Origin: an uncultured Gammaproteobacteria bacterium
Lineage (GTDB): Bacteria > Patescibacteriota > Microgenomatia > JALYQM01
Assembly (NCBI GenBank): GCA_964525495.1
Contig: CAZGHS010000001.1
Span: 102,263 to 166,262, forward strand
DNA length: 64,000 nt
Direction of reading: 5' to 3'
The position numbers were made by a program, and so were the translations under genes. Under the pieces are notes generated by a model, which searched no databases, was not told where the DNA came from, and worked only from the letters and a program-made list of their open reading frames with translations. This document shows, one piece after another, positions 1 to 64,000 of the stretch. How positions within the stretch are numbered: the stretch's first letter is position 1; every line of letters starts with the position of its first letter.

Positions 1-115
1 TTAATCAATATACGGAATAATTTTGAACTTTGCAAGAGGTTATCCACAATTTGTTATAGTTATTTAATTAGGAATAGTTGTTTAATTCTGGCAGTCAAAA
101 ATTTGAGTGATAAGT

Positions 116-739
116 CTAACCGAGGTGCGCATGGTCATTCCACGTAATCAATTTCCAACTCCCCTTCTCATCCACCTCACACAGCGTAATCCCGGTATTA
201 TTCGTAGTCAAAAAATATGAAATATTCAAATGCATATCAGGTACCAGCGCATCCCCAAGCATCATCACACCTATTAACATCCTCAGAAAAGTTCCATGCG
301 TCACCACCAGCATCTTCTCACACTCCTGATGTCGCAAATATTCTAACGCCCGTATCGCCCGATTCCGCACATCAAAAAAATTCTCCTCATCGCTATAATG
401 CCAGTTCTCTTCAGATCGATGCGATCGCATCTCGTGACGTACAGCCAAAACATCATCCGAATCAGTCTTCTTCCCAATTATTTCAGAAGGGATCACCGCT
501 TCTTTCAGCAATTCCGTAAAAACTACTTCCTTCTTCGCTACTTTATTAATTATCAAAGCAGTCTGTTCAGCCCGCAGATAATGACTAGATAAGATCACAT
601 CAATATCAATTTTCTTAAACCGTTTAGCAACTGTCCGCGCCTGGATCATTCCCGTCTCAGTCAAACCCACTTCCGGAACATCATGAATCCTGGACACATT
701 ACTGTGACTCTCGGCATGTCGGACAAAATATACTTTCAT
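116..739 (-). CDS. histidine phosphatase superfamily protein (phosphoglycerate-mutase-like)
   Basis: 207-aa ORF; N-terminal VRHAES (RHG-type catalytic His motif) and a downstream conserved His (VVTHGTF), typical of branch-1 histidine phosphatases. Confidence 0.7.
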   Translation of the reverse strand: MKVYFVRHAESHSNVSRIHDVPEVGLTETGMIQARTVAKRFKKIDIDVILSSHYLRAEQTALIINKVAKKEVVFTELLKEAVIPSEIIGKKTDSDDVLAVRHEMRSHRSEENWHYSDEENFFDVRNRAIRALEYLRHQECEKMLVVTHGTFLRMLIGVMMLGDALVPDMHLNISYFLTTNNTGITLCEVDEKGSWKLITWNDHAHLG

Positions 740-740
740 A

Positions 741-1214
741 CTAATCTTCTTTCACTAAGAGCATTTTCTGCTCCACAAATCCCAAACGTTTATACAGTCG
801 CAACGCATCAGGATTCTGTACATCACAACTTATCTCAATATATTTCACACCTTGTTGTGTAAAGCACTCACACAATGACTCTATTAACTTCGTACCAATC
901 CGCTTTCCCCGCTTATCTTCAGCAACAAAAATATTATCCACCTTACCCACACGATCTACAGACAGCTGCGGATTTCGGCGAACAATATATCCACTCACAA
1001 AACCGCAAATCTCTCCGTTTATCTCTGCAACAAAAAACAAACACTCACGCGCCATCAAATCATGCACATGAGCAAGCAATTGCTCCTCTCCATCCTGTTT
1101 AACCGAATAATATGCATGAAACGGTTCGTGATGCAAGCTCAGCTTATACCAGAGTTTGGCGACTGGCTCAATATCACTCTCCTGTATACGTCGAACAATA
1201 AGATTTTCTATCAT
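741..1214 (-). CDS. GNAT family N-acetyltransferase
   Basis: 157 aa; acetyl-CoA binding motif region (NIFVAEDKRGKRIGTKLIE ... LRLYKRLGF) characteristic of GNAT fold. Confidence 0.75.
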   Translation of the reverse strand: MIENLIVRRIQESDIEPVAKLWYKLSLHHEPFHAYYSVKQDGEEQLLAHVHDLMARECLFFVAEINGEICGFVSGYIVRRNPQLSVDRVGKVDNIFVAEDKRGKRIGTKLIESLCECFTQQGVKYIEISCDVQNPDALRLYKRLGFVEQKMLLVKED

Positions 1215-1266
1215 TCTCTAATTATACCTGCTTTACCTATTTTCCCCTAGACTTTATCATAAACAC

Positions 1267-3378
1267 ATGGATATTCTGCCCCTTATCAAACCACGTTCCG
1301 TGGCGGTAATCGGTGCGTCTCGAGACAGTAAAAAAATCGGCGCACAGATTGTACACAATCTCGTCAAAGCCGGGTACGAAGGCATCATTTATCCCCTCAA
1401 TCCGAAAGCAGAAACAGTCCAAGGCATCCAAGCCTTTGCCAAAGTCAAAGATATCCAAGGTGAGATCGATCTCGTGGTCATCGCAATTCCTAAACAATTT
1501 GTTTCAGATGTCATCAGCGAATGTATCGAGAAAAAAGTCGGATCCATCATCATTATTAGTGCAGGTTTCAAAGAAATCGACAAAGAAGGTGCAGATCTCG
1601 AACGAGACATTGCCCGCAAATGCAAAAAAGCAGATATTCCTCTCTTGGGACCAAATTGTCTGGGTATCATCAATCCGACTATCAAGCTCAATGCTTCATT
1701 CACAGCACAAATGCCGCCTGTCGGACCAATCACTTTTATATCCCAATCAGGAGCATTTGGCACCGCAGCTATCGACTGGGCAGCCAAACACCAGCTCGGG
1801 TTCAATTTATTTGCATCGCTCGGCAACAAAGCCTTATTAAATGAAAACCATTTCCTACAGACTGTGCAATCCGGCACCAAAGCAGTAGCTATGTATCTGG
1901 AGGATATCGCAGACGGTGCACAATTTCTCGACCACGCGTCATCGCTCTCACAAAACACACCGGTCATATTGCTTAAACCAGGCAAAAGCAAAAACGCCCA
2001 AGAAGCAGCCAAATCTCACACTGGTGCACTGACAGGTTCAGACAGTGTTGTCTCAACTGCCTGTAAACAAGCTGGCATTATACGCGCACAAAACTCACAA
2101 GAACTGTTCGACTTGATCAAAGCATTCTCTTTCCTCGGGGAACTAAAAGGCAACAAAATTGCCATTATCACCAACGCAGGTGGACCAAGCATCATGGCCA
2201 CAGACGCACTAGATGAAGAAGGGCTCGAACTCGCATCACTCCCAGAGCAAACACAAAACATGCTGCGCCAATATTTGCCGCGTGAATCAAATGTCCACGA
2301 TCCAATAGATCTCATCGGCGACGCTAAAGCCGACCGCTACGACCACGCTCTCGAAATTGTACTAAATGAAAAAAATGTCGACGCCTGTCTGGTACTTCTC
2401 ACTCCACAATCATCAACCGAGATCGAACTCACCGCAGAACACATAGTCAAACACGCCAAAGCCAGCGGTAAGCCAGTCATAGCTTCCTTCATTGGTGGTG
2501 TGCATTTAGAAAAAGGTATCCGCATACTAAACACACACCAAATCCCCTGCTACGAATACCCCGAGCAAGCAGTCAAAGTGCTCGGCAAAGTCTGGCAATA
2601 TTACAGTTCTCGAAATAAAACACAAATCTCACCATCGCAAGCAACGGGATCATTTGTTCCGCACCCAGTGCAACAAAAAACTATCCAGACAGCTATCCAA
2701 GAAGGCCGTCACACACTCAGCCAGGAAGAAGCCGAGAGCTTACTGAAAGAAGTTGGCGTCCACACACCACAGCGCAAAAATGTTGATTCAGAAGAATCTG
2801 CATGGCAAGCAGCCCTCACACTCGGTACTCCTGTTGTAATGAAAATCTCATCACCGCAGATCGTACACAAAACAGAGTCACACGCAGTCGCACTTAACCT
2901 CATGCACGAAGAAGAAGTAACCGATGCGTACCAACGCCTCGAACTAATTCTCCAAAAAGCAGGCGGTCAGGGCACTATCTATGTCCAAAAACAAATTCCC
3001 AAAACCCTCGAGCTCCTCCTCGGTATGAAACGCGATCCTATCTTTGGTCCAGTCATAGTGTTCGGATACGGTGGAATTTATACAGAAATTTTCAAAGACG
3101 TCAGTTCACGCATCGCCCCACTCAGCCGCAACTCTGCATCAGAAATGATTCAGGAAACCAAAATTGCAAAGATTCTCGAAGGCTACAGAAACGAAGAAAA
3201 ACACGATCTCACACCACTCGTCCACGCACTCACTGGACTCGCCAACATTGCCAGATCATACCCAGAGATTCAAGAGATCGATCTCAACCCAATCGTCCTC
3301 TTCAACAACCAACCGATCACCCTCGATGCACGGGTAATTTTAAAAATCAGTAAAACACAAAATCAAGCAACCAGTTAA
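1267..3378 (+). CDS. acetyl-CoA synthetase (ADP-forming), fused alpha/beta (acetate--CoA ligase, ACD type)
   Basis: 703 aa; N-terminal CoA-binding Rossmann (KPRSVAVIGASRDSKKIG ... IDLVVIAIP ... ISAGFKE) plus succinyl-CoA-synthetase-like middle and C-terminal ATP-grasp (PVVMKISSPQIVHKTESHAV), matches archaeal ACD alpha and beta subunits in one polypeptide. Confidence 0.85.
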   Translation: MDILPLIKPRSVAVIGASRDSKKIGAQIVHNLVKAGYEGIIYPLNPKAETVQGIQAFAKVKDIQGEIDLVVIAIPKQFVSDVISECIEKKVGSIIIISAGFKEIDKEGADLERDIARKCKKADIPLLGPNCLGIINPTIKLNASFTAQMPPVGPITFISQSGAFGTAAIDWAAKHQLGFNLFASLGNKALLNENHFLQTVQSGTKAVAMYLEDIADGAQFLDHASSLSQNTPVILLKPGKSKNAQEAAKSHTGALTGSDSVVSTACKQAGIIRAQNSQELFDLIKAFSFLGELKGNKIAIITNAGGPSIMATDALDEEGLELASLPEQTQNMLRQYLPRESNVHDPIDLIGDAKADRYDHALEIVLNEKNVDACLVLLTPQSSTEIELTAEHIVKHAKASGKPVIASFIGGVHLEKGIRILNTHQIPCYEYPEQAVKVLGKVWQYYSSRNKTQISPSQATGSFVPHPVQQKTIQTAIQEGRHTLSQEEAESLLKEVGVHTPQRKNVDSEESAWQAALTLGTPVVMKISSPQIVHKTESHAVALNLMHEEEVTDAYQRLELILQKAGGQGTIYVQKQIPKTLELLLGMKRDPIFGPVIVFGYGGIYTEIFKDVSSRIAPLSRNSASEMIQETKIAKILEGYRNEEKHDLTPLVHALTGLANIARSYPEIQEIDLNPIVLFNNQPITLDARVILKISKTQNQATS

Positions 3379-3871
3379 ATAATATAAACAAATAACTATA
3401 CGGCAAAGTTGCAGCGCAGAACAAGTGGACTTTAGAGAAAGAAACAAAAAATTTCTTTAAAAATAAAAGTGCCGACACAAATGGCATAAATATAAAACTA
3501 GCTAGCATAAAGAAAGTAACCCAATTTGGCGTAAAGATTCTATATCCGCCACTATATGAAACGTGGCTTGATGGTACAAAAAACTTAGAAAGTAGATACG
3601 AAAGTATTAGAGCTAAAATCAGTCCTAAAATATAAGACCCCGTTGAAACCAATAACAATTTTCCAACAAACCGCCAATCTTTTTTACGAATAACCATCAC
3701 AATAATACACACAATACTTACTAAAACCAAAATCAGCATTGCGGAGTTTAGAAGTTCAAAATATCCTATTGCTGGATCCGCAATACGATAGGAAAGCGAA
3801 GTATTAGAAATAGCCGAATCCGTCGCGCGAAGTTGAAAACTTGTAGCTCTTATAGCAAGTTCATTATTCAT
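3347..3871 (-). CDS. hypothetical membrane protein (about 4 TM)
   Basis: ORF 3347..3946 trimmed to internal Met to avoid overlap with divergent gene at 3900; strongly hydrophobic segments; no recognisable family. Confidence 0.35.
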   Translation of the reverse strand: MNNELAIRATSFQLRATDSAISNTSLSYRIADPAIGYFELLNSAMLILVLVSIVCIIVMVIRKKDWRFVGKLLLVSTGSYILGLILALILSYLLSKFFVPSSHVSYSGGYRIFTPNWVTFFMLASFIFMPFVSALLFLKKFFVSFSKVHLFCAATLPYSYLFILFNWLLDFVFY

Positions 3872-3899
3872 ATATCTGCTTTTAGTATATACTTGAACC

Positions 3900-4928
3900 A
3901 TGAAGAGTAAATACTCTACCAAAGAATTAGTCCTCATAATAGCCATACTCGCAGTAAGCTCTATCTCAACATTCGTTGCAGGCTATTTCATCAACGACCT
4001 CCTCCATCCAACAATTCCAAACACATCACCCCAAGCATCAACTGACCCTAACACCCCGTCTACAAACCTTAACTCTTTCTTGCCCGACAAACACTACATG
4101 CTCGATACGATCATGGTCATAAATAAAGAAGAACCACACGAAACACTCGTCGCAAGCGTAGGCAGGGCCCAAGGCAATATACGATACAATCAAAATACGC
4201 GTGTCAGCTATTTCGACGGCAAAAACTGGATGCGCGAAATCCGCGACGACAGCAACGACTCTCTCTCCATATTCAGCAACAATATAGTCAAAAAATGGAA
4301 AATAGACATCAACCCAACACGAGTTCTCAAGGAAAAAGTAACTGGACAAATCACTATCAAAAATAACCAGGTAGATTTCGCTACGCAAGAATTCCAAAAC
4401 GAAATTGGTATGCGCAGTCTCCCAGGATATACCAAATTCATGTCGCGGACCGATGGAACAATACAAACAAATGGCAAAACCAGCGATGCATACGTTCTAT
4501 ACACGCGCATCTTCTCTCTCAATGCCTCAGATATTCAGTTCTACGGAGTGCCACTTGGAGTTACGACCGAATGGCTTGGATTTTGGGACACCAAAAATAA
4601 TTTTTATCATATTGATAAAACCAACGTGGTTCGAAAAACAGATATCTACGAATCTCACGAAATCGGAGTCAAAGTCGATCCCAACACCACCGTTTCCAAA
4701 ACTTTCTCAATTAGCTCACAGCGAGATAACAACAATGATCCTAAACAATTCACTTTCGGATTCGGAAACCCTATCAACGACACCATCAAAGTAAACCGTC
4801 TGAACATGAACAACAAAGCCCCTACTCCACTCACCATCTGGCAGATGTCCCAAGTCTCAGGCACAGTCACTACACCACAAGGCGAAACCATAAAAGGTTT
4901 TGGATTATTGGAATATATTAAAGACTAG
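3900..4928 (+). CDS. hypothetical exported protein with N-terminal signal-anchor
   Basis: 342 aa; N-terminal TM (LVLIIAILAVSSISTFVAGYFI) followed by Thr/Asn-rich soluble region; no family recognised. Confidence 0.5.
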   Translation: MKSKYSTKELVLIIAILAVSSISTFVAGYFINDLLHPTIPNTSPQASTDPNTPSTNLNSFLPDKHYMLDTIMVINKEEPHETLVASVGRAQGNIRYNQNTRVSYFDGKNWMREIRDDSNDSLSIFSNNIVKKWKIDINPTRVLKEKVTGQITIKNNQVDFATQEFQNEIGMRSLPGYTKFMSRTDGTIQTNGKTSDAYVLYTRIFSLNASDIQFYGVPLGVTTEWLGFWDTKNNFYHIDKTNVVRKTDIYESHEIGVKVDPNTTVSKTFSISSQRDNNNDPKQFTFGFGNPINDTIKVNRLNMNNKAPTPLTIWQMSQVSGTVTTPQGETIKGFGLLEYIKD

Positions 4929-5099
4929 AGTTATTTAAGCCGCTGAAGAAATATTTTAAAATTGACCTTCTTTGACATACAATTTGTCAAAGCAGAGTTT
5001 CTACGCGCATATGTTGCGCGAAACGCGCCTTGGCTGAAAGCCATAAGTACTCTTGGAGTGTGTCAATGTAAAATATTTCAAAAGAAGGCTTAAACGTAT

Positions 5100-5393
5100 T
5101 TAAAACAGCGGCCGCTCTGGATGAATCATCTTCAGCACCACACCTACACACACTGCAATTATCACAAGCACAACAACCGCATACCCAATTCCCTTCCATA
5201 TAGATTTCTTACTCATCCGACTCCACAGCGCTCCTGCACCTAAAGCAGGAACAGAAAACCCCGCTATCAACACAGCTAAGATCTTTGCAATCGGAATAAG
5301 TATCAGAGCAGGAAGGAATATGATTCCATACGAGTTTTCAGGTACAATAAAAGCAATACAGAGAAACGCAATCGCAAACACGAGGGAATACAT
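5100..5393 (-). CDS. hypothetical small membrane protein
   Basis: 97 aa, two hydrophobic helices; abuts start of divergent gene with zero spacer, so real status uncertain. Confidence 0.3.
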   Translation of the reverse strand: MYSLVFAIAFLCIAFIVPENSYGIIFLPALILIPIAKILAVLIAGFSVPALGAGALWSRMSKKSIWKGIGYAVVVLVIIAVCVGVVLKMIHPERPLF

Positions 5394-6743
5394 ATGGATA
5401 ATTATAAACTATACACCGGCGGATTAGCAGAGACTGTTCCCAATCCCTCACTACTCACATACTCCTTTCTCAAGCACTGGTTCAACACTAACAACAGCCT
5501 TGGCCGAGCATTAGATATTCTTCAATTACCACACCTCAAGTCCGACGAACCAATCATCACGCGCATAGACACCCAACTATATATCGATCTCCAAAAAGAA
5601 GAATCGGTACTCTATCGACCAACCATATTTGCATACAAAAACAGTTCAAACCCATCTCTCACTCCCCAACTAACTATCAGTCCGCTCAAAATATTTTCCA
5701 TCAAAAACTTGAGCAACACACTCAAAATTCTCACCAAACAATCCGAGTGGATCGCCCATCCTGAAAAAGTAATTCAAAAAGCACAAGAACTCGACCAAGC
5801 AGTCTCACCCGTAGTTCAACCTTCCAACGAAAAAACTGACCAATATCTTTCAGAAGTAGCTTGGCCGCACACCATAGCCATCGGCATGCTCGCTGAGTTC
5901 TATACTCATCTCCTCAACTCATACAAATTGCCAACAGAAGCCAAAGAAAAAATCACACAATATATTACACAACAAACATCTCACACCGATTGGATTATTC
6001 AGTCGTTACGAGACATGGCAAAAGTTAAATCAGGCGAGTTCGCCCTAAATCAATATATGCACGAATATGGTTTACGAGCAGACCAAGACTACGAACTCGC
6101 TACGCCTCGATGGATTGAACAACCAGACCTCATGCAACAACGAATCGACCAAAGCACGCGATTCTCTGAATCACCAACCATCGAATTATCTTTACCAGAA
6201 AATATTCAAAAAATAGTTGAAACAATTATCACACTACAAACACTCCGCACATCAATCCGCAAAAAAATGCTCCCGCATATTAATCAACTCAGACTTGCAG
6301 CGCTCAAAAAATACGGCCCTAAATACGATTTCAACACCACCACTCGCGAATTATTATTATTCAACCAATCCAACACCCAGACCGACGAGATTCCAATTAC
6401 TCAGCCAATCCTCACCTCTTACGAACAACAAGGAAAGGGTTTAGAAATATCGGCAGGTATTGTCCGAGCCAAAGTAAAACACATTACTAATTCACTAGAA
6501 GAAATTCCCGCGCAAACCATCTGCATTTTCCCCAATGCCAGTCCAGAATTTTCTATTCAGTTCCCAAAGGCCATGGGCATCATATTCCTCATCGGCGGAC
6601 AAACTTCCCACGGAGCAATAGTCACACGCGAATACAAAATCCCAGCACTCGCCGACGCAAACGCTAAAAACATCCCAGACAATACAGAAATAGAAATAAA
6701 CGGAACAACCGGAGATTGGAAAATTATTCCACCACGCAGTTAG
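5394..6743 (+). CDS. PEP-utilising-enzyme mobile (phosphohistidine) domain protein
   Basis: 449 aa; C-terminal GGQTSHGAIVTREYKIPAL matches the swivelling phospho-His domain of PEP synthase/PPDK/rifampin phosphotransferase; N-terminal 350 aa not recognised. Confidence 0.6.
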   Translation: MDNYKLYTGGLAETVPNPSLLTYSFLKHWFNTNNSLGRALDILQLPHLKSDEPIITRIDTQLYIDLQKEESVLYRPTIFAYKNSSNPSLTPQLTISPLKIFSIKNLSNTLKILTKQSEWIAHPEKVIQKAQELDQAVSPVVQPSNEKTDQYLSEVAWPHTIAIGMLAEFYTHLLNSYKLPTEAKEKITQYITQQTSHTDWIIQSLRDMAKVKSGEFALNQYMHEYGLRADQDYELATPRWIEQPDLMQQRIDQSTRFSESPTIELSLPENIQKIVETIITLQTLRTSIRKKMLPHINQLRLAALKKYGPKYDFNTTTRELLLFNQSNTQTDEIPITQPILTSYEQQGKGLEISAGIVRAKVKHITNSLEEIPAQTICIFPNASPEFSIQFPKAMGIIFLIGGQTSHGAIVTREYKIPALADANAKNIPDNTEIEINGTTGDWKIIPPRS

Positions 6744-7461
6744 TAAAAATCTTCACCTTTGGCAAATCTTTCCATAAACGCGCCGGTATCTCAGCAATCT
6801 TGCCTTCACCAAACGCGCGTTTTAACACAGCTTCTTTTTCAGCACCAGTCACGTACACAAAAGAATAATCTGCCTGCTCCAATGCAGCCAGCGTCAAAGT
6901 GATACGCTCGGGATATTGATTCTTATCACCCACATCATACCCAACTACAAATTGAGAAGTAGTAAGAAACGTTTCCTCAAAAAAGTTCATATCTTCAGGA
7001 TAAGGAAACATTCCCGCTGTATGCCCATCTGTACCCATACCCAAAAGTGAAATAATTACGCCTTCATGATCTTGAATATCTTCAATCAAATCTTTAATCT
7101 GTTCCTCATATCTATCAGCGACAGCAATCAAACCGTCCTTCACATCTCCTATGTCAACCAAAGTTGCACCCCGCTCCATAAACAATCGCGCTGACTCCAT
7201 CTCAGCAAAAGCTTTTGCATTCGAGTATTGAATATCCAAACGCTCATCCAGTGGAGCAAAAATTACCTGATGCAGATCGACATCCACTAGAGCTTCGTAC
7301 AAATACTGCATCACTTTCAAACCAGAACCACCCGAATATAAAACTAAAACAGGCTGAGATTCCGCACCACGTATAATCTGTGCAATATTCTGAGCACAAC
7401 GTCGCTGAACTTCCTGTTCGGATTCGAAGTAAAATAATTCCATATACTGAGTATACCGCAT
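6724..7461 (-). CDS. 6-phosphogluconolactonase / glucosamine-6-phosphate deaminase family protein
   Basis: 245 aa; LYSGGSGLKV ... FAPLDERL pattern of the NagB/6PGL sugar-phosphate isomerase fold. Confidence 0.6.
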   Translation of the reverse strand: MRYTQYMELFYFESEQEVQRRCAQNIAQIIRGAESQPVLVLYSGGSGLKVMQYLYEALVDVDLHQVIFAPLDERLDIQYSNAKAFAEMESARLFMERGATLVDIGDVKDGLIAVADRYEEQIKDLIEDIQDHEGVIISLLGMGTDGHTAGMFPYPEDMNFFEETFLTTSQFVVGYDVGDKNQYPERITLTLAALEQADYSFVYVTGAEKEAVLKRAFGEGKIAEIPARLWKDLPKVKIFTNCVVE

Positions 7462-9275
7462 TATGCGGCTGGCGGAGTTTCAGGAGTAGCACTACGCGCT
7501 TTATTGGTTACACGATAGTGCATATACTTTCCAAGCATCAAACGAGTCTGTGCATCAAGCGCTGGCAACGTTCCATACGTCAAAATCATAAACGGCACCA
7601 ACAACCACTGCAAAAACACAAATACATGCTGGTACCATTTCCAACCCTTAGGTCGTGGAGGAATAATTTTCTCATGCATATAGACAGTCAAAAACAAACT
7701 CAAGAATGCCAATGTCAAAATATACGATGAGATTTTAGGAAGATTCTGAGCAGCAGTAGTCTTATCAAACTCAGGATTAAAAATAGGAATGATCATACCA
7801 CCAAATGTCACAATCAATGCCAAAGTCGCCCATGATCCATACGACCACAACACGAAAAATAATTTACCGGTCTTATCCATAAAAGGCGTTTCAGGAGAAC
7901 GAAAATACGACTTCACAATAAACGGAATATGTTCCACACCATAAGCCCAACGTCGAAACTGCAAATACTGATTCTGTAGTGTCTTCACAAGCGTCACGTC
8001 CTGCACGGCGTCAGCAGAAATAGGCAAAAAGTGCGGTATTACTTTATAGTCACCGTTAAAATGATAATACGCTTTCCAATAGAATCCCGAGTCATCGTTA
8101 ACTTTATCCGGCATCCACAAACCTAGTTCCCACATTGATTTAAAACTCATAGTCAAAGAAGCAAAGTTAATATATTTGTCGCTGAAAGCCATTTCAGACA
8201 ATTGCCAAAAAGCAGTTGATACGGCAATTACACGCATAGGTGCCGGTGTCGTCCAATAATTATTGTTGTATAAAAACGCACCAGTAAACGATCTCTTATC
8301 TCGTTCGTGCACAGGCAAAGATAAATACGAACAGGTCGCAGCTGCAATGAACTGTGGATGCACTACAAAATCCGCATCAAGTGTCGTAACCAAAACATCT
8401 TGCAATGAGATACCAAGTTTATCAAGTTCTGCCTTAGCATTTCGTAAGGCAGTGTTTCTATTTGTGGCCGGCCCTTGCAACTCACCTTCCTTCAAACGAT
8501 TCACCGATACAAAAAACCCACCAATCTTATCACCGTACTTCGCCACCAAATATTCTGCATTCTTCGGACCAATCTCCTTATCTTTCTCTTCTAATCCAAG
8601 AGCAATATAAATCTTTTCTTTAGGATAATTTAACTCTGAAATCGCCTTAATATTTGGCTCTAACACTTCCAAACTCTCTTTGTACGTTGGAATCGCAAAC
8701 ACATGATACAAACGATCTACATCCTCTGGAAATTCTTCTTCCAGCTTTTTTCTCCAGTCTATCTGCTCCGCAGCTCGCATCTTCCGATACCCTACCACAA
8801 CAAATATCGCGATGCGCATTGCCTTAAAAAACCAAAACACGTTAGCAGCAATCACCAAGTACACCAGCATCGTAGGCAAACGAAGCGCCAATAAAATAGG
8901 CGAAGCCAAAACCAAATAAGTTAAAAATCCAGGTAAAATCTCCAATCCTCGATTAATCTGACGATGATAACGATGAGCTACCGACAACTCACGATCCTGC
9001 GAAACCAAAAAGCCTTTATAAAGAACATGGTGCACCACAATAGATAAACCAAATCCATAAAAAGCTAAAGGTAATAATGAAGAGAAGATAGGGTTAGAAC
9101 CACCCTGACCAAATATGCTAAAAAACACACCCAGTACCAGGATCATAGCCCCAAGATACGAGTAACGATAATCCCTCACCCGATCCTTCATACGCTCAAA
9201 AAGTCGCCGTATAAACAAATCTGTCAGGAAAAACCCTACAAAGAAAGTAAAAGTAAATACAAAAATTCCAGCCAT
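7461..9275 (-). CDS. integral-membrane processive family-2 glycosyltransferase (cellulose/hyaluronan-synthase-like)
   Basis: 604 aa; N-terminal and C-terminal TM bundles; central GT-A domain with TLDADF (DXD) and LQFRRW (QxxRW motif of processive beta-glycan synthases). Confidence 0.7.
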   Translation of the reverse strand: MAGIFVFTFTFFVGFFLTDLFIRRLFERMKDRVRDYRYSYLGAMILVLGVFFSIFGQGGSNPIFSSLLPLAFYGFGLSIVVHHVLYKGFLVSQDRELSVAHRYHRQINRGLEILPGFLTYLVLASPILLALRLPTMLVYLVIAANVFWFFKAMRIAIFVVVGYRKMRAAEQIDWRKKLEEEFPEDVDRLYHVFAIPTYKESLEVLEPNIKAISELNYPKEKIYIALGLEEKDKEIGPKNAEYLVAKYGDKIGGFFVSVNRLKEGELQGPATNRNTALRNAKAELDKLGISLQDVLVTTLDADFVVHPQFIAAATCSYLSLPVHERDKRSFTGAFLYNNNYWTTPAPMRVIAVSTAFWQLSEMAFSDKYINFASLTMSFKSMWELGLWMPDKVNDDSGFYWKAYYHFNGDYKVIPHFLPISADAVQDVTLVKTLQNQYLQFRRWAYGVEHIPFIVKSYFRSPETPFMDKTGKLFFVLWSYGSWATLALIVTFGGMIIPIFNPEFDKTTAAQNLPKISSYILTLAFLSLFLTVYMHEKIIPPRPKGWKWYQHVFVFLQWLLVPFMILTYGTLPALDAQTRLMLGKYMHYRVTNKARSATPETPPAA

Positions 9276-9309
9276 AAATCAACTTACGTAAGGGACATTA
9301 TACCAAATT

Positions 9310-10893
9310 TCACAATCCCAACCGATTACTCATCTCACTACCAGTCTCGAAAAGCTCAGGGTCGCTACCACCGTCTTGCTGAACCCGTAATACATTATCC
9401 GGATCTTCTAAATACGTCGCAATCTTATAGTCAGTACCATCCGAGCGGAAGAAATAACCAGCTACAACTTCTTCACCAGCACTATTAATCATAGTCTGAC
9501 CATTCAACGGATCAACAGGCAAAGTAGCCAAATAAGAACTCAAATCAAGCTTAATCCATCCCTTACCTTTTGCATCTCGCAAAGTTGCACTCTCCGTGGC
9601 AGCAATAGAAGAACACGCAGTATTAGTTTTGGCACCACGACATACTGGAAGGTTTACTATAGTCGTAGTAGCTATCGTAGCATCTATAGCCTTACGCAGC
9701 GTAACCAAATCAGTCAATCGAACTGAGTCCCGAGACTTTTTCATCAAACTCGATGAACTATCATTTTGCATAGTCTGCATATATTCTTGTGTTATCTCTT
9801 CGATAGTTTTGGCGTCGGTCGGAGCAGTAATATTCATAGGCATATTATAATTCTTGAATCGAGCTGAAATAGCTACCGATCCCGATTGTGCTGACATTTC
9901 TTTATCATCTATCCGAATAATCGTCTCAAACTTATACAAATAGTCATCTTTTTTATCCAACCACAGATGAAAATCTGTTTTCCCGATCAATGCCAAAGGC
10001 TCATCAAGTGTCTGTAATTCATATTCCGGAATAGCTGAATCAGTAATAATTGGATAAACCTCAGTCAAAAACTGCTTAAATACCACAGGATCAATCCGCA
10101 CAACATAATGCACTGCAGTCTTACCATCAATCACTTCATCAGGGTTACTCGTATCAAACTTCATAAACCTATGCTTCGCATAAATTAATTTAATAGTTTC
10201 CTGATTTTCCCTTAATTTCGCAGCGCCAGACGCATCACGCAGAGAACCAAAAGAACTTGTCGAAGGATTAGTCGCAACCCCCAACATACTATAATTAGAT
10301 GCCTCTTCCGGTATTGCAATCCATTTACCTTTAAACAAATCGAGCTGTGTCAAATCCATACCCAAGTTAGGTAATGAATTTAATTTCACATATACTTTTT
10401 TATCCTTCACAATTCCCTGACCATCAAACATATATTCTGGTTGATTAGGCACATTAATCCGAGCACCAAATGCCAATGCTGAAGCAGGGTTCGCTTTATC
10501 GTTCAAATCAGATTGGCCTCTCATCGTCAACTCATACCGCCCACCCTCACCTGCTGCCTGCAAAGGATCCACTGACAACATCTCAGAAAATATTCCCTTA
10601 TCTGAGACTTGTGTTTGCGAACTTGAAGAAGCATCCACACTTACTTTAATCTCTCCTTCATACTCGATAGACTTCATGTTCTCCAAATGAAGCAACGCAT
10701 TTTCAATTTTCTTCTCTGGCGAATTAACGAGATAAAAATATGCAGCTACACTTCCTACTCCCACCAAAACAAAAACAATAGCAACGATCACAGCTATCAA
10801 GCCTTTTTTAGAAGATTGTCGAGGCGGTTCCGGAGTATACGTAACCTGTGAATAAGTAGTGGACGGTGTTGGTTGTAATGATTCTGTATTCAT
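9310..10893 (-). CDS. secreted/anchored protein with C-terminal type-IV-pilin-like domain
   Basis: Start moved to Met at 10893 because an intrinsic terminator and a promoter lie inside the 5' extension of ORF 9310..11016; signal-anchor (LIAVIVAIVFVLVGVGSVAAYFYL); C-terminal RDSVRLTDLVTLRKAIDAT ... 2 Cys ... resembles the globular part of pseudopilins. Confidence 0.55.
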   Translation of the reverse strand: MNTESLQPTPSTTYSQVTYTPEPPRQSSKKGLIAVIVAIVFVLVGVGSVAAYFYLVNSPEKKIENALLHLENMKSIEYEGEIKVSVDASSSSQTQVSDKGIFSEMLSVDPLQAAGEGGRYELTMRGQSDLNDKANPASALAFGARINVPNQPEYMFDGQGIVKDKKVYVKLNSLPNLGMDLTQLDLFKGKWIAIPEEASNYSMLGVATNPSTSSFGSLRDASGAAKLRENQETIKLIYAKHRFMKFDTSNPDEVIDGKTAVHYVVRIDPVVFKQFLTEVYPIITDSAIPEYELQTLDEPLALIGKTDFHLWLDKKDDYLYKFETIIRIDDKEMSAQSGSVAISARFKNYNMPMNITAPTDAKTIEEITQEYMQTMQNDSSSSLMKKSRDSVRLTDLVTLRKAIDATIATTTIVNLPVCRGAKTNTACSSIAATESATLRDAKGKGWIKLDLSSYLATLPVDPLNGQTMINSAGEEVVAGYFFRSDGTDYKIATYLEDPDNVLRVQQDGGSDPELFETGSEMSNRLGL

Positions 10894-10902
10894 AGTAGCT
10901 CG

Positions 10903-10930
10903 ATAGTACATGCCTACAAAAAGCTGGTCA
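10903..10930 (-). promoter_or_regulatory. sigma70-like promoter (TTGACC-N16-TACTAT) immediately upstream of ATG 10893 (leaderless-type)
   Basis: -35 ttgacc (rc of 10925-10930), -10 tactat (rc of 10903-10908), only 9 nt to the start codon. Confidence 0.4.
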
Positions 10931-10936
10931 ACACCA

Positions 10937-10965
10937 TCAAAAAAAGGACGGCATCTCTGCCGTCC
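10937..10965 (-). terminator. rho-independent terminator of ppa
   Basis: 8-bp GC stem aggacggc/gccgtcct with 6-nt loop followed on the minus strand by T6-7. Confidence 0.65.
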
Positions 10966-10987
10966 TTTTAATATAATCAAATCTAAG

Positions 10988-11515
10988 CTACTTATTCGCC
11001 GCAATTCCTTTTGCAACTTCTTCCAAAGCCACGTCTACACCTTTCCAATCCCGAATCTTAATCCACTTACCAGGTTCAAGCTCTTTATAATGCTCAAAGA
11101 AATGCTTCATCTTGTTTCGCAAAGCTTCTGGAAGATCTTCCACATTCTTATACACACCAAACACTGGATCAATCTTAGCGGTAGGCACAGCTACCAGCTT
11201 CGTATCAACACCCTCTTCATCTTCCATCTCAAGCATTCCGATTATCACAGAAGGAATTACGACGCCTGGAGCAACAGTTTTATCTGACAGTACGAGCACA
11301 TCCAAAGGATCACCATCATCAGCCATCGTACCTGGTATAAAGCCATAATTAAACGGATACGCCATCGATGTATAAAGGAATCGGTCTACAAAAATGACCC
11401 CAGACTCCTTATCCAACTCATATTTAATCGATCCACCCTGCGGGATCTCAATAAACACATTAACGATTTTTTTCTCTTCCTTATTCCAAGGTTTAAGCGA
11501 AAGAACTCCAGACAT
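10988..11515 (-). CDS. ppa: inorganic pyrophosphatase
   Basis: 175 aa; family I PPase signature DGDPLDVLV and overall E. coli Ppa-like sequence. Confidence 0.9.
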
Positions 11516-11585
11516 AAATATCTCCTTGATATTTCTAATACTATGGATTATATTAAATGCCCATTAATAAAACAATTACTTGAAT

Positions 11586-11747
11586 ATGACAATAAAAGAA
11601 CAAGAGATCCAACCACGCATCACAGACTCAAACTTTGAGAGAGGTCGATGGGACGGCTTACGCCGGCTTGAAGCTGCAGCAGATAAAGCTAAACCAATAA
11701 TAAAGTCAATAGATCGTCACAAACGAAAAATTCAAAAAACAGCATAA
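11586..11747 (+). CDS. hypothetical small protein (53 aa)
   Basis: Unlisted short ORF MTIKEQEIQPRITDSNFERGRWDGLRRLEAAADKAKPIIKSIDRHKRKIQKTA; stop overlaps start of next ORF (TAATG). Confidence 0.3.
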   Translation: MTIKEQEIQPRITDSNFERGRWDGLRRLEAAADKAKPIIKSIDRHKRKIQKTA

Positions 11748-11974
11748 TGGAATATAAACGTAAACCTCACACATTTGAGTGCAAGCACGTAACATATCAA
11801 CTTCCAAACCAAGAATTATTCGATAAAGATCCTGAAGCCTGGTTTGTGCAAAGACACCCTGACGCTCCAGAAAGTTTTTCCAAATTAGGTGCAAAAATAA
11901 TTCGCAAAGTAAAAGAAGAAATAAAAACAGAAAAAGAATCTCTAGTTAAACGCCGTCGCACCCGCTCAAGATAA
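11747..11974 (+). CDS. hypothetical small basic protein (75 aa)
   Basis: ORF translationally coupled to the preceding 53-aa ORF; Lys/Arg-rich C-terminus; no family recognised. Confidence 0.35.
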
Positions 11975-12952
11975 ATACCGCTTTCCCAACTCAGTCACAA
12001 TTCTTCCTCGCGGCGTCCTCTGTATAAACCCCTTCTGCAATAAATACGGCTCAAGTACCTCTTCCACTGTCCCAATATCCTCAGACAACGAAGTCGCCAG
12101 TGTCTCTATCCCCACAGGTCCTCCACCAAACTTCTTAATTATCACTTCAAGCACTCGTCTATCGCTCGCATCCATCCCCTCCTCATCCACATCCAACAAT
12201 CGCAATGCATCCTTCACGATCGCCACTGTTATCTTGTCACTATCGTGCTTCACTTGGGACACATCACGCACTCGTTTCAACAACCGATTCGCAATGCGCG
12301 GCGTACCTCGACTTCTTCGCGCCAATTCTCGAGCAGCTCCTTCCTCTGTTTCAATCCCCAACACCTGAGCTGCCCGACCAATTATCTTAAAAAGCGCATT
12401 ATCATCATAAAACTCAAGTCGATGAATAATCCCAAATCTATCACGCAAAGGCGATGACAACAATCCCACACGAGTCGTCGCACCTATAATCGTAAACTTC
12501 GGCAAATCCAATCGCACATTCCTCGCTGACGGTCCCTTACCGATCACAATATCCAACGCAAAATCCTCCATCGCCGGATACATCACTTCTTCCACCACGC
12601 GACTCAGTCGATGAATCTCATCAATAAACAAAATATCGCGTTCCTGCAAATTAGTCAGAATAGAAGCCAAATCTCCAGCTCGCTCAATCGCCGGCCCAGA
12701 CGTCACTTTAATATTCACTCCCATCTCACGCGCTATCACATGAGAAATAGTAGTCTTACCCAAACCAGGAGGTCCATAAAACAAAAGATGATCCAAAGAC
12801 TCACCCCGCTGCTGAGCGGCCTGCAACGAGATCAACAAATTCTCTTTCATTTTATCCTGACCAATATAGTCTTGCATTCGCTGGGGTCGCAGCGACGCAT
12901 CCAATTGCTCATCTTCAGGAGTTTCCACTTTTGTCGAAGTCACTACACTCAT
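11966..12952 (-). CDS. ruvB: Holliday junction branch-migration ATPase RuvB
   Basis: 328 aa; Walker [14 protein letters not shown], sensor and winged-helix C-terminus typical of RuvB. Confidence 0.95.
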
Positions 12953-12955
12953 ACA

Positions 12956-13543
12956 TTATTTCCCTAAAAATCCTAACATCTGCTTAATCTGTTTCTGAAT
13001 AGGCGCTTCTTTATCTATCTGTTTAATATACGGATAAACTTCCTTCTCCGAATACCCCAATACCATCAACGCATTCACCAAATCATCCGATGCAGACACA
13101 TCCATCGACATATCTTGCCCATTTACCAACATTACACTCATACCATTCACTTTGTTCTTTAAATCTATCACAATTTTAGCCGCGCCCTTTTTCCCTACTC
13201 CCGACACACTCGCAAACAATCGCTCATCGTCTCGCTGAATCGCCGAAATAATATCATCCGAAGAATATGCAGACAATATACCAATACCCGCCTTAGGACC
13301 CACACCATTTACACTTATCAACAACTTAAAAATTTCCAAATCCTGCACATTCATAAACCCAAACAAACGCAAATCATCTTCTCGCACATGTTGGTACGTA
13401 TAAAAACGTTGCATAACACCTTTTTGAATTTGGGAAAGCACCGAAATCGGCACAAATACTTGATACCCTACTCCTGAAACATTCACATACACAGAGTCAG
13501 AAGTAACATGATCAACAGATCCATCAAGAAAAACTATCATCAA
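12956..13543 (-). CDS. ruvA: Holliday junction DNA helicase RuvA
   Basis: 195 aa; N-terminal OB domain (GVGYQVFVP), HhH motifs (VNGVGPKAG, VSGVGKKGAAKIV). Confidence 0.9.
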   Translation of the reverse strand: MMIVFLDGSVDHVTSDSVYVNVSGVGYQVFVPISVLSQIQKGVMQRFYTYQHVREDDLRLFGFMNVQDLEIFKLLISVNGVGPKAGIGILSAYSSDDIISAIQRDDERLFASVSGVGKKGAAKIVIDLKNKVNGMSVMLVNGQDMSMDVSASDDLVNALMVLGYSEKEVYPYIKQIDKEAPIQKQIKQMLGFLGK

Positions 13544-13603
13544 AAATCAAGATAGCATGCTGTTGAATATTACGCAAACATAACCCAAAACAGAAAGACG
13601 AAC

Positions 13604-14095
13604 TTACCTAACTGTCACTCCATGCGTATACGCTATGGCCAGTGCATCCGCAGCGTCATCAGGCTTGGGAATTTCTTTCAATGCCAGCAACATTTGCACC
13701 ATTCTTTGCATCTGCGCTTTCTCTGCTCGTCCGTATCCAGTCAACGCAACCTTTACCTGCAATGGTGTGTATTCAAAAAAAGGAACTTTAAAATGCTGTG
13801 CAGAAAGCAGTATCACGCCTCTCGCCATGCCCACAATCAATGCAGTCGAAACATTTTTATTAAAGAACAGCTCTTCAACCACAAAAGCATCGGGCTTATG
13901 CTCCCGCAACAACTCAGTCAAACCTGTATAAAGAAGCTCTAATCGCTGCTCCAAAGGTACACCTGCCTCAGTATAAATACACCCATAATCCTTCATTACC
14001 AGTTCTTGCCCTACTTTTCCAGGCTTACCCCGCTCCACCACTCCCCAACCAGTAATCGCAATCCCAGGATCAATTCCTAAAATAATCATAGACAA
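13604..14095 (-). CDS. ruvC: crossover junction endodeoxyribonuclease RuvC
   Basis: 163 aa; [16 protein letters not shown] RNaseH-fold start and catalytic acidic residues; completes ruvC-ruvA-ruvB operon. Confidence 0.9.
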
Positions 14096-14146
14096 AACAT
14101 AGCACGTTTCTTGAAAGTTCTCAAATATTAAATAGACCTATAGTAT

Positions 14147-14175
14147 TTGACTTTTCAGGCTAAATGTGGTATTAT
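14147..14175 (+). promoter_or_regulatory. strong sigma70-like promoter TTGACT-N17-(TG)TATTAT
   Basis: ttgact at 14147-14152, 17-nt spacer, extended -10 tgg-tattat at 14167-14175; reads into a 320-nt non-coding leader. Confidence 0.5.
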
Positions 14176-14399
14176 AGAAGATGCTCAGTTGAGTTTTGAG
14201 CTCGTTTTCGAGCTTATAAGCTTAAGTGAGCGTGAGCTCAAAAGGTTCACTAGATCTTTAAAAGAAAGACAATAGCAGTGTATGAGTTGAGCCCGAGCTC
14301 AGCCGACGCACAAAATCTACGTCTTTCTGAACCCATACAGCTCACCCCATACTTTTTTCGCCATTTATTTTTCTGATCTACCTTTACCGCACTGTCTGT

Positions 14400-14451
14400 G
14401 ACTGCGGAATAGTGGAAATAACTTCATTGTTGTTCCTACTGTTCCGCAGTC
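14400..14451 (+). promoter_or_regulatory. RNA hairpin (10-bp stem gactgcggaa/ttccgcagtc, 32-nt loop) in the 5' leader of the small secreted-protein gene
   Basis: perfect inverted repeat read directly from sequence; lies about 50 nt upstream of the GGAGG SD of ORF 14507. Confidence 0.45.
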
Positions 14452-14506
14452 TGCAGAAATATCAGCGATGTGCTGAATACGCAGAGCGGTAATGTGGAGG
14501 TGTCAA

Positions 14507-14899
14507 ATGACACGTATCTCTTCTTTTCTCGCGCTCATCCTCGCCGCAGCAATCCTTACCAGCAATCCGACACCAGTTTTGGCTGACGGAGATTTCTCCG
14601 GAACCGAATCGGTCACGTTTGTTGGAGCGGAGAACGTTGTGGTGAACTGTAAGAAAAGTAACTGGGCAAGGATAACTGTCACGTACAACTCCTTTCCCGG
14701 GGACAATCTTGTCATCTCTGCAAGCGATGCTCGACCAAGCGACAACGCGAACCGAACCTATTACTCCATCATCATCGATGAGGAGCATTCAGGGAAGGGT
14801 AGTCGCAGCGTCGATATTCAACTCACCGATGAGCCAACCTACTTCTGGGCAACGCTCGGCAGCGCACAGGACATCAAGTCCCTACGATGCGCTAACTAG
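14507..14899 (+). CDS. small secreted protein (signal peptide, 2 Cys), GC-richer than surroundings
   Basis: Start chosen at Met preceded by ggagg-N7; MTRISSFLALILAAAILTSNPTPVLADG signal peptide; about 100-aa mature beta-rich domain; local GC about 50% vs about 40% genome. Confidence 0.5.
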   Translation: MTRISSFLALILAAAILTSNPTPVLADGDFSGTESVTFVGAENVVVNCKKSNWARITVTYNSFPGDNLVISASDARPSDNANRTYYSIIIDEEHSGKGSRSVDIQLTDEPTYFWATLGSAQDIKSLRCAN

Positions 14900-14905
14900 C
14901 TAACT

Positions 14906-15028
14906 CAGACAATCAGAAAGCCAATGGCGAAACAGACCTTCGATACATAGAATATATTTAAACCTCTGCTTGCAGTGGTGGCGATATCCTATATGTATTT
15001 ATTGTCTGGCCATTGTCTTTCTGATTGT
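14906..15028. repeat. 20-bp inverted repeat (acaatcagaaagccaatggc / gccattgtctttctgattgt, 1 mismatch) with about 75-nt spacer
   Basis: seen directly; sits between the small secreted-protein gene and the HTH-protein gene; spacer itself contains a direct near-repeat (cgatacatagaatatattt / cgatatcctatatgtattt). Confidence 0.5.
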
Positions 15029-15106
15029 TATACAGTAAACGATTCTGTATCTGACGAAGGCGAATTGAAGCCGAAACAATCAAGCTAAGTATGTTATATT
15101 CTCTCC

Positions 15107-15700
15107 ATGCATTACGAAGAATTAGCTGACACATTAGGTCTCGATCTCCACGGACGCATCAATTATCATGACGCACTTGAACGCACCACAATGCTCTTAG
15201 TCCAAGAAGCCCAACAAGGTACATGCCCTCATACTCTCCGTCGTGTCCTAGATCTTTTACCCGCGGCACATACTTTCCAGCAATTCGATCCTCTAGAGCG
15301 TCAAAGACTTCGATCAGTAAGTGTCACTGAAACTAAAGCAACTTTGCTTTACGATTCACTTCTTCGCCGAGTACATGTAGGAAAACTGACTAATCGGATT
15401 GAATTAAATCCCGATCAAACAGAGGTACTGAATGCAGTATTTCAGTTTCCAGGTGAACCATTCTTTTCTGGAGACATAGCAGAAATTCTATACGGCACTA
15501 CAAAAGGAAGATGTATGACGCTAGCGACCACACGAATCCAAGATCTAGCACAAACTATTGAAAAGCCTGATCAATTCTTCTTTATTACTGACATTGAATC
15601 ATACCTATTTGGGGATCCAGATAATTTCTGGAAAAGTCGTATCACGATCCCCGACCGACGTCGAATTTACCAAACCAAACAAAAACCTATAGTAATTTGA
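15107..15700 (+). CDS. hypothetical protein with C-terminal LuxR/sigma-70-region-4-like helix-turn-helix
   Basis: 197 aa; C-terminal DQTEVLNAVFQFPGEPFFSGDIAEILYGTTKGRCMTLATTRIQDLAQ fits the LT-REV-L...S-EIA..L.-S..TV pattern; N-terminal part unrecognised. Confidence 0.45.
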   Translation: MHYEELADTLGLDLHGRINYHDALERTTMLLVQEAQQGTCPHTLRRVLDLLPAAHTFQQFDPLERQRLRSVSVTETKATLLYDSLLRRVHVGKLTNRIELNPDQTEVLNAVFQFPGEPFFSGDIAEILYGTTKGRCMTLATTRIQDLAQTIEKPDQFFFITDIESYLFGDPDNFWKSRITIPDRRRIYQTKQKPIVI

Positions 15701-15902
15701 TTTTAACCTCAAAGCATGCTCTAATAATAGAATATTGAGCGGAAACTAGTCTTACGAGTCTATACTTCACCTCAATTTTTTAATATCCTGTACGTTTACA
15801 TCTTGTGGAATAACTCACTTAGCTACACTCAAAGCATCTCATAATATGGGGCATTTCGAGTGTTGCTAAGTGCAACTTTTTAGAAAAAAAGGGGGGGCTA
15901 TC

Positions 15903-16121
15903 ATGGAGGCAAGTTCAATAACTGTCGGACAAGAGCTACGCTACAACGCGGGTTTTGGACCATGGAATGTCCAGGGAATTGTACGAGTAACCGAGGCCAA
16001 AGCCAACCATAGTGTTATCAAGGTCCAAATTATCAGTATGTCAAAGGACCGCGGGGAAAAAGAATTTTATAAGCCAGGCAAGGTCATAGATGCGGTGGCG
16101 AGCGAACTCTTCCCCAAATAA
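15903..16121 (+). CDS. hypothetical small protein (72 aa)
   Basis: Start taken at MEASS preceded by aggggggg SD-like run; no family recognised. Confidence 0.35.
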   Translation: MEASSITVGQELRYNAGFGPWNVQGIVRVTEAKANHSVIKVQIISMSKDRGEKEFYKPGKVIDAVASELFPK

Positions 16122-16257
16122 TCCACAAGATAACATCTTACAGGACGGCACTAAGGAAAAAGTGTAAAGTGCATGAAGCAGCAGAGTTGTATTGCGAAAG
16201 CGATATACTTTGAGACTTTTATGTAACTACAACCACACCTTAGTGCCTTTTCCGTAT

Positions 16258-17226
16258 TTACCCCAACAATCCACTAGCACCCTTTTCCAGCTCTTCGTTC
16301 ACTCTCTGAATATTCCTCACCCCATATTCCTCAAGCCATATCCGCAAACCATCTTCCCCACCAGTTCCAAACGCAGCAATTCCATCCTGCCATGTCGCCC
16401 GTCCACACAACACTCCGTTATATTTCACACCGCCTTCTCTCACCAATGCAAGAGATTCTAAAAACGAATCAATAGTCACACCAGCACTCAGATAAATAAA
16501 CGGCAAATGTGTCGCTGTTGCAGTATTTTTAATATGTTGCAGTGCTTCAGCTCGAGTATACGCATACTCTTCACCAGCAACACTACTCCCTTGCACATAT
16601 TTTATATTTATAGGTATCTCAACTTTCAAAACATCGATACCATATCGCGCATCAGAGAACTCTTTCATATACGCAGCAACAATTTCAGGCTTTCGCTTAG
16701 CAAATTCCAAGCTCTTCTCGTCCCCTATAGTGTCAGAATATGACACCACTTCAAAAAAGAACGGCATCTCTTCCCGTTTACACTCCTCACCCACTCGTGC
16801 AACAAAATGCCGTTTCTGGTTATTAATCTCATCAGTATCAAACGGATCATAATAAACCAGCAGCTTCACCGCATCAGCACCTTCTTCTCGAAGCTTAGCC
16901 ACAGAGTATCCATCCAACAAATCTGGCAACCGACCTGCCATAGTCGCATCATATCCAGTTTTTTCGTACGCAAGCAACACACCAGCAGTTTCAGATTTCT
17001 TCTCCAAAGCAGGCAGACCATACTGTGAATCTAGCAACACAGCACTCGCATACGGAGTCAAAACCTCGACACACACAGATTTAAACAATGAAATCTCATC
17101 AGCAGTAGCCTCTCGTCCTAAAGACTTAGTCAAAGCCTTACCAAGAGAGCCGCGTTGGTCTATAGCCATTGCAGCCACAACACCATTATCATTTGTTAAT
17201 TTTTGTAGTCGTTCTTTTTTTGTCAT
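16258..17226 (-). CDS. class I aldolase of the tagatose-1,6-bisphosphate aldolase (LacD) family
   Basis: 322 aa; N-terminus MTKKERLQKLTNDNGVVAAMAIDQRGSL ... ELTPYASAVLLDSQYGLPA closely parallels LacD. Confidence 0.75.
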   Translation of the reverse strand: MTKKERLQKLTNDNGVVAAMAIDQRGSLGKALTKSLGREATADEISLFKSVCVEVLTPYASAVLLDSQYGLPALEKKSETAGVLLAYEKTGYDATMAGRLPDLLDGYSVAKLREEGADAVKLLVYYDPFDTDEINNQKRHFVARVGEECKREEMPFFFEVVSYSDTIGDEKSLEFAKRKPEIVAAYMKEFSDARYGIDVLKVEIPINIKYVQGSSVAGEEYAYTRAEALQHIKNTATATHLPFIYLSAGVTIDSFLESLALVREGGVKYNGVLCGRATWQDGIAAFGTGGEDGLRIWLEEYGVRNIQRVNEELEKGASGLLG

Positions 17227-17238
17227 AAGTATATTGAA

Positions 17239-17901
17239 TTAAAGAATAAATGGTTTCTCATCGTCATTCACTACAAAACTATCATCCACAGGCTTATTCT
17301 GCAACTCTTCGTCAATCGCCCGCAGTTCACGCAACGCCTCCTGAGGTGAATCCACGATTGTAAACACATTCAGCTCTTCGTCGCGAATACGCATACTACG
17401 AGTGATAGCCGCAATAATGTCATACCATTGTTTGCCACACAAGATAAGTGGCTTATGATGGCCATAATATAAACGAGCCATAGCCCAGGCCATACCAAAT
17501 TCTGACAAAGTCCCCGTTGCTCCGAGGAAAATCATGTAAACCTGGCCATATTCAAGCAATCGCAAAGTACGCTCTAAATAATTTTTAGTCACGATCTCTT
17601 CATCCATTACATTCGCAGTAGATTTACCTTCGAAATTGCTCGCATTCTTTGGATAAAAGGTCACTCCAATTGTTCGTCCTCCACCAGCTTTCGCACCAGA
17701 AGAAGCAGCGCCCATCACACCAGGTCCACCACCATCTACTACAATATATTTATTCTCTGCAACCAATTTTGCAGTATCAAACGCAAACTTGTACTCTGGA
17801 TCCTCTTTTGTCGAATCCGCGAATCCAAAAAACGCGACCCGTTCGACCTTGCGATGCGGAAAAACTTTCTTAGTATCTAATTGAGCCAGTTGAATCGCCA
17901 T
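17239..17901 (-). CDS. LOG family protein (cytokinin riboside 5'-monophosphate phosphoribohydrolase-like, TIGR00730)
   Basis: 220 aa; VVDGGGPGVMGAASSGAKAGGGRTIGV and PGGxGTxxE-like (GATGTLSEF) motifs. Confidence 0.8.
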   Translation of the reverse strand: MAIQLAQLDTKKVFPHRKVERVAFFGFADSTKEDPEYKFAFDTAKLVAENKYIVVDGGGPGVMGAASSGAKAGGGRTIGVTFYPKNASNFEGKSTANVMDEEIVTKNYLERTLRLLEYGQVYMIFLGATGTLSEFGMAWAMARLYYGHHKPLILCGKQWYDIIAAITRSMRIRDEELNVFTIVDSPQEALRELRAIDEELQNKPVDDSFVVNDDEKPFIL

Positions 17902-17903
17902 AT

Positions 17904-18545
17904 TTACATTCCTTTCAATAAGCTATATTTCTCTATAACATTTTCATCAGATAAGTACGAAGTACTGATCAGATGAGTTGCACCCGCCTCGATGATAGCA
18001 GGTGCAGTCAGATTATCAACATGTCCATCAGCAGCGATAGTTAAAGCAGGAAGCCACGAACGCACTTTACGAATTTGTGTTAATTGATCTTCCTTAAATG
18101 GCATACCGGAAAAACCTAAATTAATAGTCATAATCATTATATGATCAAAACGACCGAGCAAATCATGATTCACAATATCTTGACCACGTTTAAAAACCAA
18201 ACCAAACTCCATACCCAAAGCATGCACATGATTTTGCGCCTGCAATGCAGCTACATACGACCCACTCTCAATTGCATCCAAATGTACCAAGACGCGAGAA
18301 AACCCAGCCTGCTTACAAACATCAAAATATGAATAGGGATCTTCTACCATCAAATGAGCTTCAAAAAAACCACCGGGCAAAAACCCAAGCTCTTCTACAC
18401 TGACTGTAGTATTTTCGACATATTTGCCATCAGCAATATCAATGTGAAATCCATCAACACTCTCTCCAAACAAGGAGATACGAGAAAAAACGTCATCGAC
18501 GCTTTTAGTTAATATTCCGGGATAAACAATCATACTAGCGAACAC
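17904..18545 (-). CDS. rpe: ribulose-phosphate 3-epimerase
   Basis: 213 aa; HIDIADG and HLMVEDP motifs, TIM-barrel Rpe pattern. Confidence 0.85.
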   Translation of the reverse strand: MFASMIVYPGILTKSVDDVFSRISLFGESVDGFHIDIADGKYVENTTVSVEELGFLPGGFFEAHLMVEDPYSYFDVCKQAGFSRVLVHLDAIESGSYVAALQAQNHVHALGMEFGLVFKRGQDIVNHDLLGRFDHIMIMTINLGFSGMPFKEDQLTQIRKVRSWLPALTIAADGHVDNLTAPAIIEAGATHLISTSYLSDENVIEKYSLLKGM

Positions 18546-19002
18546 CTAGCTCTTCGATTTTCAAAACTTTCTCAGTCATCTCGATCTTCTTCAACCGTTG
18601 CATATGTCTCGCCTCACCACTAAACGCAGTATCAAGCCAGACACGAACTATCTCAGTTAATTCAACGGGACTGTTAATATGAGCCCCAAGCACTAACACA
18701 TTTGAATTGTTATGCTCACGAGATTTCTGAGCCATAAATATCGAAGTACACAGAGCAGCTCGCACGCCTCGCACTTTATTTGCGGCAATTGCCATGCCAA
18801 TTCCAGTATCACAAATAAGAATTCCTTGACCATAGCCTTTAGCAACACGTACAGCTACTCGTTGAGCATAGTCTACATAATCGTCGCCAGGAATCAAGAC
18901 CTCAGCACCTAAATCTTCAAAAGGAATTTCAATTTGATGAAGCATCTCTTTCACAAGATCTTTCGCTTCAAAACCTGCATGATCAGCACCGAGGAATAAC
19001 AT
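18535..19002 (-). CDS. rpiB: ribose-5-phosphate isomerase B
   Basis: ORF 18535..19224 trimmed to Met at 19002 (MLFLGADHAGF is the canonical RpiB N-terminus); ICDTGIGMAIAANK motif. Confidence 0.85.
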   Translation of the reverse strand: MLFLGADHAGFEAKDLVKEMLHQIEIPFEDLGAEVLIPGDDYVDYAQRVAVRVAKGYGQGILICDTGIGMAIAANKVRGVRAALCTSIFMAQKSREHNNSNVLVLGAHINSPVELTEIVRVWLDTAFSGEARHMQRLKKIEMTEKVLKIEELGVR

Positions 19003-19027
19003 ACTATCACCACTGTAGCAAAATCTA

Positions 19028-20374
19028 ATGCCAGTGACAACATCAAGAGAATTCTCTAAACTAAGAGTAATGCAAAAAATTATTCTCACCACTGTTCCTA
19101 CGGGACTCGGCCATATTCGTGTCACCAAAGCTCTAGCGAAAGGTCTGCCTGCAAATATCAACCCGACCATACTCGGAGTCCAAGACGAAACTACAGCCAT
19201 GCTGTATCGCATCATCAGTACCAATTTTTATCTACGTTGGTTACTCGAGTTCACTCAGACCAATCCGATTGTTGAAAAAACTTCGACAAATATTCTCAAC
19301 TTCATCCAAACTTCAGATACAAAAAGTACTGAAATAATGCTCAGAGAATTTATCGGTGAGGATCCAGAGACTAAAATAATAATCGTCTCCACCCACGCCT
19401 TTATTGCCCAAAAAATTCAAAAGATAATAAACAGCAAAGTGATTCCAAACCCCATATTTCACGCAGTCATCATCACGGATGACTCGCCACAACGTTTCTG
19501 GATGGTCGACGCAGATATTATCTTTGCTCCCAGTCACTTCACTAAAAATACTCTAGAAAAACTTTACAAAAAAGATAACCGCAAGGCGCCCCTCATCAAA
19601 GTAAACCCATATCCCATCAATCCAGAGTTCTGCGAAAAGATCAGACCAGAAGTGCTCTACAACAAAATCGAACAGTTGCATCCAGAAAATCCACAAAAAG
19701 CTCGCATCTGCATCCCTGTCAGTGGAGCAGCGGTCCAATTGGATTATTACACCATCCTCATCGAAGAACTTCTCGCAGAAGATACCCGCAATCCGCACCG
19801 CGAGTTTACATTCTCAATAGTCACCAGAGAGGGAAACTACACACAACCGTTTATCAGTCATTTCCGTGAAGAGCTTGAGGTTTCATTCCATATCGGTGCT
19901 AACGACGAACAAACGGTCGAACTCTACGACCAGCTCTATCATCAACCAAACCCACCCGCGATCGAGATCACGAAACCATCAGAACAAGCGTTCAAAGCCC
20001 TCACTACTCCCGACACGGTCGGTGGACCGATACTGCTTCTTACCGACCCTGTCGGCCGACAAGAATACGATAATCTTAATTTCCTTGAGCGCCACAGTCT
20101 CATGCCTTCACCCCATGAACAATTAGAAATACTCGAAGCTTTCGCAACAGGCAACAAAGAAAAACTCGAAAATATGAGACAAATGGCACACACATGGCGC
20201 TGCTTACGCCTACCATCAGACCCCATCCAAGCATCACAATTCATAATAAAATGTTTTAAGCACGGAATATTTATAGCCATGCAAGACTACAGAAGATACA
20301 CCCACACCGACGAACTCGCACCCGACGGCGTCAAGCAGATATGGGAGACTGTATTACTTTCAAAACCGCTGTAG
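19028..20374 (+). CDS. hypothetical protein (possible GT-B-like glycosyltransferase)
   Basis: 448 aa (alternative start 19067 MQKIIL); N-terminal TTVPTGLGHIRVTKALAKGL resembles the G-rich loop of MurG/MGDG-synthase-type GT-B enzymes; weak. Confidence 0.4.
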   Translation: MPVTTSREFSKLRVMQKIILTTVPTGLGHIRVTKALAKGLPANINPTILGVQDETTAMLYRIISTNFYLRWLLEFTQTNPIVEKTSTNILNFIQTSDTKSTEIMLREFIGEDPETKIIIVSTHAFIAQKIQKIINSKVIPNPIFHAVIITDDSPQRFWMVDADIIFAPSHFTKNTLEKLYKKDNRKAPLIKVNPYPINPEFCEKIRPEVLYNKIEQLHPENPQKARICIPVSGAAVQLDYYTILIEELLAEDTRNPHREFTFSIVTREGNYTQPFISHFREELEVSFHIGANDEQTVELYDQLYHQPNPPAIEITKPSEQAFKALTTPDTVGGPILLLTDPVGRQEYDNLNFLERHSLMPSPHEQLEILEAFATGNKEKLENMRQMAHTWRCLRLPSDPIQASQFIIKCFKHGIFIAMQDYRRYTHTDELAPDGVKQIWETVLLSKPL

Positions 20375-20375
20375 A

Positions 20376-20430
20376 TGATATTTTAAGAAAACATTTGCGA
20401 TTAGGATGTTTTTAAAAAATATCATCAAAG
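20376..20430. terminator. AT-rich nested inverted repeat between convergent genes (bidirectional terminator candidate)
   Basis: gatattttaag ... aaacat-N11-atgttt ... ttaaaaaatatc between stop of 19028..20374(+) and stop of 20445..21647(-). Confidence 0.4.
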
Positions 20431-20444
20431 AAGGTTTTGGATAA

Positions 20445-21647
20445 TTATACTGTAAACTGTCCCTTCTCATAGATAACCTTCTCACTCCCATCAGGCAACA
20501 CCGCTGTCACAGTCCTATCCTCGATCGAAAACACATCGGTATGCACAGCACTATCATTAAAGCCCATTTCATCCCACTTTTCCTTTGGGGTCGAAGCTAC
20601 TTTACCCACATACGCATCTTTATACGCCATACCAAAAGCCACATGCGTATTCCCGTACTCTCCACCATAGTTCTCATCATACAAAGTCTGCCCCATGAAC
20701 CGATCGATACGAGACATTCGTTTATCCGTCAAAGAAAATTCACCAATCTTATTCGCGTTAACCACAGATATCATATCTTTCAGTAGTTGCTCATTCTCAT
20801 ACGCACTCGCCGAAACAACTTCTCCGTCTTTAAACGTCACATCAATATCACTCACTTTATTCCCATATCTAAAAAGCGGTACATTAAATTTAATTCGTCC
20901 ATTTGTCCCTCTCCAATCAGGTGAAGTAAACACTTCAAACGAAGGGATATTTCGTCCACTTCCTCCCAACCACTGGCGCGTAGATCCAAGCTGCACCCAC
21001 AAATCCACATTTTCAGACTTCACATGCACTTTCTCAATCTTCATATCATTCAAAGTCTTCTTCAACCGCTCCTGCTCGTGAAATATCTCTTTCCATTTAG
21101 CTATCGGATCGTCCAAATCTAAGTAACAAGCTTTAATTATCTGACTCCAATACTCCTCATGACTCATCCCTGCATCCTTCGCCTCAAGCTCAGTACCATA
21201 ACTGGCCAAGGTCCACGTAAGTTTCCTTTCTCCTTCTTTCTCAAATCGCCAATCCTGATACGGTTTCATAGCTTTACTATGCGTCATTAATTTTTTACTA
21301 TCCACGCCCTGCAGCTCATATTTATCCGCTTCTGACAAAATCCGCATTGTATGGTCAGCCTGATCCACGATCCCGCGATAATATTTATCTGCAAAAAAAG
21401 TTAATTGCTCCTCGCTTGCCAATTCATAAAACTCACGTGCACCTACATCATCAAAGTAATTCATAAATATAGCATGACCACCGGCTTCCAACACGGCTCG
21501 TCGCAAAAACCGCACCATAGCCTTTGCAGATTCAGGCACTGCAATTACAACCACCTCACCTTTTTTAATTCCCTCTCCGCCACCCAGTGCGAACTTAATC
21601 AGCAAGTCAGAATACTTTTTCAAAACATCATCAGATGGAATATACAT
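20445..21647 (-). CDS. aminopeptidase, M29 family (AmpS/PepS-like)
   Basis: 400 aa; full-length collinearity with thermophilic-metalloprotease M29 aminopeptidases including C-terminal NTHVAFG ... NDSAVHTDV. Confidence 0.85.
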   Translation of the reverse strand: MYIPSDDVLKKYSDLLIKFALGGGEGIKKGEVVVIAVPESAKAMVRFLRRAVLEAGGHAIFMNYFDDVGAREFYELASEEQLTFFADKYYRGIVDQADHTMRILSEADKYELQGVDSKKLMTHSKAMKPYQDWRFEKEGERKLTWTLASYGTELEAKDAGMSHEEYWSQIIKACYLDLDDPIAKWKEIFHEQERLKKTLNDMKIEKVHVKSENVDLWVQLGSTRQWLGGSGRNIPSFEVFTSPDWRGTNGRIKFNVPLFRYGNKVSDIDVTFKDGEVVSASAYENEQLLKDMISVVNANKIGEFSLTDKRMSRIDRFMGQTLYDENYGGEYGNTHVAFGMAYKDAYVGKVASTPKEKWDEMGFNDSAVHTDVFSIEDRTVTAVLPDGSEKVIYEKGQFTV

Positions 21648-21699
21648 ACGCGGCCTCCAATCTCATTAATTTAAACTCATTGTACTATAGTATGGTAAA

Positions 21700-22689
21700 A
21701 TGAATTCAATGAGCAAAACAGAGCACCCTCTCAGCTGGCACGCAATAGCGCGCGTAGTTATAACAATATCCGCAATTTATCTCGCCTGGCAGCTTTACGG
21801 CACCTTACTAATGATATTCGTATCAATCATGCTCGCCGCCGCTTTCTATCCTATCGTTATGAAGCTAGCCGAGAAGCGGATTTCTATAACTCTTTCATCA
21901 ATATTTGTAGTTCTTACGCTCATATTGCCGATCATAATTATTCTCTTCACGATTCTTCCTGGAATCGTTCAGCAATTCCCAGAAATAGTTAGAACAGTCG
22001 ACAGAGCAGTCAAAGAATCCACCGTCCTTCCACCAACCTTGCGCGATATTGACCTCACTCAATACGCACAAAATGCTGCAAGTTACGTAGTCCAATCAAC
22101 ATCAAAAATCACAAACTTCGTGGGAACGTTCTTTACGATTATATTCTTAACCCTATATTTCCTAATCGACTCCAAACGTCTTAATGAACTCATCCTTTCC
22201 ATAATTCCAGAGGGCAGTCGCACCAAAGCAGAAAAGCTCACGGAAGAGCTCACTAAAATTAACGGTCAATATATTCGAGGGAATCTTCTTATCTCACTAG
22301 TCTGCGGAATATCTATATTCATTGGACTATTACTTATCGGCGTCCCTTATGCTGCTCCACTCGCTCTCTTTGCCGCCCTTGTTGATATGCTTCCACTGAT
22401 CGGCGCAATCATCGGTGCGATCCCAGCTATCATCATCGCGTTCGCAGTCAACCCCACAGCTGGAGTTCTGACACTCCTACTTTTCATCATCTATCAACAA
22501 ATTGAAAACAATATTCTCTCACCTAATATCTATAACAAAGCTCTTAACCTCTCTCCAGCACTTAGCTTCATTGCCGTACTGATAGGTGGATCAATAGCAG
22601 GTATAGTCGGCGCATTTATAGCTCTTCCGATTGCAGCAAGCATTCCAACAATAGTTAAATATGTACAAAATTATGATGAGGTTAAGTAA
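21700..22689 (+). CDS. AI-2E family transporter (PerM/UPF0118)
   Basis: 329 aa, 8 TM; conserved ALVDMLPLIGAIIGAIPAII segment. Confidence 0.8.
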   Translation: MNSMSKTEHPLSWHAIARVVITISAIYLAWQLYGTLLMIFVSIMLAAAFYPIVMKLAEKRISITLSSIFVVLTLILPIIIILFTILPGIVQQFPEIVRTVDRAVKESTVLPPTLRDIDLTQYAQNAASYVVQSTSKITNFVGTFFTIIFLTLYFLIDSKRLNELILSIIPEGSRTKAEKLTEELTKINGQYIRGNLLISLVCGISIFIGLLLIGVPYAAPLALFAALVDMLPLIGAIIGAIPAIIIAFAVNPTAGVLTLLLFIIYQQIENNILSPNIYNKALNLSPALSFIAVLIGGSIAGIVGAFIALPIAASIPTIVKYVQNYDEVK

Positions 22690-23549
22690 CGACTCTTCTG
22701 CCCACACTCCACACTACATCCACCCTGGAATTTAGTATCACATGCTTCACAACACACGATCTGCTTATTGCACAACACATTGGAACAGTTAATCATCCGC
22801 GCGCTCTTTTCTTCACAATGCACACAAGTTGAAACAAGCACTTCCTTATCAGGAGAATTTACGTCCACGGCAATTCGTTTATCAAACACATAACACTTAC
22901 CCTCCCAACCATCGTCTGGGAACTCGTTGCCGTACGTCACAATTCCACCATGCAACTGTTTCACATCCTCGAAACCCATCTTCTTCATCAAAGCTGAAGC
23001 TTTCTCACACCGCACGCCACCAGTACAATACGTCACAATCTTTTTCTGTTTCAAATGAGCCATCTCAACAAGCGCTTGTGGGAAATCACGGAAATTATGA
23101 ATATCTGGTGTGATCGCATTACGAAATTTTCCTACCATCGACTCATAATTGTTGCGCGCATCGACCAAATAATATTCCTCACCGCTGTGCATCAAAGCAT
23201 TTAACTCTTCGGGACTAATATATTCAGCAGCTTCATCAGCACTCACAGTAGTACCTACACCCAACGTCACTATTTCTTCCCGTACCACGACACGCAATTT
23301 AGGAAACACCTGTTCCTCTGAGTCGCTCTCCTTGAACTCCATATCAGCGAATCGCACATCGGCACATATCTCGCGCTTATACTCTTCACATGCTTCCACA
23401 CTCCCACAGACAGTACCATTCAATCCTTCTTCAGCAAGCAAAATACGTCCATGTAAGCCAAGACGTTCACAAAGCGCAAACTGACTATCCCGCAAAGCTT
23501 GCGGATTTTCAATTTTTACATATTTGTAATACAACAGTACGCGAAACAT
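22671..23549 (-). CDS. rhodanese-domain protein of the YceA/TrhO (tRNA U34 hydroxylase) family
   Basis: Start at MFRVLLYYKYVKIENP (matches YceA ISFYKYFHIADP); rhodanese active-site YCTGGVRCEKAS; C-terminal Cys-rich zinc-ribbon-like tail. Confidence 0.75.
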   Translation of the reverse strand: MFRVLLYYKYVKIENPQALRDSQFALCERLGLHGRILLAEEGLNGTVCGSVEACEEYKREICADVRFADMEFKESDSEEQVFPKLRVVVREEIVTLGVGTTVSADEAAEYISPEELNALMHSGEEYYLVDARNNYESMVGKFRNAITPDIHNFRDFPQALVEMAHLKQKKIVTYCTGGVRCEKASALMKKMGFEDVKQLHGGIVTYGNEFPDDGWEGKCYVFDKRIAVDVNSPDKEVLVSTCVHCEEKSARMINCSNVLCNKQIVCCEACDTKFQGGCSVECGQKSRYLTSS

Positions 23550-24112
23550 TATTTTCCTCCTAAATACCACAGAAGCGTTTCATACTCTTTCCACTGTGGT
23601 ACTAGCCGATCATCACGTTCATAAATCATTCTTCCAAAGTCATTCTGTGTTACCAATTCCAAACCATTCATCTCCTGTGTATCAAACTTAAAATCAAACA
23701 GATTTACATCGCTCTTCCAAATATATACATCATGAAACTCGTTATTGATATACTCAGGTATTTTTTTCGTTGAACCCTTAAAGCTCGTCTTATCCGTCAT
23801 CAGAAACTCTAACTGGTCAACAGGAATCGTAAGCCCGACCTCTTCCATAGCCTCTCTGACCACAGTCTCTTCAGCAGTCATACCAGCTGAAATATGTCCG
23901 ATCACTGTCGCTTCCATCAGGTTCGGCTTAAGATAAAAATCTGCAGATCGTTTTTGCAAAAATATATCACCGTAGGTATTCACGATCCACAAATGGACTG
24001 TCCTGTGCCAAAGACCCTCAGTATGCACTTCGATTCGATTCTTAACAACACCGGTATTCTGACCGCGCTCATCCAAGACATCTAGCTGTTCAGTAGAACT
24101 ATTCATCGCCAA
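23549..24112 (-). CDS. NUDIX hydrolase
   Basis: 187 aa; Nudix box GHISAGMTAEETVVREAMEEVGL. Confidence 0.75.
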   Translation of the reverse strand: MAMNSSTEQLDVLDERGQNTGVVKNRIEVHTEGLWHRTVHLWIVNTYGDIFLQKRSADFYLKPNLMEATVIGHISAGMTAEETVVREAMEEVGLTIPVDQLEFLMTDKTSFKGSTKKIPEYINNEFHDVYIWKSDVNLFDFKFDTQEMNGLELVTQNDFGRMIYERDDRLVPQWKEYETLLWYLGGK

Positions 24113-24131
24113 ATTATACTAAAAAAAGGGA

Positions 24132-24539
24132 TTATAACGCCAGTAGCGCGCCAAGCAAGCTACCTACGACCGCTATACAGACAAAAAGCAGCACCAAAAA
24201 CGCTGGAGAATCATAAAAAGACTCTTTTTGAGGATGCTGGATAATATGATCCTCCAAAGAATCAAGCGAGGATTGATTGACCTGAGGCTTCACATAATGT
24301 GTCTGAGTAGGCATACACCTACTGTAACCCGAGCAAAAATATGAGTCAATAATCACAAAAAGTACATCAAACTTGCTAACTTCTTTCACTCCAGGTAGAA
24401 TCCTACCTACGATGACTACAGAATCACCAACATTCAGACCTGGAGCACTCTGCAAATTTAGGGAGACATGCAGTAATTTGGGACATTGCCAGCTCGCAAC
24501 AACTCTCAACCATGAAATAGTAACCGGTGCAAAAAGCAC
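24132..24539 (-). CDS. hypothetical membrane-anchored protein
   Basis: 135 aa; C-terminal TM (LVLLFVCIAVVGSLLGALLAL); no family. Confidence 0.35.
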   Translation of the reverse strand: MLFAPVTISWLRVVASWQCPKLLHVSLNLQSAPGLNVGDSVVIVGRILPGVKEVSKFDVLFVIIDSYFCSGYSRCMPTQTHYVKPQVNQSSLDSLEDHIIQHPQKESFYDSPAFLVLLFVCIAVVGSLLGALLAL

Positions 24540-24677
24540 GGTACAAAATGAGTTAAATAAAGAGTCGTGTAATCATGCGACCTTAATACTTGCAAGACAT
24601 GCAGCACAGCGCCGTCTGAAAGAACCTATTGAGCAAAATTCAAACCAAAATCTGCTTCGTTAAGGTATAATAGACCT

Positions 24678-26453
24678 ATGAACATCAAAACCTCCTGGGA
24701 TTTTTCCTCATACTATAACAGCGACTCCGATCCAAAGATTGAAACAGACAAACAAGAGCTAATTAAGGAAACAGACAAGTTCGTCACTAAATGGCAAAAT
24801 CGTACTGACTGGCTTGAAAATCCAAAAACTCTCAAAGAAGCTCTCGATGATTACGACGCATACAACGACCATTTCGGCACATATGGCAAACCAGGAATAT
24901 ATTTTCACCTCCGCACTCAGCAGGATTCAATCGATACAAATCTCAAAGCAAAAGAAAACCAGATCACAGAGCTCGCACACAAACTTGGAAACGATACACA
25001 ATTCTTTACGCTTCGATTAGCTAAAATTCCAACAACGAAGCAGCAAGAATTTCTGCAGTCACCTGAGCTTGCACTATACAAACATTTTCTTGAAAAACTC
25101 TTTGACGTAGCCAAATACACATTGTCCGAAGCTGAAGAAAAAATTCTGACTCTCAAATCAGCACCTGCTCATTCCAATTGGGTACGCATGACTTCAACGT
25201 TCATATCAAAAGAGGAAGGCGAAGTCCTTCTCGAAGACGGCAACAAGGAAACAAAATCATTTGAAGAAATCCTCACCCTGGCATCGATGTCTTTAAACAA
25301 AGAAGTCCGTGATATTGCAACCAGTCAGTTCAATCACATTCTCCAAAAACACGCTGATGTTGCTGTAGAGGAAATGAACTCCATACTCCAAGATAAAAAA
25401 ATTAACGACGAGCTTCGCGGAGCAGATCGTCCAGATACTATGCGCTTAGTTTCTGAAGACATCTCACCTGAAATAGTCGACACGCTTATCCAAGCAGTTT
25501 CAGAAAACAACCAAATCGCTCATGAGTTTTATCAGCTCAAAGCGAAACTTATGGGAGTCGACAAACTTGCATACAACGAACGGAACGTTCCATACGGTGA
25601 CGTAGATAAAAAATATACTTTTGAAGAATCAGTCGAACTTGTCCACAAAGTACTCCACAATCTCGATCCTGAATTTGCAGAAATTTTTACGCGCATGATC
25701 GAAAACGGCCAAGTCGATGCATTCCCTAAAAAAGGCAAACGCGGCGGCGCGTTCTGTGCATATTACGGACCATCCACTCCAACCTTTGTGTTCCTCAACC
25801 ATACAGAACAATTATCTGACGTGCTCACCATCGCACACGAATTCGGTCACGCCATCAACGGCGAACTCATGAAACAAAAAGAAAATTCACTCAACTACGA
25901 CACGCCAATGGGTACAGCCGAGGTAGCAAGCACATTCATGGAAGACTTTGTGCTCGAAGAACTACTCAAAGAAGCCGACCCAGAACTCAAAAAGTCACTT
26001 CTCGTCATGAAGCTCAACGACGATATTTCCACCATTTTCCGTCAAATAGGTTGCTATAGGTTTGAACAAGAACTCCACAAACAATTTAGAGAAAAAGGAT
26101 ATTTATCCAAAGATGAAATTGGTCAGATCTTCCAAAAACATATGACCGAATACATGGGTCCAGCTGTCGATCAACCAGATTGGGCACAGTATTGGTGGGT
26201 ATATTGGTCACACATCCGTTCATTCTTCTATGTGTATTCCTACGCCGGTGGGTTACTTATCTCAAAATCGCTTCAAAACAGCGTCCGCAAAGACAAAGCA
26301 TTCATAAAAAACGTTAAGGAATTCCTCAAAACAGGTAGTTCCGAATCGCCTCAAGAAATCTTTAGTAAAATGGGCGTCGATATAACGGACAAAAAATTCT
26401 GGCTACAAGGAATTGAAGAAATAAAAAGTTTATTAGAGGAGGTGAAAAAATAA
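24678..26453 (+). CDS. pepF: oligoendopeptidase F (M3B family)
   Basis: 591 aa; HEFGH zinc motif and overall PepF length/layout; a TATAAT box ends 8 nt before the ATG. Confidence 0.85.
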   Translation: MNIKTSWDFSSYYNSDSDPKIETDKQELIKETDKFVTKWQNRTDWLENPKTLKEALDDYDAYNDHFGTYGKPGIYFHLRTQQDSIDTNLKAKENQITELAHKLGNDTQFFTLRLAKIPTTKQQEFLQSPELALYKHFLEKLFDVAKYTLSEAEEKILTLKSAPAHSNWVRMTSTFISKEEGEVLLEDGNKETKSFEEILTLASMSLNKEVRDIATSQFNHILQKHADVAVEEMNSILQDKKINDELRGADRPDTMRLVSEDISPEIVDTLIQAVSENNQIAHEFYQLKAKLMGVDKLAYNERNVPYGDVDKKYTFEESVELVHKVLHNLDPEFAEIFTRMIENGQVDAFPKKGKRGGAFCAYYGPSTPTFVFLNHTEQLSDVLTIAHEFGHAINGELMKQKENSLNYDTPMGTAEVASTFMEDFVLEELLKEADPELKKSLLVMKLNDDISTIFRQIGCYRFEQELHKQFREKGYLSKDEIGQIFQKHMTEYMGPAVDQPDWAQYWWVYWSHIRSFFYVYSYAGGLLISKSLQNSVRKDKAFIKNVKEFLKTGSSESPQEIFSKMGVDITDKKFWLQGIEEIKSLLEEVKK

Positions 26454-26454
26454 G

Positions 26455-26646
26455 ATGCCGCGCATTGAACGAGATCCCAGAACCCTACGAATAGAGCTTC
26501 AGCTTATGTATACGCTTAGAGTATGCAAATACCAAAACCCTGAAGCGCCACTCTCACCAGTTGAGAAAAGAAGAATAAAAAAGACGGCAAGAGACGTTAT
26601 TAGAGAATTAAACAAAAACGCGAAAACTACAAAACCGAATCAATAA
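26455..26646 (+). CDS. hypothetical small basic protein
   Basis: 63 aa, starts 1 nt after pepF stop; Arg/Lys-rich. Confidence 0.3.
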   Translation: MPRIERDPRTLRIELQLMYTLRVCKYQNPEAPLSPVEKRRIKKTARDVIRELNKNAKTTKPNQ

Positions 26647-27784
26647 CTCCACCACCAAGTAAAACCCTATCCTTATACATCACAGCACTCTGCCCTGGAG
26701 TTATCCCTCGCTGTGGAGTTTTCAACTTCACGACATACGTCCCATCGCGATTCTCGATTACCGCTGGATTAAAACCACCCATATGTCGCAATCGCACATC
26801 ACACTCCGCGCCATCATCAATCACATCAGCAAACGTATGAGAATGAACCGTGAATTCTGCCCGCTCAGTCTCCCCACCCTTTCCCACAATCAATTGGTTC
26901 TTCTCTTTAATAAAACCAATTACGTAATACGGAACAATTTTATTCGTAGTAAAACCACGTCGCTGTCCGATTGAATAGAACGGCAACCCTTCATGCTTGC
27001 CTATCACCTCACCAGTAGTATCGACCACTTCTCCCGGGTTCACATACTCAGGCATATGTCGCATCAAAAAATCTCGGTAATTATCTCCCGGTATAAAACA
27101 GATATCAAAACTCTCTTTGGAAGTAGCTACCGGCAAATTCCAATCGACAGCCAGTTTTCGCACATCATCCTTCACCATCTCACCTAGAGGAAATACTAAA
27201 TGAACCAAGTCTTCTTGCTTCATCGTATATAAGAAATACGACTGATCCTTCTTCTCATCATCACCCATCATCAAAAACATCGGGTCGTGCTCTGGATATT
27301 TCTCCAATATTTCTCGTCGCTTCTCCATATCATCAAACTTCACTGAATTATATTGCTCGCCATTTTTCTCAACCAGCTTAATATAATGCCCAGTCGCAAG
27401 CATATCAAAACCCAAACCTTGCACATATTTCACCAATCGTCCAGTCTTAATTTTTCGATTACATACCACACAAGGATTCGGCGTGCGCAGTTCCTTAAAC
27501 TCCTTCAAGAAATACTCCACCACAGTCTCTTTAAAGATATCTTCAAAATTAAAGGTATAAAAAGGGATTCCAAGCATGTCACATGTCTTGCGAGCAGCCA
27601 TCAAACTCTCAGTAGAGCAGCACTTATTCTCACGGCCCATCGACGGGTCATACTCTGCCCAAAAATGCAGATGCACCCCAGCCACATCATACCCAGCATC
27701 CACAAGAAGCTTGGCCGATACGCCAGAATCGACCCCACCAGACATCCCCACTGCAACCTTTAATTTTTTATTCATGGAATACAT
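26627..27784 (-). CDS. mnmA: tRNA-specific 2-thiouridylase MnmA
   Basis: 385 aa; PP-loop VAVGMSGGVDSGV, catalytic Cys region, C-terminal beta-barrel typical of MnmA. Confidence 0.9.
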   Translation of the reverse strand: MYSMNKKLKVAVGMSGGVDSGVSAKLLVDAGYDVAGVHLHFWAEYDPSMGRENKCCSTESLMAARKTCDMLGIPFYTFNFEDIFKETVVEYFLKEFKELRTPNPCVVCNRKIKTGRLVKYVQGLGFDMLATGHYIKLVEKNGEQYNSVKFDDMEKRREILEKYPEHDPMFLMMGDDEKKDQSYFLYTMKQEDLVHLVFPLGEMVKDDVRKLAVDWNLPVATSKESFDICFIPGDNYRDFLMRHMPEYVNPGEVVDTTGEVIGKHEGLPFYSIGQRRGFTTNKIVPYYVIGFIKEKNQLIVGKGGETERAEFTVHSHTFADVIDDGAECDVRLRHMGGFNPAVIENRDGTYVVKLKTPQRGITPGQSAVMYKDRVLLGGGVIDSVL

Positions 27785-27817
27785 TATACCAAACGGCTAT
27801 AATAAGCCAAAAACGAA

Positions 27818-28837
27818 CTAGCTACTCCACCCATTCGGATGCTTTTTGTACCAAGTTTCAAGAGCTCGCACACTATCTTCAAGCGATCGTGAAGCCTTCC
27901 ACCCAAGCTTAGAAGAAACTTTGGTAGTATCAGCAACAATCTTCTCAGACTCACCTTTTCGGGCTTCACCCTGTTTCAGATCAAACGACACACCAGTTAT
28001 TTTCTGTACTGCTTTCACAATATCCAAAACCGAGCTCCCTACTCCAGTTCCCAGATTAAATAAATCGCTCTCCCCACCATTACTCAAATACTTCAGAGCA
28101 GCCATATGCGCGCCAGCCAAATCAACTACATTAATATAATCGCGAATCGGCGTTCCATCAGGCGTATTCACCTTTCCGCACGTCAATTCAAAAGGTTGCA
28201 AGCCCAGCGCACCCCGCACCGCATTCTGCACCAACAAAGAGGACGGTCGCTTCGAATCGCCAAGCTCACCACTCTCAAGCGCCCCACACACATTAAAGTA
28301 GCGCAAAATTGTGTAAGAAATACCAAACAATTTACCATACCAATGGATTACTTGTTCAGCAATCAACTTTGACTCACCATACGGACTCTCGGGATGAGTC
28401 GGATGCTTTTCATCAACTGGCATGTATTCTGGACTTCCGTACAAAGCACACGTCGAAGAGAACACAAACCGCTTTACTCCTCGGTCCTTCATTATTTCAA
28501 GCAAATTCAGAGAGCATAAAACATTGTTAGTAAAATATTTATAGGGATTTTCAACAGATTCATTCACACTGCACGAAGCAGCAAAATGCATTACAGCACT
28601 AATACCAGATTCCTTCTCAAATACCTCCACAACCCGAATCTTATCAGTCAAATCCACATCATAATATCGAAATTTCTCTTTTCCAAATACGCTCTCTAGA
28701 TATGCTAAAGGCTCTTTATATCCTGTCGAGAAATTATCTATTCCAACAACTTCATAACCATTTTCAAGCAAGACATGCGCTGCATGAGAACCAATATACC
28801 CACCTGCCCCTGTTAGCAATATTTTTTCACTATTCAT
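27818..28837 (-). CDS. galE: UDP-glucose 4-epimerase
   Basis: 339 aa; TGAGGYIGSH NAD-binding motif, YxxxK catalytic region (YGESKLIAE). Confidence 0.85.
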   Translation of the reverse strand: MNSEKILLTGAGGYIGSHAAHVLLENGYEVVGIDNFSTGYKEPLAYLESVFGKEKFRYYDVDLTDKIRVVEVFEKESGISAVMHFAASCSVNESVENPYKYFTNNVLCSLNLLEIMKDRGVKRFVFSSTCALYGSPEYMPVDEKHPTHPESPYGESKLIAEQVIHWYGKLFGISYTILRYFNVCGALESGELGDSKRPSSLLVQNAVRGALGLQPFELTCGKVNTPDGTPIRDYINVVDLAGAHMAALKYLSNGGESDLFNLGTGVGSSVLDIVKAVQKITGVSFDLKQGEARKGESEKIVADTTKVSSKLGWKASRSLEDSVRALETWYKKHPNGWSS

Positions 28838-28864
28838 AACTATGAATCATATCACAAGAACAAG

Positions 28865-29020
28865 CTAGTTTTTAGACTCTCTTCGAGGCTCCTCCTGGAT
28901 CGGCTCCAAAAAAAGAAATGAGTGAGAGGGCTGATCTAAACCAGCGCCTTTTGTCTCCTCCTGCATATCAGCTATGATTTCCGCAATCTCTCGATCGCCA
29001 TGAACGTCATCATTGTGCAT
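28865..29020 (-). CDS. hypothetical small acidic protein (51 aa)
   Basis: Unlisted ORF MHNDDVHGDREIAEIIADMQEETKGAGLDQ... preceded by gggaggag SD; lies between the SOD terminator and galE. Confidence 0.25.
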   Translation of the reverse strand: MHNDDVHGDREIAEIIADMQEETKGAGLDQPSHSFLFLEPIQEEPRRESKN

Positions 29021-29047
29021 AATAATAGGCTCCTCCCTGAATAAGAC

Positions 29048-29072
29048 AAAAAAAGAGCGACCTCTCAGTCGC
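29048..29072 (-). terminator. rho-independent terminator of the SOD gene
   Basis: 5-bp GC stem gcgac/gtcgc, 6-nt loop, followed on the minus strand by T7. Confidence 0.5.
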
Positions 29073-29110
29073 CCTGCTTATTCAATTCAAGTATAATAAA
29101 AAATCTCGCT

Positions 29111-29788
29111 TTAATGACCACAATTGCCTCCACAGCCACAACCTTCACCTCCACACGCACAGCCTTCTTCAGTTTCATCACACCCACATCCAACAACAAT
29201 TTCCCAATTCTCTTCTACCTTTTTCCAATCCAAATTCTTCAAAAATGCTTCAATATACTTTGCGCGAGCTGCACCATGATCAATAAAATAAGCATGCTCA
29301 TATGTATCTAAAGCCAAAACAGGAGTCGCGTTCCATACAGGGAATGTATTCTGCGCATCGCCCAGATAGTTAAACAAATATCCATAATCATGATCATACG
29401 CAAGCCATACCCAGCCTCGCGCACCAATAGCAGTCGCTTTCAAATCCTTTTCCCAGTTCTCAAATGAACCAAAGTCTTTAACAATCTGGTCCAACAGTCC
29501 ACCTTCTGGTCGACCACCAGCTCCACCTAAATGACTGAAATAAATCTCATGATTCTTAACGCCGCCGATTGCAAACGTAAGCTCCATTTTCAATTCACGG
29601 ATCAACGAATAAACCTGATTTGCAGCTGCATAATCCTCATCTGTCAAAGCCTTCAATTTCTGAGTTATCTCATTATATTTCTTTACATAGCCTTCATACA
29701 GTTTGTAATGTTCGGTCATAGTCTTTTCGCTAATACCGTCCATTTTCAAACTTTCTTCGCGCAATTTCATTGGTTCCAGCGTTTTCAT
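29111..29788 (-). CDS. Fe/Mn superoxide dismutase with C-terminal Cys/Gly-rich tail
   Basis: Start trimmed to MKTLEP (ggagga SD) from ORF 29111..29914; conserved LEP, GG..NH, and D-x-x-EHAYF-x-DH metal ligand region; 25-aa tail CGCDETEEGCACGGEGCGCGGNCGH. Confidence 0.8.
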   Translation of the reverse strand: MKTLEPMKLREESLKMDGISEKTMTEHYKLYEGYVKKYNEITQKLKALTDEDYAAANQVYSLIRELKMELTFAIGGVKNHEIYFSHLGGAGGRPEGGLLDQIVKDFGSFENWEKDLKATAIGARGWVWLAYDHDYGYLFNYLGDAQNTFPVWNATPVLALDTYEHAYFIDHGAARAKYIEAFLKNLDWKKVEENWEIVVGCGCDETEEGCACGGEGCGCGGNCGH

Positions 29789-29902
29789 AAATGCTCCTCC
29801 AGTAACAACATTTGTTATTATCATAATAACAAATTTGACGGCAAACTTGCAACAAGGGCTGTCGTATTGAACAATGTGAAGAAAAAACTTATAGTAGATA
29901 CA

Positions 29903-32900
29903 ATGAAGAAACATTGCCTAAAATACACACATGAACCAATCAAAAAAGTAACATTTGCACTAAAAAAAATCGCTAACTTTTTGTTTAAAAAACAGATGGT
30001 AATTTCCCGAATACGATTTAATTTGTTTGGTGCAGTAATGTTATCGATTGGAGCAATAATCGGCTCATATGTAACTGTTACAAAAATATTAATCCCATTT
30101 GCATTTGCTTCAGACTCTACACAATCCTGGAATTTTTCCACAAGTGGTGACTATACCCTCTCTGACACATCATTAGCCGAAGTAGCAGGATCTAGTGCAA
30201 AACTAAAAGTACAAAATTATTCTGATGCAGCAAACACTGCAGCTCTTTTTCACTTTGATGAGTCCTCCGGAAACCCCACTGATTCATCGAGCAACGCCAA
30301 CGCAGCAACAGCCAGCAATCTAACTTTTGCTACAGGAAACTTTAACAATGCGGCAGATTTTAACGGATCGACATCAAGCGTATCGGTTGCCGATTCAGCT
30401 TCACTTTCACTAAGCTCGTCAAATACTGTTGAGGCTTGGACAAAGTTTGATTCTTCTTTTTCGGCAGGCAGTCACTCACAGCGCCAAGGTGTAGTCGACA
30501 AAGGCCAATACCAACTTTACTACGACAATGAAACAGGTAAATTAACCTATGAATTAGCTAATTCATCTGCAACATCCTGGACCCAAGTAGCTGGAAATGA
30601 TGTCAATGGAAGCTGGGATCTCGATGGTCAGTTAGCAGCGCATGCAATGACTTCAGTTGGGACAGATTTGTATGTAGGGCTAGGAAATGCTACTGGTGAT
30701 GCTGAAGTCTGGCGCAGAAGTGGTTCGACTTGGACTAAGGTGGGTGGAGATGGACTTAACTCTGGCTGGGCGTCTTTGACTTTTGAAAGCGTGCTATCCC
30801 TGGCCAGCGATGGAACAGATGTCTATGCAGGTTTGGGTATAACTGCGGGTGACGCTGAGGTCTGGAAATATGATGTATCCGAAGGAACGTGGAGTAAAAT
30901 CGGTGGCGACGCAGTTAACTCATCTTGGGCGGTTAATACATATGAAGGTGTGTACTCACTCGTCTGGCAAGGATCGACCCTCTATGCTGGGCTTGGACTA
31001 ACTGCTAACGATGCAGAAGTGTGGTCGTGGAATGGTAGTGCTTGGACCAAGATTGGTGGCGACAGCACCAACTCTGGTTGGACTACTAATTTTGAATATG
31101 CTTACAGTATGGTGCACGATGGCACATACTTATACGCAGCTTTGGGCGCGACGGCTGGAGATGCTGAAATCTGGAGATGGAATGGAACTGCTTGGACACG
31201 AATCGGCGGAGACGCAATTAATTCTAGTTGGGCAGATGCGACGTATGAATTTGGACTAAGTATGACGTATGTTGGAGGCATCCTGTACGCTGGACTGGGG
31301 ACGACGGCTAACGAGGCAGAAGTGTGGTCATGGAATGGTTCTGCTTGGACACAGGTCGGTGGAGATAGTTTGAACTCTGGCTGGACTACTAATTATGAAG
31401 GTGTCTACACGCTTAAGAATGACGGTACAGATGTGTACGCTGGTTTGGGTGCTTCTGGAGGAGACAATGAGGTATGGAAACTCACTGTAGGGACCACTAC
31501 TTGGAGCAAAATTGGTGGAGATGGCACAAACTCCAGCTTTACCAGTACTACTCATACTATCGTTGACACCATGCATTTTATTGGCACGACTCTGTATGCA
31601 GGTATTACCTCAGGAAATGCTGGGCGCACCGGCGAAGTATGGAGCTTTGCCAGCGGCAGTTGGACGCAAATTGGCGGTGACTATATCAATTCGAGCTGGG
31701 GATTTAGAGGATTGCAGGCTGCTAATGTCATGACAGTTTCTGGTTCTTATTTGTATGCAGGTACTGGTACAACTGGCAGTGCTGGTAACGCCTTAGTTTG
31801 GAGATATGATGGAAGTACTTGGACCTTGATTGGAGGACAAGGCATAAATAGCAGCTGGACAGCCAATACGTACGAGGATGTGCTCTCAATGATCAGTCAT
31901 AATGGCACACTGTATGTTGGTCTTGGCTCTTCGGCTAATGAAGCTGAAGTATGGTCGTGGAACGGTAGTGCTTGGACACAAATTGGCGGCGATAATTTGA
32001 ATTCCGGATGGACGACTAACTATGAAGAAGTAAATACATTGGCGACCGATGGAACCTATCTGTATGCTGGACTTGGATTGAGTGCCAATGATGCTGAAGT
32101 CTGGCGTTGGAATGGTACTATATGGGGGAAAATTGGTGGAGATAGTACAAACTCTGGATGGACTACTGGCTTTGACCGAATTACATCAATGGCCATGTAT
32201 GCGGGTCAGTTATATGTTGGACTTGGTTTGACCGCAGGAGAAGCAGAAGTCTGGACTTGGAATGGATCTATTTGGGCGAAGATCGGCGGAGATACGGTGG
32301 GTTCCAGCTGGGATTCAAGCAATTTTGAGCATGTCGACAGCATGATCCCTCTGAATGGTGTGCTGTATGCTGGTCTTGGAACTGGCACGGGAGATGCTGA
32401 GGTTTGGTCATACAATGGAAGTACCTGGACTCAGATTGGTGGAGATGATTTAAATTCTGGATGGACATCGGGAACTTACGAGCGCGTCAGAACTCTTGTT
32501 GCTTACAACGGCGATCTCTACGCAGGCATTGGAAACGGCACCGGTGAAGGTGAGGTCTGGAGATACCGAAGTGGAACTTGGTCTCAGATTGGTGGAGACA
32601 GCTTAAACTCAGGATGGGATAACATTGTTGAAGAAGTTCAGAGTTTTAGTGTGTATCAAGGAAAACTGTACGCAGGATTGGGCAATACACAAAATGTTGA
32701 TGCAGCAATCTGGTCCTATGGGAATAATGCGTACATGCAATCAAGCACCGCTTCTCAAAATACAAGCTGGCACCATGTTGCAGCTACTTATAACGGATCG
32801 ACCATGAAAATCTTTATTGACGGAGTTCAAGACAACTCGACAAGTGCCTCAGTCACCATTCCGGACACTGCGCATAGTTTGCTGCTTGGCACTACCTATG

Positions 32901-35821
32901 CCAGCCGAGAATCCGGTAAGGCACAAGGCTATTTCCAAGGACTGATTGATGAACTTCGCCTTTCTGACACAGCACGAACTACATTTACGACTTCTCCTTA
33001 TACTGCAGCAGCTCAAACTGTCCAACCAACGGCCGCAGTTTTTACTTCAGGAGTTGAAAACTTTGATGACTTTACCGTGTCAGAAACTACCAATGGTGGA
33101 TCAATAAATTATAGATTATCCATTGATGGCGGCACTACTTGGAAATATTATAGTGGAGGTACTTGGACAACATCAGCTTCAACGGCGCAAGTAAATGATG
33201 CAAGCACCATCGATACAAATATTAGTACACTGACTGCAGGCTCAGGAGGTATTCTGTGGCAAGCGGTACTAGATGGTGATGGCACGCAACAAGTTACGCT
33301 CAATAGCGTTTCAATTGGCGCAGTGCATGACTCTACTGTTCCCGTTGCACCTGATACATTAACGTCTTTATCTGCATTAGCCGGTTCAGCCATTACTACA
33401 AATACATGGTATACGCATAGTGGTCCTTATTTCTCATGGAGTGGCGCGACCGACACTGACGGCTCTGGTATTTGGGGATATTATGTTTATTTTGGCACTG
33501 ACAATACAGCAGATCCACAAACAGCAGGAAATTTTCAAGTTGCATCAACATTTACTGCATCAAGTTTATCCAGCGGATCTACCTATTATTTGAGAATCCG
33601 AGCTCGTGATAATGCACAGAATGTGAGCTCTATCTGGTCTGCCTTCACATACAAGTTTGATAGCACTGCTCCAACAAATCCTGCATCGATTACGATAAGT
33701 CCTGCCGGATACTCGGCAACTAATGATTTTACCTTTTCTTGGCCAGCAGGAACTGACGGTTCGTCTGGAATTGCAGGCTATCAATACAAAACTGCAACTG
33801 CGTCAGGATCGCTATCTGACTGGTCGTCAACGACAGCATCAACCAGCATTAATATTCCGAATGCTGCATATCAAACTGATGCAAATACTTTTTATCTAAG
33901 AACGATTGATACTTCGGGTAATATTAGCTCCGAAACTACTGCAACCTACTACTTTGGCGGCGAAGGTCCTTCTCTACCTCAGTTCTTAGCGGTTACACCC
34001 TCTTCAAGTACCACTAACTCATTTGCATTCTCCTGGGATCCTCCTATTACCTTCTCTGGGGATGAAGATGAATTAACCTATTGTTATACAGTCAATACCT
34101 TGCCGACACTTAACTCGTGTACATTTACCAGCGAAGGCGCGACATCACTTTCTGCAAGTTCGTTTGCTACTCAAGTCGGACTTAATACATTTTACTTGGT
34201 GGCAAAAAACCCTGCAACGGCAGGCGGCTCTATTAACTATGGCTCCTATACAAGCGTTACCTTTACTGCCGATACCTCGGCACCTGGAATTCCACAGAAT
34301 CTAGATATTGGAGATATCTCAATTAAAAGTTCTGAAACATGGCGACTAGCGCTATCTTGGAATGCACCTAGCGATACAGGATCAGGTATTTCAAGTTACA
34401 AAATACATAGATCGACAGATGATTCAACCTATTCTTTAATCTCCTCGACAACAGGCCTGTCTTACGTAGATACTGACTTAGAGGAAGAAGAATATTATTA
34501 TAAGATTAAAGCCTGCGATAGCGTTGATAACTGTGGCGCGTTTTCAAGTTCAGTCTCATTGGTACCAACTGGCAAGTATACCGAAGCTGCTGGATTATCT
34601 TCTGGTCCAACGGTTTCAGCTATTACTACCAAGAAAGCGGTGATAAGTTGGGTCACAGATCGCGATTCTGACTCAAAAATTGCATATGGTACAACCTCAG
34701 GATCATACTTCACTTCTGAACCATCAAATTCAACTCAAACAGACGATCACTCAATTACTTTATCTGAACTAACTCCTGGAACAACCTACTACTACAAAGC
34801 TAAATGGACAGACGAAGACGGTAATACAGGAATATCCTCCGAAAAAACATTCGCTACTGACTCAGCACCAACAGTAACTGATCCCAAACTAAAGCGAGCA
34901 GGTTTGACCGACGTAGACTTAGAGTTTAAATTGAAAGGCTCATCAAAAGTGAAAGTGTACTATGGAATCACAACTGCGTTTGGAGGTGTAAAGGAATTAG
35001 CTACCTCTACGTCAGAATCCACCTACACCTTGAATATTGATACTCTTCTATATGGTACTAAGTATTTTTATAAGATTAACGGATTTGATAACGAAGATAA
35101 TGAATACGAAGGAAGTACATTAAGTTTTGAAACACTTCCCCGCCCTAAGATTGCAAATGTACGTATTCAAGAAGTCCGGGGAACCGCCCAAACGACTGCG
35201 CTAATTACCTGGACTACCAATACTGAAACATCCTCAATAGTTACCTATTATCCAAGTGATGATGCAGGCGCCGCTCGAGACGAAGTTAATGTCACCCTAG
35301 TGAAGCAACACCGAGTGGTATTGCGTAATCTGCTACCAAAGCGCGACTATAGCCTAGTAGTAAAAGGACGAGATAAATCTGGAAACGAAGCTGCATCCGA
35401 ACCTCAAAAATTCACAACAGCAACAGATACTCGCCCACCACAGATCCAAGATATGCGCGTCGAAGGCAGCACTCAAGCAGTTCGTGGTGGAAGCTCTCAA
35501 GAACAAACTGCACAATTAGTTGTATCATGGAATACGGATGAGAATTCAACCTCACAGGTCGAGTTCGGTGAAGGCACGGGTACCACATATAGCCAGAAAT
35601 CTCAGGAAGATACGAACCTTACTACAAATCACGTTATAGTTATATCTGGGCTAACTCCATCACGTGTCTATCATCTTCGTGCCCTATCTAAAGACTCAGT
35701 GGGAAATGCGGGAAGCTCCGTTGATACAGTTACTATTACACCAAAGGCGTCAGACAGTGCACTAGATCTAGTTATAACAAATTTACAAGGAATCTTTGGA
35801 TTTATTAATGCACCAAGGTAA
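29903..35821 (+). CDS. giant cell-surface protein: N-terminal signal-anchor, LamG-like domain interrupted by about 13.5 W/G-rich 52-aa repeats, then multiple fibronectin-III-like domains
   Basis: ORF 29531..35821 trimmed to first Met downstream of the divergent SOD gene (alt. start 29996); TM LFGAVMLSIGAIIGSYVTV; LamG_3-like halves (LFHFDESSG...TVEAW and SWHHVAATYNGSTMKIFIDG...GLIDELRLS) flank the repeat array; FN3/PKD-like modules with SW...G...Y.Y motifs in the C-terminal 900 aa. Confidence 0.85.
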   Translation: MKKHCLKYTHEPIKKVTFALKKIANFLFKKQMVISRIRFNLFGAVMLSIGAIIGSYVTVTKILIPFAFASDSTQSWNFSTSGDYTLSDTSLAEVAGSSAKLKVQNYSDAANTAALFHFDESSGNPTDSSSNANAATASNLTFATGNFNNAADFNGSTSSVSVADSASLSLSSSNTVEAWTKFDSSFSAGSHSQRQGVVDKGQYQLYYDNETGKLTYELANSSATSWTQVAGNDVNGSWDLDGQLAAHAMTSVGTDLYVGLGNATGDAEVWRRSGSTWTKVGGDGLNSGWASLTFESVLSLASDGTDVYAGLGITAGDAEVWKYDVSEGTWSKIGGDAVNSSWAVNTYEGVYSLVWQGSTLYAGLGLTANDAEVWSWNGSAWTKIGGDSTNSGWTTNFEYAYSMVHDGTYLYAALGATAGDAEIWRWNGTAWTRIGGDAINSSWADATYEFGLSMTYVGGILYAGLGTTANEAEVWSWNGSAWTQVGGDSLNSGWTTNYEGVYTLKNDGTDVYAGLGASGGDNEVWKLTVGTTTWSKIGGDGTNSSFTSTTHTIVDTMHFIGTTLYAGITSGNAGRTGEVWSFASGSWTQIGGDYINSSWGFRGLQAANVMTVSGSYLYAGTGTTGSAGNALVWRYDGSTWTLIGGQGINSSWTANTYEDVLSMISHNGTLYVGLGSSANEAEVWSWNGSAWTQIGGDNLNSGWTTNYEEVNTLATDGTYLYAGLGLSANDAEVWRWNGTIWGKIGGDSTNSGWTTGFDRITSMAMYAGQLYVGLGLTAGEAEVWTWNGSIWAKIGGDTVGSSWDSSNFEHVDSMIPLNGVLYAGLGTGTGDAEVWSYNGSTWTQIGGDDLNSGWTSGTYERVRTLVAYNGDLYAGIGNGTGEGEVWRYRSGTWSQIGGDSLNSGWDNIVEEVQSFSVYQGKLYAGLGNTQNVDAAIWSYGNNAYMQSSTASQNTSWHHVAATYNGSTMKIFIDGVQDNSTSASVTIPDTAHSLLLGTTYASRESGKAQGYFQGLIDELRLSDTARTTFTTSPYTAAAQTVQPTAAVFTSGVENFDDFTVSETTNGGSINYRLSIDGGTTWKYYSGGTWTTSASTAQVNDASTIDTNISTLTAGSGGILWQAVLDGDGTQQVTLNSVSIGAVHDSTVPVAPDTLTSLSALAGSAITTNTWYTHSGPYFSWSGATDTDGSGIWGYYVYFGTDNTADPQTAGNFQVASTFTASSLSSGSTYYLRIRARDNAQNVSSIWSAFTYKFDSTAPTNPASITISPAGYSATNDFTFSWPAGTDGSSGIAGYQYKTATASGSLSDWSSTTASTSINIPNAAYQTDANTFYLRTIDTSGNISSETTATYYFGGEGPSLPQFLAVTPSSSTTNSFAFSWDPPITFSGDEDELTYCYTVNTLPTLNSCTFTSEGATSLSASSFATQVGLNTFYLVAKNPATAGGSINYGSYTSVTFTADTSAPGIPQNLDIGDISIKSSETWRLALSWNAPSDTGSGISSYKIHRSTDDSTYSLISSTTGLSYVDTDLEEEEYYYKIKACDSVDNCGAFSSSVSLVPTGKYTEAAGLSSGPTVSAITTKKAVISWVTDRDSDSKIAYGTTSGSYFTSEPSNSTQTDDHSITLSELTPGTTYYYKAKWTDEDGNTGISSEKTFATDSAPTVTDPKLKRAGLTDVDLEFKLKGSSKVKVYYGITTAFGGVKELATSTSESTYTLNIDTLLYGTKYFYKINGFDNEDNEYEGSTLSFETLPRPKIANVRIQEVRGTAQTTALITWTTNTETSSIVTYYPSDDAGAARDEVNVTLVKQHRVVLRNLLPKRDYSLVVKGRDKSGNEAASEPQKFTTATDTRPPQIQDMRVEGSTQAVRGGSSQEQTAQLVVSWNTDENSTSQVEFGEGTGTTYSQKSQEDTNLTTNHVIVISGLTPSRVYHLRALSKDSVGNAGSSVDTVTITPKASDSALDLVITNLQGIFGFINAPR
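30640..32720 (+). repeat. in-frame tandem repeat array, 156-bp period, about 13.5 copies (consensus ...LYAGLGxTAxDAEVWSWNGSAWTxIGGDxxNSGWTTNYExVxS...DGT)
   Basis: visible at DNA and protein level; several copies nearly identical (e.g. around 31010, 31320, 31945). Confidence 0.8.
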
Positions 35822-35832
35822 TTAAAAATTGT

Positions 35833-36609
35833 ATGGATAGTATCATTCAGGTATCACATATTGCGAAATCGTTTCACCTTGGAGTACAGGAGCTTCCTGT
35901 CCTAAAAGATATATCTTTCGAAGTAGAGCGTGGAGATTTTACGCTTATTCTCGGACCCTCAGGTTGTGGAAAATCTACATTGCTCCATACAATTTTAGGA
36001 CTAGAACCACCTTCAACTGGCGATGTGTTCATACTAGGTACAAATCTATATCAAGAACACCCCACAGAAGACGACCGATCTATATTTCGTAAAAAACATA
36101 TTGGAATGGTCTATCAGCAACCAAACTGGATTAAATCATTAAACGTCATGGAAAACGTAGCGTTCCCGTTAGCTCTTGTTGGCATGAATAAAATTGAAAG
36201 CGCTAAAAAAGCATGGGAATTACTGAGTATAGTAGGTATGCAAAATTGGTTAAACCATAAACCAACCGAACTATCTGGAGGACAACAACAACGTGTGGCA
36301 CTTGCCCGCGCCCTGATTAATGACGCCGAGATTATTATTGCAGACGAACCTACAGGTAATCTTGATTACGAATCTGGTCAGCATCTCATGACCATGCTGG
36401 CAGATTTATCAAAAAAAGGAAAAACAATTATCATGGTTACCCACGATCTTGAATACACCAAATTTGCACGAAGCGCAGTCCGTATGTTAGACGGCAAGGT
36501 TGTAGACGTAGTCAGTGGCGATGCGAAATTGAAGTTAGACAGCGAAGTACACGGTAAAAGAGGAACAGATACTCTAGAACCCGTTAAGAAAATCGAGGTG
36601 TCAGGATGA
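35833..36609 (+). CDS. ABC transporter ATP-binding protein (MacB/LolD/FtsE-type)
   Basis: 258 aa; Walker [10 protein letters not shown], signature [15 protein letters not shown], Walker [13 protein letters not shown]; starts 12 nt after giant-protein stop. Confidence 0.9.
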
Positions 36610-38642
36610 GAATTCTATCATTTCTAAAAAAAACAGGACTCATTGTTCTTAACCTTTTGACGTTTCAGTTTCTTCTAGCAGCGTATCTCCTAAATTCATT
36701 GCTTGTCGTAAACATTCTCCGTATGCCATTCCTACCCAAAAAACTTATTGCTCTAATCGAGCGAATTATCGGTCGGTCATACGATCAAGCAATTAAATTG
36801 TTTGACCGACCAGGTAAGGGAACCATTATGCGCTCTGATTTAATTGAATTAGCAATTCGCAACATGCGTTCAAAAATTACTCGCTCCATTATTACAATAA
36901 GCGGCATGTCGATCGGAATTGGTGCAATAGTTTTTCTAGTATCAATAGGATATGGGATTCAAAACTTGGTAACTACACGCGTTGCACGTCTTGATGAAAT
37001 GCAGCAAGCAGATATCGTTCCACAACCAGGTGGAAAAGTCCAAATTAATGACAAAACCATCTCTGATCTCGAAGCATTACCTAATACAAAACTTGTTCTC
37101 CCACAAATATCAGCCGTAGGAAAAATAACTTTTAATAATGCTGTTTCAGATATGGCAGTCTATGGGGTAACCGCTAGCTATCTCAAACAATCAGCAGTAC
37201 AACCAGTTGAAGGTAAGATATTTGAAAGCAACGATCTAGTTTCTGCGGTATCAACGTTGCCAGACAACAAAGATATAAAAGAATCAAGCGCAAGTGGAGT
37301 TCTCGGAGATTCAATACGAAAAGTCTCGTTTCAAGTATATCCAGATGTATGGGTAAAAATCCGCGAAAAACCAACAAGCACATCACGAATACTTGGCTAT
37401 GCTCGAAGATCAGAGGAAATAACTTACGGCAGTGAGGTCTGGGGCGATTATTACCCTGACGACACATCTCCTAATACAGATGATAATGGAAACAAACTAA
37501 GTAGATGGATATCCGCTGAAATAGAGATCTGGGACAACAAAGCCTGCAGTGATACTGAAACTGGATGTGTTGATGGAAAATATTTAAAACGGGTTGATAC
37601 AGATGGCTTTGGAAAACGCGTTGCAGGATACGTTGCATCCACTTTTTTAGCAGTTTCAGAACCGAATCCAGATGATCCTGCTGTTTTAGGTGTGACCTTT
37701 TCTGAAGTACTTGCCGAGTCTACTGGATCAGGTAGTCTCACGGAAACGCAAGAATCAACGGCATCCGGAGATGCTGCCATCATGGCTCAATTAGCATCAG
37801 AATCTGGAATACTATCAGAAAAACCAGTTAAAAAGATTGCTCTTTCATCTTCTTCGGTAAAAGAAGCCGTTGTTAATTATGCAATGTTAAAAGTCCTAGG
37901 ACTAAAGGAATCCGAAGCAGTAGGTAAAACATTTGACGCATCTTTTGTCTTAACAGGCAACCAGCTTGACGGTAAAGATGATAAGGCAGAATCAGTGCCC
38001 GCTCCCTATAAAATAGTCGGTGTTATCCCTGATGATAAAACGCCATACTTCTACGTACCATTCGTAGATCTTCGTAATCTAGGTGTAATCAATTATTCAC
38101 AGATAAAACTTGTTGCTAAAACTCAGGAAGATCTTCCTAAGCTACGCAAACAAATAGAAGGGTTGGGATATGGTACGCAATCGGTCGTGGATACAGTTGC
38201 CCAGATTAACAGTATATTCGGTACAGCACGAACTATTTTAGCGTTACTTGGAATGGTTGCACTTTCAATTGCGTCGCTTGGCATGTTTAATACATTAACC
38301 GTATCTCTCCTTGAACGTACACGAGAAGTTGGACTCATGAAAGCAATGGGAATGAGATCATCCGAAGTTCGAGAACTATTTCTTACGGAATCAATGATGA
38401 TGGGTATTTTTGGAGGATTATTTGGACTATTAACTGGCTATGTTGCAGGTGAAGGTTTAGGAGTTATTTTGAGTCTTATAGGATTATCAAAAGGAGCAGG
38501 ATATCTAGATATTGCCTATATCCCTCCATTCTTTATAACAATAATTGTTGTGCTCTCACTAGTAGTAGGAATTGCAACAGGAATTTACCCTGCACGTCGA
38601 GCTACAAAAATATCTGCGCTAAACGCATTACGATACGAATAA
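36606..38642 (+). CDS. ABC transporter permease, MacB/FtsX-like with large extracytoplasmic domain
   Basis: 678 aa; ATGA start/stop overlap with ATPase gene; MacB-type N-terminus (LIELAIRNMRSKITRSIITISGMSIGIGAIV), about 400-aa periplasmic insert, C-terminal FtsX 3-TM module; possible extra N-terminal TM if 36606 start is real (alt. start 36831). Confidence 0.85.
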   Translation: MRILSFLKKTGLIVLNLLTFQFLLAAYLLNSLLVVNILRMPFLPKKLIALIERIIGRSYDQAIKLFDRPGKGTIMRSDLIELAIRNMRSKITRSIITISGMSIGIGAIVFLVSIGYGIQNLVTTRVARLDEMQQADIVPQPGGKVQINDKTISDLEALPNTKLVLPQISAVGKITFNNAVSDMAVYGVTASYLKQSAVQPVEGKIFESNDLVSAVSTLPDNKDIKESSASGVLGDSIRKVSFQVYPDVWVKIREKPTSTSRILGYARRSEEITYGSEVWGDYYPDDTSPNTDDNGNKLSRWISAEIEIWDNKACSDTETGCVDGKYLKRVDTDGFGKRVAGYVASTFLAVSEPNPDDPAVLGVTFSEVLAESTGSGSLTETQESTASGDAAIMAQLASESGILSEKPVKKIALSSSSVKEAVVNYAMLKVLGLKESEAVGKTFDASFVLTGNQLDGKDDKAESVPAPYKIVGVIPDDKTPYFYVPFVDLRNLGVINYSQIKLVAKTQEDLPKLRKQIEGLGYGTQSVVDTVAQINSIFGTARTILALLGMVALSIASLGMFNTLTVSLLERTREVGLMKAMGMRSSEVRELFLTESMMMGIFGGLFGLLTGYVAGEGLGVILSLIGLSKGAGYLDIAYIPPFFITIIVVLSLVVGIATGIYPARRATKISALNALRYE

Positions 38643-38644
38643 GA

Positions 38645-40042
38645 CTAACCGACGCTGCCTTCCATGTCCATTTGAATCAACCGATTCATTTCAACAGCAT
38701 ATTCCATTGGGAGTTCTCGCAAAATAGGCTCAACAAAACCCTGAACAATCATCGCAGCAGCTTGGTCACCAGATAATCCACGAGACATTAAATAAAACAA
38801 TTGCTCTTCACCAAGTTTTCCAACACTCGCCTCATGTCCGATTGTTACATCCTGCTCATCAATATGCATCGTCGGATACGTATCCGAAATAGAATGATCA
38901 TCCAAAACCAACGCATCACACTTCACGGTCGACTTCACATTCTTACAATTTTTATTCACCTTCAAAAGTCCACGATACGTTGTACGTCCACCATCCTTAC
39001 AAATAGATTTAGAAGTTATTAACGATGTAGTATTTGACGCCAAATGCACAGCCTTTGCGCCAGCATCTTGATGTTGTCCTTTACCAGCAAAAGCTAAAGA
39101 CAATACTTCACCGCGAGCACCTTCTTCTTTCAAATACACGCTTGGATACTTCATAGTCAATTTTGAACCTAAGTTTCCATCAATCCACTCCATAGTCGCG
39201 TCTCGATACACAAACGCGCGTTTTGTGACCAAGTTATACACATTCTGTGACCAATTCTGAATTGTCGTATACCGCACACGTGAACCAGCTAAACAGACAA
39301 TCTCAACCACTGCAGAGTGCAAAGAATTAGTCGTGTAAATTGGAGCGCTACATCCTTCAACATAATGCACAAACGATCCCTCATCAGCAATAATCAATGT
39401 TCTTTCAAACTGTCCTGCGTTCGCTGCGTTAATTCGGAAATATGCCTGCAAAGGAATATCTACATGTACACCTTTGGGCACATAGATAAACGAACCACCA
39501 CTCCACACTGCAGTATTCAACGCCGCAAATTTATTATCTCCAGGGGGAATAATCGTGCCAAAATATTTCTGAACAATTTCAGGATATTCTTTAACTGCGG
39601 TATCTGTGTCAGTAAATATGACGCCCTTATCTTCCCACTGCCCCTTCAAATTATGATAGACGACCTCTGAGTCATATTGTGATGAAACACCCGCTAGAAA
39701 CTTTTTCTCGGCCTCTGGGATACCAATCTTATCAAAGGTCCGTTTAATATCGTCCGGCACATCTTCCCATTTGCGTTCTGTCTTATCCGAAGCGCGCAAG
39801 AAGTAATGAATGTCTTGAAAATCTATTCCAGACAGTTCTCCACCCCACGAAGGCATTTTCTTATTCAAAAAAATCTCGTAGGCTTTCAACCGTATCTGCA
39901 ACATCCAGTCAGGTTCGTTCTTATACTTGGAAATCGCTTCCACTACTTCGCGCGACAAACCCTTCGGCAACTTCACTGAATAATTCTCATCACTCTCAAA
40001 AAAACCGTATTGATATTGTCCGACTGGATTTTGATTACTCAT
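38645..40042 (-). CDS. sufB: Fe-S cluster assembly protein SufB
   Basis: 465 aa; full-length SufB layout including C-terminal [23 protein letters not shown]. Confidence 0.9.
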
Positions 40043-40742
40043 TATTAACCACCTTAATACGCCGCTTGGGAACTTTTTGTAAAGAAACGGACATATTTTT
40101 TACTTCATTAGTATGTGGTAATAGCAAATATTCTGATAAATTTACTAATTCACCTGATTCATCCTGAAATCCCGTAGTTGATTCACTATAACCATGTTCA
40201 AACACCTCCACGCGCGTTGGCAAAAATGCTAAATCTCTCCCCTGAGGAATCCAGATATTACCTGTCAAATCCGACTCACCAGTGGACGCGGCATTGCCAA
40301 GTAGTCTACGTGGAATATTAGAAAACTCAACCTTCATCAAAAAATAAGCTGGATTAAGCGTAACTTCTCTAGTGCGAAGATCAGCTTCCATAATTGATCT
40401 AAATCCAAGCGGCGCGTAAGGAGCAATCTCTGTAGCCCTTTCATCAAAGGATGAAAAATACCGTGCTAGGAACAATGATGGAAGAGGTGCAACAGTTAAT
40501 CGAAGATCACCAACACTTTTAGGACCGTTACCATATTGAAATGGAATATCTACTCTATACATTAATTCAGGATCAACTGGATATTGGTTATCTACGGCAT
40601 CAATAAACGTAGAAGCCACACGTCTCAATTGATTCCATTTTGATGGAGGCATCGCGTAAAGTGGGTACGCCTGTCCTTCTGGAAAATCTAACCGCATTGA
40701 GATATCAAAACTATCTTTATGTATCAAAACATTTTCGCTCAT
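40035..40742 (-). CDS. hypothetical protein embedded in suf operon (divergent SufD-like?)
   Basis: 235 aa; 4-nt overlaps with both neighbours; no clear SufBD C-terminal motif, so SufD identity is unproven. Confidence 0.45.
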
Positions 40743-41212
40743 ATATGTACCAATTTCTTAATTGCTTGTAATGATAACGGCCTACAATTATCTGTATCCA
40801 ATGAAGTAACCTCTATCCATTCAACAATTTCCGATTCTCCATTTTGTAAAATATGTTCAACATTTCTATCACCCAAAGCCACTACTTTATAAAAATCTAT
40901 CTTAGAATCAAAATATATATTATTGTCGACATCAAAAAAATTATTTCTTACTTCAAGTATAGGCGTTAGATCAACATTGACTACTGAATAGCCTGTTTCC
41001 TCTTCAAACTCTCGATTAATAGCTGTCGCCACATCTTCACCAGATTCTATTTGCCCGCCTGGCACTTCCCACTTATCAGAACCTTCCGGTCTAACAACCA
41101 AAACTCGACCATCCTGTATACAAACACCACGAGCAGAAAACCGCTGCTTCACGTCACAACCATCAGGTTTAATATGCTCATTTCCAAATTGATCTTTAAA
41201 CAATTCCCTCAT
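40739..41212 (-). CDS. NUDIX hydrolase
   Basis: Nudix box VPGGQIESGEDVATAINREFEEETG; overlaps sufC 3' end. Confidence 0.7.
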   Translation of the reverse strand: MRELFKDQFGNEHIKPDGCDVKQRFSARGVCIQDGRVLVVRPEGSDKWEVPGGQIESGEDVATAINREFEEETGYSVVNVDLTPILEVRNNFFDVDNNIYFDSKIDFYKVVALGDRNVEHILQNGESEIVEWIEVTSLDTDNCRPLSLQAIKKLVHI

Positions 41213-41939
41213 ACCCTTTATCTTCCACATATTCGCTTAATTCTCGTCCACCTTGTTTTATATTTCTACCATTGGAAACAATCGTCACGACATCAGGCTC
41301 AAGAAATTTAAGAATTCGCATATAATGGGTAATTATCAAAACAGAAGATTCTGGATTCGCTTCTTTATACTCTTTCACACGGTATGCAACGCTCTTCAAC
41401 GCATCCACATCCAAACCGCTATCCACTTCATCAAGTATCACAAGCTTTGGCTTTAACACAGCCATCTGCAAGATCTCGTTCCGCTTCTTCTCACCACCAC
41501 TAAATCCTTCATTCAAGTTTCGCTTCTGCATTCCCACATTCATTCCCAACTTCTGGACCTCTTCTTCCAAAGCAATTTTAAACTTCAGCAAAGTCAAAGG
41601 TTTCTCGTCTCGTCCTTGGGCGATCTCACGAGCTGCTTGTCGTAAAAAGGAATCTACAGGCACTCCAGGAATCTCCTGGGGATACTGGAAGCTCAAAAAC
41701 AAACCTTTTTTCGCCCGCACATCAACAGCCATCTCTAGTAAATTCTCACCCTGAAACTCTACTTCACCCTCGGTCACAGTATAACGAGGATGTCCAGCCA
41801 AAGCATACGCCAGAGTCGATTTGCCTGAACCATTCGGTCCCATGATTGCATGAACCTTACCGGCATCAACCTGCAAATCTAGACCCTTCAATATCTCTTT
41901 TTTCTCAACAGAAACATGTAAATTGCGTATTTTTAACAT
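41196..41939 (-). CDS. sufC: Fe-S cluster assembly ATPase SufC
   Basis: Start trimmed to MLKIRNLHV; Walker A GPNGSGKST, ABC signature, SufC-like length. Confidence 0.9.
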   Translation of the reverse strand: MLKIRNLHVSVEKKEILKGLDLQVDAGKVHAIMGPNGSGKSTLAYALAGHPRYTVTEGEVEFQGENLLEMAVDVRAKKGLFLSFQYPQEIPGVPVDSFLRQAAREIAQGRDEKPLTLLKFKIALEEEVQKLGMNVGMQKRNLNEGFSGGEKKRNEILQMAVLKPKLVILDEVDSGLDVDALKSVAYRVKEYKEANPESSVLIITHYMRILKFLEPDVVTIVSNGRNIKQGGRELSEYVEDKGYEGIV

Positions 41940-42020
41940 ATCCACAAGATTATACAAAAAAGGCATACAAAAGGCCACCTTGTTCTTATGGGTAAGGAGG
42001 CCTAACTAAATATCAATATA

Positions 42021-43619
42021 TTGAACTCAAAAGCACAAGTCAACATCAGGTATAATAAAAAAGTGATGCTAAAAAAACTCTATAATAACCTTCCAAATAT
42101 CTTCATAGCCATAATAACAATCCTCTATATTCTTCTAGCACTACTCAGGCATTACCACTTCATGACCTATGGATACGACCTTGGTATCTATGACCAACAA
42201 GTCTGGCTCTACTCCCAATTCCAAAATCCTTTTATCACTATTGAATACAAATCCGCTCTCCTAAATCACTTTTCACCAAGCCTCGCACTCTTCGCACCTC
42301 TCTATTGGATTTGGAATAATCCACAAGTCTTACTTATCGTGCAAGCACTTATGGTAGGACTCTCAGCAATCCCTCTGGATATTCTCGCAAAGCGTAAACA
42401 ATTTCCAATTTATCTGCGTACCATGCTCATAATCTCCTATCTACTTTTCTATGGGTATCAATTTGCAATAAATTACGACGTTCATTCTGTTGTTTTTGGC
42501 ACCGCCCTAATCCCGTGGCTCCTACTCTGTCTCGAAGATCGTAAATATAAAAAAGCAGCGGCATTACTACTCATAATTCTAGGGATGAAAGAAAGTTTCC
42601 CTATAACCATAACATTAGTTGGAATTGTATATTTTCTAAAGGGCAGACGCCGCTTGGGAGCAGCCTTAGTCGCCATTTCGCTCTCATTCCTATTCCTTGC
42701 ACTCAAAGTCATACAACCTATAATCGAACACTTCACCCACGAAAGCTATCGATTTTCCTCTTCCTATCCCCATTCAATTCAGGATGCATTTATGCAATTA
42801 ATTAACTCGCCAAAAAAACTCGAAGTCTGGCGCCTAAGTTTCCTCTGGTATGCCTTTATACCACTTGCTGCGCCTATTACAGTAATCGCAGCCATCGGCG
42901 ACATCGCCTTCTATTTTATCCTAGGAAATAATCACCCTGAAACACTTTCAATATATATGCACTATAGATCATCACTCGCACCACTGTTAGCTTGGGCAAC
43001 CATAGACGGATGTACAAACATTCATTCAAAATTTACACAAAACAAAAAATACATATATCCAGTAATTACGCTCATGCTATTCAGCAGCTTCTGTTTCATT
43101 CAATATTCGTACCATCTCCCCCTCAATTCACTGAGTAAACCATACTTGTATCAATTCAATAATGATATTAATGACAAAAACGAACTACTAAAAAAAGTAC
43201 CACCAAACATTCCAATCGCCGCGCAAAACAATCTCATTCCCAGACTATCAGCACGCAAAGAAATCCATCTTCTTTGGCCATACAAAGAGCGTAATGGCTA
43301 TCTTAGGTTTCCGATCTGTAAACCTGCATTAATAGAGGCAATGCAAGGACTTAACCACAATCGAAAAAAGTTAAATGACACCTGCACAGAACCAAAAATT
43401 TCTTCACCTTGTGGCGCAGAACGCTGTTTCATACTGCAGTTCCACGAAAACGCAGACTATTTAGTAACTGACGTCACTCCAGGTCAAAATGCAGTCGAGC
43501 TCCTTATGGAAAATGAGCATAAACTTAAGGAAGGACTCACCAACCTTGAAAAAACGGGCATGATAACGCTTCAAGTGCAAGTTGGCGACGCACAATTATG
43601 GAAAGTCAATAGGTATTGA
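42021..43619 (+). CDS. polytopic membrane protein, DUF2079-like
   Basis: 532 aa, about 12 TM; N-terminal YGYDLGIYDQ motif that I associate with DUF2079 membrane proteins (recollection, not verified). Confidence 0.5.
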   Translation: MNSKAQVNIRYNKKVMLKKLYNNLPNIFIAIITILYILLALLRHYHFMTYGYDLGIYDQQVWLYSQFQNPFITIEYKSALLNHFSPSLALFAPLYWIWNNPQVLLIVQALMVGLSAIPLDILAKRKQFPIYLRTMLIISYLLFYGYQFAINYDVHSVVFGTALIPWLLLCLEDRKYKKAAALLLIILGMKESFPITITLVGIVYFLKGRRRLGAALVAISLSFLFLALKVIQPIIEHFTHESYRFSSSYPHSIQDAFMQLINSPKKLEVWRLSFLWYAFIPLAAPITVIAAIGDIAFYFILGNNHPETLSIYMHYRSSLAPLLAWATIDGCTNIHSKFTQNKKYIYPVITLMLFSSFCFIQYSYHLPLNSLSKPYLYQFNNDINDKNELLKKVPPNIPIAAQNNLIPRLSARKEIHLLWPYKERNGYLRFPICKPALIEAMQGLNHNRKKLNDTCTEPKISSPCGAERCFILQFHENADYLVTDVTPGQNAVELLMENEHKLKEGLTNLEKTGMITLQVQVGDAQLWKVNRY

Positions 43620-43737
43620 CAAAAGCATAATGAGCGTGATAAAAATAGCTATCATGAATTATAGTTTTTCAAACATTTTTGTCCTTCTTATTACCCACTT
43701 CTAAGGCGGGTCGGCAAAATGTATGAAAAAAGTCCAA

Positions 43738-43767
43738 GACCCGCACACAAGCGGGTTTTTTCGTTTT
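43738..43767 (+). terminator. rho-independent terminator
   Basis: acccgc-acacaa-gcgggt hairpin followed by tttttcgtttt, about 120 nt after stop of 42021..43619. Confidence 0.65.
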
Positions 43768-43888
43768 AGACGGTATTAGGTTCAAAACATAATACTCACT
43801 AAGGCGAAAAACAAGCCGCACGAGCGGATGGAGGAACGACCGAATGTCGGATTCTGTAAGAATTTCACAACAATACGGAGGGAATCCC

Positions 43889-44047
43889 ATGCAACTGATC
43901 GCAAAACTCTGCCTACTACTCATCGTCGCTGGCATCCGTCTCGAAGACGGGTACAACGACCATTGGCAGGACAAGAAGCCCAAATCTGCAACAAAAACAG
44001 CATCGACTTCCAAACAGACTACAAAAACCAAAGGCAAAGGCAAGTAG
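43889..44047 (+). CDS. hypothetical small membrane protein (52 aa) with Lys/Thr-rich tail
   Basis: start at MQLIAK preceded by ggaggga; one TM (LCLLLIVAGI). Confidence 0.35.
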   Translation: MQLIAKLCLLLIVAGIRLEDGYNDHWQDKKPKSATKTASTSKQTTKTKGKGK

Positions 44048-44092
44048 CCCAAACCAATTCACGGAGGGTCGCTCCTCTCATATTCTTTGATA

Positions 44093-44146
44093 GTTTCACC
44101 GCCAAGACGTTTTGTCTTTGCAGTATTTCCGCATTGGCGGTGAAAC
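44093..44146. repeat. perfect 13-bp inverted repeat gtttcaccgccaa / ttggcggtgaaac with 28-nt spacer
   Basis: read directly; intergenic between convergent small genes; no flanking T-run. Confidence 0.6.
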
Positions 44147-44296
44147 ATATCTTATCGTGCAACGCACTCGCAGGGACAACACTTTGTAAAATATATCCAA
44201 GAAAAACGATTAAGTTTTTCCCACGTATATTTATACATACCTAACTCATCCCTGCAGTGCAAAAGATTTATATATTTAAAACGTAAACAAAGAACC

Positions 44297-44662
44297 CTAT
44301 TTCTTCTTACCTTTTTTTCCGCTACTCTTCCAATCATCAGGATTAAAGCTTCCTCTTCGCTCTTCCGACGGGATGGATATCCTTCCACCGATTGGTCTAA
44401 TTGGTTCAACTATTGGCAATACCCGCTGTGTTTCTTCAGCAGGAAGCCCTCTATCGGATCGCTGGACACCATCACTAATCAACTTCTGATCACCAACTTT
44501 TCTAAATCTATTCTTAGCTCTAACTTCGTCGTTAGGATCAAGAGGACGCATTGGTTTCATTCGTGCATCTCTATCCTGTGCACCTCGACTACCACGATGT
44601 TCAACACCAAGTTGTCGTCCCTTATAAACAGTTTTATCACCTTCTGGATCAGCACCTCGCAT
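44297..44662 (-). CDS. hypothetical basic low-complexity protein
   Basis: 121 aa, Arg/Lys/Gly/Asp-rich, disordered-like. Confidence 0.35.
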   Translation of the reverse strand: MRGADPEGDKTVYKGRQLGVEHRGSRGAQDRDARMKPMRPLDPNDEVRAKNRFRKVGDQKLISDGVQRSDRGLPAEETQRVLPIVEPIRPIGGRISIPSEERRGSFNPDDWKSSGKKGKKK

Positions 44663-44731
44663 ATAATATCCCTCAACAATTTTTATGCCTCAAATTGTAC
44701 TGCTATAGAAAAATTTTGCAAACAGGAGAAA

Positions 44732-45280
44732 TTATTTATTCAGTTCAATCACAATAAACGTCGTCATATTATCAGGAGAATTCGCAAGACCTGTAGCCAA
44801 CACATCAAGGCCAAATATCTTTGCCGCCTCTTCACTCGCAGTCACTGCACTAGTCATATCTTTACTCTCAACCACAAATTTCGCAGCACTCGCATTATCT
44901 ACAGACAACACTTGTTCTATCTCTGGATGACTCGCAAAAAACATCGAACATTGTAAAAACGATTGATGATGTCCATGCACACGACGAATATTTTCAAGCT
45001 TTGCCCCAGGTAGTCCAAGCAAAGAATGTGGAATCGGCATATCTACTTCCCCCACTATTCTTACCGGATATGTACTCAATAAATCCTGCACACCTACCAC
45101 CACACCAGCAACCGCATTTTTAAACGGTATCACGCCATACTGCACATCACGATTAGCCACTCCCTCAAAAATATCCCGCAGACTTGGCTTCCCAAAATAC
45201 TCACCGCGTTCAACAAAATATTGTCGCGCAGCAAAGTAACTATAAGAGCCCTCTAGTCCAAAAAATCCGATTGTATCCAT
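44732..45280 (-). CDS. prephenate dehydratase catalytic-domain protein (no ACT domain)
   Basis: 182 aa; IGFFGLEGSYSYFAARQYF start typical of PDT domain (xGxxGSxS), periplasmic-binding-like fold length. Confidence 0.65.
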   Translation of the reverse strand: MDTIGFFGLEGSYSYFAARQYFVERGEYFGKPSLRDIFEGVANRDVQYGVIPFKNAVAGVVVGVQDLLSTYPVRIVGEVDMPIPHSLLGLPGAKLENIRRVHGHHQSFLQCSMFFASHPEIEQVLSVDNASAAKFVVESKDMTSAVTASEEAAKIFGLDVLATGLANSPDNMTTFIVIELNK

Positions 45281-45364
45281 ATACCTATATTATTACACTA
45301 CCATCTATGTACAACGGGTCAATAACCAGTGGCACTTCACATTCACTCACGATACAATCTGGCT

Positions 45365-46663
45365 ATGGACACATATAGAGAGTTATTAAACAAGTTCATC
45401 TCCTTCAGGAGTATCTCTACCGACCCTCAATTCGCACAGCACATTGAAGGCATAGTCTCATGGCTCTCCGAAACATTTCAAAACCACGGTTTCACTGTCA
45501 AAAGATTTGACGGGTACAACAATCCTATCGTTCTCGCATCATACGAAACCGATCCTTCCTACAAAACATGCCTCATCTACGGACATTACGATGTTCAACC
45601 GGCCTCAATAGAAGAGGGTTGGACAAGCGAACCGTTCGAAGTCCACGAGGACAACGAACGCATTTACGCTCGAGGTGCTGTAGATAACAAAGGACAAGTA
45701 CTCGTGCACATCGCAACAGTTTTTGATCTCATTAAACAAAATAAACTCCAATACAACATTAAATTCCTCATCGAAGGAAATGAAGAAACTGGTTCACCGA
45801 AAATCGCCGACTGCATCAAAGATAACCATCACATGCAATGCGATTTTGTCCTCATCTCTGATGGTGAAATTAACAACGATACTCCAGTCATCGAACTCGG
45901 CTTCCGAGGTGGAGCCAACACAACTCTCACCATTCAAACAGCCACCAACGATCTACACTCCGGCATTTATGGTGGAGCCGCACCAAGTGCTGCTCATGAA
46001 ATTTCCAAATTTATTGCTTCACTCCACGACCAAGACCGTCACATCACTATCCCTCACTTTTATGACAACGTGGATCCCATAGACAAAGCTAAACCAATTC
46101 CTTTCGATAAAAAAGAATACACCAAGATCACAGGCGCAAAAGACACAATCACCGAACCAGACTACGACGTCCATACACAGATCGGACTACGACCTACTAT
46201 TCAAGTAACCGGCATTCAAACTGGGTACACTGGTGATGGCTACCGCAATAGTATTCCTGCTAAGGCAACAGCAAAAATTAACTTTAGATTAGTAAAAAGC
46301 CAGGATCCCAACAAAATAATGGAGCAATACAAGAAATATATTAAAGACACACTTCCCGACTACGTTACCCACGAACTCCAAATCACCGATCCATACGAAG
46401 GAATCAAATTGGATGTAAACAACGAATACGTCAAAAAGGCAGAGCAATTACTTGAAAAGTCTTTTGGCTCTAAACCGATACATAAATATAGTGGAGGAGG
46501 TCTTCCTATCGTTACACTATTTCACGAGCTTCTCAGAGTCCCACAAGTACTCATTCCACTCGGCAACGAAGACTGCAACATGCACGGTGCTAACGAAAAT
46601 TTTGATAAAGATATTCTTAAAAAAGCACTCGACTTCAGCCAACAGTTTTTTTCAAAGGACTAG
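45365..46663 (+). CDS. M20 family metallopeptidase (dipeptidase-like)
   Basis: start at MDTYREL (alt GTG 45329); HYDVQP, GAVDNKG, EGNEETGS metal-binding motifs of M20/ArgE/DapE/PepV family. Confidence 0.8.
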   Translation: MDTYRELLNKFISFRSISTDPQFAQHIEGIVSWLSETFQNHGFTVKRFDGYNNPIVLASYETDPSYKTCLIYGHYDVQPASIEEGWTSEPFEVHEDNERIYARGAVDNKGQVLVHIATVFDLIKQNKLQYNIKFLIEGNEETGSPKIADCIKDNHHMQCDFVLISDGEINNDTPVIELGFRGGANTTLTIQTATNDLHSGIYGGAAPSAAHEISKFIASLHDQDRHITIPHFYDNVDPIDKAKPIPFDKKEYTKITGAKDTITEPDYDVHTQIGLRPTIQVTGIQTGYTGDGYRNSIPAKATAKINFRLVKSQDPNKIMEQYKKYIKDTLPDYVTHELQITDPYEGIKLDVNNEYVKKAEQLLEKSFGSKPIHKYSGGGLPIVTLFHELLRVPQVLIPLGNEDCNMHGANENFDKDILKKALDFSQQFFSKD

Positions 46664-46704
46664 AGCCTTGAACTAAGTGTATCCAATCGATACGATGTAA
46701 ATGC

Positions 46705-47283
46705 ATGAACACTCAGCTAGTATTACGAATAGTTTCAGCCTCCGCTGTCTTATCTGTTGGAGAGCTATTAATTCTTGCAGGACTACCTTGGTTTAGTTCA
46801 CCAATCCGGTCTAGCTATGTAATTCCTGGATTAATATTAGGCATAATTGCAATCACCTATCTTTGTTTTGGATTACTAAATGACTCTAAAATAAAAATCA
46901 TGGTAAGAGTAATCATTAGTATTATTCTGGCAATTATCGGCACGATCTCCGTCGTCGCACTATCCTTTAATCTAGAATTCAATCACTTTCTTCTCGATGG
47001 AACCATATATGACATAGATAAAGTAGTGAGTATCTTTAACCTTATTCTGTTTCATATAGTCCTAATGCAAAAAAAAATCACCCAATCAACTGTCATTCCG
47101 ATTTCAATCTCTCTAATATTATGTTTTATTTTTATCATAATTCTCGACAAAACTTTTGGAGAATTAGTTAGTTCATTTCCAGTAGATGATTTTGGTATAA
47201 AAGGGTGGATTTTAACAGCAATCTACACGCCAATTCTCTGGCTAACTGCATTTCGAGTTACAAACCAGTTCAAAGCTTCGTAA
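46705..47283 (+). CDS. hypothetical membrane protein (about 5 TM)
   Basis: 192 aa hydrophobic; no family. Confidence 0.5.
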   Translation: MNTQLVLRIVSASAVLSVGELLILAGLPWFSSPIRSSYVIPGLILGIIAITYLCFGLLNDSKIKIMVRVIISIILAIIGTISVVALSFNLEFNHFLLDGTIYDIDKVVSIFNLILFHIVLMQKKITQSTVIPISISLILCFIFIIILDKTFGELVSSFPVDDFGIKGWILTAIYTPILWLTAFRVTNQFKAS

Positions 47284-48199
47284 CTTCTCGAATTATATAC
47301 CCCGTCTTGCCACTAGCAGCAAAATATCCTCGCACCACAATATCCGCTATCAATCCACTTACAATCAGTTGAATCCCCAAAGTAAACATCAAAAAAGAAA
47401 ATATTATCCATCGCTGTGTATCCCATAAACCGAAGTCAGTGAATACATGAAACACACTCACGAACAACGTAACGAAACTCACACAAATCACCACAATACC
47501 CACCCCTCCCAACAAATGCAACGGTCGAGCTGAGTATTTTCCCCAAAACGCAACAGCTACCATATCCAAAAAGCCCTTTACTCCCCTTTTCCAAGAATAT
47601 TTGGACTTACCATACTTTCGTGGCCGGTGATTCACAACATATTCACCTACCCGATACCCTCGCACCTTAACTATCGAAACAAAAAACCGGTGCATCTCAC
47701 CATACAATTCCAGTCCATCTAAAACCGAACGTCGAAATACTTTTATTCCACACCCAGCATCATGAATACCATCATGCAACAGCGCTTGCCGGATACCAAA
47801 TGCGATCAACGAAGGAATCTTCTTATCCCACCCATCATGCCGTCGTTTCCTCCATCCCACCAACATATCTAGCTTATTATTATCCATAAACTGCAGCATC
47901 CCATGCAAGTCCGATGGATCGTTCTGTAGATCACCATCGAGTGTCGCAACCACATCACCAGTCACCACTCCAAAACCAGCGCTTAAAGCCGCAGTTTGGC
48001 CATATGATCGAAGCAATGTAATAACCGTACATTCTTGTAGTTCAGAAAAAACCTGCTCACTGCCATCAGTAGAACCATCATTCACATAAATAAGCTCATA
48101 GTCGAAGCCTATTTCACGCACAGTCGCAAGCAACTCTTCATGAAGTTTTACAATATTTTCTCGTTCGTTAAAAAAAGGAATAACAACTGATAAACGCAT
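47270..48199 (-). CDS. family-2 glycosyltransferase with C-terminal TM pair (polyprenol-phosphate sugar transferase, DPM1/GtrB-like)
   Basis: 309 aa; VVIPFFNEREN ... YVNDGSTDGS ... LDGDLQNDP (DXD). Confidence 0.8.
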   Translation of the reverse strand: MRLSVVIPFFNERENIVKLHEELLATVREIGFDYELIYVNDGSTDGSEQVFSELQECTVITLLRSYGQTAALSAGFGVVTGDVVATLDGDLQNDPSDLHGMLQFMDNNKLDMLVGWRKRRHDGWDKKIPSLIAFGIRQALLHDGIHDAGCGIKVFRRSVLDGLELYGEMHRFFVSIVKVRGYRVGEYVVNHRPRKYGKSKYSWKRGVKGFLDMVAVAFWGKYSARPLHLLGGVGIVVICVSFVTLFVSVFHVFTDFGLWDTQRWIIFSFLMFTLGIQLIVSGLIADIVVRGYFAASGKTGYIIREVTKL

Positions 48200-48256
48200 A
48201 GGTCTAATTTCTTTGTCAAAGTAGGTTTAGAAAACTCATCCTACTAATGAATTAGA

Positions 48257-48688
48257 CTATTTTACCTCAAGTAGCTCAATTTCAAAAACCAAGACCGAAT
48301 TAGGAGGAACTTTACTTCCAGATCCCTTAGCACCATAGGCTAATCCAGGGGGAATAATCAAACGTCGAACTCCACCAACTTTCATACCAGGAACACCAAT
48401 ATCCCATCCCTGAATCACCTTACCCTCACCCAATTTAAACTCATAAGGTACAAAGCGATCGCGCGAACTATCAAACTTTGAACCATTCACAAGCGTCCCT
48501 ACATAATGAACCTTAACAGTACTGCCATCTATAGCTTCGGTTCCTGAACCTTCTTTAATATCCTGAATCTCAAGTTCATCAGTAGAAGCATACTGACTCA
48601 TATCAGTATTTTGCGCAGTAGATTGTGAACTACAGGCAGTCAAAAATAAACATCCAAATAATAGTGCACCAATTGAAAAATATCTCAT
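48257..48688 (-). CDS. FKBP-type peptidyl-prolyl isomerase, lipoprotein
   Basis: 143 aa; lipobox LFLTAC; FKBP core GEGKVIQGWDIGVPGMKVGGVRRLIIPPGLAYG. Confidence 0.8.
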   Translation of the reverse strand: MRYFSIGALLFGCLFLTACSSQSTAQNTDMSQYASTDELEIQDIKEGSGTEAIDGSTVKVHYVGTLVNGSKFDSSRDRFVPYEFKLGEGKVIQGWDIGVPGMKVGGVRRLIIPPGLAYGAKGSGSKVPPNSVLVFEIELLEVK

Positions 48689-48723
48689 ACTCTATTTAAG
48701 ACACAGTTCGACAAAAATTGCAA

Positions 48724-49011
48724 TTATTTCAATACATCAGGGCGATCAGCTTCAGAAAGTTGTTCTAAAAGAGGTTCCGCAGCTTCTTTGCATATTTCAA
48801 TTGAGGCATTTCCAAACAAACGAGCATATTGAGTAACTAAATTTTGAAGTATTTGCTTATTGTCACCATCAAACGTAATATCCTCCGCGTTGTTTACATG
48901 CAATCCCATAACTTTGTTCGCCTCACGTAAAGCAATCGGCCCGATAATATTCTGTTGTTCTTTAATTATTCGTGCAGCAATCTCAGCATACACGTTCATA
49001 TTAGTCCTCAA
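48724..49011 (-). CDS. hypothetical small protein
   Basis: 95 aa helical; overlaps next gene start by 11 nt. Confidence 0.4.
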   Translation of the reverse strand: MRTNMNVYAEIAARIIKEQQNIIGPIALREANKVMGLHVNNAEDITFDGDNKQILQNLVTQYARLFGNASIEICKEAAEPLLEQLSEADRPDVLK

Positions 49012-49804
49012 AATATTTAAAGGATATTAATCCTATAGACATTATAAAATAAGATGTCGCATAAAGTATATCATTATATCCACCATTACTATAAGTTTCT
49101 GAACTTACAGCGTACAAAAACAAATATTCAGTCAAAAACTGGAACGTAAAAGCAAAAACCAAAAACAAAATCCGGTTACGCATAATACCACCGGACAATT
49201 TTTTCGAGATAAGCAATATAAATAAAGCTACAGATACCGGTAAAATTTCACCAAGTGGATATCCATAATCAAGAAATGCTTTTATTGGATCAGAAACATC
49301 AAAACCAATATTTCTCACAAATAAGAAGTACGCACTCAAAAGCATCAATAACGGAATAACAAAAACCATCGCTTGACCATGTTTCGTGCGAAGCGAGAAT
49401 TTACCGCCCACAGCCTTAGCAAACATTAAAGCACCTAAAGTATAGAAAGGAATCAAAGCAAAATAACCAAGATCAGCCATCGAAGGATAAGGCACTTCTA
49501 CACCTGCGATCAAATTGTAGTAAGTCCAAATCTGCAGCCCCATCACCTGACCAAGTAAACCAAGTGAAATGAAAATCAATCCTCGACCAATCGCACTCTT
49601 ATATCCTCCCCAATGAGAAGCGATAGAAAAAATTCCATACAAAGCACCAATTAAAGGAGGGAAACCATACGACCAATTAAACAAATACACTTCTGAATCA
49701 AATCCAACTCCTATGAGATTAATTTTTAACCACCACAAGAGAATACCAGCATAAAGTGCAATGAGAAGGAGAGCAATCTTATCTTTAAGTATAGTTGATA
49801 GCAT
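49001..49804 (-). CDS. hypothetical membrane protein (about 8 TM)
   Basis: 267 aa hydrophobic; no family. Confidence 0.5.
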   Translation of the reverse strand: MLSTILKDKIALLLIALYAGILLWWLKINLIGVGFDSEVYLFNWSYGFPPLIGALYGIFSIASHWGGYKSAIGRGLIFISLGLLGQVMGLQIWTYYNLIAGVEVPYPSMADLGYFALIPFYTLGALMFAKAVGGKFSLRTKHGQAMVFVIPLLMLLSAYFLFVRNIGFDVSDPIKAFLDYGYPLGEILPVSVALFILLISKKLSGGIMRNRILFLVFAFTFQFLTEYLFLYAVSSETYSNGGYNDILYATSYFIMSIGLISFKYFED

Positions 49805-49838
49805 TTAATACAAGTTTAATCATCTACCTATACTAAAG

Positions 49839-50699
49839 TCAAGCAGATTTTTTACGAACGCGTATAAACATCATACCTTCATATCCCCGAAAAGGATGTG
49901 CAGTTATCGAACGAATTACTATTTTTGAAATATCAAAACCGTTTTCCCCCAGGATCGTAATCATGTCGCTTTCATCAATCTTAATTGCAGGAAACTTTTT
50001 ACCATCTAACATATAGTATTTAGAGTTTTTTAAGCTGGTAATAAACAAATATCCCTTTGGCTTAACCAAGGCACTAATATTCCTAATCGCCTGCTCCCAT
50101 TCATCACGTTTTGATGTAATAGACTCTGGAACAAAGTTAACGCTTACCACATCATATCGCTTAAATTTATTATGTTTAAGCGAAAATTTACGAAAAGCAT
50201 TACACTTTACAACTTTCTTAAGTTTACTTTTGAGCAATTCCGCACGACGATAAACTTGTCCTGGAGTTACTTTCTTCTGACCTTCAAGTTCAAGTGCGCG
50301 ACGGATAAAATGATTCCAATTAAATGCTCGCTTATGAGCACGAATCCACTTACGAATTTCATGACGATTATGCTTTAAGTATTCTGAAAAATGAATCTCT
50401 GTAACTTTTGAAGCAGCACTTATCAAAGAGTATAAAGTAGGACCACCACCAAACTCCAGTACAGTCTTAACATTGCGTAAATGCTTATAATTTTTAGCAA
50501 AGAATGCGAGAAGCGCGTCATTTTCTTGATCAATAACGGAGTAATACTCTCTTAGGTAAGCTAACGAACCAAAAGAGTCAAATGACTCAAATTCTGAGTC
50601 TAGTGAATTAAGCTCTGATACGGTCGAACTTGAGCTCATAATACCGTACTTAACCTGGCTAGAATTCATAAGTTTTGGGAGTATAACACAAAAAACCAT
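49839..50699 (-). CDS. NNMT/PNMT/TEMT-family SAM-dependent N-methyltransferase homologue
   Basis: 286 aa; collinear with nicotinamide N-methyltransferase: AYLREYY (cf. DYLEKYY), LEFGGGPTLYSLISAA (LIDIGSGPTIYQLLSA), SEYLKHNRHEIRKWI (TDYSDQNLQELEKWL), LVKPKGYLFITS...KYYMLDGKKF (LLKPGGFLVIMD...SYYMIGEQKF). Confidence 0.7.
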   Translation of the reverse strand: MVFCVILPKLMNSSQVKYGIMSSSSTVSELNSLDSEFESFDSFGSLAYLREYYSVIDQENDALLAFFAKNYKHLRNVKTVLEFGGGPTLYSLISAASKVTEIHFSEYLKHNRHEIRKWIRAHKRAFNWNHFIRRALELEGQKKVTPGQVYRRAELLKSKLKKVVKCNAFRKFSLKHNKFKRYDVVSVNFVPESITSKRDEWEQAIRNISALVKPKGYLFITSLKNSKYYMLDGKKFPAIKIDESDMITILGENGFDISKIVIRSITAHPFRGYEGMMFIRVRKKSA

Positions 50700-50806
50700 T
50701 TTTGTAAATACTATAGGTTACATTTAAAAACTACTCCCCTCTTACATATGTAATACCTTCCTGAACAGATTGTACACCTAAACAATATGCTATACTATTT
50801 TCAATT

Positions 50807-51172
50807 ATGGCTATATCCTCGGCCGCCACAATAGTACTGATTATTGTCCTCTCCCTTATTTCAGGACTTGGTGATGCGTACGGATTCACACACGCAGCAA
50901 AAATCTGGCAAGGAAACAAATTTATACTTGCTGAACTCATCAAGTCTGCACTTGGGTTCGCAGTCGGCATCAGCATCTATTGGATCGTTATCAAATTCAT
51001 GAATCAGGTAGGAATTAGAACTGCAGAAATACAAACAGCTATCTGGTTTGCCACAACCATGATTGGCGTAAGTCTACTAAGCGGCGAGTTTGCCCGCTGG
51101 GAAAACTACAACAAACTAGTTGCGGTACTGATCCTCATTGGAATCGGCTGGTTATTAATGCACGAGAAGTAA
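50807..51172 (+). CDS. hypothetical small membrane protein (4 TM)
   Basis: 121 aa hydrophobic. Confidence 0.5.
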   Translation: MAISSAATIVLIIVLSLISGLGDAYGFTHAAKIWQGNKFILAELIKSALGFAVGISIYWIVIKFMNQVGIRTAEIQTAIWFATTMIGVSLLSGEFARWENYNKLVAVLILIGIGWLLMHEK

Positions 51173-51175
51173 GAG

Positions 51176-53947
51176 CTACGGTGCCTTCGGCAGACTAAAC
51201 GCAAAGGTACTCCCTCTACCCAGTTCAGACTTCACATCAAACGTACCTTTCATTGCCTCAACATACTTCTTGCAGATATACAATCCAAGCCCAGTCCCTG
51301 TTGTAGCAGCAACGGTAGACAAACTACTATCAAGGCGGCCAAATTTCTTAAACAATTTCGGCATATCCTCCGATGCAACTCCTCGGCCAGTGTCAGCTAC
51401 ACCAATACGAATTTGCTGATCATGTTCTTCTATTGTAGTGATAATAGAACCTTTATCTGTAAATTTCAGTGCATTACCAAGTAAGTTTGTTATAACTTCA
51501 CGGGTTTTATCAGGATCACCGCTCACTTTTATACTTGGTGCAGCAGAAGTAAAAGAGAAATCAAGTTTTTTTTCATCAGATTTAATCTGCAATTCCTCAT
51601 AAACCGACTTCACCATATCCACAATATCAAAGTCAGAAATTGCAATTTGCACTTTACCAGATTCAATACGCGAAACAGACAACATATCGTTGACCAAATT
51701 GATTAAACGTTGTGAAGATTGTGAGACTCGCTCCAAATAATATCGCTGCTTTTCGGACAAATCTCCGCCTTTACCTGCAAGCAACATCCAGACATATCCA
51801 TTGATAGCTGTCATCGGGGTACGCAACTCATGAGACGCAATCGATACAAACTCATCTTTCATTTTGTCTAAGCCCACAAGCTCTTTGTTTGTTTCATAAA
51901 GCATTGTGTTTACAGACCGTGCTTCTTCATACAAATAGGCATTCTCAAGCGCAATCGCAACTTCATCCATAAACGCATCAAGAATATTATGTTCCTCAGC
52001 AGTTACATCGTGCGGATTCTTATGTAGCGCTAACGTCAACACTCCAAGCGGTTGATCCTTAGACATAATCGGGTAAATAATCACGCCTTTCATTCCAATA
52101 ATTTTCTGAATTCCATCCGAAATAATACGCGGTAAAACAGGTTCAAACGCATCAGCCAATGATGCAGTAATAACTTTCGTTTTCAGCATTAAAGATTGAA
52201 CAGCAAGTGATTTCTCTGAGTTCAGAGGCGTCTGATATTCGGAAATAGAACGAGGCACAAGCTTCAAGGATTTATCAATCAAAGGAGTTTTAGACACCGC
52301 CGTAGGAATAATAACGCTCTTCTTATAATCAACAATACTGATTATCGCGCCATCATATCCTAACTCCCACGCAATAGTATCTACTATCTTTTGAGACATC
52401 TCTTTTGGATCCAAAGTAGTCATAATAATTGAGTCCATTTTCCGTAAAATCTCAAGGTTTTTATTTTTCTGCTGAAGCTGTGAAGTGGCAATCTCTACCT
52501 CACTTTTAAGGCGTTCATTAAAATCACGAGAATGCATAAAAAGCATCACATTTTCAATTCCTATAGCCGCCTGCAAAGCAAAGGCCTCAAGCACATCCAT
52601 ATCCTGTGCCGAATACGAATCTCCCGAAAGTTTATGACTGAGCAAAATAAGCCCCATAACCTCGTTTTTAATGAGCAGAGGCAATATTACAACAATATTA
52701 TTCTTTGACATCCATTCAACAGTTTTTCGTTTGCGGGAATTATCCGTATTGGCCAATTCATCACGCAGATCATCGATAACCACGGCCTTATGATCTTTCT
52801 CAAACTGTCTAACCAGCATCTCACAGTCTGAAGCCTCAATATGCTCGGTATTGAACGTATACAACGCAAACTCGCTCGAACGAACGAGAACACGCGGCAT
52901 ATTATCCTGATTTTTAATCTTAACCGCAAAAACCATTCCCTTCGTGTGTAAGTTTTTATTCAACAAATCATAAATATTTTTTAAAGTCTCCTCAAAAGCC
53001 ACAGTAGTCGTAAGCGTTTGACCCAACTGATACAACAATTCAGCTGGAGTATACGCAGACTTATAAAAAAACTTATCAGTATACTGAGTAATAAGTGTTT
53101 TAAATGGATGAAATGTACTAGCGATTACCAAAGTGATACCCGCATAAACAAACAGCGATCGATAATCTACTTGTCCCTGCAGAAATACCACACTTGCGAT
53201 CAACCCAAGCGCAGCATAGATAACACCAAGCGAACTTAACAATAATGTATAAGCCACTGACCGCGCAGCAAACAAACGAATATCCAAAAACCGATGCCGT
53301 ACGATTGCATAGGCAGTCATAACCACGAAAGTAGGAACTAAAATATTCCCATACGGTGCTATAGGTATCTGGTACCACAACAAATAGTTTGTAACTCCTC
53401 CCGCAAAACTTATCAGCAACCCCCAAAACATATACTGAGATTGCTGTCGGCGAGTACCTGTTAATACGTTCCTATTAGCATAAAGTAAGTATGTCGGATA
53501 AATAACATAAATCATCCAAAGAACCACAAAAATATGAAACATTGGTCCAGGTACCGGCCAAAATGCAAAATCAAGTCGAGGTACCACATCACTCACAAAT
53601 AAATCCGTGAACAAGTTTAAGATAAGGAAAATGAAATACATCACTCCGCTAAGCTGCAAGAATCTCATTTTTTTCTGTAATAAACCCAAGAAAGCATATA
53701 CAAAAGTTAAATATGCGATCGGAATAAAGATAGCAAAATGCATTAATAGCCGTGTGTTATGCAAGGCATCTGCATGAGTAGTAGAAGTCTGCCAGAAAAA
53801 ATAGAACAAACTCCAAAAAGCAACTAAAAATGAATAAATTGCAAACGTTAAGCTAACCTTAGTCCTCTTCACAATGATGACAAATACACCAATCGCAAAA
53901 GTGGTTATAAAATTGATAAGCGCAGACAAGCTATAATACGTAAACAT
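51176..53947 (-). CDS. sensor histidine kinase with N-terminal 7-8 TM sensor, two GAF-like domains, HisKA and HATPase_c
   Basis: 923 aa; HisKA H-box FVSIASHELRTPMTAI; N, G1, G2 boxes (NLLGNALKFT, GVADTGRGV, GTGLGLYICK). Confidence 0.85.
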   Translation of the reverse strand: MFTYYSLSALINFITTFAIGVFVIIVKRTKVSLTFAIYSFLVAFWSLFYFFWQTSTTHADALHNTRLLMHFAIFIPIAYLTFVYAFLGLLQKKMRFLQLSGVMYFIFLILNLFTDLFVSDVVPRLDFAFWPVPGPMFHIFVVLWMIYVIYPTYLLYANRNVLTGTRRQQSQYMFWGLLISFAGGVTNYLLWYQIPIAPYGNILVPTFVVMTAYAIVRHRFLDIRLFAARSVAYTLLLSSLGVIYAALGLIASVVFLQGQVDYRSLFVYAGITLVIASTFHPFKTLITQYTDKFFYKSAYTPAELLYQLGQTLTTTVAFEETLKNIYDLLNKNLHTKGMVFAVKIKNQDNMPRVLVRSSEFALYTFNTEHIEASDCEMLVRQFEKDHKAVVIDDLRDELANTDNSRKRKTVEWMSKNNIVVILPLLIKNEVMGLILLSHKLSGDSYSAQDMDVLEAFALQAAIGIENVMLFMHSRDFNERLKSEVEIATSQLQQKNKNLEILRKMDSIIMTTLDPKEMSQKIVDTIAWELGYDGAIISIVDYKKSVIIPTAVSKTPLIDKSLKLVPRSISEYQTPLNSEKSLAVQSLMLKTKVITASLADAFEPVLPRIISDGIQKIIGMKGVIIYPIMSKDQPLGVLTLALHKNPHDVTAEEHNILDAFMDEVAIALENAYLYEEARSVNTMLYETNKELVGLDKMKDEFVSIASHELRTPMTAINGYVWMLLAGKGGDLSEKQRYYLERVSQSSQRLINLVNDMLSVSRIESGKVQIAISDFDIVDMVKSVYEELQIKSDEKKLDFSFTSAAPSIKVSGDPDKTREVITNLLGNALKFTDKGSIITTIEEHDQQIRIGVADTGRGVASEDMPKLFKKFGRLDSSLSTVAATTGTGLGLYICKKYVEAMKGTFDVKSELGRGSTFAFSLPKAP

Positions 53948-54072
53948 AGACGTAGTCTAAGTATAAAGTTATAAAATTACCTTATACAAGTGCTACGTCA
54001 AAAACACGCTCAATTTGACTTTCTCAACTATAAAAAATATAATCTATTATTATAGGATATTAAAACAAACTT

Positions 54073-54309
54073 ATGGCAGAAAAATTAAGAAAAACACCTT
54101 TAGAAGAATTCGAGGACAAACTTAGTCCAGGACAGAAAGCAGCCCTCGCAGGGGCTGGAGTTGTAGTTTTATATGCCACGGCAGGTATCACAATGGCAGC
54201 TGGAGCAATTAAAGATCGCATGTTTGGATCAGAAACATTTGTACTTGGAGAACCTAAAGATACTAAAGGAAATAGTCAAACAAATCTGACTCGCCGCCGA
54301 ACTCAATAA
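54073..54309 (+). CDS. hypothetical small protein
   Basis: 78 aa; one hydrophobic Gly/Ala-rich helix. Confidence 0.35.
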   Translation: MAEKLRKTPLEEFEDKLSPGQKAALAGAGVVVLYATAGITMAAGAIKDRMFGSETFVLGEPKDTKGNSQTNLTRRRTQ

Positions 54310-54313
54310 AAAG

Positions 54314-55645
54314 TTATTCTGCCCTTCCCTCTAAACACACAAACGACTGATCCATTTGCACGCCACACGATGGAAGAACAATCACACGAGTTAACTCGGT
54401 AGGTTTCCATCCGCCTTTCAAATGTGCCTCCACAAACTCGGCAGGAGTAGCTTCATACATCGTATACCAATCAAACCATGCCCTCAAAACTTCTTGTCCC
54501 GTATAGGAATGACCGTCCATATTAGATAATCTCGCAATATTTGCGTTACAATATGGAGCACCTGGCTTAAGATATTGTCTAATTGCTCCGGCATAATCTG
54601 CTTTAGATACAGAATTACGCACAAAGTTATGAGCATCGTCCACCCCACCATCAAAATAATCCGCCAAACCAACGGTTGTACAAATATCTAAACGGGTTTC
54701 AGGTGTTAATAATGGATGTCGTCCACTCATAAATGGGTCGTGTGGGTTTCCTAAATTAGCATAAACCGGCTCAATGTATTCCGAAACACCGTATTGTGCA
54801 GCAAGTGCGGCAATATATTGTAAACCGCCCTCACTAACATCAAGAGCAAACAGTTTAAGTGGAATCTTTGTTTCGCCTTGCTTATTTAATCCATCACCAA
54901 ATTTCTCACGCCACTCAGGATGCGCTTCAAATACTTTTTCTACAGCCTGAATAGCATACCGAAAGCTTCCTGCTGCAAAATCAGCGCCAAGTACTGCTTC
55001 TTGGGATTCTGAATTCAATCGAGTCTGTAATATTTCAGTTAAATGCTCTATATAAAAATTTTCAAAATGCCTAGCACGCTCTCCCACACCAACTGCAACT
55101 TCCCAAGTATCAAATACAGCAACTTCATCTCCAATTTGAATATCGCGCAGACTCAACTGTTCACCCATACGAGTACGGCGCATTGGCTTTCCTTGAGGAT
55201 GATAATCCAGCCAATCAAATTTGCCTTCACCTCTTGCACCATCAATCCCAGTGCGAGCAGCATTTTTCCGTAATGCTTGAGCTCCAGTAATAATCGCTTC
55301 CATCACTTCCCACGAACTTTTATGGCTAGCTATCCATGCAAGCAAAGGATACCGCTGAAATACTTCTTGTCTATCAAGCCGACCACCCATCAACTCATCC
55401 GAAATCCGAGATATCTCGTGTGAGGCATCAGTATTACGAGCATAATTTGTATCTGGACTCGCAAGTGAATAATCAATGACAGTTGGAACAACTACGACCC
55501 CGTATTCCTGACTGTTAACAACAATTGGAGGCAATTCCTGAAACCTAAACTCTGACAATCTGCGCAAAGGGAAATCAAGAATCCTAGCTTGATTTTGTTC
55601 AGGTTCAACTAATCGTAATGATGTTTCATTCGCACGTAATTCCAT
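54314..55645 (-). CDS. hypothetical protein (443 aa), unknown family
   Basis: long ORF with normal composition; preceded by a promoter and an SD-sequestering hairpin leader (see below). Confidence 0.6.
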   Translation of the reverse strand: MELRANETSLRLVEPEQNQARILDFPLRRLSEFRFQELPPIVVNSQEYGVVVVPTVIDYSLASPDTNYARNTDASHEISRISDELMGGRLDRQEVFQRYPLLAWIASHKSSWEVMEAIITGAQALRKNAARTGIDGARGEGKFDWLDYHPQGKPMRRTRMGEQLSLRDIQIGDEVAVFDTWEVAVGVGERARHFENFYIEHLTEILQTRLNSESQEAVLGADFAAGSFRYAIQAVEKVFEAHPEWREKFGDGLNKQGETKIPLKLFALDVSEGGLQYIAALAAQYGVSEYIEPVYANLGNPHDPFMSGRHPLLTPETRLDICTTVGLADYFDGGVDDAHNFVRNSVSKADYAGAIRQYLKPGAPYCNANIARLSNMDGHSYTGQEVLRAWFDWYTMYEATPAEFVEAHLKGGWKPTELTRVIVLPSCGVQMDQSFVCLEGRAE

Positions 55646-55674
55646 AAAAAAAACGCCTCCACAATGTGGAAGCG
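55646..55674 (-). terminator. hairpin + U8 immediately 5' of the ATG of 54314..55645; stem contains the GGAGG SD (attenuator/terminator-like)
   Basis: minus strand reads cgcttccacattgtggaggcg-tttttttt-ATG. Confidence 0.5.
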
Positions 55675-55753
55675 TCCAGATTAAAATCCGACAACAATAA
55701 AAATAAGACTATAAGCTCTACAAAAAAGTAGGTCTTTCATAAATAGGAAGGAG

Positions 55754-55782
55754 ATAATAGCACAAACAGACTTTAGTGTCAA
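55754..55782 (-). promoter_or_regulatory. consensus sigma70 promoter TTGACA-N17-TATTAT on minus strand
   Basis: rc of 55777-55782 = ttgaca; rc of 55754-55759 = tattat; about 100 nt upstream of ATG 55645. Confidence 0.5.
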
Positions 55783-55820
55783 TACTATAAGACATCATCT
55801 CTCCTTTTACTAATTACAAT

Positions 55821-55849
55821 AAAAAAATACCTACTCCATGGAGTAGGTA
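55821..55849 (-). terminator. rho-independent terminator (22-nt perfect palindrome tacctactccatggagtaggta + T7 on minus strand)
   Basis: read directly; downstream of minus-strand gene 55976..56263. Confidence 0.6.
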
Positions 55850-55975
55850 TTAAACTCAAAAACATTAATTCCAGCCATATAAAGCTGGTCGCACATGTGC
55901 ATTCTAATTCGTTTAAATATATATAACATTTCTAAGCACAGTATAATCTTAACCAAAGCATCACGCAATCTTAAT

Positions 55976-56263
55976 TTATTTTATAGGCTCATATAAACCC
56001 ACTGCATGATCATTAAAATTTCGATTTGCAGGCTGCCCCAGTTTCCATCCTTGTTCCACTAAATCCCACAAATCTTGATTTGGGTCTGCATCACCTGGCT
56101 CATACGGCCATGAACCATCTGGAATATACAAACTATCCGACCACCATTTATAGCCTTTTTCTAAAGCATTCACCGGGGTTAATGTAGTATCAATAACTAT
56201 TTTTTTCATAAATTTAGAGGTAAGGTGATATACCTCAAGGAGTAAGTATATCACCTTAAACAA
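55976..56263 (-). CDS. hypothetical small protein
   Basis: 95 aa; Trp-rich C-terminus; no family. Confidence 0.4.
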   Translation of the reverse strand: MFKVIYLLLEVYHLTSKFMKKIVIDTTLTPVNALEKGYKWWSDSLYIPDGSWPYEPGDADPNQDLWDLVEQGWKLGQPANRNFNDHAVGLYEPIK

Positions 56264-56289
56264 ACAATAAGTCGATCGCTTATCTTATT

Positions 56290-56595
56290 CTAATCGTCAT
56301 CTCGTGTCCTTCGTGCTTTCGGGCCTGCGGATCCTGAACGGTGTGTTTTCGGATCATAAAAATCATGTTGCCCTGAGTGCTCACCCCGGATATATTTCCG
56401 ATTCACTTGTCCATCTCGTTCCCGATAGTTTGTATGCACGCTCCGTCGTGACTCCTCCCTCTCATTCCGTCGGCGCTGTCGCTCCTCTTCGATCTCCCGA
56501 TCCACATACGACTTGAACAATTCGAACTCCTGGTAATCACCATAGTGCGACCTGCCCTTGTACGAACGTTGCTTCGGCCGGTACTCGAGTCCCAT
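56290..56595 (-). CDS. hypothetical highly charged Arg/Glu-rich protein
   Basis: 101 aa low-complexity (EEERQRRRNEREESRR). Confidence 0.4.
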   Translation of the reverse strand: MGLEYRPKQRSYKGRSHYGDYQEFELFKSYVDREIEEERQRRRNEREESRRSVHTNYRERDGQVNRKYIRGEHSGQHDFYDPKTHRSGSAGPKARRTRDDD

Positions 56596-56784
56596 GGACT
56601 TCCTCCGTTCGATTAGATTAAGGTGCGGATACGACTCTAGAGATTTAGTGTAAGAAAGAAATAAACATCAATTGTTTATACTTTCAAATGACTAAATTCT
56701 ATGAGTACTTATATTCAATCTAAAGGAGGAAATGAATGACAAAGCTGTCAGGATTTCTGCCAATATCGGCAAGTGAAAATATGA

Positions 56785-57417
56785 TCAATCTCCGTGATCT
56801 TTAAATACAGCCAAAGGAGTCATAATAAGGATTTTAATATCCATCAAAATGTTCCATTGTTCTGCATACTGAGCATCAAGCCGAATTCGCTCATCAAACT
56901 GTACATGGTTACGACCAGAAATTTGCCACAAACCAGTAATACCTGGTTTTACTGTCAAAGCCTTCTCAATATGATGTTTACTATCAGGATAGCGTTCTCC
57001 TTGCTCCTGCAACTCATTAGGTTTATACGCACGAGGACCAACAATACTCATTTCACCATTCAATACATTAAAAAATTGAGGGATCTCCTCAATATCATAC
57101 CGTCGCAAAATTCGTCCCACTGAAGTAACACGCGGATCGTTTCGCAACTTATACCCATTCTTTTTATATTCTTCAAGAAGCTCAGGGTGCGCTTTCCATA
57201 AGTACTCATCTGCATCGACACGCATCGAACGCACTTTATAAATCCGAAAAAGTTTTCCATTCAAACCAACACGTTCGTGAGAATAAATTAAAGGCCATCC
57301 AGACTCTAAATAGAGAGCAAGCATGCCGAGGAGAGTAAAGGGACTTAAAACAATAAGCGCAGCAAGTGAGCCCACAATATCTAACAATCGTTTCAGAAAA
57401 ACATTTAGCGTACGCAT
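56785..57417 (-). CDS. bacterial sugar transferase (small PglC/WbaP-C-type polyprenyl-phosphate phosphoglycosyltransferase)
   Basis: 210 aa; N-terminal re-entrant helix KRLLDIVGSLAALIVLSP, MSIVGPRAY and PGITGLWQISGRN motifs. Confidence 0.85.
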   Translation of the reverse strand: MRTLNVFLKRLLDIVGSLAALIVLSPFTLLGMLALYLESGWPLIYSHERVGLNGKLFRIYKVRSMRVDADEYLWKAHPELLEEYKKNGYKLRNDPRVTSVGRILRRYDIEEIPQFFNVLNGEMSIVGPRAYKPNELQEQGERYPDSKHHIEKALTVKPGITGLWQISGRNHVQFDERIRLDAQYAEQWNILMDIKILIMTPLAVFKDHGD

Positions 57418-57468
57418 TCGTAACCTTAACTATACTAATCAAAAACACCTGTTTCAACTAGTGTACTA

Positions 57469-58518
57469 CTAAGACGGAATATACCGCTGCAATGATACAA
57501 CATATCCCGAAAGCTGATCCACCAGTCCTGCTTCCCGAGTTCGAAATGCAATTTCTTGAGTTCCCATTTGCACCCCAGATTCAACAAAATTATGTGAACC
57601 AAACATTGCTTCCTTGCCGTCAACAATAAGTAGCTTAGCGTGAATCTTACGATCAAGATGTATAAACCGAATGTGTTTTCCATGTCGTTCCAGCGCTCGT
57701 TTAAAAACAATATAAAAATAGCGCAAAGGGAATTTGGTAAATGTCACATCATCTTCATTCGAGGTATAAATCGTCACATTCACCCCCTGCTTTGACTTAC
57801 TCAAAAGTAGTTCGAGCATATAATGCTCAGGCACCATCTGCGAAACAAAAACTATTTCTTTTTGCGCTTCGGTCACCAGTTTCACTGCCTCTTTATAAAT
57901 CAAAGATCTACCTTTTATTCCGCTATCCACCAATACTGTGCCGTATTTGTCCACACTAAAACTATAATCTTGAGCCGGACGTTTATCATTTACCTGTACG
58001 AACTGAGTTGCCAAAGCCTGAACCATATCAGCATTCTCAAACCGCACCATAAAATCAAGATTTTTAAACGACGCATCAAAAAAATTCATCCCACCCATCC
58101 AAGCATGATCGTCTACAATATATATCTTTATGTGATTCCGCCCCATCACAGGCAAAAAATGAATACCCATGAGAGGTTTGTTAACCTCAACAAAATGTAC
58201 ACCTCCTGCTGCCAATCGAGCAAAGAGCGCTTTAGTTTCATTCCGTACCGCATCTTCTTCAGCTAACAATTTATCATTAAAAGTCGGCAAAAGCCGTATG
58301 TTTCCATGCAAATACCGCTCAGTGACCCAATCATGATAGATACGGACATCAACGCCTCGCCCAGCAGCATCCAAGAGCAACGGCTCCAGAGAACTAAAAA
58401 CCTCTCCCGTCTCCATCACCATAGCCTGAAGCCAGATCCGCTTCTCAGCACGGGGTATTCTCTCCTTCAAATCAACAAGAAATTCTGAGGGATTTTGAAC
58501 TAAGGTCGGAAATTCCAT
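57469..58518 (-). CDS. phospholipase D-family protein with two HKD motifs (cardiolipin-synthase-like)
   Basis: 349 aa; HIKIYIVDDHAWMGGMN and HAKLLIVDGKEAMFGSHN. Confidence 0.8.
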   Translation of the reverse strand: MEFPTLVQNPSEFLVDLKERIPRAEKRIWLQAMVMETGEVFSSLEPLLLDAAGRGVDVRIYHDWVTERYLHGNIRLLPTFNDKLLAEEDAVRNETKALFARLAAGGVHFVEVNKPLMGIHFLPVMGRNHIKIYIVDDHAWMGGMNFFDASFKNLDFMVRFENADMVQALATQFVQVNDKRPAQDYSFSVDKYGTVLVDSGIKGRSLIYKEAVKLVTEAQKEIVFVSQMVPEHYMLELLLSKSKQGVNVTIYTSNEDDVTFTKFPLRYFYIVFKRALERHGKHIRFIHLDRKIHAKLLIVDGKEAMFGSHNFVESGVQMGTQEIAFRTREAGLVDQLSGYVVSLQRYIPS

Positions 58519-58545
58519 ATTATAAGATTATACTATAAAAAGGGA

Positions 58546-58761
58546 TTATTCTATCTTACGGGTATTAAGATCGGGATAAGCTTCTTGTTCTCTACTACTA
58601 GAACCGACAGACTCTTTAAATCGTCTTATACCTACACCATTGTTTTTAACTATGAAAGCATAGTCTCCTTTTATGCCATCTAAGACTGCCTCGATAAGAG
58701 GATAACCCGCTACTATAGCGTCTTTAACTGTACGTGATCTAATTAACCGTTTTTCTGACAT
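58546..58761 (-). CDS. hypothetical small protein
   Basis: 71 aa; no family. Confidence 0.3.
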   Translation of the reverse strand: MSEKRLIRSRTVKDAIVAGYPLIEAVLDGIKGDYAFIVKNNGVGIRRFKESVGSSSREQEAYPDLNTRKIE

Positions 58762-58955
58762 ATATTGACAACAATAAAAAAGGTAGTAAACTTAACTAAA
58801 ACGTGGAGTCTATCCCAATAGACAATTTGATTATAAAAATCAAAACGTTGCATGCGTTAAAGCAAAATTATAGCATAAACATGTCAACCTAGCCAGTTGT
58901 AAAAACGGCAAATAAGATCGCAAATGCGATGAAACAAGGTGGTACCACGACTAAG

Positions 58956-59010
58956 CTCGTCCTTGTAGAGAAAAGAGATTACTCTTTTGTCTGCAGCGAC
59001 GAGTTTTTTT
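58956..59010 (+). terminator. long imperfect hairpin (outer ctcgtc/gacgag, inner 11-bp AU-rich stem) followed by T7, ending 13 nt before ATG 59024
   Basis: read directly; no plus-strand gene upstream for 1.5 kb, so likely 3' end of a small RNA or an attenuating leader. Confidence 0.45.
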
Positions 59011-59023
59011 GTACAATAAAAAT

Positions 59024-59557
59024 ATGATAAACATAATATTCGAGTCTCATAACACCACAGTAGACAACGAAAACAATCGTGCGTCAGGTCATTATGATGT
59101 TGAACTCTCAGAAAAAGGCAAACAGCAATCCAGAGCTTTAGGGGAAAGATATAAGGGCACCCAAATTGACGCAATCTTCTGCTCTGATATGCAACGCTCA
59201 TACAAAACAGCCGAAGGCGCTTTTCCTCACAGAGATATTCCCACCTTCCGAGATGAGCGTCTTCGCGAATGTGATTATGGCGATATGACTCGAGCACCTA
59301 AAGACCAGGTTGAAGGCGAGCGCATGCAACGTATCATCACGCCTTATCCCAACGGTGAAAGCCTTCAACAACGAACACAGAAAATGAAATCATTTTTAGA
59401 TGAAATAAAAGAACAGTATGATGGGAAGATCATCATGATAATCGGTCACCGTGCAACTCGCTACGCACTCGAGCACTATTTAAATAATAAATCATTAGAA
59501 CAAGCAATCTCAGAGCCCAATCAATGGCAACCAGGCTGGAAGTATTATTTACAGTAA
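59024..59557 (+). CDS. histidine phosphatase family protein
   Basis: start at ATG 59024 (ORF call began at TTG 59009); IIFESHNT ... IDAIFCSDMQRSYKTAE ... IIMIIGHRATR pattern of PGAM-like phosphatases. Confidence 0.6.
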   Translation: MINIIFESHNTTVDNENNRASGHYDVELSEKGKQQSRALGERYKGTQIDAIFCSDMQRSYKTAEGAFPHRDIPTFRDERLRECDYGDMTRAPKDQVEGERMQRIITPYPNGESLQQRTQKMKSFLDEIKEQYDGKIIMIIGHRATRYALEHYLNNKSLEQAISEPNQWQPGWKYYLQ

Positions 59558-59569
59558 GGAAAGCCTATT

Positions 59570-59785
59570 ATGCAACCAAGCGAAGTACCCAAACAAAGCA
59601 CCCCAAACGATATAGCTACCTGTACTGTAGAAACATGCATTTTGACAAACCAAAGGGAGCCAGATAGACCACATTGCCTCTGGATTCAAGGGCAAATTGT
59701 CGCAGCAAACCCATCACCGGAGTATATTCAAATGATCAGGAAACAATATGCAAACTGTCCAAGATTACGAAAAACAATAAATTAA
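59570..59785 (+). CDS. hypothetical small protein
   Basis: 71 aa; several Cys/His (CTVETC ... HC) could be a small zinc-binding motif; weak. Confidence 0.3.
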   Translation: MQPSEVPKQSTPNDIATCTVETCILTNQREPDRPHCLWIQGQIVAANPSPEYIQMIRKQYANCPRLRKTIN

Positions 59786-59801
59786 AAAAAGGAAAACACA
59801 T

Positions 59802-61238
59802 ATGGCACAAACATTCGAAAAAAAAGGCGTCACCAAAAAGTCAGAAAACATCTCTGACTGGTATATCGACGTCATTACCAAATCTGGCATGGCCGACTAC
59901 TCACCTGTTAAGGGATGTATCGTCTACCGCCCGCTCTCCTACGCTATCTGGGAAAACATCCAGCACTTCATGAATGCAGGCATGAAAGCCATGGACGTCG
60001 AGAACTGTTACTTCCCTCTTTTTATTCCAGAATCGTTTCTAAAAAAAGAAGCAAGCCATGTCGAAGGCTTTGCTCCAGAACTCGCAGTAGTCACTATAGC
60101 AGGTGGCGAAGAGCTCGAAGAAAAATTAGTTGTCCGTCCAACATCCGAAACCATCATGTACACCATGTACAGCAAGTGGATCCAGTCTCACCGTGATCTC
60201 CCACTCAAACTCAACCAATGGAATAACGTCGTCCGATGGGAAAAGCGCACCTATCCATTCATCCGCGGAGCAGAGTTCCTCTGGCAAGAAGCACACACAG
60301 CGCATGCCACACATGAGGAATGCTGGCAGCAAGTGCTCGACGCTCTCGATCTCTATGCACGCACATACGAAGAACTCATGGCACTTCCAGTTATTAAGGG
60401 TCTCAAATCTCAATCTGAGAAATTTGCAGGCGCGGTCAACACCACAACCTGCGAAAACATCATGCCAGACGGTAAAGCTCTCCAGTCATGTACATCACAC
60501 GATCTCGGACAAAACTTTTCGAAAGCCTTTGATGTTATGTTCCAAGACAAAGAAGGTCAAAACCAATACGTCCACCAAACCAGCTTTGGCTATTCCACTC
60601 GCTCTCTCGGCGGACTCGTCATGGTTCATGGCGATGATCAGGGGCTCGTCCTCCCACCTCGCGTCGCACCAACTCAGGTAGTGATCATTCCAATCGGACA
60701 AGAAAACGAAGTATTAAAAGCTGCAGAAAATATCAAACTCGCACTCGAACAAAACTTTATCAGAGCTAAACTCGATGTTCGCTCAGAGTACTCACTCGGT
60801 TTCAAACGCAATGAACACGAACTCAAAGGGACACCTGTACGACTAGAAATTGGACAAAAAGAACTCGAGTCAGGGATGGTTTCAGTATCAATTCGCCACA
60901 ATTCTCAAAAGGAACAAACACCAATCGAATCAATTAGTACATACATGCCAAACCTACTGACCATTATTCACAACGATATGTTCGAAAAAGCTAAAAAAAT
61001 GCAGCATGATCTCACATCAGTTGCAGACACTTACGATCAATTCAAACAAATCATGGAAACCAAAAAGGGATTTATCTATGCTCACTGGTGCGAAAATGCA
61101 GAATGCGAAGCCAAAATCAAAGAAGAAACCAAGGCAAACACACGATGCTTACCCTTCGACCAAGTAGGAGAGAAAGGTTCATGCATCTATTGTGGCAAAC
61201 CATCAAACCACAAATGGCTCTTTGCACAAGCATATTAA
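59802..61238 (+). CDS. proS: proline--tRNA ligase, archaeal/eukaryotic-type
   Basis: 478 aa; class II motifs, no bacterial-type insertion/editing domain, C-terminal zinc-binding CxxC ... CxYC extension typical of archaeal-like ProRS. Confidence 0.9.
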   Translation: MAQTFEKKGVTKKSENISDWYIDVITKSGMADYSPVKGCIVYRPLSYAIWENIQHFMNAGMKAMDVENCYFPLFIPESFLKKEASHVEGFAPELAVVTIAGGEELEEKLVVRPTSETIMYTMYSKWIQSHRDLPLKLNQWNNVVRWEKRTYPFIRGAEFLWQEAHTAHATHEECWQQVLDALDLYARTYEELMALPVIKGLKSQSEKFAGAVNTTTCENIMPDGKALQSCTSHDLGQNFSKAFDVMFQDKEGQNQYVHQTSFGYSTRSLGGLVMVHGDDQGLVLPPRVAPTQVVIIPIGQENEVLKAAENIKLALEQNFIRAKLDVRSEYSLGFKRNEHELKGTPVRLEIGQKELESGMVSVSIRHNSQKEQTPIESISTYMPNLLTIIHNDMFEKAKKMQHDLTSVADTYDQFKQIMETKKGFIYAHWCENAECEAKIKEETKANTRCLPFDQVGEKGSCIYCGKPSNHKWLFAQAY

Positions 61239-61288
61239 ACAACTTGATTACTTAAGCATCTAAGGTGTACGCTAGAAGCAGGGAAATT

Positions 61289-61891
61289 ATGGACAAAACA
61301 CTTCTCAAACAATTAGCAGCTGAGTGTCTCGGCACATTCACACTCTCATTTGTTGTACTAGCATCAATCAACAATCCATCCTTCCCTATTCCGACACCAT
61401 TTCTTGCAGCACTCACTTTGGGAGTGTTTGTCGCAACAATAGGAAAAATATCTGGGTGCCATATTAATCCGGCAGTTACACTTGCACTATTATCAATCAA
61501 AGAGATAACTCCACATAAAGCACTGCGATACATCATTGCACAAATACTAGGTGCGGCACTCGCAAAAACAATATTAACAATGCTCATTCCCAATCTAGTA
61601 TCAGCAACGGCAACAACATCTGTCCAAGCCGCAGTATTTGAAACACTCGGTTCAATGATATTTATCTTTGGTATCGCATCTGTGGTATTCAAAAAAACAT
61701 CAGAAAATATAGCGCCACCAGTCATCGGTCTCTCTTTATTACTAGGTATCTCAACAGCTGCACTCGGATCAAACGCAATTCTCAACCCAGCAGTGGCACT
61801 CGCAATCGGCTCGACCAACCTAATTTACATAATTGCACCAGTTGTCGGTGGAATCATCGCGATGCATAAATATAAGTGGTTAGTAAAGTAA
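61289..61891 (+). CDS. MIP family channel (aquaporin/glycerol facilitator-like)
   Basis: start at MDKTLL (aggga SD); two NPA boxes (HINPAVT, LNPAVA), 6 TM. Confidence 0.8.
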   Translation: MDKTLLKQLAAECLGTFTLSFVVLASINNPSFPIPTPFLAALTLGVFVATIGKISGCHINPAVTLALLSIKEITPHKALRYIIAQILGAALAKTILTMLIPNLVSATATTSVQAAVFETLGSMIFIFGIASVVFKKTSENIAPPVIGLSLLLGISTAALGSNAILNPAVALAIGSTNLIYIIAPVVGGIIAMHKYKWLVK

Positions 61892-61892
61892 A

Positions 61893-63284
61893 CTAGGTCC
61901 TATTCTTCACATCGTAACTAAACTCACTTCTTCTCTCAGCCAAATCAATCGGATACTCTCCATTAAAACACCCCGTATACAGTTGATCCTTCGGCACGCC
62001 CACAGCTCTGACCATCTCATCAAAAGGTAAAAACGTTAAACTCGTCGCTCCAATCTTAACTCGCATCTCTTCTATCTCCATATGCGCAGCAGATAAGTCT
62101 TTCTGTGCAGGCAAATCTATTCCATAAAAATCTGGAAACAAGATCGGCGAAGAAGAGATCACCAGGTGCACCTCTTTCGCTCCAGCATCAAATATTCGCT
62201 TTACTATCCTCGGCGCCGTATTCAATCGCACAATCGAATCATCCACCAAAACCACTTTCAAATCCTTCACCGCTTCCGACACCACGTTATACTTCATATC
62301 TGCTGATCGATCACGTAAATACGTACTCGGCATGATAAACGTCCGATGAATATATCGATTCTTCACAATTCCCATCCGCAACGGTATCCCCTTTCTTTCG
62401 GCAAAACCCTCCGCCGCAGGCACCGCAGAATCTGGTACAGGCACCACCACATCAGCATCTACGTTCAAAATATCAGCCAAAGACTCACCTAAGCGTTTCC
62501 GCACAGAATAAACCCGTTCTCCCAGCAACATACTTTCCGGTCGTGCGAAATACACAAATTCAAACAAATCCAATTTCTGAGTTCCCTCAACTAATTGCTC
62601 ACTGCGCAAACCAGATTTATCTATCACTACCATCTCTCCTGGTTTTACATCCCGCAAAATCTTTGCCTGCACAGTATCAATCGCACACGTCTCTGACGAC
62701 ACCACGTAATGATCATTCCCATATACACCTACACTCAACGGTCGTATCCCATACCCATCCCGCACTGCAACCAAAGTATCTTTAGTCAAAACAAGCAAGG
62801 AAAACGCACCTGTGAATAATGGAAAAGAATTTCTGACTGCTTCATCAAGTGAAGCACCCTTATGCACATAAAAGCTAATCGCCTGATACATCAATTCAGA
62901 ATCATTCAATCCTTCTGTAGCCAAACCATGTTCCGCACAAAACTCCAACAAGAGTTCTATACTCGGCAAATTACCATTATGAGCAAGAGCAACATCTCTA
63001 TAAAACGAAACCGGCTGCAAATGCCCATCTCCACCAGATGTTCCGTACCTATTGTGTCCTATCGCAACATTACATCCAGCCAATCGCGCAAAATCCTCTT
63101 CCGAATACACATGGCTGACTAAGCCCTTACCTTTATGAGTCTGAATCTCTTTACCATCCGCGGCAGCAATCCCAGAAGACTCTTGTCCGCGGTGCTGTAA
63201 CCCAAACAAGCCAAAAAAAGTCTGACGGGCAGCGTCAGAACCATTAAACACACCAAATACTCCGCACTTTTCGTGAATATCCAT
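61893..63284 (-). CDS. purF: amidophosphoribosyltransferase
   Basis: start at MDIHEK-CGVFGV (short propeptide before catalytic Cys); Ntn glutaminase domain, PRTase motif VVLVDDSIVR, C-terminal Cys cluster. Confidence 0.9.
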   Translation of the reverse strand: MDIHEKCGVFGVFNGSDAARQTFFGLFGLQHRGQESSGIAAADGKEIQTHKGKGLVSHVYSEEDFARLAGCNVAIGHNRYGTSGGDGHLQPVSFYRDVALAHNGNLPSIELLLEFCAEHGLATEGLNDSELMYQAISFYVHKGASLDEAVRNSFPLFTGAFSLLVLTKDTLVAVRDGYGIRPLSVGVYGNDHYVVSSETCAIDTVQAKILRDVKPGEMVVIDKSGLRSEQLVEGTQKLDLFEFVYFARPESMLLGERVYSVRKRLGESLADILNVDADVVVPVPDSAVPAAEGFAERKGIPLRMGIVKNRYIHRTFIMPSTYLRDRSADMKYNVVSEAVKDLKVVLVDDSIVRLNTAPRIVKRIFDAGAKEVHLVISSSPILFPDFYGIDLPAQKDLSAAHMEIEEMRVKIGATSLTFLPFDEMVRAVGVPKDQLYTGCFNGEYPIDLAERRSEFSYDVKNRT

Positions 63285-63383
63285 AACAAGCACCCTTACT
63301 GTAGGAGTATCCCGACCTAAATGCAATCGCGAAATCCATATACCCATTTCTTACCACAGACAATGTAATATAATTCACAAAGC

Positions 63384-63890
63384 ATGTTCAATTCAGACAA
63401 AAAAGAATCTCCTGTCCCACTCACAATTTCGCTCAAAAAGCTGGCAATCCTCTCGGTCACCAGTCTCGGATTCTACGACTTCTACTGGTTCTATAAACAG
63501 TGGAAAGCTCTTCAGCACATCAAAAAAAGCAACATTTCCCCCATCGGACGAGCCGTATTCTCAAAAGTATTCGCTTATTTGCTCTTCAAGGAATACTTTA
63601 AACTCGCAAAACAAGAAACACATCAAACCTATCCTTGGCCATCAGCGCTTGCTTTCGCATACATCATCCCTGGACTATTAAGCCAATATGGTCGCATATT
63701 CTGGATATTCACCTTCGCCAGCGCAATTCCTCTCATACCTGCCCAAAAAGCTATCAACGACTATGCCAAAGCGAAAAATCCAGCACTTCATGTCAGTGAT
63801 ACCTTTAGCTGGTACGAAAAGGGTATAATACTGACTGGAAGTATTCTTATCCTGCTCGCATTAGTAAAAATAGGACAAAGCCTTCTATGA
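63384..63890 (+). CDS. hypothetical membrane protein
   Basis: 168 aa, 3-4 TM. Confidence 0.45.
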   Translation: MFNSDKKESPVPLTISLKKLAILSVTSLGFYDFYWFYKQWKALQHIKKSNISPIGRAVFSKVFAYLLFKEYFKLAKQETHQTYPWPSALAFAYIIPGLLSQYGRIFWIFTFASAIPLIPAQKAINDYAKAKNPALHVSDTFSWYEKGIILTGSILILLALVKIGQSLL

Positions 63891-64000
63891 AAAAAATTGC
63901 GATAGCTTTCTCACTCTTTCTGTTATTCTTGTCACCTTCTCAAGCATTCGCTGAACAGATAAATTCATACGATGTACAGATAAATATAAACTCTGACGGC
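63887..64000 (+). CDS. secreted protein, 5' fragment (continues beyond window)
   Basis: MKKIAIAFSLFLLFLSPSQAFA signal peptide; ATGA overlap with upstream gene. Confidence 0.4.
   Translation, partial: MKKIAIAFSLFLLFLSPSQAFAEQINSYDVQININSDG

Follow-up and report, generated by a model that had tools for sequence, protein, structure and literature searches.

What fills the space between ruvC and the neighbouring aldolase gene in this DNA, and does it make up a single acquired cassette? The stretch analysed as a whole (the window) is 64 kb long, and all positions refer to it. According to the original prediction, the islet would be a GC-shifted, acquired block in which one strong promoter drives a structured leader, a small secreted effector or bacteriocin-like protein and its own HTH regulator, with operator repeats.

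Gene layout and composition of the islet

Three ORFs, all on the strand opposite to that of their neighbours, were found in the islet: ORF1 (14507..14899, plus strand, 130 aa) and, as anticipated, the 197-aa ORF2 (15107..15700, plus strand) and the small ORF3 (15903..16121, plus strand, 72 aa). The intergenic gaps are of 411, 207, 202 and 136 nt, against a window median of 34 nt, and about 44% of the islet is non-coding. The GC shift attributed to the islet was borne out for ORF1 (GC 51.9%; GC3 0.595, with z +3.2 the top value among 61 genes) but not for ORF2 (GC 41.8%, GC3 0.293), and it was only mild in ORF3. Codon scores of ORF1 and ORF2 were low (0.10 and 0.11, against 0.24±0.07). An argument for foreign origin based on these scores was dropped because conserved plus-strand genes, for example at 19028-20374 and 21700-22689, score equally low.

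At the sequence level the three genes are orphans. Searches against 5.8 billion proteins returned self-matches only, as did a phmmer search of ORF2 against 1.84 billion representatives. None of the islet ORFs was matched in Pfam, PHROGs, NCBIfam or PADLOC, apart from a weak resemblance of ORF3 to a head protein (Mu gpT / phrog_371; E values of 0.084 and 0.006, which are not independent). The islet was also unmatched by blastn and tblastn in phage and plasmid collections and in IMG/VR scans with proteins and DNA patterns, and ORF1-3 have no paralogs within the 64-kb window. The islet sequence recurs at 100% identity in other assemblies, ORF1 being 100% identical in five other metagenome contigs.

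Orphan status, low codon scores and a large non-coding share would all fit non-functional ORFs, i.e. chance frames in decaying or non-coding DNA or in the remnant of a lost element, and so would the in-frame stop at codon 12 of the counterpart frame in the one relative found. We nevertheless hold this to be very unlikely: a 197-codon open frame is very improbable by chance at 42% GC, the annotated frame had the best codon usage of the six for each ORF, and ORF2 shows the typical order GC1>GC2>GC3. Moreover, ORF1 and ORF3 have a strong Shine-Dalgarno (SD) sequence at the correct spacing, ORF2 has the leaderless -10 arrangement of this genome, and the signal peptide of ORF1 is textbook.

The slot between LOG and ruvC is variable

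The source organism lacks close sampled relatives, and a single relative, L086, was found, with flanking proteins 47-83% identical. L086 keeps rpiB-rpe-LOG and ruvCAB but carries, between LOG and ruvC, a different aldolase and a different opposite-strand ORF; DNA homology ends at 14109 of the window. The DeoC/LacD-family aldolase gene of the window (16258..17226, minus strand, 322 aa) belongs to the segment that is not in common, since the aldolase in the L086 slot is a DeoC-family protein of 249 aa and BLASTP between the two gave an E value of 0.89. Judged by this comparison, the LOG-ruvC slot is variable and the aldolase gene lies within the variable segment, so the predicted islet, although rightly seen as different from the relative, had been drawn too narrowly. 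A candidate homology between the L086 opposite-strand ORF, with a suspected wHTH-like motif, and ORF2 was rejected (best BLASTP E 0.22; Smith-Waterman score reached by 28% of shuffles). Among 80 ruvC loci of GTDB species representatives, none had an aldolase or ORF1-3 next to ruvC; RuvC identity in this set was at most 60%, and the synteny test failed because all the loci were too distant.

Genomic islands are recognised by block-wide deviant composition, absence from relatives and mobility signatures. Here, the block is lineage-specific, lies on the opposite strand and differs from the only relative; deviant composition is limited to ORF1. As to mobility, there was no tRNA and no integrase or phage family match at the islet, and flanking repeats were at chance level. 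A pair of 27-nt direct repeats (14074 and 16110) was discarded as candidate att-like ends of an island, since its members are only 70% identical and the same repeat search gave many comparable chance families.

ORF2 and ORF3 are probably separate transcription units

ORF2 has no SD, and a -10-like TATATT (15095..15100, plus strand) stands 6 nt before its ATG, an arrangement (-10-like hexamer 6-8 nt before the start codon) seen in 10 of 60 genes. This suggests separate transcription of ORF2 from a promoter of its own, into a leaderless mRNA like those of the many putatively leaderless genes of this genome, and speaks against the single promoter of the predicted cassette: the islet probably comprises three transcription units, not one. 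ORF3 is preceded by an SD-like run of seven G (15891-15897), and a weak promoter-like site within the 3' end of ORF2 (15666..15693, plus strand, TTTACC-16-TATAGT, 9/12 matches) may possibly start its transcript.

The ORF2 product is predicted to be helical and has no recognisable domain. The LuxR/sigma-r4-like HTH ascribed to it was not recovered: no HTH family was matched in Pfam or NCBIfam (E≤1) or among PDB sequences (E≤10), and the LuxR/GerE and Sigma70_r4 profiles of Pfam and NCBIfam did not recognise the protein. In the PDB sequence search, both ORF2 and ORF3 were unmatched. An AF2 model of ORF2, unusable at pLDDT 35, places three helices at 102-150.

These data bear directly on the proposed acquired cassette of a secreted effector or bacteriocin with ORF2 as its own regulator and repeats as operators. 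The signal peptide and deviant GC3 of ORF1, the slot that differs from L086, repeats clustering around ORF3 and the promoter-proximal leader, and helices of the low-confidence ORF2 model that may be compatible with an HTH would all agree with it. We judge such a cassette quite unlikely, however, as ORF2 matches no HTH, other family or homolog, the composition of ORF2 and ORF3 is ordinary, and bacteriocin, immunity, transporter or mobility genes, a tRNA and convincing flanking repeats are all missing from the islet. Nor is orphan status a proof of acquisition in so poorly sampled a lineage.

ORF1 looks like a small Sec-secreted protein

The predicted 130-aa signal-peptide protein with raised GC was found as described. 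By inspection of the translation, ORF1 begins with the segments MTR / ISSFLALILAAAIL / TSNPTPVLA|DG, with V at -3 and A at -1, which correspond to the positive n-region, the hydrophobic core of 10-15 residues and the small residues at -3 and -1 of Sec (SPase I) signal peptides. The protein thus looks Sec-secreted. The mature part would be of about 103 aa, with two Cys, and is predicted to be all-beta; structure prediction from the single sequence gave a poor AF2 model (pLDDT 49).

A phmmer search of PDB sequences aligned 85 residues of ORF1 with a mouse TCR V-alpha domain at a borderline E value of 0.033, with NC, FPG and TYFxA aligned and a pairwise Smith-Waterman z of 10.8. Immunoglobulin V-set domains are defined by a profile match, a B-strand Cys, a C-strand Trp and an F-strand YxC. 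The Pfam V-set profile did not match ORF1 even at E≤10, a Trp stands where the F-strand Cys is expected, and the low-confidence model matches jelly-roll domains rather than the V-set.

Putative divergent promoters at the ruvC end

Two promoter-like sites stand back to back between ruvC and ORF1. The first, for ruvCAB, lies on the minus strand (14096..14124, TTGAGA-17-TATGTT with TG). The end of its -10 box and the ruvC ATG at 14089 are 6 nt apart, a distance that suggests a leaderless ruvC transcript; by reading, the same TGnTATGTT -10 is present in L086. The second, on the plus strand at 14147..14175 (TTGACT-17-TATTAT), has the -35 and -10 hexamers, the spacing within 16-18 nt and the TGn before the -10 of sigma-70 extended -10 promoters, and agrees as a sequence match with the near-consensus promoter originally predicted. 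It is one of five sites in the window that combine at least 10 of 12 matches with TG, where 1.8 would be expected; by itself, a 10/12 match is no rarer than chance (17 observed, about 26 in shuffles). Transcription from this site is predicted to start at about 14181-14183.

The ORF1 leader holds the most structured stretch of the window

Nowhere else in the 64 kb is folding as stable as in the non-coding stretches of the islet (z -5 to -12; -5.4 to -11.6 for individual elements); the coding parts of the islet do not stand out. The leader of about 325 nt folds at -133 kcal/mol (z -9.7), with none of 100 shuffles as stable, and the region upstream of ORF1 has the lowest MFE of 60 genes (-71.7 kcal/mol; next best -52.3 kcal/mol). 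Three plus-strand domains and a linker can be told apart.

D1 (14183..14231), at the predicted 5' end of the transcript and starting 7-8 nt past the -10 box, is a 49-nt element forming a 21-bp hairpin with 3 G-U pairs (-27.8 kcal/mol, z -7.4; minus strand -13.2 kcal/mol). D2 (14232..14345), a 114-nt irregular long hairpin (z -5.4), holds GAGCTC palindromes and the AGAAAGAC/GTCTTTCT stem. The richness in GAGCTC noted earlier was confirmed (3 of the 14 sites of the window fall in 14198-14300), and the perfect 10-bp stem was located at 14194-14203/14234-14243. An unpaired pyrimidine/U-rich linker (14346..14376, plus strand, CCCAUACUUUUUUCGCCAUUUAUUUUUCUGA) follows, with a U6 run at 14354-14359. 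A canonical terminator after D2 was ruled out because this run begins 8 nt past the stem.

D3 (14377..14498), the most structured 120-nt window in the 64 kb (-62.6 kcal/mol, z -11.6, 6 G-U pairs; minus strand -47.9 kcal/mol), replaces what had been described as a hairpin with a 10-bp stem just before the SD: a structure is present there but it is a branched domain of 122 nt that includes a hairpin with 23-nt arms at 14400-14451. The helix that closes D3, UCUAC/GUGGA, engages the first three SD bases in pairing. The ORF1 SD (GGAGG, 14496-14500, 6 nt upstream of the ATG) and AUG (14507-14509) are mostly paired in the predicted ensemble over 14496..14509 of the plus strand, with unpaired probabilities of about 0 except at 14499 (0.95), 14505-14508 (0.99) and 14498 (0.12). 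By a cruder, averaged measure applied genome-wide, occlusion of the ORF1 SD ranks 10 of 60 and is no outlier.

Stability beyond chance and strand specificity, the generic marks of a structured cis-regulatory RNA, are thus both seen: in the leader as a whole (z -9.7) and in the plus-strand bias of D1, D3 and the hairpin that follows ORF3 (IG4), each more stable on the plus strand by 13-15 kcal/mol because of G-U pairs. As the structured RNA first envisaged, the leader retains an exceptionally stable, plus-strand-biased fold but finds no family. At the gathering thresholds by which covariance-model scores define membership in Rfam 15, the whole window gave no match; at E≤1 the islet was empty, and at E≤10 it gave miRNA-model noise only. 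Homologs of the leader were absent from L086, from the 80 ruvC loci and from the phage, plasmid and IMG/VR collections, and the further copies found elsewhere are all 100% identical.

Could the leader, or its first 180 nt (D1, D2 and the U tract), be a functional structured RNA in its own right, either a new riboswitch- or thermometer-like sensor or a separate small RNA? The extreme, strand-specific fold and the U6 run after D2 argue for this, and the self-complementary GAGCUC repeats permit mutually exclusive pairings, such as 14194-14203/14234-14243 versus the D1 hairpin. The same structure scan also detects a real riboregulator in the window, a T-box-like leader at 58797-58967. But the lack of any Rfam family even at E≤10, the position of the U6 run 8 nt past the stem, the absence of the leader from the only relative, and helices that are long and near-perfect rather than having the multi-junction, conserved-loop look of ligand sensors make it unlikely. 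With such an RNA, ORF1 would be expressed only by read-through.

Hairpins and repeats downstream of ORF1

The ORF1-ORF2 spacer is occupied by a near-perfect hairpin of 122 nt (IG2, 14908..15029, plus strand), which has a z of -7.8 on either strand and is not followed by a U tract. An inverted repeat had been predicted here and is present, but it is larger than supposed, with 26-nt arms (14909-14934/15003-15028, 88% complementary) and a 68-nt spacer. The direct repeats reported near ORF3 were confirmed: exact copies of CTCAAAGCAT occur in the 64 kb only at 15708 (15708..15717, plus strand) and 15828 (15828-15837), the second within a 59-nt hairpin upstream of ORF3 (IG3, 15815..15873, plus strand, z -6.4), and a further copy, inverted and with one mismatch, is at 16205-16214.

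IG4 (16147..16259, plus strand), which adjoins the stop codon of the aldolase gene, consists of a 101-nt hairpin (GGCACUAAGG...CCUUAGUGCC) with a perfect 10-bp basal stem, directly followed by UUUUCCGUAUUU (-39.7 kcal/mol, z -6.6, 6 G-U pairs; minus strand -26.7 kcal/mol). Intrinsic terminators combine a GC-rich stem with a U tract directly after it, and IG4 is a probable plus-strand terminator; it was omitted by the pattern scan because its loop is far larger than that of canonical terminators.

The ends of two independent Logan contigs fall exactly at 16146 and 16248, so that precisely the IG4 palindrome is left out, although one of the two reads through D3 and IG2. Breaks inside the D3 and IG2 hairpins are seen in four ENA contigs. 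The breaks exactly at the ends of the 16147-16247 element hint at palindromes that might be mobile or variable in the population.

IG2 and IG3 fold equally on both strands and so could be DNA-level palindromes. Extended to all the long hairpins, this would mean MITE/REP/ERIC-like or recombinogenic palindromes gathered in the spacers, with RNA folding as a by-product. Such a view draws on four imperfect palindromes of 100-122 nt, on the stem sequence AGAAAGMC/GKCTTTCT common to D2 and IG2, on perfect complementarities of 10-11 nt between the leader and IG2, and on the contig ends at IG4 and inside D3 and IG2, although all these breaks could instead be coverage dropouts at hairpins. MITE and REP elements are defined by multiple genome copies, terminal inverted repeats and target-site duplications. 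Within the 64 kb searched, however, no other copy and no sequence family beyond the short D2/IG2 stem was found, no target-site duplications are visible, and the reliance of D1, D3 and IG4 on G-U pairs, with the loss of 13-15 kcal/mol on the other strand, indicates RNA-level selection. We find this explanation doubtful.

A strong promoter followed by same-strand orphan ORFs of differing composition, with palindromes of 59-122 nt after each ORF, is also superficially reminiscent of a CALIN, an integron-like array without integrase whose promoterless orphan cassettes and attC hairpins depend on one upstream promoter. The R'' and R' boxes of attC sites follow the consensus RYYYAAC and GTTRRRY. 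They bound imperfect palindromes of 57-142 nt (PMC2727003), a size range into which the islet palindromes fall, and at least two such sites make an array. The core-box pattern (RYYYAAC...GTTRRRY, 50-160 nt apart) was absent from both strands of 14000-16400, and on these grounds the attC/CALIN reading was rejected; it is hardly credible given, in addition, palindrome ends without GTT/AAC R boxes, three more hairpins before the first ORF, no integrase nearby and an ORF2 that apparently has its own promoter.

A proposed lineage-specific accessory gene cluster

The explanation that we prefer, with about an even chance of being correct, is a lineage-specific accessory gene cluster in the variable LOG-ruvC slot. 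Its three genes, which run opposite to their neighbours, would be real although orphans and would probably form three transcription units. The first unit would start at the sigma-70-type extended -10 promoter, divergent from that of ruvC, and yield an mRNA whose leader measures about 325 nt. The D1 hairpin at its extreme 5' end and the long hairpin D2 may shield the transcript from 5'-end-dependent decay, as in the slpA, ompA and aprE leaders. The U-rich single-stranded linker would come next, then D3, whose closing helix pairs the Shine-Dalgarno sequence, so that ORF1 translation would depend on the opening or processing of D3. The product would be a small, beta-rich, Sec-secreted protein, and IG2 would close the message. 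ORF2 is presumed to be expressed as a leaderless mRNA from its own -10 box, and ORF3, with its own SD, would end at the 101-nt hairpin with its U tract.

A bolder version takes the leader (D1-D2-linker-D3) for an undescribed class of structured cis-regulatory RNA that gates a secreted protein, at the level of translation or stability, within a Patescibacteria-like lineage that is unsampled; the palindromic domains might also be mobile or variable in the population. The chances of this version are slim. The fold signal of the islet is real, and it has no tie to a known or demonstrably new mechanism.

If the accessory-cluster reading is true, a very compact genome, with a median spacer of 34 nt and many mRNAs that are probably leaderless by sequence pattern, spends an unusual amount of structured non-coding RNA on a single secreted orphan. 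Such a case would be useful for studying how genes are controlled after transcription, and how accessory genes turn over, in lineages that are poorly sampled. No long-standing question is opened; the value lies in a flagged locus for later genomes and transcriptomes of the lineage.

Comparison with known systems

The cluster resembles genomic islets by its conserved rpiB-rpe-LOG and ruvCAB flanks with differing content between them, by its opposite orientation and by its one compositionally deviant gene. Unlike them, it lacks an integrase, a tRNA, an IS element and any clear direct repeat, and the replacement extends to the adjacent aldolase, whose place is taken by a distant paralog with an ordinary composition.

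REP/BIME, ERIC, Correia/NEMIS and RUP elements are intergenic palindromes that are transcribed as part of mRNAs, and what defines each family is the many similar copies that one genome carries. The islet shares with them imperfect palindromes of 100-122 nt in spacers, long hairpins and coincidence with assembly breaks, but not a second copy or a consensus beyond the 8-nt stem motif in the 64 kb searched.

Translational control by SD sequestration is known from the RNA thermometers ROSE and fourU, and from ribosome-standby leaders such as that of tisB. As in such elements, the islet SD and AUG are predicted to be paired in a stable structure, and the unstructured U-rich stretch upstream could act as a standby site. 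However, the leader matches no Rfam thermometer or leader family, D3 is far too stable at -62.6 kcal/mol to melt unaided at physiological temperatures, and occlusion of the ORF1 SD does not stand out in the genome.

Long stabilising 5' UTRs are found in highly expressed genes for secreted or surface proteins, such as E. coli ompA and B. subtilis aprE. In Lactobacillus slpA, a strong promoter is combined with a stabilising 5' UTR stem-loop (PMC10221546). The ORF1 unit differs from slpA in a much longer leader, of about 325 nt and three domains, and in a product of about 103 aa without similarity to S-layer or porin proteins; furthermore, the slpA fold exposes the ribosome-binding site, whereas the predicted fold of the islet leader pairs the SD. 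What the ORF1 unit has in common with leaders of the slpA, ompA and aprE type is a strong promoter, a stable stem-loop right at the 5' terminus of the transcript and a hairpin at its 3' end, together with a strong SD and a product that bears a Sec signal peptide. In our best reading the parts of the ORF1 mRNA, namely a 5' stabiliser hairpin, an SD-pairing domain and a 3' hairpin, would be ordinary in kind.

A lineage-specific orphan gene cluster between ruvC and the aldolase gene

The islet between ruvC and the aldolase gene (14096-16257) carries three ORFs on the plus strand, ORF1 (14507-14899, 130 aa), ORF2 (15107-15700, 197 aa) and ORF3 (15903-16121, 72 aa), surrounded by genes of the opposite orientation. 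It is bordered by ruvC (13604-14089, minus strand, Pfam RuvC E 4e-48) on the left and by a DeoC/LacD-family aldolase gene (16258-17226, minus strand) on the right. ruvB, ruvA, LOG and rpe also lie on the minus strand, as does rpiB, which adjoins rpe, judging by synteny with the metagenome contig L086. The islet spacers measure 411, 207, 202 and 136 nt versus a window median of 34 nt, so that non-coding DNA makes up about 44% of the islet. Most of what was originally observed holds up, and the evidence for structure is strong: the islet is a cluster of orphan genes specific to this lineage, which occupies a variable slot and has untranslated regions with an unusual degree of structure.

The annotated frame of each ORF had the top codon-usage score among the six frames, and the codon positions of ORF2 follow the usual GC1>GC2>GC3 pattern. 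By inspection, ORF1 begins with the proposed signal peptide, of Sec type (MTR, a 14-residue hydrophobic core and VLA|DG), and GGAGG is found 6 nt ahead of its ATG. Strong SD sequences precede ORF1 and ORF3, while ORF2 has none, like about two thirds of the window genes; only about a third have one. A -10-like hexamer lies 6-8 nt ahead of the start codon, a signature of leaderless mRNAs, in 10 of the 60 window genes including ORF2 (examples of this close spacing are 15095-15100, 14096-14101 and 24666-24671). Together, the hexamer positions and the scarcity of SD sequences suggest that this organism makes frequent use of leaderless mRNAs.

The GC shift attributed to the whole islet was found for ORF1 (GC 51.9%; GC3 0.595, top of 61 genes, z +3.2) and, mildly, for ORF3, whereas ORF2 is average (GC 41.8%, GC3 0.293). 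Codon scores were low for ORF1 and ORF2 and equally low for several plus-strand genes conserved in L086, so that a low score is no evidence of foreign origin. Homologue searches among 5.8 billion proteins returned only the query itself for each of the three ORFs, as did an exhaustive phmmer search of ORF2 against 1.84 billion representatives. The islet had no match in phage, plasmid and IMG/VR collections, and its ORFs had none in PHROGs or PADLOC, save a weak Mu gpT-like match of ORF3. This orphan status has to be weighed against sampling of the lineage, which is poor: within a set of 15 billion proteins, even RuvB, RuvC, LOG and the aldolase are each singletons at 90% identity. No Pfam domain was found in about a third of the window proteins that were scanned.

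The islet had been proposed to be an acquired cassette, in which a secreted effector or bacteriocin-like ORF1 is accompanied by an HTH regulator, ORF2, and operator repeats. The HTH assignment found no backing in Pfam, NCBIfam, PDB sequences or any homologue, the single-sequence AF2 model of ORF2 reached a pLDDT of 35, and the pairing of a regulator with an effector thus lacks any support on the regulator side. As for ORF1, its mature form has about 103 aa with 2 Cys and is predicted to be all-beta. It gave a borderline end-to-end alignment with mouse T-cell receptor V-alpha domains (PDB phmmer E 0.033, 26% identity, pairwise z = 10.8) over residues 34-118 (window 14606-14860), with aligned NC, FPG and TYFxA landmarks and a Trp in place of the F-strand Cys. 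The Pfam V-set profile did not match ORF1, and a low-confidence model of the protein matches jelly-roll domains. The borderline similarity and the model suggest some beta-sandwich fold, for which an Ig-like fold is a borderline lead. The two leads point to different folds, and function cannot be read from either.

The LOG-ruvC interval is a variable slot

All 80 ruvC loci of GTDB species representatives were distant (Clostridia and Patescibacteria MAGs, RuvC at most 60% identical) and shared only the ruvCAB arrangement with the window. A real relative was found in L086 (JGI Ga0163144_10025229), in which RuvA, RuvC, RuvB, LOG and the M29 peptidase are 69%, 76%, 83%, 73% and 82% identical to those of the window, respectively, and the gene order rpiB-rpe-LOG-[slot]-ruvC-ruvA-ruvB is kept. 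L086 also carries a GIY-YIG nuclease gene (9985-10296, plus strand, Pfam E 1e-15) between ruvA and ruvB, which is not found in the window, where the ruvA-ruvB gap is 3 nt.

The two contigs are similar in DNA sequence up to window position 14109, immediately ahead of the ruvC -10 box, and again from the LOG stop codon onwards. ORF1-3 and the leader have no counterpart in L086. Its slot contains another DeoC-family enzyme (249 aa, L086 7213-7962), which is unrelated by BLAST to the 322-aa aldolase of the window (BLASTP E 0.89), indicating an apparent in-place displacement of the aldolase after LOG by a distant paralog. Because the slot content differs in this one relative, the LOG-ruvC interval is a variable slot, and the variable segment (14110-17236) takes in the aldolase. 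In L086 a frame of some 260 codons (7965-8757, minus strand) runs on the opposite strand between the aldolase gene and ruvC. It has an ATG start, an in-frame TAA at codon 12 and no Pfam match, and may represent a pseudogene, a recoding event or an error of sequencing. It was ruled out as a relative of ORF2, as 28% of shuffles reached the Smith-Waterman score.

Structured untranslated regions of the islet

The original prediction of a structured leader ahead of ORF1 was borne out, since the segment 14176-14510 folds at -133 kcal/mol (z -9.7). The leader of about 325 nt comprises three predicted domains: D1 (14183-14231), a helix of 21 bp beginning at the very point where transcription is predicted to start, D2 (14232-14345) and, after an unpaired U-rich linker (14346-14376), D3 (14377-14498), whose closing helix is predicted to pair with the SD of ORF1. 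A small predicted hairpin (14500-14513) contains the G of the ORF1 AUG. Structure scans covered 13-18 kb, with shuffles, and all 64 kb, with GC regression, and in both of them the strongest plus-strand outliers were the non-coding stretches of the islet, its coding parts being unremarkable. ORF1 has the lowest upstream-region MFE among all 60 genes. Occlusion of its ribosome-binding site, averaged over -15 to +3, ranks just 10th of 60, and the idea of an SD gate is therefore held loosely.

The scan is able to detect real leaders, since it recovered a sub-threshold T-box that precedes a phosphatase-proS pair. This match to RF00230 (58797-58967, plus strand; 38.9 bits versus a gathering score of 93, E 4e-5) begins 5 nt past a non-TG promoter-like site, TTGACA-16-TAAACT (58765-58792), and is followed by a histidine-phosphatase gene (59009-59557) and a prolyl-tRNA synthetase gene (59802-61238); it probably represents a divergent T-box that escapes the Rfam threshold. 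Elsewhere, both strands of a 677-nt stretch devoid of a credible ORF (43620-44296) show strong structure. Its only match was a weak Phe_leader (E 0.31), and the stretch may contain a non-coding RNA that has gone unrecognised. The longest inverted repeat of the window (34-nt arms, 20361-20439) lies between convergent genes (19028-20374 and 20445-21647) and is probably a bidirectional terminator.

No Rfam family matches the islet. The leader may alternatively be read as a sensor RNA of a new type or as an independent sRNA, and we see a small chance that it represents a new regulatory RNA class.

For part of the structure, palindromic elements acting at the DNA level have to be taken seriously as an alternative. 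Folding energies of the plus and minus strands were -27.8 versus -13.2 kcal/mol for D1 (plus-strand z -7.4), -36.6 versus -39.1 for D2 (z -5.4) and -62.6 versus -47.9 for D3 (z -11.6). For the hairpins of the later spacers they were -50.1 versus -46.4 for IG2 (14908-15029, z -7.8), -24.3 versus -23.4 for IG3 (15815-15873, z -6.4) and -39.7 versus -26.7 for IG4 (16147-16247, z -6.6). IG2 and IG3 thus fold symmetrically on both strands, and D2 and IG2 have in common an 8-nt stem motif and complementarities of 10-11 nt. Two independent Logan contigs of SRR12762304, L001 and L087, one ending at 16146 and the other starting at 16248, omit exactly the 101-nt IG4, one of them reading through the other hairpins, and four ENA contigs of four other assemblies break within the D3 (14400-14451) and IG2 (14908-15029) hairpins. 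Such breaks could reflect population heterogeneity or coverage dropout. Against DNA palindromes, no further copies were found within 64 kb, and D1, D3 and IG4 rely on 3-6 G-U pairs each and fold 13-15 kcal/mol more weakly on the minus strand, which argues for a function of these three as plus-strand RNA. An integron-like cassette array was ruled out on attC core boxes (definitions from PMC2727003 and PMC4889954).

Promoters and repeats

A strong promoter had been proposed downstream of ruvC, and a promoter-like TTGACT-17-TATTAT with an upstream TG is indeed present at 14147-14175. Promoter-like sites with at least 10 of 12 matches were not enriched (17 in the window versus about 26 in shuffles), whereas TG-extended sites were (5 versus 1.8); the remaining TG-extended sites and some non-TG sites occupy sensible positions ahead of genes. 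One 11/12 TG-extended site (55782-55754) lies in a structured 330-nt gap of a second small cluster with islet-like traits (55646-56784, minus strand), adjoining two small Pfam-less ORFs, 55976-56263 and 56290-56595, the latter highly charged and of 52.6% GC.

The repeats described earlier were found as well. Three of the 14 GAGCTC sites of the window fall in 14198-14300, the perfect 10-bp pairing joins 14194-14203 to 14234-14243, and the inverted repeat after ORF1 has arms of 26 nt and a spacer of 68 nt. The direct repeats upstream of ORF3 share CTCAAAGCAT, of which the 64 kb contain no more than two exact copies, at 15708 and 15828, besides an inverted near-copy at 16205.

A working model

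A lineage-specific orphan cluster in a variable slot is a familiar kind of thing. We propose that two back-to-back promoters would serve ruvCAB, as a leaderless transcript, and ORF1. ORF2 would be expressed from its own leaderless transcript, and the ORF3 transcript would end at the IG4 hairpin and its U tract, abutting the aldolase stop codon. Beyond the single-stranded U-rich stretch of the ORF1 mRNA, the SD-pairing domain may make translation conditional on opening or processing, and the 122-nt IG2 hairpin may define or protect the 3' end. At its 5' end the message would be protected by a terminal hairpin and long stems, and in this it can be likened to slpA, where a strong promoter is likewise combined with a stabilising 5' UTR (PMC10221546).

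Follow-up and report, generated by a model that had tools for sequence, protein, structure and literature searches.

Fe/Mn superoxide dismutases with a cysteine-rich, possibly metal-binding C-terminal tail in a clade of Patescibacteria

It is a long-standing open question how Fe/Mn superoxide dismutases (SODs) acquire the correct metal and keep out a wrong one, and no dedicated bacterial metallochaperone is known. In other proteins, flexible extensions take part in metal handling. The C-terminal tail of E. coli SlyD and the His/Cys-rich tails of Ni-handling proteins such as HypB and UreE bind several Ni, Zn, Cu, or Co ions and serve metal storage or delivery. Periplasmic Cu,Zn-SODs of Haemophilus and related pathogens have an N-terminal His/Met-rich extension that captures metal, and domain 3 of the eukaryotic copper chaperone CCS uses a CXC motif. 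Among the Fe/Mn SODs (SodFMs), the plastid FeSOD PAP9/FSD2 has a disordered, acidic C-terminal tail, which was suggested to tether the enzyme to the plastid RNA polymerase (PMC8278866). Sendra et al. (2023, PMC10172142) define the SodFM4 subfamily by the loss of a His residue in the HXXXHH motif. According to the same paper, SodFM4 proteins sharing the motif H-x-K-L-Y-x-G-Y-V were expressed and assayed (EHYKLYDGYV in C. botulinum and EHLKLYAGYV in a CPR Parcubacteria species), and the CPR Parcubacteria enzyme is active and prefers Mn. They also state that the water-coordinating residue in the C-terminal domain of SodFM4s is His in 75% and Gln in 25%, and that one crystal structure of a SodFM4 is available. 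A C-terminal Gln and an Ala at the D-2 position are associated with Mn preference.

I analyzed a SOD gene of this subfamily on the minus strand of the window, which is the whole 64,000-nucleotide stretch of DNA studied here. Its coding sequence (29111..29788; 225 aa plus TAA) starts with the ATG codon at 29788 and ends with the TAA codon at 29111-29113, as supported by translation, Pfam, the PDB match, and an AF2 model. The first-pass annotation had assigned 29048-29788 to the gene; this range is right for the coding sequence from 29111 onward, and bases 29048-29110 are the 3′ UTR. A terminator scan found an intrinsic-terminator-like hairpin AGGGCGACTGAGAGGTCGCTCT at 29054-29075 followed by a T-run (whole element 29047..29075, minus strand). 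The hairpin sits 36 nt past the stop codon and has a 9-bp stem in the RNA fold, where the 86-nt region 3′ of the SOD gene gave -21.7 kcal/mol (z = -2.1). By sequence inspection, a ribosome-binding site GGAGGAG lies 5 nt before the ATG codon (29794..29800, minus strand). Farther upstream, a consensus scan picked up a sigma-70-like promoter candidate (TTGCAA, an 18-nt spacer with TG, and TATTAT; 29823..29852, minus strand) with 9 of 12 matches, which as a consensus match implies no function. An identical SOD gene was found in a Logan assembly of run SRR12762304. The host is a probable Patescibacteria (CPR) bacterium.

The gene encodes a real and intact Fe/Mn SOD of the SodFM4 type. The first-pass annotation had called the SOD core intact, and this was confirmed by the Pfam domains, the invariant ligands, and the AF2 core. 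PF00081 (Sod_Fe_N; 31.7 bits vs. a cut-off of 27) matches the N-terminal alpha-hairpin domain (residues 19-87; 29528..29734, minus strand), which has the ligands H27 and H80, the gateway Tyr residue Y34, and the SodFM4 helix-1 motif E26-H-Y-K-L-Y-E-G-Y-V35. PF02777 (Sod_Fe_C; 90.8 bits vs. a cut-off of 20.9) matches the C-terminal alpha/beta domain (residues 94-194; 29207..29509, minus strand) with D161, H165, Q146, and A159. In an alignment of 84 homologues, the metal ligands H27, H80, D161, and H165 are invariant, and so are L30, Y31, G33, Y34, G75, G76, N79, Q146, A159 (at position D-2 relative to the ligand D161), Y163, and E164. Thus, the GG..NH and D...EHAYF regions are conserved, as had been noted. 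On the other hand, an LEP motif had been counted among the ligand regions by mistake. Residues 4-6 are not the canonical ALEP; HMMER places LEP at LP(Y/W), and the ALEP-equivalent segment is L14-K-M-D-G-I-S.

The closest PDB match is the Aquifex pyrophilus FeSOD 1coj (E = 1e-37), which I take to be the lone SodFM4 crystal structure. The two proteins are alike in fold and in the four ligands and share 38% identity, while the window SOD is one residue shorter between the ligand His and Tyr34. Aligning H27, H80, D161, and H165 with the ligand positions of 1coj confirmed the proposed ligand set on a known structure. The AF2 monomer model, built from the 84-sequence alignment, has a mean pLDDT of 88.5, with a core above 90 and the helices 21-46 and 62-85 at 94-98. 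Foldseek gave 262 PDB matches at E ≤ 0.001, and the best 50 of the 262 are all Fe/Mn SODs. The top match is 1coj (TM 0.81/0.86), and the top matches also include 1ma1 and human MnSOD; these three are all tetrameric. The long N-terminal helices likewise resemble those of tetrameric SODs, and the monomer model and its matches are consistent with a tetramer. It scored 48, 73, and 111 bits against the NCBIfam equivalogs SodA (PRK10925), SodB (PRK10543), and NF041312, whose cut-offs are 363, 348, and 300. Thus, it is not an orthologue of SodA, SodB, or the haloarchaeal Mn-SOD (NF041312). A signal peptide was not found in the SOD.

Helix 1 reads TMTEHYKLYEGYV (EHYKLYEGYV) and has no His residue at the His30 or His31 position; after H27, there is no further His in the stretch H27-Y-K-L-Y31-E. 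The first-pass annotation rightly reported the missing His30 but left the impression of an unusual change. Since the change is the published hallmark of SodFM4 and its carriers are active, it is an ordinary feature, and the earlier impression is corrected here. The helix-1 motif H-x-K-L-Y-x-G-Y-V is identical in the window SOD, C. botulinum Sod4_2, and CPR Parcubacteria Sod4_3. As in SodFM4s, the HXXXHH histidines are lacking, with DTYEHAY in place of DxWEHAY. In view of the assayed SodFM4 members with the same motifs, the encoded protein is likely to have SOD activity. Unlike most SodFM4s, the window SOD uses Gln instead of His as the water-coordinating residue, the 25% minority state. In the alignment, this residue, Q146 of DAQNTF, occupies the position of the His residue of DAHNVY in 1coj, and it is invariant in the clade. 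The combination of Q146 and A159 predicts Mn preference or cambialism.

After the last helix, the protein continues into a Cys/Gly/Glu-rich tail, CGCDETEEGCACGGEGCGCGGNCGH (residues 201-225; 29114..29188, minus strand). The tail is acidic and Gly-rich, 25 residues long, and ends with His. Its sequence and position had been given correctly, but the codon table yields seven Cys residues rather than the nine previously counted. These form three CxC pairs and a terminal C-G-H, and they are all the Cys residues of the protein, the core being Cys-free. Residues 202-225 have pLDDT values below 50 in the AF2 model and are predicted to be disordered. At the background of 0.71% Cys (17,344 residues in the 46 long ORFs of the window), at least seven Cys would occur among 25 residues with a probability of about 4e-10. 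Tandem Repeats Finder detected a 21-nt (7-codon) tandem duplication within the tail (29127..29167, minus strand; period 21, 2.0 copies, 85% matches), which encodes E-G-C-(A/G)-C-G-G twice. The concern that a sequencing error had put the tail out of frame was not borne out. Compared with the tail of the nearest genome relative (locus L001), seven of seven Cys residues are kept, with 12 synonymous and four non-synonymous codon differences. Judged from this comparison, the tail is in frame, free of sequencing error, and under purifying selection. A second Cys-rich stretch in the window (4987-5199, minus strand) was discarded, since it only shadows, out of frame, an ORF for a 97-aa membrane protein.

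Is the tail confined to this protein? Tails rich in Cys, Gly, Glu, and Asp were found in 87 of 121 clusters of close homologues, with 3-10 Cys residues each and CxC as the dominant motif. In 82 of these 87 clusters, the core has no Cys residue. In the phylogenetic tree, the tail-bearing proteins form one clade with one gain and about six losses, and the named members of the clade are Patescibacteria, Microgenomates, or Roizmanbacteria. About six lineages have lost the tail, and thus it is dispensable. The tail has otherwise been kept across the clade though core identity has dropped to about 60%. Lineages differ widely in the length and sequence of the tail, while motifs within sub-clades are tightly conserved (e.g., C-x-C-x-C-x-G-C-x-D-H-K). 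The Cys segments of the tails consist of 34% Cys, 20% Gly, 16% Glu, and 9% Asp, and the tails contain 152 CxC, 55 CxxC, and 44 CC motifs. Several features point to a metal-binding character: the dominance of CxC, a His residue inside the Cys segment in 28 of the 87 tails, the predicted disorder of the apo tail, and a commonest Cys count of four, which is sufficient for one tetrahedral site.

The first-pass annotation had called the tail unusual, and this is true in comparison with every characterized or crystallized Fe/Mn SOD. For example, the assayed or crystallized SodFM4s in the supplement of PMC10172142 have no counterpart of the 25-residue, seven-Cys tail. Within its own clade, in contrast, the tail is the common state, as the 87 clusters show. 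The annotation had also considered that the tail might be a common feature of a described SOD subfamily; it is common, but a description of it did not turn up. No Cys-rich tail on an Fe/Mn SOD was found in the literature and supplements searched, which include few papers from subscription journals, and the tail of this SodFM clade appears to be unreported. Four different tails had no match in Pfam and NCBIfam even at E ≤ 10, nor did the window tail in the PDB at E ≤ 10. Two concatenated tails used as a probe in the homologue search produced 18 word candidates, none of which scored as a match. Related loci totaling about 860 kb contain no ORF other than SOD with a similar tail.

The tail resembles metallothioneins and the (Glu-Cys)n phytochelatin analogues in several respects: it has about 30% Cys, mostly in CxC, CC, and CxxC motifs, lacks aromatic and hydrophobic residues, and is disordered in the apo form. 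Its Glu-Cys and Asp-Cys dipeptides in particular recall phytochelatin chemistry. Unlike metallothioneins, it has no family match, is shorter (3-10 Cys) and more acidic, and is fused to an enzyme. As in SlyD, a disordered tail of Gly, Cys, His, and acidic residues is attached to a folded enzyme. However, the SlyD tail is dominated by His, while the window tail is dominated by Cys and has one or two His residues at most. Moreover, the window tail belongs to a redox enzyme and not to a chaperone or GTPase, and there is no hydrogenase or urease context. The extension of the Cu,Zn-SODs and CCS offer a further parallel, a flexible metal-binding segment on or docking to a SOD for metallation, in a different SOD family with a different metal. 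Since the predicted catalytic Mn is not thiophilic, a direct hand-over of metal is less plausible here. Like PAP9/FSD2, the window SOD has a lineage-specific, flexible C-terminal SodFM extension that is absent from the SODs in the PDB (PMC8278866). PAP9 belongs to another SodFM subfamily, and the main text of its paper (PMC8278866) never uses the word "cysteine".

The composition and motif statistics make it most likely that the tail binds metal. The best overall explanation, to which I would give about an even chance, is that the protein is a SodFM4 SOD with a disordered thiolate tail that acts as a metal buffer or filter. The enzyme would be cytoplasmic and probably tetrameric, cycling Mn (or Fe) on H27, H80, D161, and H165, with Q146 positioning the metal-bound solvent and Y34 gating the funnel. 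The tail, disordered on its own, would fold around soft or borderline ions (Zn, Fe(II), Cu(I), Ni, and Co) as a thiolate cluster, and the four tails of a tetramer would constitute a local metal buffer or filter. They might keep thiophilic metals away from the catalytic site or store a small reserve in these reduced-genome bacteria. The tail is hardly a chaperone for the predicted catalytic metal, since Cys is a poor ligand of Mn(II). Thus, the Mn preference predicted from Q146 and A159 weakens the idea of a built-in chaperone, which had been raised for this protein. As for its origin, the tail may have arisen once in the ancestor of the Patescibacteria clade and may lengthen or shorten via short tandem duplications, with selection acting on Cys content and not on the exact sequence.

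A large and deep clade of Patescibacteria that keeps a thiolate-rich appendage on an otherwise Cys-free, peroxide-producing SOD is a natural experiment; the tail may turn out to filter or buffer metal within the enzyme itself, to act as a redox switch, or to transfer electrons. It also provides a simple sequence marker for a SOD lineage of Patescibacteria. An expression system for SodFMs, E. coli without sodA and sodB, has been published.

How do other explanations compare with the metal buffer? The tail might be a thiol/disulfide or Zn-thiolate redox switch or a sacrificial thiol buffer, which I consider rather unlikely. H2O2 or superoxide would oxidize the CxC pairs, possibly freeing Zn, and thereby alter oligomerization, stability, or activity, or the thiols would simply consume peroxide. 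The predominance of CxC pairs fits this, and the C-terminal CxC...CxxC switch of Hsp33 is a precedent for Zn release upon oxidation. An H2O2-making enzyme would tend to oxidize its own thiols, and the attachment to a SOD therefore suits a metal role no better than a redox role. Since the core is kept Cys-free, redox-sensitive thiols would be confined to one detachable segment. Nevertheless, the flanking Asp and Glu residues should raise the thiol pKa and reduce reactivity, the conserved terminal His and the Cys4-type sub-motifs look more like metal ligands, and no conserved thioredoxin or peroxiredoxin partner was seen near the SOD gene. Metal binding and a redox module are still the two foremost explanations. 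An anchoring role of the tail (protein-protein or surface), or cross-linking of SOD tetramers by intermolecular disulfides, is improbable. The disordered tail of PAP9/FSD2 proposed as a complex anchor (PMC8278866) and the disorder in the AF2 model would agree with an anchor, but this leaves the extreme Cys enrichment unexplained, no partner gene is conserved beside the tail-bearing SOD genes, and a SOD without a signal peptide stays in the reducing cytoplasm. The least credible explanation, a neutral low-complexity extension made by slippage or an assembly or frameshift artefact, could account for the 21-nt duplication and for the wide variation in tail length and sequence by lineage. It is already largely refuted by the pattern of substitutions with all Cys kept relative to L001, by retention of the tail on diverged cores with conserved sub-clade motifs, by the same sequence in a Logan assembly of run SRR12762304, and by the chance probability of the Cys count.

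The gene neighborhood bears on two further explanations. In L001 and L082, the loci of the nearest relatives, suf genes, small ORFs, the SOD gene, and mnmA follow one another in this order, with the SOD gene just downstream of the suf genes for Fe-S assembly and in the same orientation; the L001 SufB is 89% identical to the window SufB. In the window, the suf genes are 9 kb from the SOD gene. This proximity, together with the rule of at least four Cys per tail, may hint at an Fe(Cys)4 rubredoxin-like or Fe-S center, possibly bridging subunits, that re-reduces the catalytic metal in superoxide-reductase-like chemistry or serves to donate or sense Fe. Anaerobes, as many Patescibacteria are described to be, would benefit from removing superoxide by reduction. 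However, the CxC spacing is unlike classical rubredoxin or ferredoxin motifs, tail sequence and Cys number are too variable for a precise redox center, no Pfam domain, Fe-S-related or other, occurs in the genes between suf and SOD of L001 and L082, and the suf adjacency is missing in Roizmanbacteria-type tail-bearers. An Fe center is as improbable as an anchor. Its most specific form, a redox-active center that feeds electrons to the Mn/Fe site and, in oxygen-sensitive Patescibacteria, makes the enzyme a part-time superoxide reductase (forming no O2) or a self-contained superoxide/iron sensor, is slightly less probable still; if true, it would be a new solution on the SodFM scaffold, convergent with desulfoferrodoxin-type enzymes. 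The other explanation, proposed by the first-pass annotation, concerns co-regulation of the SOD gene with its divergent neighbor, the giant surface-protein/ABC operon, in response to oxidative stress from a host. The divergent arrangement is real and repeats in a second assembly. The gap that separates the SOD gene from the gene of the giant fn3/LamG protein (29789..29902; ORF and sequence inspection, promoter scan) measures 114 bp if the latter starts at its first in-frame ATG (29903) and 207 bp if it starts at the ATG at 29996. A promoter-like site on the plus strand (29867-29895) lies back-to-back with the SOD promoter candidate without overlap, no shared operator-like repeat was noted between the two genes, and the giant protein is absent from L001 and L082. 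With these separate promoter-like sites, the missing adjacency in the closest relatives, and the different synteny in Roizmanbacteria, co-regulation is unlikely. A search for a conserved functional neighbor of tail-bearing SODs yielded none, and no metal-transport or thiol-redox gene consistently adjoins them. The Roizmanbacteria-type tail-bearers have the gene order trmD-SOD-ABC-gltX; the ABC ATPase was rejected as a partner of the tail, since this synteny is lineage-wide and includes tail-less SODs.

The SOD gene of the window, of the SodFM4 type, is a minus-strand ORF of 225 codons that runs from the ATG at 29788 to the TAA at 29111-29113. On the same strand, a ribosome-binding site (GGAGGAG) lies 5 nt 5′ of the ATG, a sigma-70-like promoter candidate at 29852-29823, and an intrinsic-terminator-like hairpin with a T-run at 29075-29054, 36 nt beyond the stop codon. 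Thus, the range of 29048-29788 in the first-pass annotation contains the gene but also takes in the terminator. A longer ORF of 267 aa in a mechanical listing was rejected, since the homologues begin at the M-x-x-x-LEPMK position. The 678-nt gene recurs identically, neighbours included, in the Logan assembly of run SRR12762304. The C-terminal tail of the protein (residues 201-225) is CGCDETEEGCACGGEGCGCGGNCGH, and it has seven Cys residues rather than the nine first claimed; the remainder of the protein is Cys-free. Given the Cys background of 0.71% in the long ORFs of the window, the chance of at least seven Cys in 25 residues is about 4e-10. A 21-nt tandem duplication inside the tail generates E-G-C-x-C-G-G twice. 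Between the tail and that of L001, the nearest genome relative (SOD 76% identical), 12 codons differ synonymously and 4 non-synonymously, with all seven Cys residues and the terminal His retained. This pattern indicates purifying selection on the tail in its reading frame and opposes the idea that a sequencing error put the tail out of frame.

Is this tail common among related SODs? The protein database holds 6,597 SOD homologues, and the tail was defined in the 121 closest 90%-identity clusters as at least three Cys after the conserved NLDW motif. It was found in 87 of the 121, with 3 to 10 Cys (most commonly four), and 82 of the 87 have no Cys in the core. The Cys segments consist of 34% Cys, 20% Gly, 16% Glu, and 9% Asp, and a His is present in 28 of the 87 tails. 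CxC (152 occurrences) outnumbers CxxC (55) and CC (44). A neighbour-joining tree with Fitch parsimony places all tail bearers in a single clade, in which the tail was gained once and lost about six times; within sub-clades, sharp motifs are conserved, such as K-C-x-C-x-C-x-G-C-x-D-H-K or G-C-C-G-E-G-C-D-C. Only two of 150 representatives of 50%-identity clusters bear such a tail. Such a tail is unusual beside the characterised or crystallised Fe/Mn SODs, but common among the close relatives. The tail is absent from the relatives in Armatimonadota, Limnochordales, Ignavibacteria, Acidobacteria, and Saccharimonadales, and no non-SOD ORF with such a tail was found across about 860 kb of related loci.

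Among the GTDB species genomes, tails are confined to low-GC Patescibacteria, Microgenomates, Roizmanbacteria, and low-GC records titled 'uncultured Gammaproteobacteria'. All four tail-bearing records of the last group that were examined have Roizmanbacteria-type synteny. Records with this title (L001, L010, L017, L033, L061, and other GTDB loci) are low in GC and have the gene order trmD-SOD-ABC-gltX or suf-SOD-mnmA, as in Roizmanbacteria or Patescibacteria MAGs; their organism titles are probably wrong. Five tail-less SodFM4 relatives in non-CPR phyla (P0043, P0044, P0075, P0113, and P0118, two of them named Ignavibacteria) have twin-arginine (RRDFL) N-terminal signal peptides, which imply that the folded, metal-loaded SOD would be exported to the periplasm.

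The SOD belongs to the known subfamily SodFM4, and its clade-wide Cys-rich tail is apparently undescribed so far. The word cysteine is absent from the main text of the 2023 SodFM survey, and the Sod4 enzymes in its supplement have no tail (PMC10172142). No published report of a Cys-rich tail on an Fe/Mn SOD was found; this claim is provisional because the literature coverage is incomplete. Thus, of the refuting condition that the tail is a common feature of a described subfamily, "common" holds but "described" apparently does not.

The core is intact, as first noticed. Both Pfam domains exceed their thresholds (Sod_Fe_N, 31.7 bits; Sod_Fe_C, 90.8 bits), and the ligands H27, H80, D161, and H165 are invariant in an 84-sequence alignment, as are Y34, Q146, A159, W126, and Y163. 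The scores for the NCBIfam equivalogs SodA, SodB, and haloarchaeal Mn-SOD are far under each cut-off. The closest solved structure is 1coj, the Aquifex pyrophilus FeSOD (E=1e-37). AlphaFold2 with the 84-sequence alignment gave a pLDDT of 88.5 overall and 94-98 in helix 1, and the top Foldseek match of the model is again 1coj (TM 0.81/0.86), followed by other SODs, which I take to be tetrameric. The core is predicted to behave as a normal SodFM4 dismutase should.

Helix 1 reads TMTEHYKLYEGYV in place of HHxKHH. This change is real, but it is not exceptional. According to the survey by Sendra et al., which divides the family into SodFM1-5, SodFM4 is defined by an HXXXHH motif that has lost its C-terminal His, and only one crystal structure is available for it (PMC10172142). 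The same motif is found in expressed SodFM4s of C. botulinum (EHYKLYDGYV), CPR Parcubacteria (EHLKLYAGYV), and Parachlamydia (HFKLYQGYV), and the survey found the Parcubacteria enzyme to be active, with a preference for Mn (PMC10172142). Helix 1 is ordinary within SodFM4. In contrast to 1coj (HFEAHYKGYV), the stretch from the ligand His to Tyr34 is one residue shorter in the SOD clade; 9- and 10-residue forms are both present among SodFM4 representatives. I infer that the i to i+7 spacing would set His and Tyr on one side of a regular helix, in keeping with helix 21-46 of the model, which is unbroken and confidently predicted. The survey also associates a C-terminal Gln (78% Mn-preferring) and an Ala or Gly at D-2 with Mn preference (PMC10172142). 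Since Q146 and A159 are present, I predict that the SOD is Mn-preferring or cambialistic.

What may the tail do? A putative thiolate metal-binding segment is the best fit, with about an even chance of being right, because of the Cys/Gly/acidic composition, the dominance of CxC, the frequent His in the Cys segment, the commonest count of four Cys, the disorder predicted for the apo state (tail pLDDT <50), and the long retention despite fast sequence turnover. Such a segment might buffer or filter Zn, Fe(II), Cu(I), or Ni. This role is favoured over delivery of the active-site metal since Mn, the predicted catalytic metal, is not thiophilic. In recombinant PAP9, Zn is known to mis-metallate the active site of a SodFM (PMC8278866). 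The tail might also form a thiol or Zn redox switch, a rather unlikely reading, and it is quite improbable that it houses an electron-transfer centre of the Fe(Cys)4 or Fe-S type. An anchor, as in PAP9, would be an equally improbable role for this disordered segment. A neutral or artefactual extension is scarcely credible beside the codon differences from L001.

Co-regulation of the SOD with a giant surface-protein operon had also been proposed. The product of the giant gene (29903 or 29996 to 35821, plus strand, divergent from the SOD) is about 1,970 aa long. It bears a TM or signal segment at the N-terminus, a Laminin_G (LamG) domain, several fibronectin-III-like domains, and ~55-aa repeats of 'W-T/S-K-I-G-G-D..N-S-x-W'. 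The giant gene is followed on the plus strand by genes for a MacB-like ABC ATPase (35833-36609) and an FtsX/MacB_PCD permease (36606-38642). This plus-strand block (29903-38642) separates the SOD from a minus-strand suf-like cluster (38645-41978) encoding a SufC-type ABC ATPase (41196-41978), a NUDIX protein (40739-41230), a 235-aa protein with no Pfam match (40035-40742), and SufB/D (38645-40042). In L001 and the Patescibacteria MAG L082, the block is not beside the SOD; the suf genes are followed by small unannotated ORFs, the SOD (a few genes downstream of SufB), and mnmA, on one strand throughout, and the L001 proteins are 89% (SufB) and about 80-81% (MnmA) identical to those of the window. 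From this gene order, the block looks like a local insertion between suf and SOD. In Roizmanbacteria-type genomes, the SOD, with or without the tail, lies between trmD on one side and an ABC-2 transporter gene and gltX on the other. Since the SOD neighbours differ between lineages, no conserved partner gene explaining the tail was found in these neighbourhoods, and co-regulation lacks comparative support.

Directly past the SOD terminator lies a 51-aa acidic ORF (28865-29020, minus strand) without a Pfam match; gene calling on the Logan contig L081 also recovers it. In L001 and L082, small acidic ORFs that are not related to this one (125 and 113 aa) are found instead, directly upstream of the SOD. 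A 70-aa ORF (4987-5199, minus strand) starting with MEGNWVCGCCACDNCSVCRCG was rejected as a second Cys-rich gene; it overlaps a 97-aa hydrophobic ORF (5100-5393, minus strand) out of frame and probably represents a frame shadow. Apart from the SOD, just one long ORF of the window has at least four Cys in the last 30 residues; it encodes a TrhO/UPF0176-type rhodanese (22671-23570, minus strand), whose Cys-rich Rhodanese_C is a known domain. In the window (1-64000; GC, 41.5%), there is no tRNA gene by ARAGORN and no Rfam family at the gathering threshold. L082 encodes a ZIP-family metal permease (9465-10253) beyond mnmA, as the second gene after the Cys-tailed SOD; no homologue of it was found in the window.

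Follow-up and report, generated by a model that had tools for sequence, protein, structure and literature searches.

A giant LamG/propeller/FN3 surface protein encoded in one tight unit with a MacB-type ABC ATPase and permease in Patescibacteria

Mechanotransmission is established for the MacB, LolCDE and FtsEX-type families, and it is these type VII ABC complexes (MacAB-TolC, LolCDE, FtsEX with EnvC/PcsB/RipC, YtrEF and Spr0694/0695) that come closest to a three-gene locus in a 64,000-nt stretch of DNA (the window) from an uncultured bacterium of the Patescibacteriota lineage. Like them, the locus encodes a separate NBD with intact motifs and a four-helix FtsX-type membrane domain with a MacB_PCD between TM1 and TM2, and an extracytoplasmic partner of the complex is encoded in the same operon. 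That partner, however, is a 1,972-aa head-and-stalk protein instead of an adaptor, a lipoprotein or a hydrolase activator, and the permease differs from the described ones in an extra N-terminal helix and an all-beta insert of ∼115 aa with a conserved Cys pair, together with a disordered linker. The giant RTX adhesins with a dedicated ABC (LapA/LapBCE, as generally known of Lap systems, and MpIBP) share with the locus a very long repetitive stalk presenting binding modules, a dedicated ABC system encoded alongside and a binding domain nested in a split beta-sandwich domain, whereas the protein described here has an N-terminal Sec-type signal in place of the C-terminal T1SS signal, its ABC is of type VII (MacB-like) and not HlyB-like, and the organisms are presumed monoderm. 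No RTX or HlyB-type matches were found with Pfam and NCBIfam, placing the protein outside the T1SS RTX adhesins.

The three genes lie on the + strand and are flanked on both sides by − strand genes (Table 1), namely a superoxide dismutase gene with a likely start at 29788 and a convergent SufB gene ending at 38645. Since a longer in-frame ORF of the giant gene, beginning at 29531, runs into the divergent superoxide dismutase gene, and an N-terminal extension of ∼35 aa is common to the homologues, 29903 is a plausible start; a sigma-70-like match upstream of it (29867–29895) was no better than chance, shuffled sequences scoring as well. The giant gene is separated from the ABC ATG at 35833 by a spacer of 11 nt, the ABC stop overlaps the permease start in an ATGA at 36606–36609, no + strand terminator-like site was found between the three genes, and Rfam gave no match over the whole window. 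By the ATGA overlap and the isolation between − strand genes, the three genes form a tight unit as a previous sequence-only reading had proposed, its spacer of twelve nucleotides being corrected to 11.

Table 1. Positions of the features of the three-gene unit in the window
Feature	Position	Strand	Details
Divergent intergenic region, superoxide dismutase gene versus giant gene	29789..29902	.	
Giant surface protein gene	29903..35821	+	1,972 aa
N-terminal basic cytoplasmic stretch and hydrophobic helix	29903..30109	+	Helix aa 39-69, ending AFA/SD; hydropathy
LamG (Laminin_G_3) jelly-roll, N-terminal half	30152..30568	+	aa ~84-222; chimera HMM match; strands pLDDT 73-96
Insert of 721 aa, 14 blades, modelled as two 7-bladed beta-propellers	30569..32731	+	Repeat alignment, AF2, fold matches
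LamG jelly-roll, C-terminal half	32732..32992	+	aa 944-1030; Laminin_G_3 match
Stalk: one beta-sandwich module and about eight FN3-like modules	33035..35734	+	aa ~1045-1944; Pfam, manual parse, homologues
Conserved C-terminal amphipathic tail	35735..35818	+	ITPKASDSALDLVITNLQGIFGFINAPR; conserved in homologous loci
ABC ATPase gene	35833..36609	+	258 aa; LolD/FtsE/MacB-NBD type; separate gene
MacB-type (type VII ABC) permease gene	36606..38642	+	678 aa; stop 38640-38642
Permease topology			Extra N-terminal helix aa 10-38; TM1 aa 91-126; extracytoplasmic domain aa ~127-526; TM2-4 aa 527-668
All-beta insert of the permease extracytoplasmic domain	37311..37658	+	aa 236-351; invariant Trp, Gly, Tyr and two invariant Cys

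The linkage of the giant protein to the ABC genes is essentially absolute in both directions. Each of the 62 species-representative genomes that contain the LamG/propeller junction and could be evaluated has the ABC and permease genes directly downstream on the same strand, with a median spacer of 12 nt between giant and ABC genes in homologous loci; conversely, metagenomic permease loci carried the ATPase in 60 of 61 cases with at least 1 kb of upstream sequence and an FN3/tail giant protein in 48 of 48 with at least 2.5 kb. This gene-neighbourhood survey bore out the suggestion that a giant repeat protein is a conserved partner of the MacB-like pair. Hundreds of loci were found, and the module homologues are almost all from Patescibacteria. 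The JGI name given to part of the homologues, 'ABC-type antimicrobial peptide transport system permease', could suggest generic efflux or antimicrobial-peptide transport by an ABC pair that only happens to stand beside a large surface protein. This is very improbable: the two-way synteny across many Patescibacteria lineages, joined by short spacers and class-matched tails, leaves this reading close to refuted. In the annotation table of Southlakia, a cultured Saccharibacteria model, no match to Laminin_G_3 (PF13385) or Pur_ac_phosph_N (PF16656) was found, so the module is probably absent there; its essential envelope proteins SEML1_0890 and SEML1_0891, considered as homologues, proved to be small and unrelated. 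A candidate propeller–FtsX 'Rosetta stone' fusion, P0048, was likewise rejected as a deletion or assembly chimera, because its junction (KLYAGLG/MFNT...) runs from the last blade straight into permease TM2, it lacks the LamG C-terminal half, the stalk, the ATPase and the extracytoplasmic domain, and the upstream N-terminal fragment is frameshifted.

At its N-terminus, the giant protein has a single membrane helix, the only hydrophobic segment by hydropathy, in agreement with the signal-anchor that had been claimed. In homologues, small-x-small residues and then a conserved D..xxW(D/N)F..xxDY motif follow the helix region, and the cytoplasmic extension before it is conserved, being His/Arg/Trp-rich in the short-permease clade. 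The claim of one LamG domain interrupted by repeats held as well: the N-terminal half alone gave no Laminin_G_3 match and the C-terminal half alone matched positions 72–146 of 151 (E 3.8e-16, 60 bits), while the two halves joined by in silico deletion of the repeats matched positions 1–146 of 151 in one stretch (E 1.7e-21, 77.4 bits against a cut-off of 27.6 bits). With the insert removed, the domain thus scores above the cut-off for Laminin_G_3/concanavalin A-like lectin domains, from which it differs by an interruption of 721 residues. An AF2 model of the head (pTM 0.86, pLDDT 87.7, with ∼73–96 in both LamG halves) suggests that the two halves pack as one contiguous jelly-roll; among homologues the blade/LamG junction is highly conserved and the insert length is kept (median 2,164 nt). 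For giant adhesins, ligand-binding domains nested in split companion domains have been described (Graham et al. 2024, as cited in PMC13059738), which corrects the earlier view of this nested architecture as one without a described family.

Within the insert, 13 full units of 50–53 aa, 42–70% identical mutually and with an invariant Y..G..W..W..GG..S, together with a half unit at either end make up 14 blades by repeat alignment; the W/G-rich array had thus been seen correctly, and its 13.5 repeats of 52 aa were amended. Tandem Repeats Finder detected no tandem array in the DNA, and therefore the blades are old and diverged, with no recent expansion. The proposed structure prediction favoured the nested-propeller model, the insert being modelled as two rings each closed by seven four-stranded blades, and each half superposed on 7-bladed propellers (integrin alpha, HTCS sensor domains and the BP39L lectin). 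At the sequence level the blade repeat matched no Pfam, NCBIfam or PHROG family, as had been supposed, and this sets it apart from the FG-GAP, Kelch and 'two-component regulator' propellers; the suggested HMM searches recovered Laminin_G_3 and fn3, with Rax2 (E 0.048), Kelch_6 (E 0.13), Kelch_4 (E 0.63) and Kelch_1 (E 1.4) all under the Pfam cut-offs. Distant sequence relatives are annotated FG-GAP_2, Rax2, DUF5122 or Kelch, the repeat profile matched only 1,667 of 1.84 billion cluster representatives, and a PDB sequence search with the head returned only a weak LamG-like match to pappalysin-2. Judged from the model, the blade fold is an ordinary propeller, though its sequence stands outside the Pfam families.

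Behind the head, the C-terminal part matched Pfam fn3 (three times), Pur_ac_phosph_N (three times), Ig_Rha78A_N and FN3_DSCAM, and about eight modules were parsed where several FN3-like ones had been noticed; 220 stalk homologues came from Patescibacteria. The protein ends in an amphipathic helix that is not a TM segment and whose conservation extends over 74 genome loci as well as metagenomic loci carrying other heads. This helix had been overlooked in the sequence-only reading. The class of the tail tracks that of the permease in 65 of 65 loci, a correspondence confounded by shared ancestry, with just two clades. An amphipathic C-terminal helix could also anchor in the membrane unaided, as in some penicillin-binding proteins.

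The ATPase matched ABC_tran (E 2.8e-35) and contains the Walker A, the LSGGQ signature and the H-switch (THD), with a Walker B-like stretch, IIIADE, read from the translation, i.e. the full set of a cognate NBD of the MacB superfamily. The permease matched PF02687 (FtsX, 63.2 bits) and PF12704 (MacB_PCD, 64.8 bits), both above cut-offs, and the extracytoplasmic domain of about 400 aa was found as described before; an FtsX-type membrane domain with a MacB_PCD between TM1 and TM2 is what defines the MacB superfamily (type VII ABC). In the Foldseek search, the permease model hit MacB (5gko), LolE (9rld_E)/LolCDE, YtrEF and Spr0694/5 at E about 1e-16, whereas FtsEX structures matched it in the membrane part alone (E about 1e-4), so the earlier label 'MacB/FtsX-like' is supported by the Pfam matches and narrowed by the modelled structure to MacB/LolCE/YtrF-like, not FtsX-like. 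The all-beta insert, whose profile found no PDB sequence match, is followed by a disordered linker (aa 353–404) and is missing from a short permease class; an SH3-like impression given by its sequence found no confirmation and was dropped. None of the NCBIfam equivalogs was reached, with 175 and 61.6 bits against the 966-bit MacB cut-off, 193 against 264.85 for FtsE, 26–34 against 225–255 for the FtsX models, 204 against 307.75 for LolD and 56 against 362 for lolCE, which puts the pair outside FtsEX and LolCDE proper.

These scores bear on a rather doubtful reading, in which a LolCDE-like ABC complex would pull either the N-terminal helix or the C-terminal amphipathic helix from the bilayer, and the giant protein, a one-time substrate, would then pass to the wall or S-layer or be released in the direction of the host. 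In its favour, the permease has LolCDE chains among its best structural matches, no NCBIfam model scores higher with the ATPase than LolD, both ends of the giant protein bear hydrophobic or amphipathic elements, and this reading accounts for the strict synteny equally well; yet the LolD, LolC and LolE cut-offs are far off, the signal region has no lipobox Cys near the predicted cleavage site, no LolA/LolB-like acceptor is encoded nearby, and a single-use substrate is not an obvious cause of the class-specific pairing of tail and permease.

Searches with Pfam and of the neighbouring genes found no HlyD, membrane-fusion-protein or TolC-like gene in or beside the unit and, with the NBD being a separate gene, the locus also differs from the tripartite MacAB-TolC pump. 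The order of extracytoplasmic partner, ATPase and permease nevertheless recurs in MacAB-type operons and could suggest that the giant protein takes the adaptor's place (as in macA-macB and yknX-yknYZ operons), the ABC pair exporting a small molecule, peptide or toxin that the giant protein would guide to a bound target cell; in another form of this reading, the head would capture polysaccharide in a GH74-like manner. Of 38 related loci, 11 do have T4SS genes behind the module, and the best Foldseek matches of the head include a GH74 double propeller, but only at fold level (13% identity, TM about 0.25). We consider this conduit or polymer handling quite unlikely, in that the giant protein has no HlyD or membrane-fusion-protein domain, FN3 rods to our knowledge do not form channels and the unit holds no exported-peptide gene.

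While stalk, tail and ABC base are constant, the head is swappable. Heads of the LamG/propeller type are found beside permeases of both classes (17 long, 45 short), and the metagenomic loci of the long class display at least three head types (4 LamG, 10 C-type-lectin-like, 14 other). In one sister locus with the same stalk, tail and ABC base (L084), adenine-only mismatches between a TR (2622–2737) and a VR (5583–5698) verified the C-type-lectin-like head as a DGR target, resembling the DGR-diversified CPR surface proteins. Unlike these, the giant protein of the window is not a DGR target, since the window holds no RT or Avd homologue and no TR lies close to the gene, and a DGR was found in none of four LamG-type metagenomic loci. 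Resembling phage receptor-binding proteins, in turn, the blade repeat of the window also makes up the distal portion of a phage tail protein for host specificity, encoded inside a siphovirus-like tail module. From sequence and model, the head is a putative binding module, namely a lectin-type LamG with a double propeller.

Our preferred reading, to which we give about an even chance, is that the three genes encode one Patescibacteria-typical surface apparatus, i.e. a putative adhesin anchored or controlled by a type VII ABC complex. Its N-terminal signal or anchor would direct the giant protein to Sec for export, the ATPase and permease not carrying it across the membrane, and the protein would consist of a ligand-binding head, with the double 7-bladed propeller projecting from the LamG jelly-roll, a rod some 30 nm long made of about eight FN3-like modules, and the C-terminal helix. 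In the version we favour, this helix would be the base, held by or beside the permease, with the head outward and able to bind the surface of another cell; the conserved N-terminal extension, though, fits an uncleaved signal-anchor, and the topology would then be reversed, with the head close to the membrane and the tail distant. By analogy with MacB, LolCDE and FtsEX, ATP-driven movements of the large extracytoplasmic domain may act on the giant protein and control its display or conformation, such that ATP turnover would set, reset or release attachment, possibly to a host. A bolder form, which we regard as unlikely, is that Patescibacteria own a lineage-specific ATP-powered attachment organelle, with the ABC 'motor' holding the base of the ∼30-nm FN3 stalk, and mechanotransmission deploying, tensioning or releasing an exchangeable receptor-binding head (LamG/double propeller, DGR-hypermutated lectin or other module).

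A survey of the literature on Saccharibacteria or CPR with LamG, FtsX, MacB or DGR brought up no account of the module, which, undescribed in the searchable literature, is probably a cell-attachment device under ATP control. How ultrasmall episymbiotic bacteria recognize and hold their hosts is little known beyond type IV pili, and in environmental Patescibacteria the module shows strict conservation and a fairly wide distribution. Its exchangeable and sometimes hypermutated head, with a repeat common to phage tail proteins, is what would be expected of a host-range determinant. With this locus, a giant surface protein would join the known partners of type VII ABC mechanotransmitters. Should the bolder form with an attachment organelle be true, the organelle would be the cellular equivalent of phage receptor-binding proteins and would set the host range of these episymbionts.

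In a Pfam search of the whole giant protein, LamG was visible only as its C-terminal half, which by itself matched Laminin_G_3 positions 72-146 of 151 (E 3.8e-16), and the N-terminal half alone gave no match in the same domain search. When the repeats were removed in silico, i.e. aa 70-222 were joined to aa 946-1045, the joined halves gave one uninterrupted Laminin_G_3 match over positions 1-146 (E 1.7e-21), showing one domain split by an insertion rather than two degenerate domains, and so bearing out the single, repeat-interrupted LamG of the sequence-only reading. The insert (aa 223-943) comprises 13 full units of 50-53 aa and a half unit at each end, namely 14 blades; the tandem array proposed earlier therefore stands, with its count of about 13.5 repeats of 52 aa corrected. 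No tandem repeat was detectable in the insert at the DNA level, the blades being too diverged. The head region has a raised GC content of 0.45-0.46 (GC profile segment 30001-38000).

AlphaFold2, run on aa 67-1059 with 31 homologues, gave a confident model (mean pLDDT 87.7, pTM 0.86), and the best PDB matches of this model in Foldseek were the double 7-bladed propellers of Elp2, the GH74 enzyme OXG-RCBH, Utp and AIP1-type proteins. From this model and these matches, the insert is predicted to be a tandem pair of ordinary 7-bladed propellers, in agreement with the nested-propeller model put forward from the sequence; how the LamG halves pack and how the two propellers are arranged relative to each other are likewise predictions, from confidence scores and fold matches. 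The repeat had not been assigned to any named family, which holds for its sequence, as it falls in none of the Pfam, NCBIfam or PHROG families, but not for its fold. A profile of the window's own blades matched only 1,667 of 1.84 billion cluster representatives (E <= 1e-3), with blade counts clustering at 7-8 and 14-15.

The ATPase carries Walker A, the LSGGQ signature, an IIIADE Walker B and the H-switch, and scored highest against the LolD and FtsE models, missing every equivalog cut-off. The permease contains MacB_PCD and FtsX domains (Pfam), and in its AlphaFold2 model (pLDDT 75.8) a conserved additional N-terminal helix comes before TM1, and an extracytoplasmic domain of about 400 aa separates TM1 from TM2-4; within this domain, an all-beta insert with two invariant Cys (aa 236-351) is accompanied by a disordered linker. 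Foldseek grouped this model with MacB, LolCDE, YtrEF, Spr0694/5, HrtBA, YbbAP and BceAB, and FtsEX structures aligned to the membrane part only (E about 1e-4); on its modelled fold, the pair is thus assigned to the MacB-type (type VII) complexes and not to FtsEX, so that the MacB type and domain size first described are retained and the FtsEX kinship is dropped. The extra helix (36606-36725, permease aa 1-40) is hydrophobic with an invariant F20, and lies N-terminal to the elbow helix typical of MacB and to TM1; the NCBI gene call for a protein identical to the permease (P0121, 639 aa) starts downstream of it. No adaptor or TolC-like gene accompanies the three-gene unit. An adaptor-like or polymer-handling role is a reading that we consider improbable.

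The three genes lie between minus-strand genes, superoxide dismutase upstream and SufB downstream, the convergent SufB stop being only three bases beyond the permease end (38642). The ATGA overlap had been read correctly, and the spacer before the ATPase gene is 11 nt instead of 12. No terminator-like site was found on the plus strand between the three genes, and a promoter-like match at 29867-29895 scored no better than chance. GC skew is negative nearly throughout the window, where most genes are on the minus strand, and is positive or neutral only over the plus-strand operon. Five ORFs of the window (7461-9275, 9310-11016, 19028-20374, 40035-40742 and 54314-55645; 235-604 aa) had no Pfam match at the thresholds used.

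Features of the three-gene unit in the window and of a homologous sister module (locus L084)
Feature	Position	Strand	Remarks
Giant-protein gene	29903-35821	+	ORF from ATG at 29903, 1,972 aa; stop 35819-35821
ATPase gene	35833-36609	+	ORF; 11-nt spacer after the giant gene
Permease gene	36606-38642	+	ORF; start overlaps the ATPase stop as ATGA (36606-36609)
L084 sister module	2215-9231		Shapirobacteria-type metagenome contig (same contig as L148); diversity-generating retroelement (Avd + RT) directly upstream
L084 template repeat	2622-2737		Pairs with the variable repeat 5583-5698

Homologues of the head, annotated solely as 'LamG domain-containing protein', came from Saccharibacteria, WWE3, CPR2, Moranbacteria, Berkelbacteria and Kaiserbacteria MAGs, and the junction of the last half-blade with the LamG C-half is strongly conserved. 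It is from this spread of homologues that the window is assigned to the Patescibacteria. Scanning for this junction with one genome per species yielded 164 relatives, and 80 loci were fetched. In each of the 62 loci that had 6 kb or more of downstream DNA, an ABC ATPase and an FtsX-type permease were encoded downstream on the same strand, the ATPase starting 2.7-3.3 kb after the LamG C-half, and the ATPase was already visible in 7 of the 18 truncated loci. The LamG halves are separated by a median of 2,164 nt (range 1,649-2,494 nt, about 11-16 blades). Two independent look-ups gave the same gene order. Reversely, with the permease as query and among 80 metagenomic loci, the ATPase lay upstream in 60 of the 61 with at least 1 kb of upstream DNA, and an FN3/tail protein in 48 of the 48 with at least 2.5 kb. 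The giant protein is hence a conserved partner of the transporter, as had been supposed, and a total lack of linkage in relatives is clearly contradicted by the 62/62 and 48/48 counts; that the giant gene and the ABC pair are neighbours by coincidence is very unlikely.

Some MAG records bearing the module have Gammaproteobacteria, Bdellovibrionales, Pseudomonadales or Bacillota in their titles (L014, L023, L024, L032, L042, L046, L050, L059, L062, L067, L070 and L078), and these titles may be wrong, as the genes around the module resemble Patescibacteria loci. In the 'Bdellovibrionales' set the insert is longer, at about 16 blades, and the tail, which ends in ...SLRSILGQ, is of a distinct kind. 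In one protein, P0048 (L003:7235-10283), the last blade is joined straight to permease TM2, without LamG C-half, stalk, ATPase or extracytoplasmic domain; this apparent propeller-FtsX fusion most likely arose by deletion, or as a chimera of the assembly, at a short AGLG/ALG microhomology.

Behind the head, one beta-sandwich module is followed by about eight FN3-like modules (Pfam fn3, Pur_ac_phosph_N and Ig_Rha78A_N), and a conserved amphipathic tail, ITPKASDSALDLVITNLQGIFGF..., closes the protein; this tail was absent from the sequence-only description. In most loci the giant protein is a single chain of about 2,040-2,080 aa; in two (L001:8001-14011 and L002:8001-13881) its gene is two overlapping ORFs, head and FN3 stalk, perhaps through a genuine split, a frameshift or a sequencing error. 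LamG/propeller heads are found alongside either permease class, in 17 loci the long one (window type, with the all-beta insert) and in 45 the short one (about 410 aa, without it), and the giant proteins encoded ahead of the long class have three or more head types: among 28 long-permease loci with enough upstream DNA, 4 had LamG/propeller heads, 10 C-type-lectin or FGE-sulfatase-like heads, and 14 neither. The N-terminal signal region, FN3 stalk and C-terminal tail are kept across all head types, and the tail class (ITPK... versus IIGR...) agrees with the permease class in 65 of 65 loci, which fits tail-permease contact and also simple co-inheritance.

The lectin-type head of L084 contains a genuine variable region of a diversity-generating retroelement (DGR), every mismatch falling at a template adenine, with the 116-nt template repeat located between Avd and the reverse transcriptase. 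This variable repeat falls within the N-terminal head, at aa ~408-446 of 1,623; DGR variable regions are usually at the protein C-terminus. Reverse transcriptase or Avd was present in 16 of the 28 long-permease loci, and T4SS genes followed the module in 11 of 38 metagenomic loci (L085-L164). In L084 (12205-17971), and in part of the long-permease family, a T4SS-like cluster (TrbC, TrbL, VirB4-like ATPase and Peptidase_M23) comes right after the module, with Replic_Relax and DUF2958 on the upstream side, suggesting that some copies travel on conjugative elements. The window has no reverse transcriptase, Avd or T4SS genes. Its blade repeat also makes up the distal portion of a Phage-tail_3 host-specificity protein encoded in a siphovirus-like module of tail genes, though rarely, with 6 loci found in viral contigs. 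One such protein, P0062 (L165:10001-12925; Phage-tail_3/phrog_4271), bears 7-8 distal blades about 45-50% identical to the window's, and P0059 and other PF13550 proteins are further cases.

All components are of known kinds, i.e. LamG, 7-bladed propeller, FN3 and type VII ABC. Giant adhesins are described with binding domains nested within split companion domains (Graham et al. 2024, cited in PMC13059738), and large FN3, ConA or integrin-like surface proteins of Patescibacteria have been put forward in general terms as candidates for host interaction (PMC13059738). No description of the three-gene module with its strict MacB-type ABC linkage, the conserved tail, the LamG::double-propeller head or the DGR-targeted sister heads was found in the searchable literature, whose coverage is incomplete, and a prior description of the module is possible. 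The cultured Saccharibacteria model with Tn-seq data probably lacks the module, since its annotation table has no Laminin_G_3 or Pur_ac_phosph_N match.

Hydropathy gave a single membrane segment in the giant protein (aa 39-69) and none at the C-terminus. After this helix, homologues share a conserved small-x-small site (AFA|SD in the window's protein), and before it a conserved cytoplasmic extension. In the short-permease clade (L009-L045 and others), the extension is 40-60 aa, His/Arg/Trp-rich (HHHxAxRPHxxL...W(Y/H)xxWHxWxxHxHVH) and unusually conserved for a signal-peptide n-region. The head, a lectin-type jelly-roll with a double propeller, is a candidate binding device, given that a phage uses the same repeat for host recognition and sister modules swap in a hypermutating lectin. 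It lies at the N-terminal end, and a ~30-nm stalk separates it from the conserved tail, so an outward head would need signal cleavage at the small-x-small site and a tail held at the membrane, and the ABC complex is the obvious candidate to hold, or act on, that tail. The chief caveat is the conserved extension, which hints at an uncleaved anchor and the opposite topology.

MacB-type complexes act by moving the extracytoplasmic domain, not by transport across the bilayer, and for this reason a standing partnership is favoured. The main rival is a LolCDE-like one-time extraction of the giant protein, to which we give about half as much credence. We rate the module as a putative adhesin-like protein of giant size paired with a type VII ABC complex of its own, and in the standing partnership, which we hold at about even chances, ATP turnover would control the anchoring, deployment or release of the giant protein.

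Follow-up and report, generated by a model that had tools for sequence, protein, structure and literature searches.

The methyltransferase gene analyzed here belongs, with near certainty, to a conserved gene cassette in which its relatives are accompanied by a decarboxylase, membrane proteins, and a two-component system. It encodes a SAM-dependent N-methyltransferase of the NNMT/PNMT/TEMT family (276 aa; 49839..50669, minus strand) and lies in a window of 64,000 nucleotides, by which we mean the whole stretch of DNA that was analyzed. As an enzyme it adds nothing unusual to a known fold; the novelty lies in its gene setting. The cassette joins three kinds of system that are already known (amine decarboxylase/transporter modules, PF01234 amine methyltransferases, and two-component systems), and three of its gene families are without a Pfam or NCBIfam model. 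In the searchable literature, we found no description of this cassette. From its composition we infer what class of substrate the enzyme uses, which way the product is transported, and what part signaling plays: the cassette may serve the N-methylation of a decarboxylation-derived basic amine, the export of the product, and the control or sensing of the process by the two-component system, a model to which, taken as a whole, we assign a probability of about one-half.

The genomic surroundings of related methyltransferases revealed the cassette. All three nearest homologues (53–62% identity) were followed by the gene for the 267-aa membrane protein, as in the window; a 92-aa gene came next in the two longer contigs, in which the kinase was also present, and the third contig ended within a 77-aa ORF at this position. 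In the Roizmanbacteria assembly GCA_001789645.1, reached via the named protein P0152, seven genes share a strand and are separated by no more than 32 nt, in the order response regulator, PF01862 decarboxylase, 120-aa protein, PF01234 methyltransferase, 265-aa protein, 92-aa protein, and 445-aa kinase. The same order was found on an 881-kb contig, but with an unrelated 221-aa gene between the decarboxylase and the methyltransferase, and locus L118 held the same cassette with the decarboxylase displaced by about 5 kb; the full cassette was defined from L114, L117, and L118. Five of the seven cassette genes are present in the window in a rearranged form, with the kinase upstream and the 121-aa gene divergent. 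Their products were 49% (121-aa protein), 42% (methyltransferase), 57% (267-aa protein), 47% (91-aa protein), and 36% (kinase) identical to those of the Roizmanbacteria cassette, and the five-gene arrangement recurred in relatives at 53–69% protein identity. Named homologues of the 267-aa protein came from Candidatus Roizmanbacteria and Daviesbacteria (Microgenomates group, Patescibacteria), and this gene family is widespread in Microgenomates. These names suggest that the window probably also comes from a candidate-phyla (CPR) bacterium of the Microgenomates group, which would agree with the reduced genome supposed in the initial annotation.

The association extended well past these close relatives. 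For 113 fetched loci, in which genes were called greedily and the neighbors were clustered, histidine kinases identified with Pfam stood beside the methyltransferase in 29, the 267-aa and 121-aa membrane families in 28 each, and EamA transporters in 17, along with PF01862 pyruvoyl-dependent decarboxylases (PvlArgDC) in at least 12 and PF01276 Orn/Lys/Arg decarboxylases in 6, the latter from spirochaetes. Collapsing the methyltransferases at 80% identity and retaining groups with at least 1.5 kb of sequence on both sides left 43 groups, 28 of which had one or more partners within 3.5 kb (kinase, 15; 121-aa protein, 14; decarboxylase, 12; 267-aa family, 9). Outside the CPR, the usual order was sensor kinase, receiver, decarboxylase, methyltransferase, and 121-aa protein (e.g., L073, L082, L085, and L009). 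The cassette-linked methyltransferases, including the window protein, formed one large clade in a rough neighbor-joining tree, and about a third of the related methyltransferases, among them the basal group of the tree, were without cassette neighbors.

The initial annotation had described a 286-aa ORF (49839..50699, minus strand) with a SAM-binding G-loop and a KPGG-like region, and both motifs were found, as LEFGGGPTLY and VKPKGYLF. Translation probably starts at the ATG at 50669 (MNSSQ..., 276 aa) rather than at the end of the ORF, because the 276-aa form is the public-collection protein P0001 and the nearest homologues begin at the same place, with MNSPK and MSSTQ. A weaker point in favor of this start is that a promoter-like site upstream of the ATG (TTTACA-17-TGtTATACT, TG-extended; 50680..50708, minus strand) overlaps the ten extra codons; the site lies in the 137-bp divergent region between the methyltransferase and the 121-aa gene, where the number of such sites equaled the shuffle expectation, and the scan was overall at chance level. 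Repeats searched for in this divergent region yielded only short, chance-level matches, and Rfam and tRNA scans of the 64-kb window returned nothing. Membership of the methyltransferase in the PF01234 (NNMT_PNMT_TEMT) family is near certain: our Pfam search aligned residues 38–283 with profile positions 11–261 of 261 (E = 2.2e-40, 139 bits against a gathering cut-off of 25), which bears out the proposed collinearity with the animal nicotinamide, phenylethanolamine, and indolethylamine N-methyltransferases. Placement in a generic class I family, the outcome that would have spoken against the assignment, was not obtained, as Methyltransf_23 reached only 34 bits and Methyltransf_12 and Methyltransf_11 remained under their cut-offs. 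The closest solved structures were nicotinamide N-methyltransferases (E = 2e-23), followed by INMT and PNMT.

The most widely conserved partner of the methyltransferase is the 121-aa four-helix membrane protein (50807..51172, plus strand), which is encoded divergently from it. Its size, its four transmembrane helices, and its predicted fold place it within the SMR-type build (approximately 105–120 aa), suggesting an SMR-like fold of the kind found in small-cation exporters; the Foldseek matches behind this prediction had E-values of 0.25–0.5 and were individually non-significant, and helical bundles match easily. No Pfam or NCBIfam profile, including Multi_Drug_Res, matched this protein even at E ≤ 10. 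Helix 1 carries an invariant Asp (D23); in SMR proteins, this helix has a conserved glutamate. Directly downstream of the methyltransferase lies the gene for the 267-aa polytopic membrane protein (49001..49804, minus strand), predicted to form a receptor-like, GPCR-shaped helical bundle; this family had no Pfam matches. A kinship of the 267-aa protein with the N-terminal 7TM region of the window kinase was not detectable (hhalign probability of about 1%). The 91-aa gene (48724..48999, minus strand; ORF listed to 49011) starts 1 nt past the stop of the 267-aa gene and always follows it in L024, L037–L039, L055, and L114–L118, and shorter ORFs of 82 and 97 aa, matched by position alone, occupy this slot in L119 and L120. 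Its soluble product has 19 invariant positions and a fold without a known relative, with only chance-level matches in the PDB and Pfam. The possibility that it represents a detached domain of longer Ktedonobacteria proteins was rejected on comparison, and the soluble domain at the C terminus of these Ktedonobacteria proteins had no relatives in the PDB.

The remaining partner is a 923-aa sensor histidine kinase (51176..53947, minus strand), in which Pfam domains delineate GAF, HisKA, and HATPase modules behind an N-terminal 7TM region. Its similarity to the 445-aa Roizmanbacteria cassette kinase spans residues 490–922 (438 aa aligned), and the window kinase has an extra N-terminal 7TM region and extra GAF domains relative to it. 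A similar 7TM-GAF kinase directly follows the methyltransferase in a Patescibacteria locus (L008). Across phyla, the kinases beside the methyltransferase differ in their sensor domains, and in the cyanobacterial loci the sensor is an amino-acid-permease domain. Adjacency to a kinase could also reflect ordinary regulation. Other neighbors within about 10 kb in the window encode an FKBP, a glycosyltransferase, and a peptidase.

The distribution of the 267-aa family bears on the possibility that the methyltransferase modifies an amine of the membrane or envelope, such as a lipid head group, with the 267-aa protein acting as a flippase or acceptor. Distant copies of the 267-aa gene, together with a small partner and a kinase, adjoin genes for an LPG_synthase_C protein (aminoacyl-lipid synthase) and an EamA transporter, not a methyltransferase, and an AdoMet_dc-type decarboxylase stands in L119 where the methyltransferase would be. 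Glycosyltransferases are also common near the methyltransferase loci. However, the methyltransferase itself lacks a hydrophobic segment (19-residue hydropathy maximum of 0.83), and its commonest partners are of small-solute transporter types. The known PF01234 enzymes, moreover, are soluble proteins whose substrates are small and likewise soluble amines or thioethers. Taking both sides together, we consider a role in lipid or envelope modification improbable.

Human NNMT residues were placed on the methyltransferase via a HMMER alignment to its solved relatives. The residues Y20, Y24, Y25, G63, G65, T67, Y69, N90, and Y204 of NNMT were kept, with Y38, Y42, Y43, and N101 of the window protein corresponding to Y20, Y24, Y25, and N90, whereas D85 is represented by E96 and D142 by Asn. 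In this alignment, the SAM cofactor site is shown to be intact, and the enzyme looks active as a SAM-dependent methyltransferase as far as its sequence tells. Conservation of Y20, Y24, Y25, and Y204, the position of NNMTs as the best solved relatives, and a window without a decarboxylase would all suit a nicotinamide or pyridine N-methyltransferase involved in the control of NAD salvage or in detoxification, perhaps of host-derived nicotinamide, and nicotinamide had indeed been put forward as a substrate in the initial annotation. Against this, D197, S213, and Y242 of NNMT are replaced by S212, A228, and T256 (276-aa numbering). In the human NNMT structure, D197 and S213 recognize nicotinamide, and Y242 lines the pocket. 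None of the three equivalents was conserved among 22 aligned homologues, and the column equivalent to D197 held mostly Ala or Ser and neither Asp nor Glu. Identity to NNMT, read from the alignments, was about 25–28%, compared with 35–62% to prokaryotic relatives. The conserved neighbors are amino acid decarboxylases, cation-type transporters, and sensor kinases, none of which belongs to NAD salvage. Because of the Ser, Ala, and Thr replacements and this neighborhood, nicotinamide appears unlikely as the substrate, and the corresponding role in NAD salvage or detoxification is one that we hold to be very improbable.

Relatives of the methyltransferase are thinly but broadly spread among prokaryotes. 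A word-indexed search returned 85 homologues at 31–62% identity, nearly all metagenomic, the few named ones coming from Ktedonobacteraceae and the rotifer Rotaria. When 1.84 billion cluster representatives were searched exhaustively with HMMER, 1,585 clusters matched at E ≤ 1e-3, of which 151 reached E ≤ 1e-30; the latter (clusters at 50% identity) were nearer to the methyltransferase than the animal enzymes, and the labeled ones spanned many phyla. Among 185,579 species genomes, with one genome per species, a single-protein scan gave no relatives, and an alignment-based single-motif scan gave 35 loci, distributed over Chloroflexota, Cyanobacteria, Patescibacteria, Binatia, Planctomycetes, Actinomycetota, Spirochaetota, Bacteroidota, Proteobacteria, and DPANN archaea. 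The curated bacterial NCBIfam models of this fold number two (GntF and SCO2525). The prokaryotic branch of PF01234 is rare and patchy, yet sizeable and partly curated already. The earlier description of bacterial members as sporadic agrees with the 35 loci, whereas the label of an overwhelmingly eukaryotic family has the 151 clusters counting against it.

This patchy distribution would suit a recently acquired foreign gene without an integrated role, and the GC contents of the methyltransferase, 267-aa, and 91-aa genes (0.35–0.375, z of −1.3 to −2.0) against the window mean of 0.416 point the same way. For the methyltransferase alone, the deviation was from 0.416 ± 0.032 for the window genes to 0.36 (z of about −1.8), its codon usage was unremarkable, with a codon-usage distance under the window average, and its gene order is common to its relatives. 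On these grounds, the recent horizontal acquisition raised in the initial annotation is not indicated. The recurrence of the five-gene arrangement at the protein identities given above and the wide occurrence of the 267-aa partner family in Microgenomates likewise speak against an isolated newcomer, and we see little prospect for this explanation.

In many lineages, the methyltransferase is tightly linked to a kinase and a receptor-like protein, which could be read as a sign that the enzyme methylates a protein of the signaling module, in a CheR-like adaptation of the kinase or of either the 267-aa or the 91-aa protein. The linkage to a decarboxylase and a transporter, however, has no place in such a scheme, and many loci combine the methyltransferase, the decarboxylase, and the 121-aa protein without the 267-aa/91-aa pair. 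To our knowledge, no PF01234 member methylates proteins, and we give this reading hardly any credence. Equivalence to GntF, by which the enzyme would tailor a secondary metabolite as in guanitoxin biosynthesis, is scarcely credible, since the NCBIfam model NF041360 that our protein satisfies (116 bits against a cut-off of 60) was passed by nine of nine other methyltransferases tested (83–132 bits) from unrelated contexts and phyla and is thus unspecific, and no guanitoxin-type biosynthetic enzymes were present among the neighbors scanned within about 10 kb. Cassette methyltransferases are likely to be misnamed systematically as this guanitoxin enzyme.

The N-methylation of a decarboxylation-derived basic amine, our preferred reading, draws on several observations. 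PF01862 and PF01276, which flank the methyltransferase family, are two unrelated decarboxylase families that are both named for basic amino acids. The PF01862 decarboxylase of the cassette keeps the Ser-Ser self-processing site. GntF, the nearest curated family, works in a pathway that leads from L-arginine to guanitoxin, and its substrate is reportedly an arginine-derived amine carrying a guanidine. The decarboxylase flanks, the Ser-Ser site, the amino-acid-permease sensor, this link to arginine, and the predicted small-cation-exporter-type fold of the 121-aa protein together argue for an amine as the substrate. Arginine itself is only a guess for the cassette decarboxylases, because they scored 60–72 bits against the NCBIfam arginine-decarboxylase cut-off of 107 and only their N-terminal part aligned well to the solved enzyme. 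In the proposed sequence of events, the substrate of the pyruvoyl-dependent decarboxylase, of the arginine-decarboxylase family, would be an amino acid, most probably basic, and the amine released, for example agmatine or a diamine, would then be N-methylated by the methyltransferase. The 121-aa SMR-like protein could move the cationic methylated product across the membrane, and the receptor-like 267-aa protein, its 91-aa partner, the GAF histidine kinase, and the response regulator may control or sense the process.

The window itself encodes neither a cassette decarboxylase nor a response regulator: when the cassette decarboxylases and a single cassette regulator (that of L114) were compared with all 64 kb by tblastn, no match fell under E = 0.01. 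Because the window is without a decarboxylase within 64 kb, the amine would here come from outside the cell or depend on a gene located in another part of the genome. A host origin of the amine is compatible with this state of the window. A PF03641 "lysine decarboxylase" match at 17239–17901 was considered as an amine source and rejected, the protein being of the LOG/SLOG family; the Pfam name is a misnomer.

A bolder interpretation, which we regard as speculative and rather unlikely, is that the cassette constitutes a previously unrecognized, self-contained amine-signal system of the autoinducer type. In this case, a methylated molecule resembling a biogenic amine would be the joint product of the decarboxylase and the NNMT-type methyltransferase, the SMR-like protein would secrete it, and the GPCR-shaped receptor would perceive it together with the 91-aa partner, the GAF kinase, and the response regulator. 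Such a circuit would be common among CPR bacteria and would occur here and there in other phyla, and the decarboxylase-less version in the window could act as a "listener/modifier" of the amines of neighbors or a host. The simpler methylation and export model also has consequences if its chemistry is true, as bacteria with very small genomes would make or modify methylated amines using the enzyme family of animal biogenic amines, and they would couple amine methylation to two-component signaling and to a membrane protein of receptor-like type. The cassette offers a handle on small-molecule exchange and signaling in CPR bacteria, hardly any of which have been cultured.

Parts of the cassette resemble known systems. 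Chlamydial AaxB/AaxC and archaeal PdaD are pyruvoyl arginine decarboxylase systems with or without an antiporter, and they find a parallel in relatives of the cassette, where a PF01862 decarboxylase with an intact Ser-Ser processing site adjoins a cation-type membrane protein; in contrast to these systems, the cassette decarboxylases fall under the equivalog cut-offs and are linked with a methyltransferase as well as a sensor kinase, and the window version is without the decarboxylase. The 121-aa protein can be set beside the SMR transporters (the Gdx guanidinium exporters and EmrE) and the DMT choline transporter LicB, from which it differs in having no sequence-profile match. The SCO2525 family (NF040568) is a bacterial branch of the same fold, to which our methyltransferase does not belong, given a weak match of 75.7 bits against a cut-off of 240. 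In the synthesis of guanitoxin from L-arginine, GntF is predicted to act as the N-methyltransferase (PMC10673588). It shares the PF01234 fold with our enzyme, for which the proposed substrate would likewise be a decarboxylated basic amino acid, but no guanitoxin (gntA-J) cluster surrounds the window gene, whose family stands instead in a context of decarboxylases, transporters, and two-component systems. The animal enzymes NNMT, INMT, and PNMT are collinear with the window protein over its full length, and motif I (LEFGGGPT), E96, N101, Y38, Y42, and Y43 are kept. Unlike these enzymes, the methyltransferase described here is part of an operon-like cassette with membrane and signaling proteins, and the pairing of an amino acid decarboxylase with an N-methyltransferase that we propose for the cassette would mirror the synthesis of methylated biogenic amines in animals.

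The sensory genes that accompany the methyltransferase in the window also occur in other settings. Distant copies of the gene for the 267-aa receptor-like membrane protein, its small partner gene, and the kinase gene were located in two loci from other genomes, L119 (4099-7076) and L120 (469-1386 and 5052-7122), where they adjoin a protein with an LPG_synthase_C (aminoacyl-lipid synthase) domain and have an EamA transporter close by. L119 additionally contains an AdoMet_dc-type decarboxylase, and a PF01234-type methyltransferase is absent from both loci. The trio of 267-aa protein, small partner, and kinase seems to be a portable unit joined to differing amine or lipid chemistries. In Ktedonobacteria-type loci (L045-L050, L042, L053, and L059), the 267-aa domain forms the N-terminal part of 525-551-aa proteins, which carry an additional, unassigned C-terminal domain of ~180 aa. 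Downstream of the full-length methyltransferase, these loci contain another, shorter ORF (145-160 aa), which was grouped with the methyltransferase by clustering.

Other neighbors of the methyltransferase were found in other phyla. A kinase gene encoding ~1100 aa precedes it in two cyanobacterial genomes (L003, 4033-7356; L004, 4474-7779). In our Pfam scan, the L003 kinase carried PAS domains behind an amino-acid-permease (APC-type) domain at its N terminus, and the L004 kinase was assigned to the same family by clustering; this cyanobacterial kinase may be a transporter-like sensor. Six deltaproteobacterial and Binatia-type loci (L006, L010, L058, L062, L063, and L064) hold the methyltransferase together with the 121-aa SMR-like membrane protein, and in most of them this pair has as a neighbor a large SARP/AAA_16/TPR regulator and/or a TonB-dependent outer-membrane receptor. 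The arrangement hints at re-uptake of the product from outside.

Several other ORFs of the window were considered alongside the cassette. An 81-aa ORF runs antisense to the 121-aa gene on the minus strand (50731-50976). It, too, looks "conserved" among related loci but is best explained as an opposite-strand shadow of that conserved gene rather than as a gene itself. The minus-strand ORF at 17239-17901 matches the Pfam family "Possible lysine decarboxylase" (PF03641) as well as SLOG cluster4. It is of the LOG family, for which that Pfam name is misleading, and was ruled out as the decarboxylase missing from the cassette. An AI-2E family transporter gene lies ~27 kb away on the plus strand (21700-22689), and no link between it and the cassette was found. 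The sole stretch of the window with higher GC (0.45-0.46) and positive GC skew coincides with a plus-strand ORF of 2096 aa containing fibronectin-III and Ig-like domains (29531-35821). In the remainder of the window, where most genes lie on the minus strand, the skew takes strongly negative values (-0.07 to -0.38). GC skew in the window appears to track the coding strand.

Among the homologues of the window methyltransferase, two proteins of the rotifer Rotaria magnacalcarata (P0056 and P0058) share 42% identity with it, are nearer to it than the mammalian NNMT, INMT, and PNMT of the PDB search, and were placed among bacterial sequences in a rough tree alignment. They could reflect bacterial-to-rotifer gene transfer or contamination. 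NCBIfam represents the guanitoxin enzyme GntF by an "equivalog" model whose cut-off is set at 60 bits; the window methyltransferase (49839-50669, minus strand) scored 116 bits against it. Four other tested homologues, the methyltransferases of L002, L029, L073, and L114, also exceeded this cut-off (83-132 bits), and they come from unrelated gene contexts. The whole methyltransferase clade will probably receive a wrong GntF label in automated annotation.
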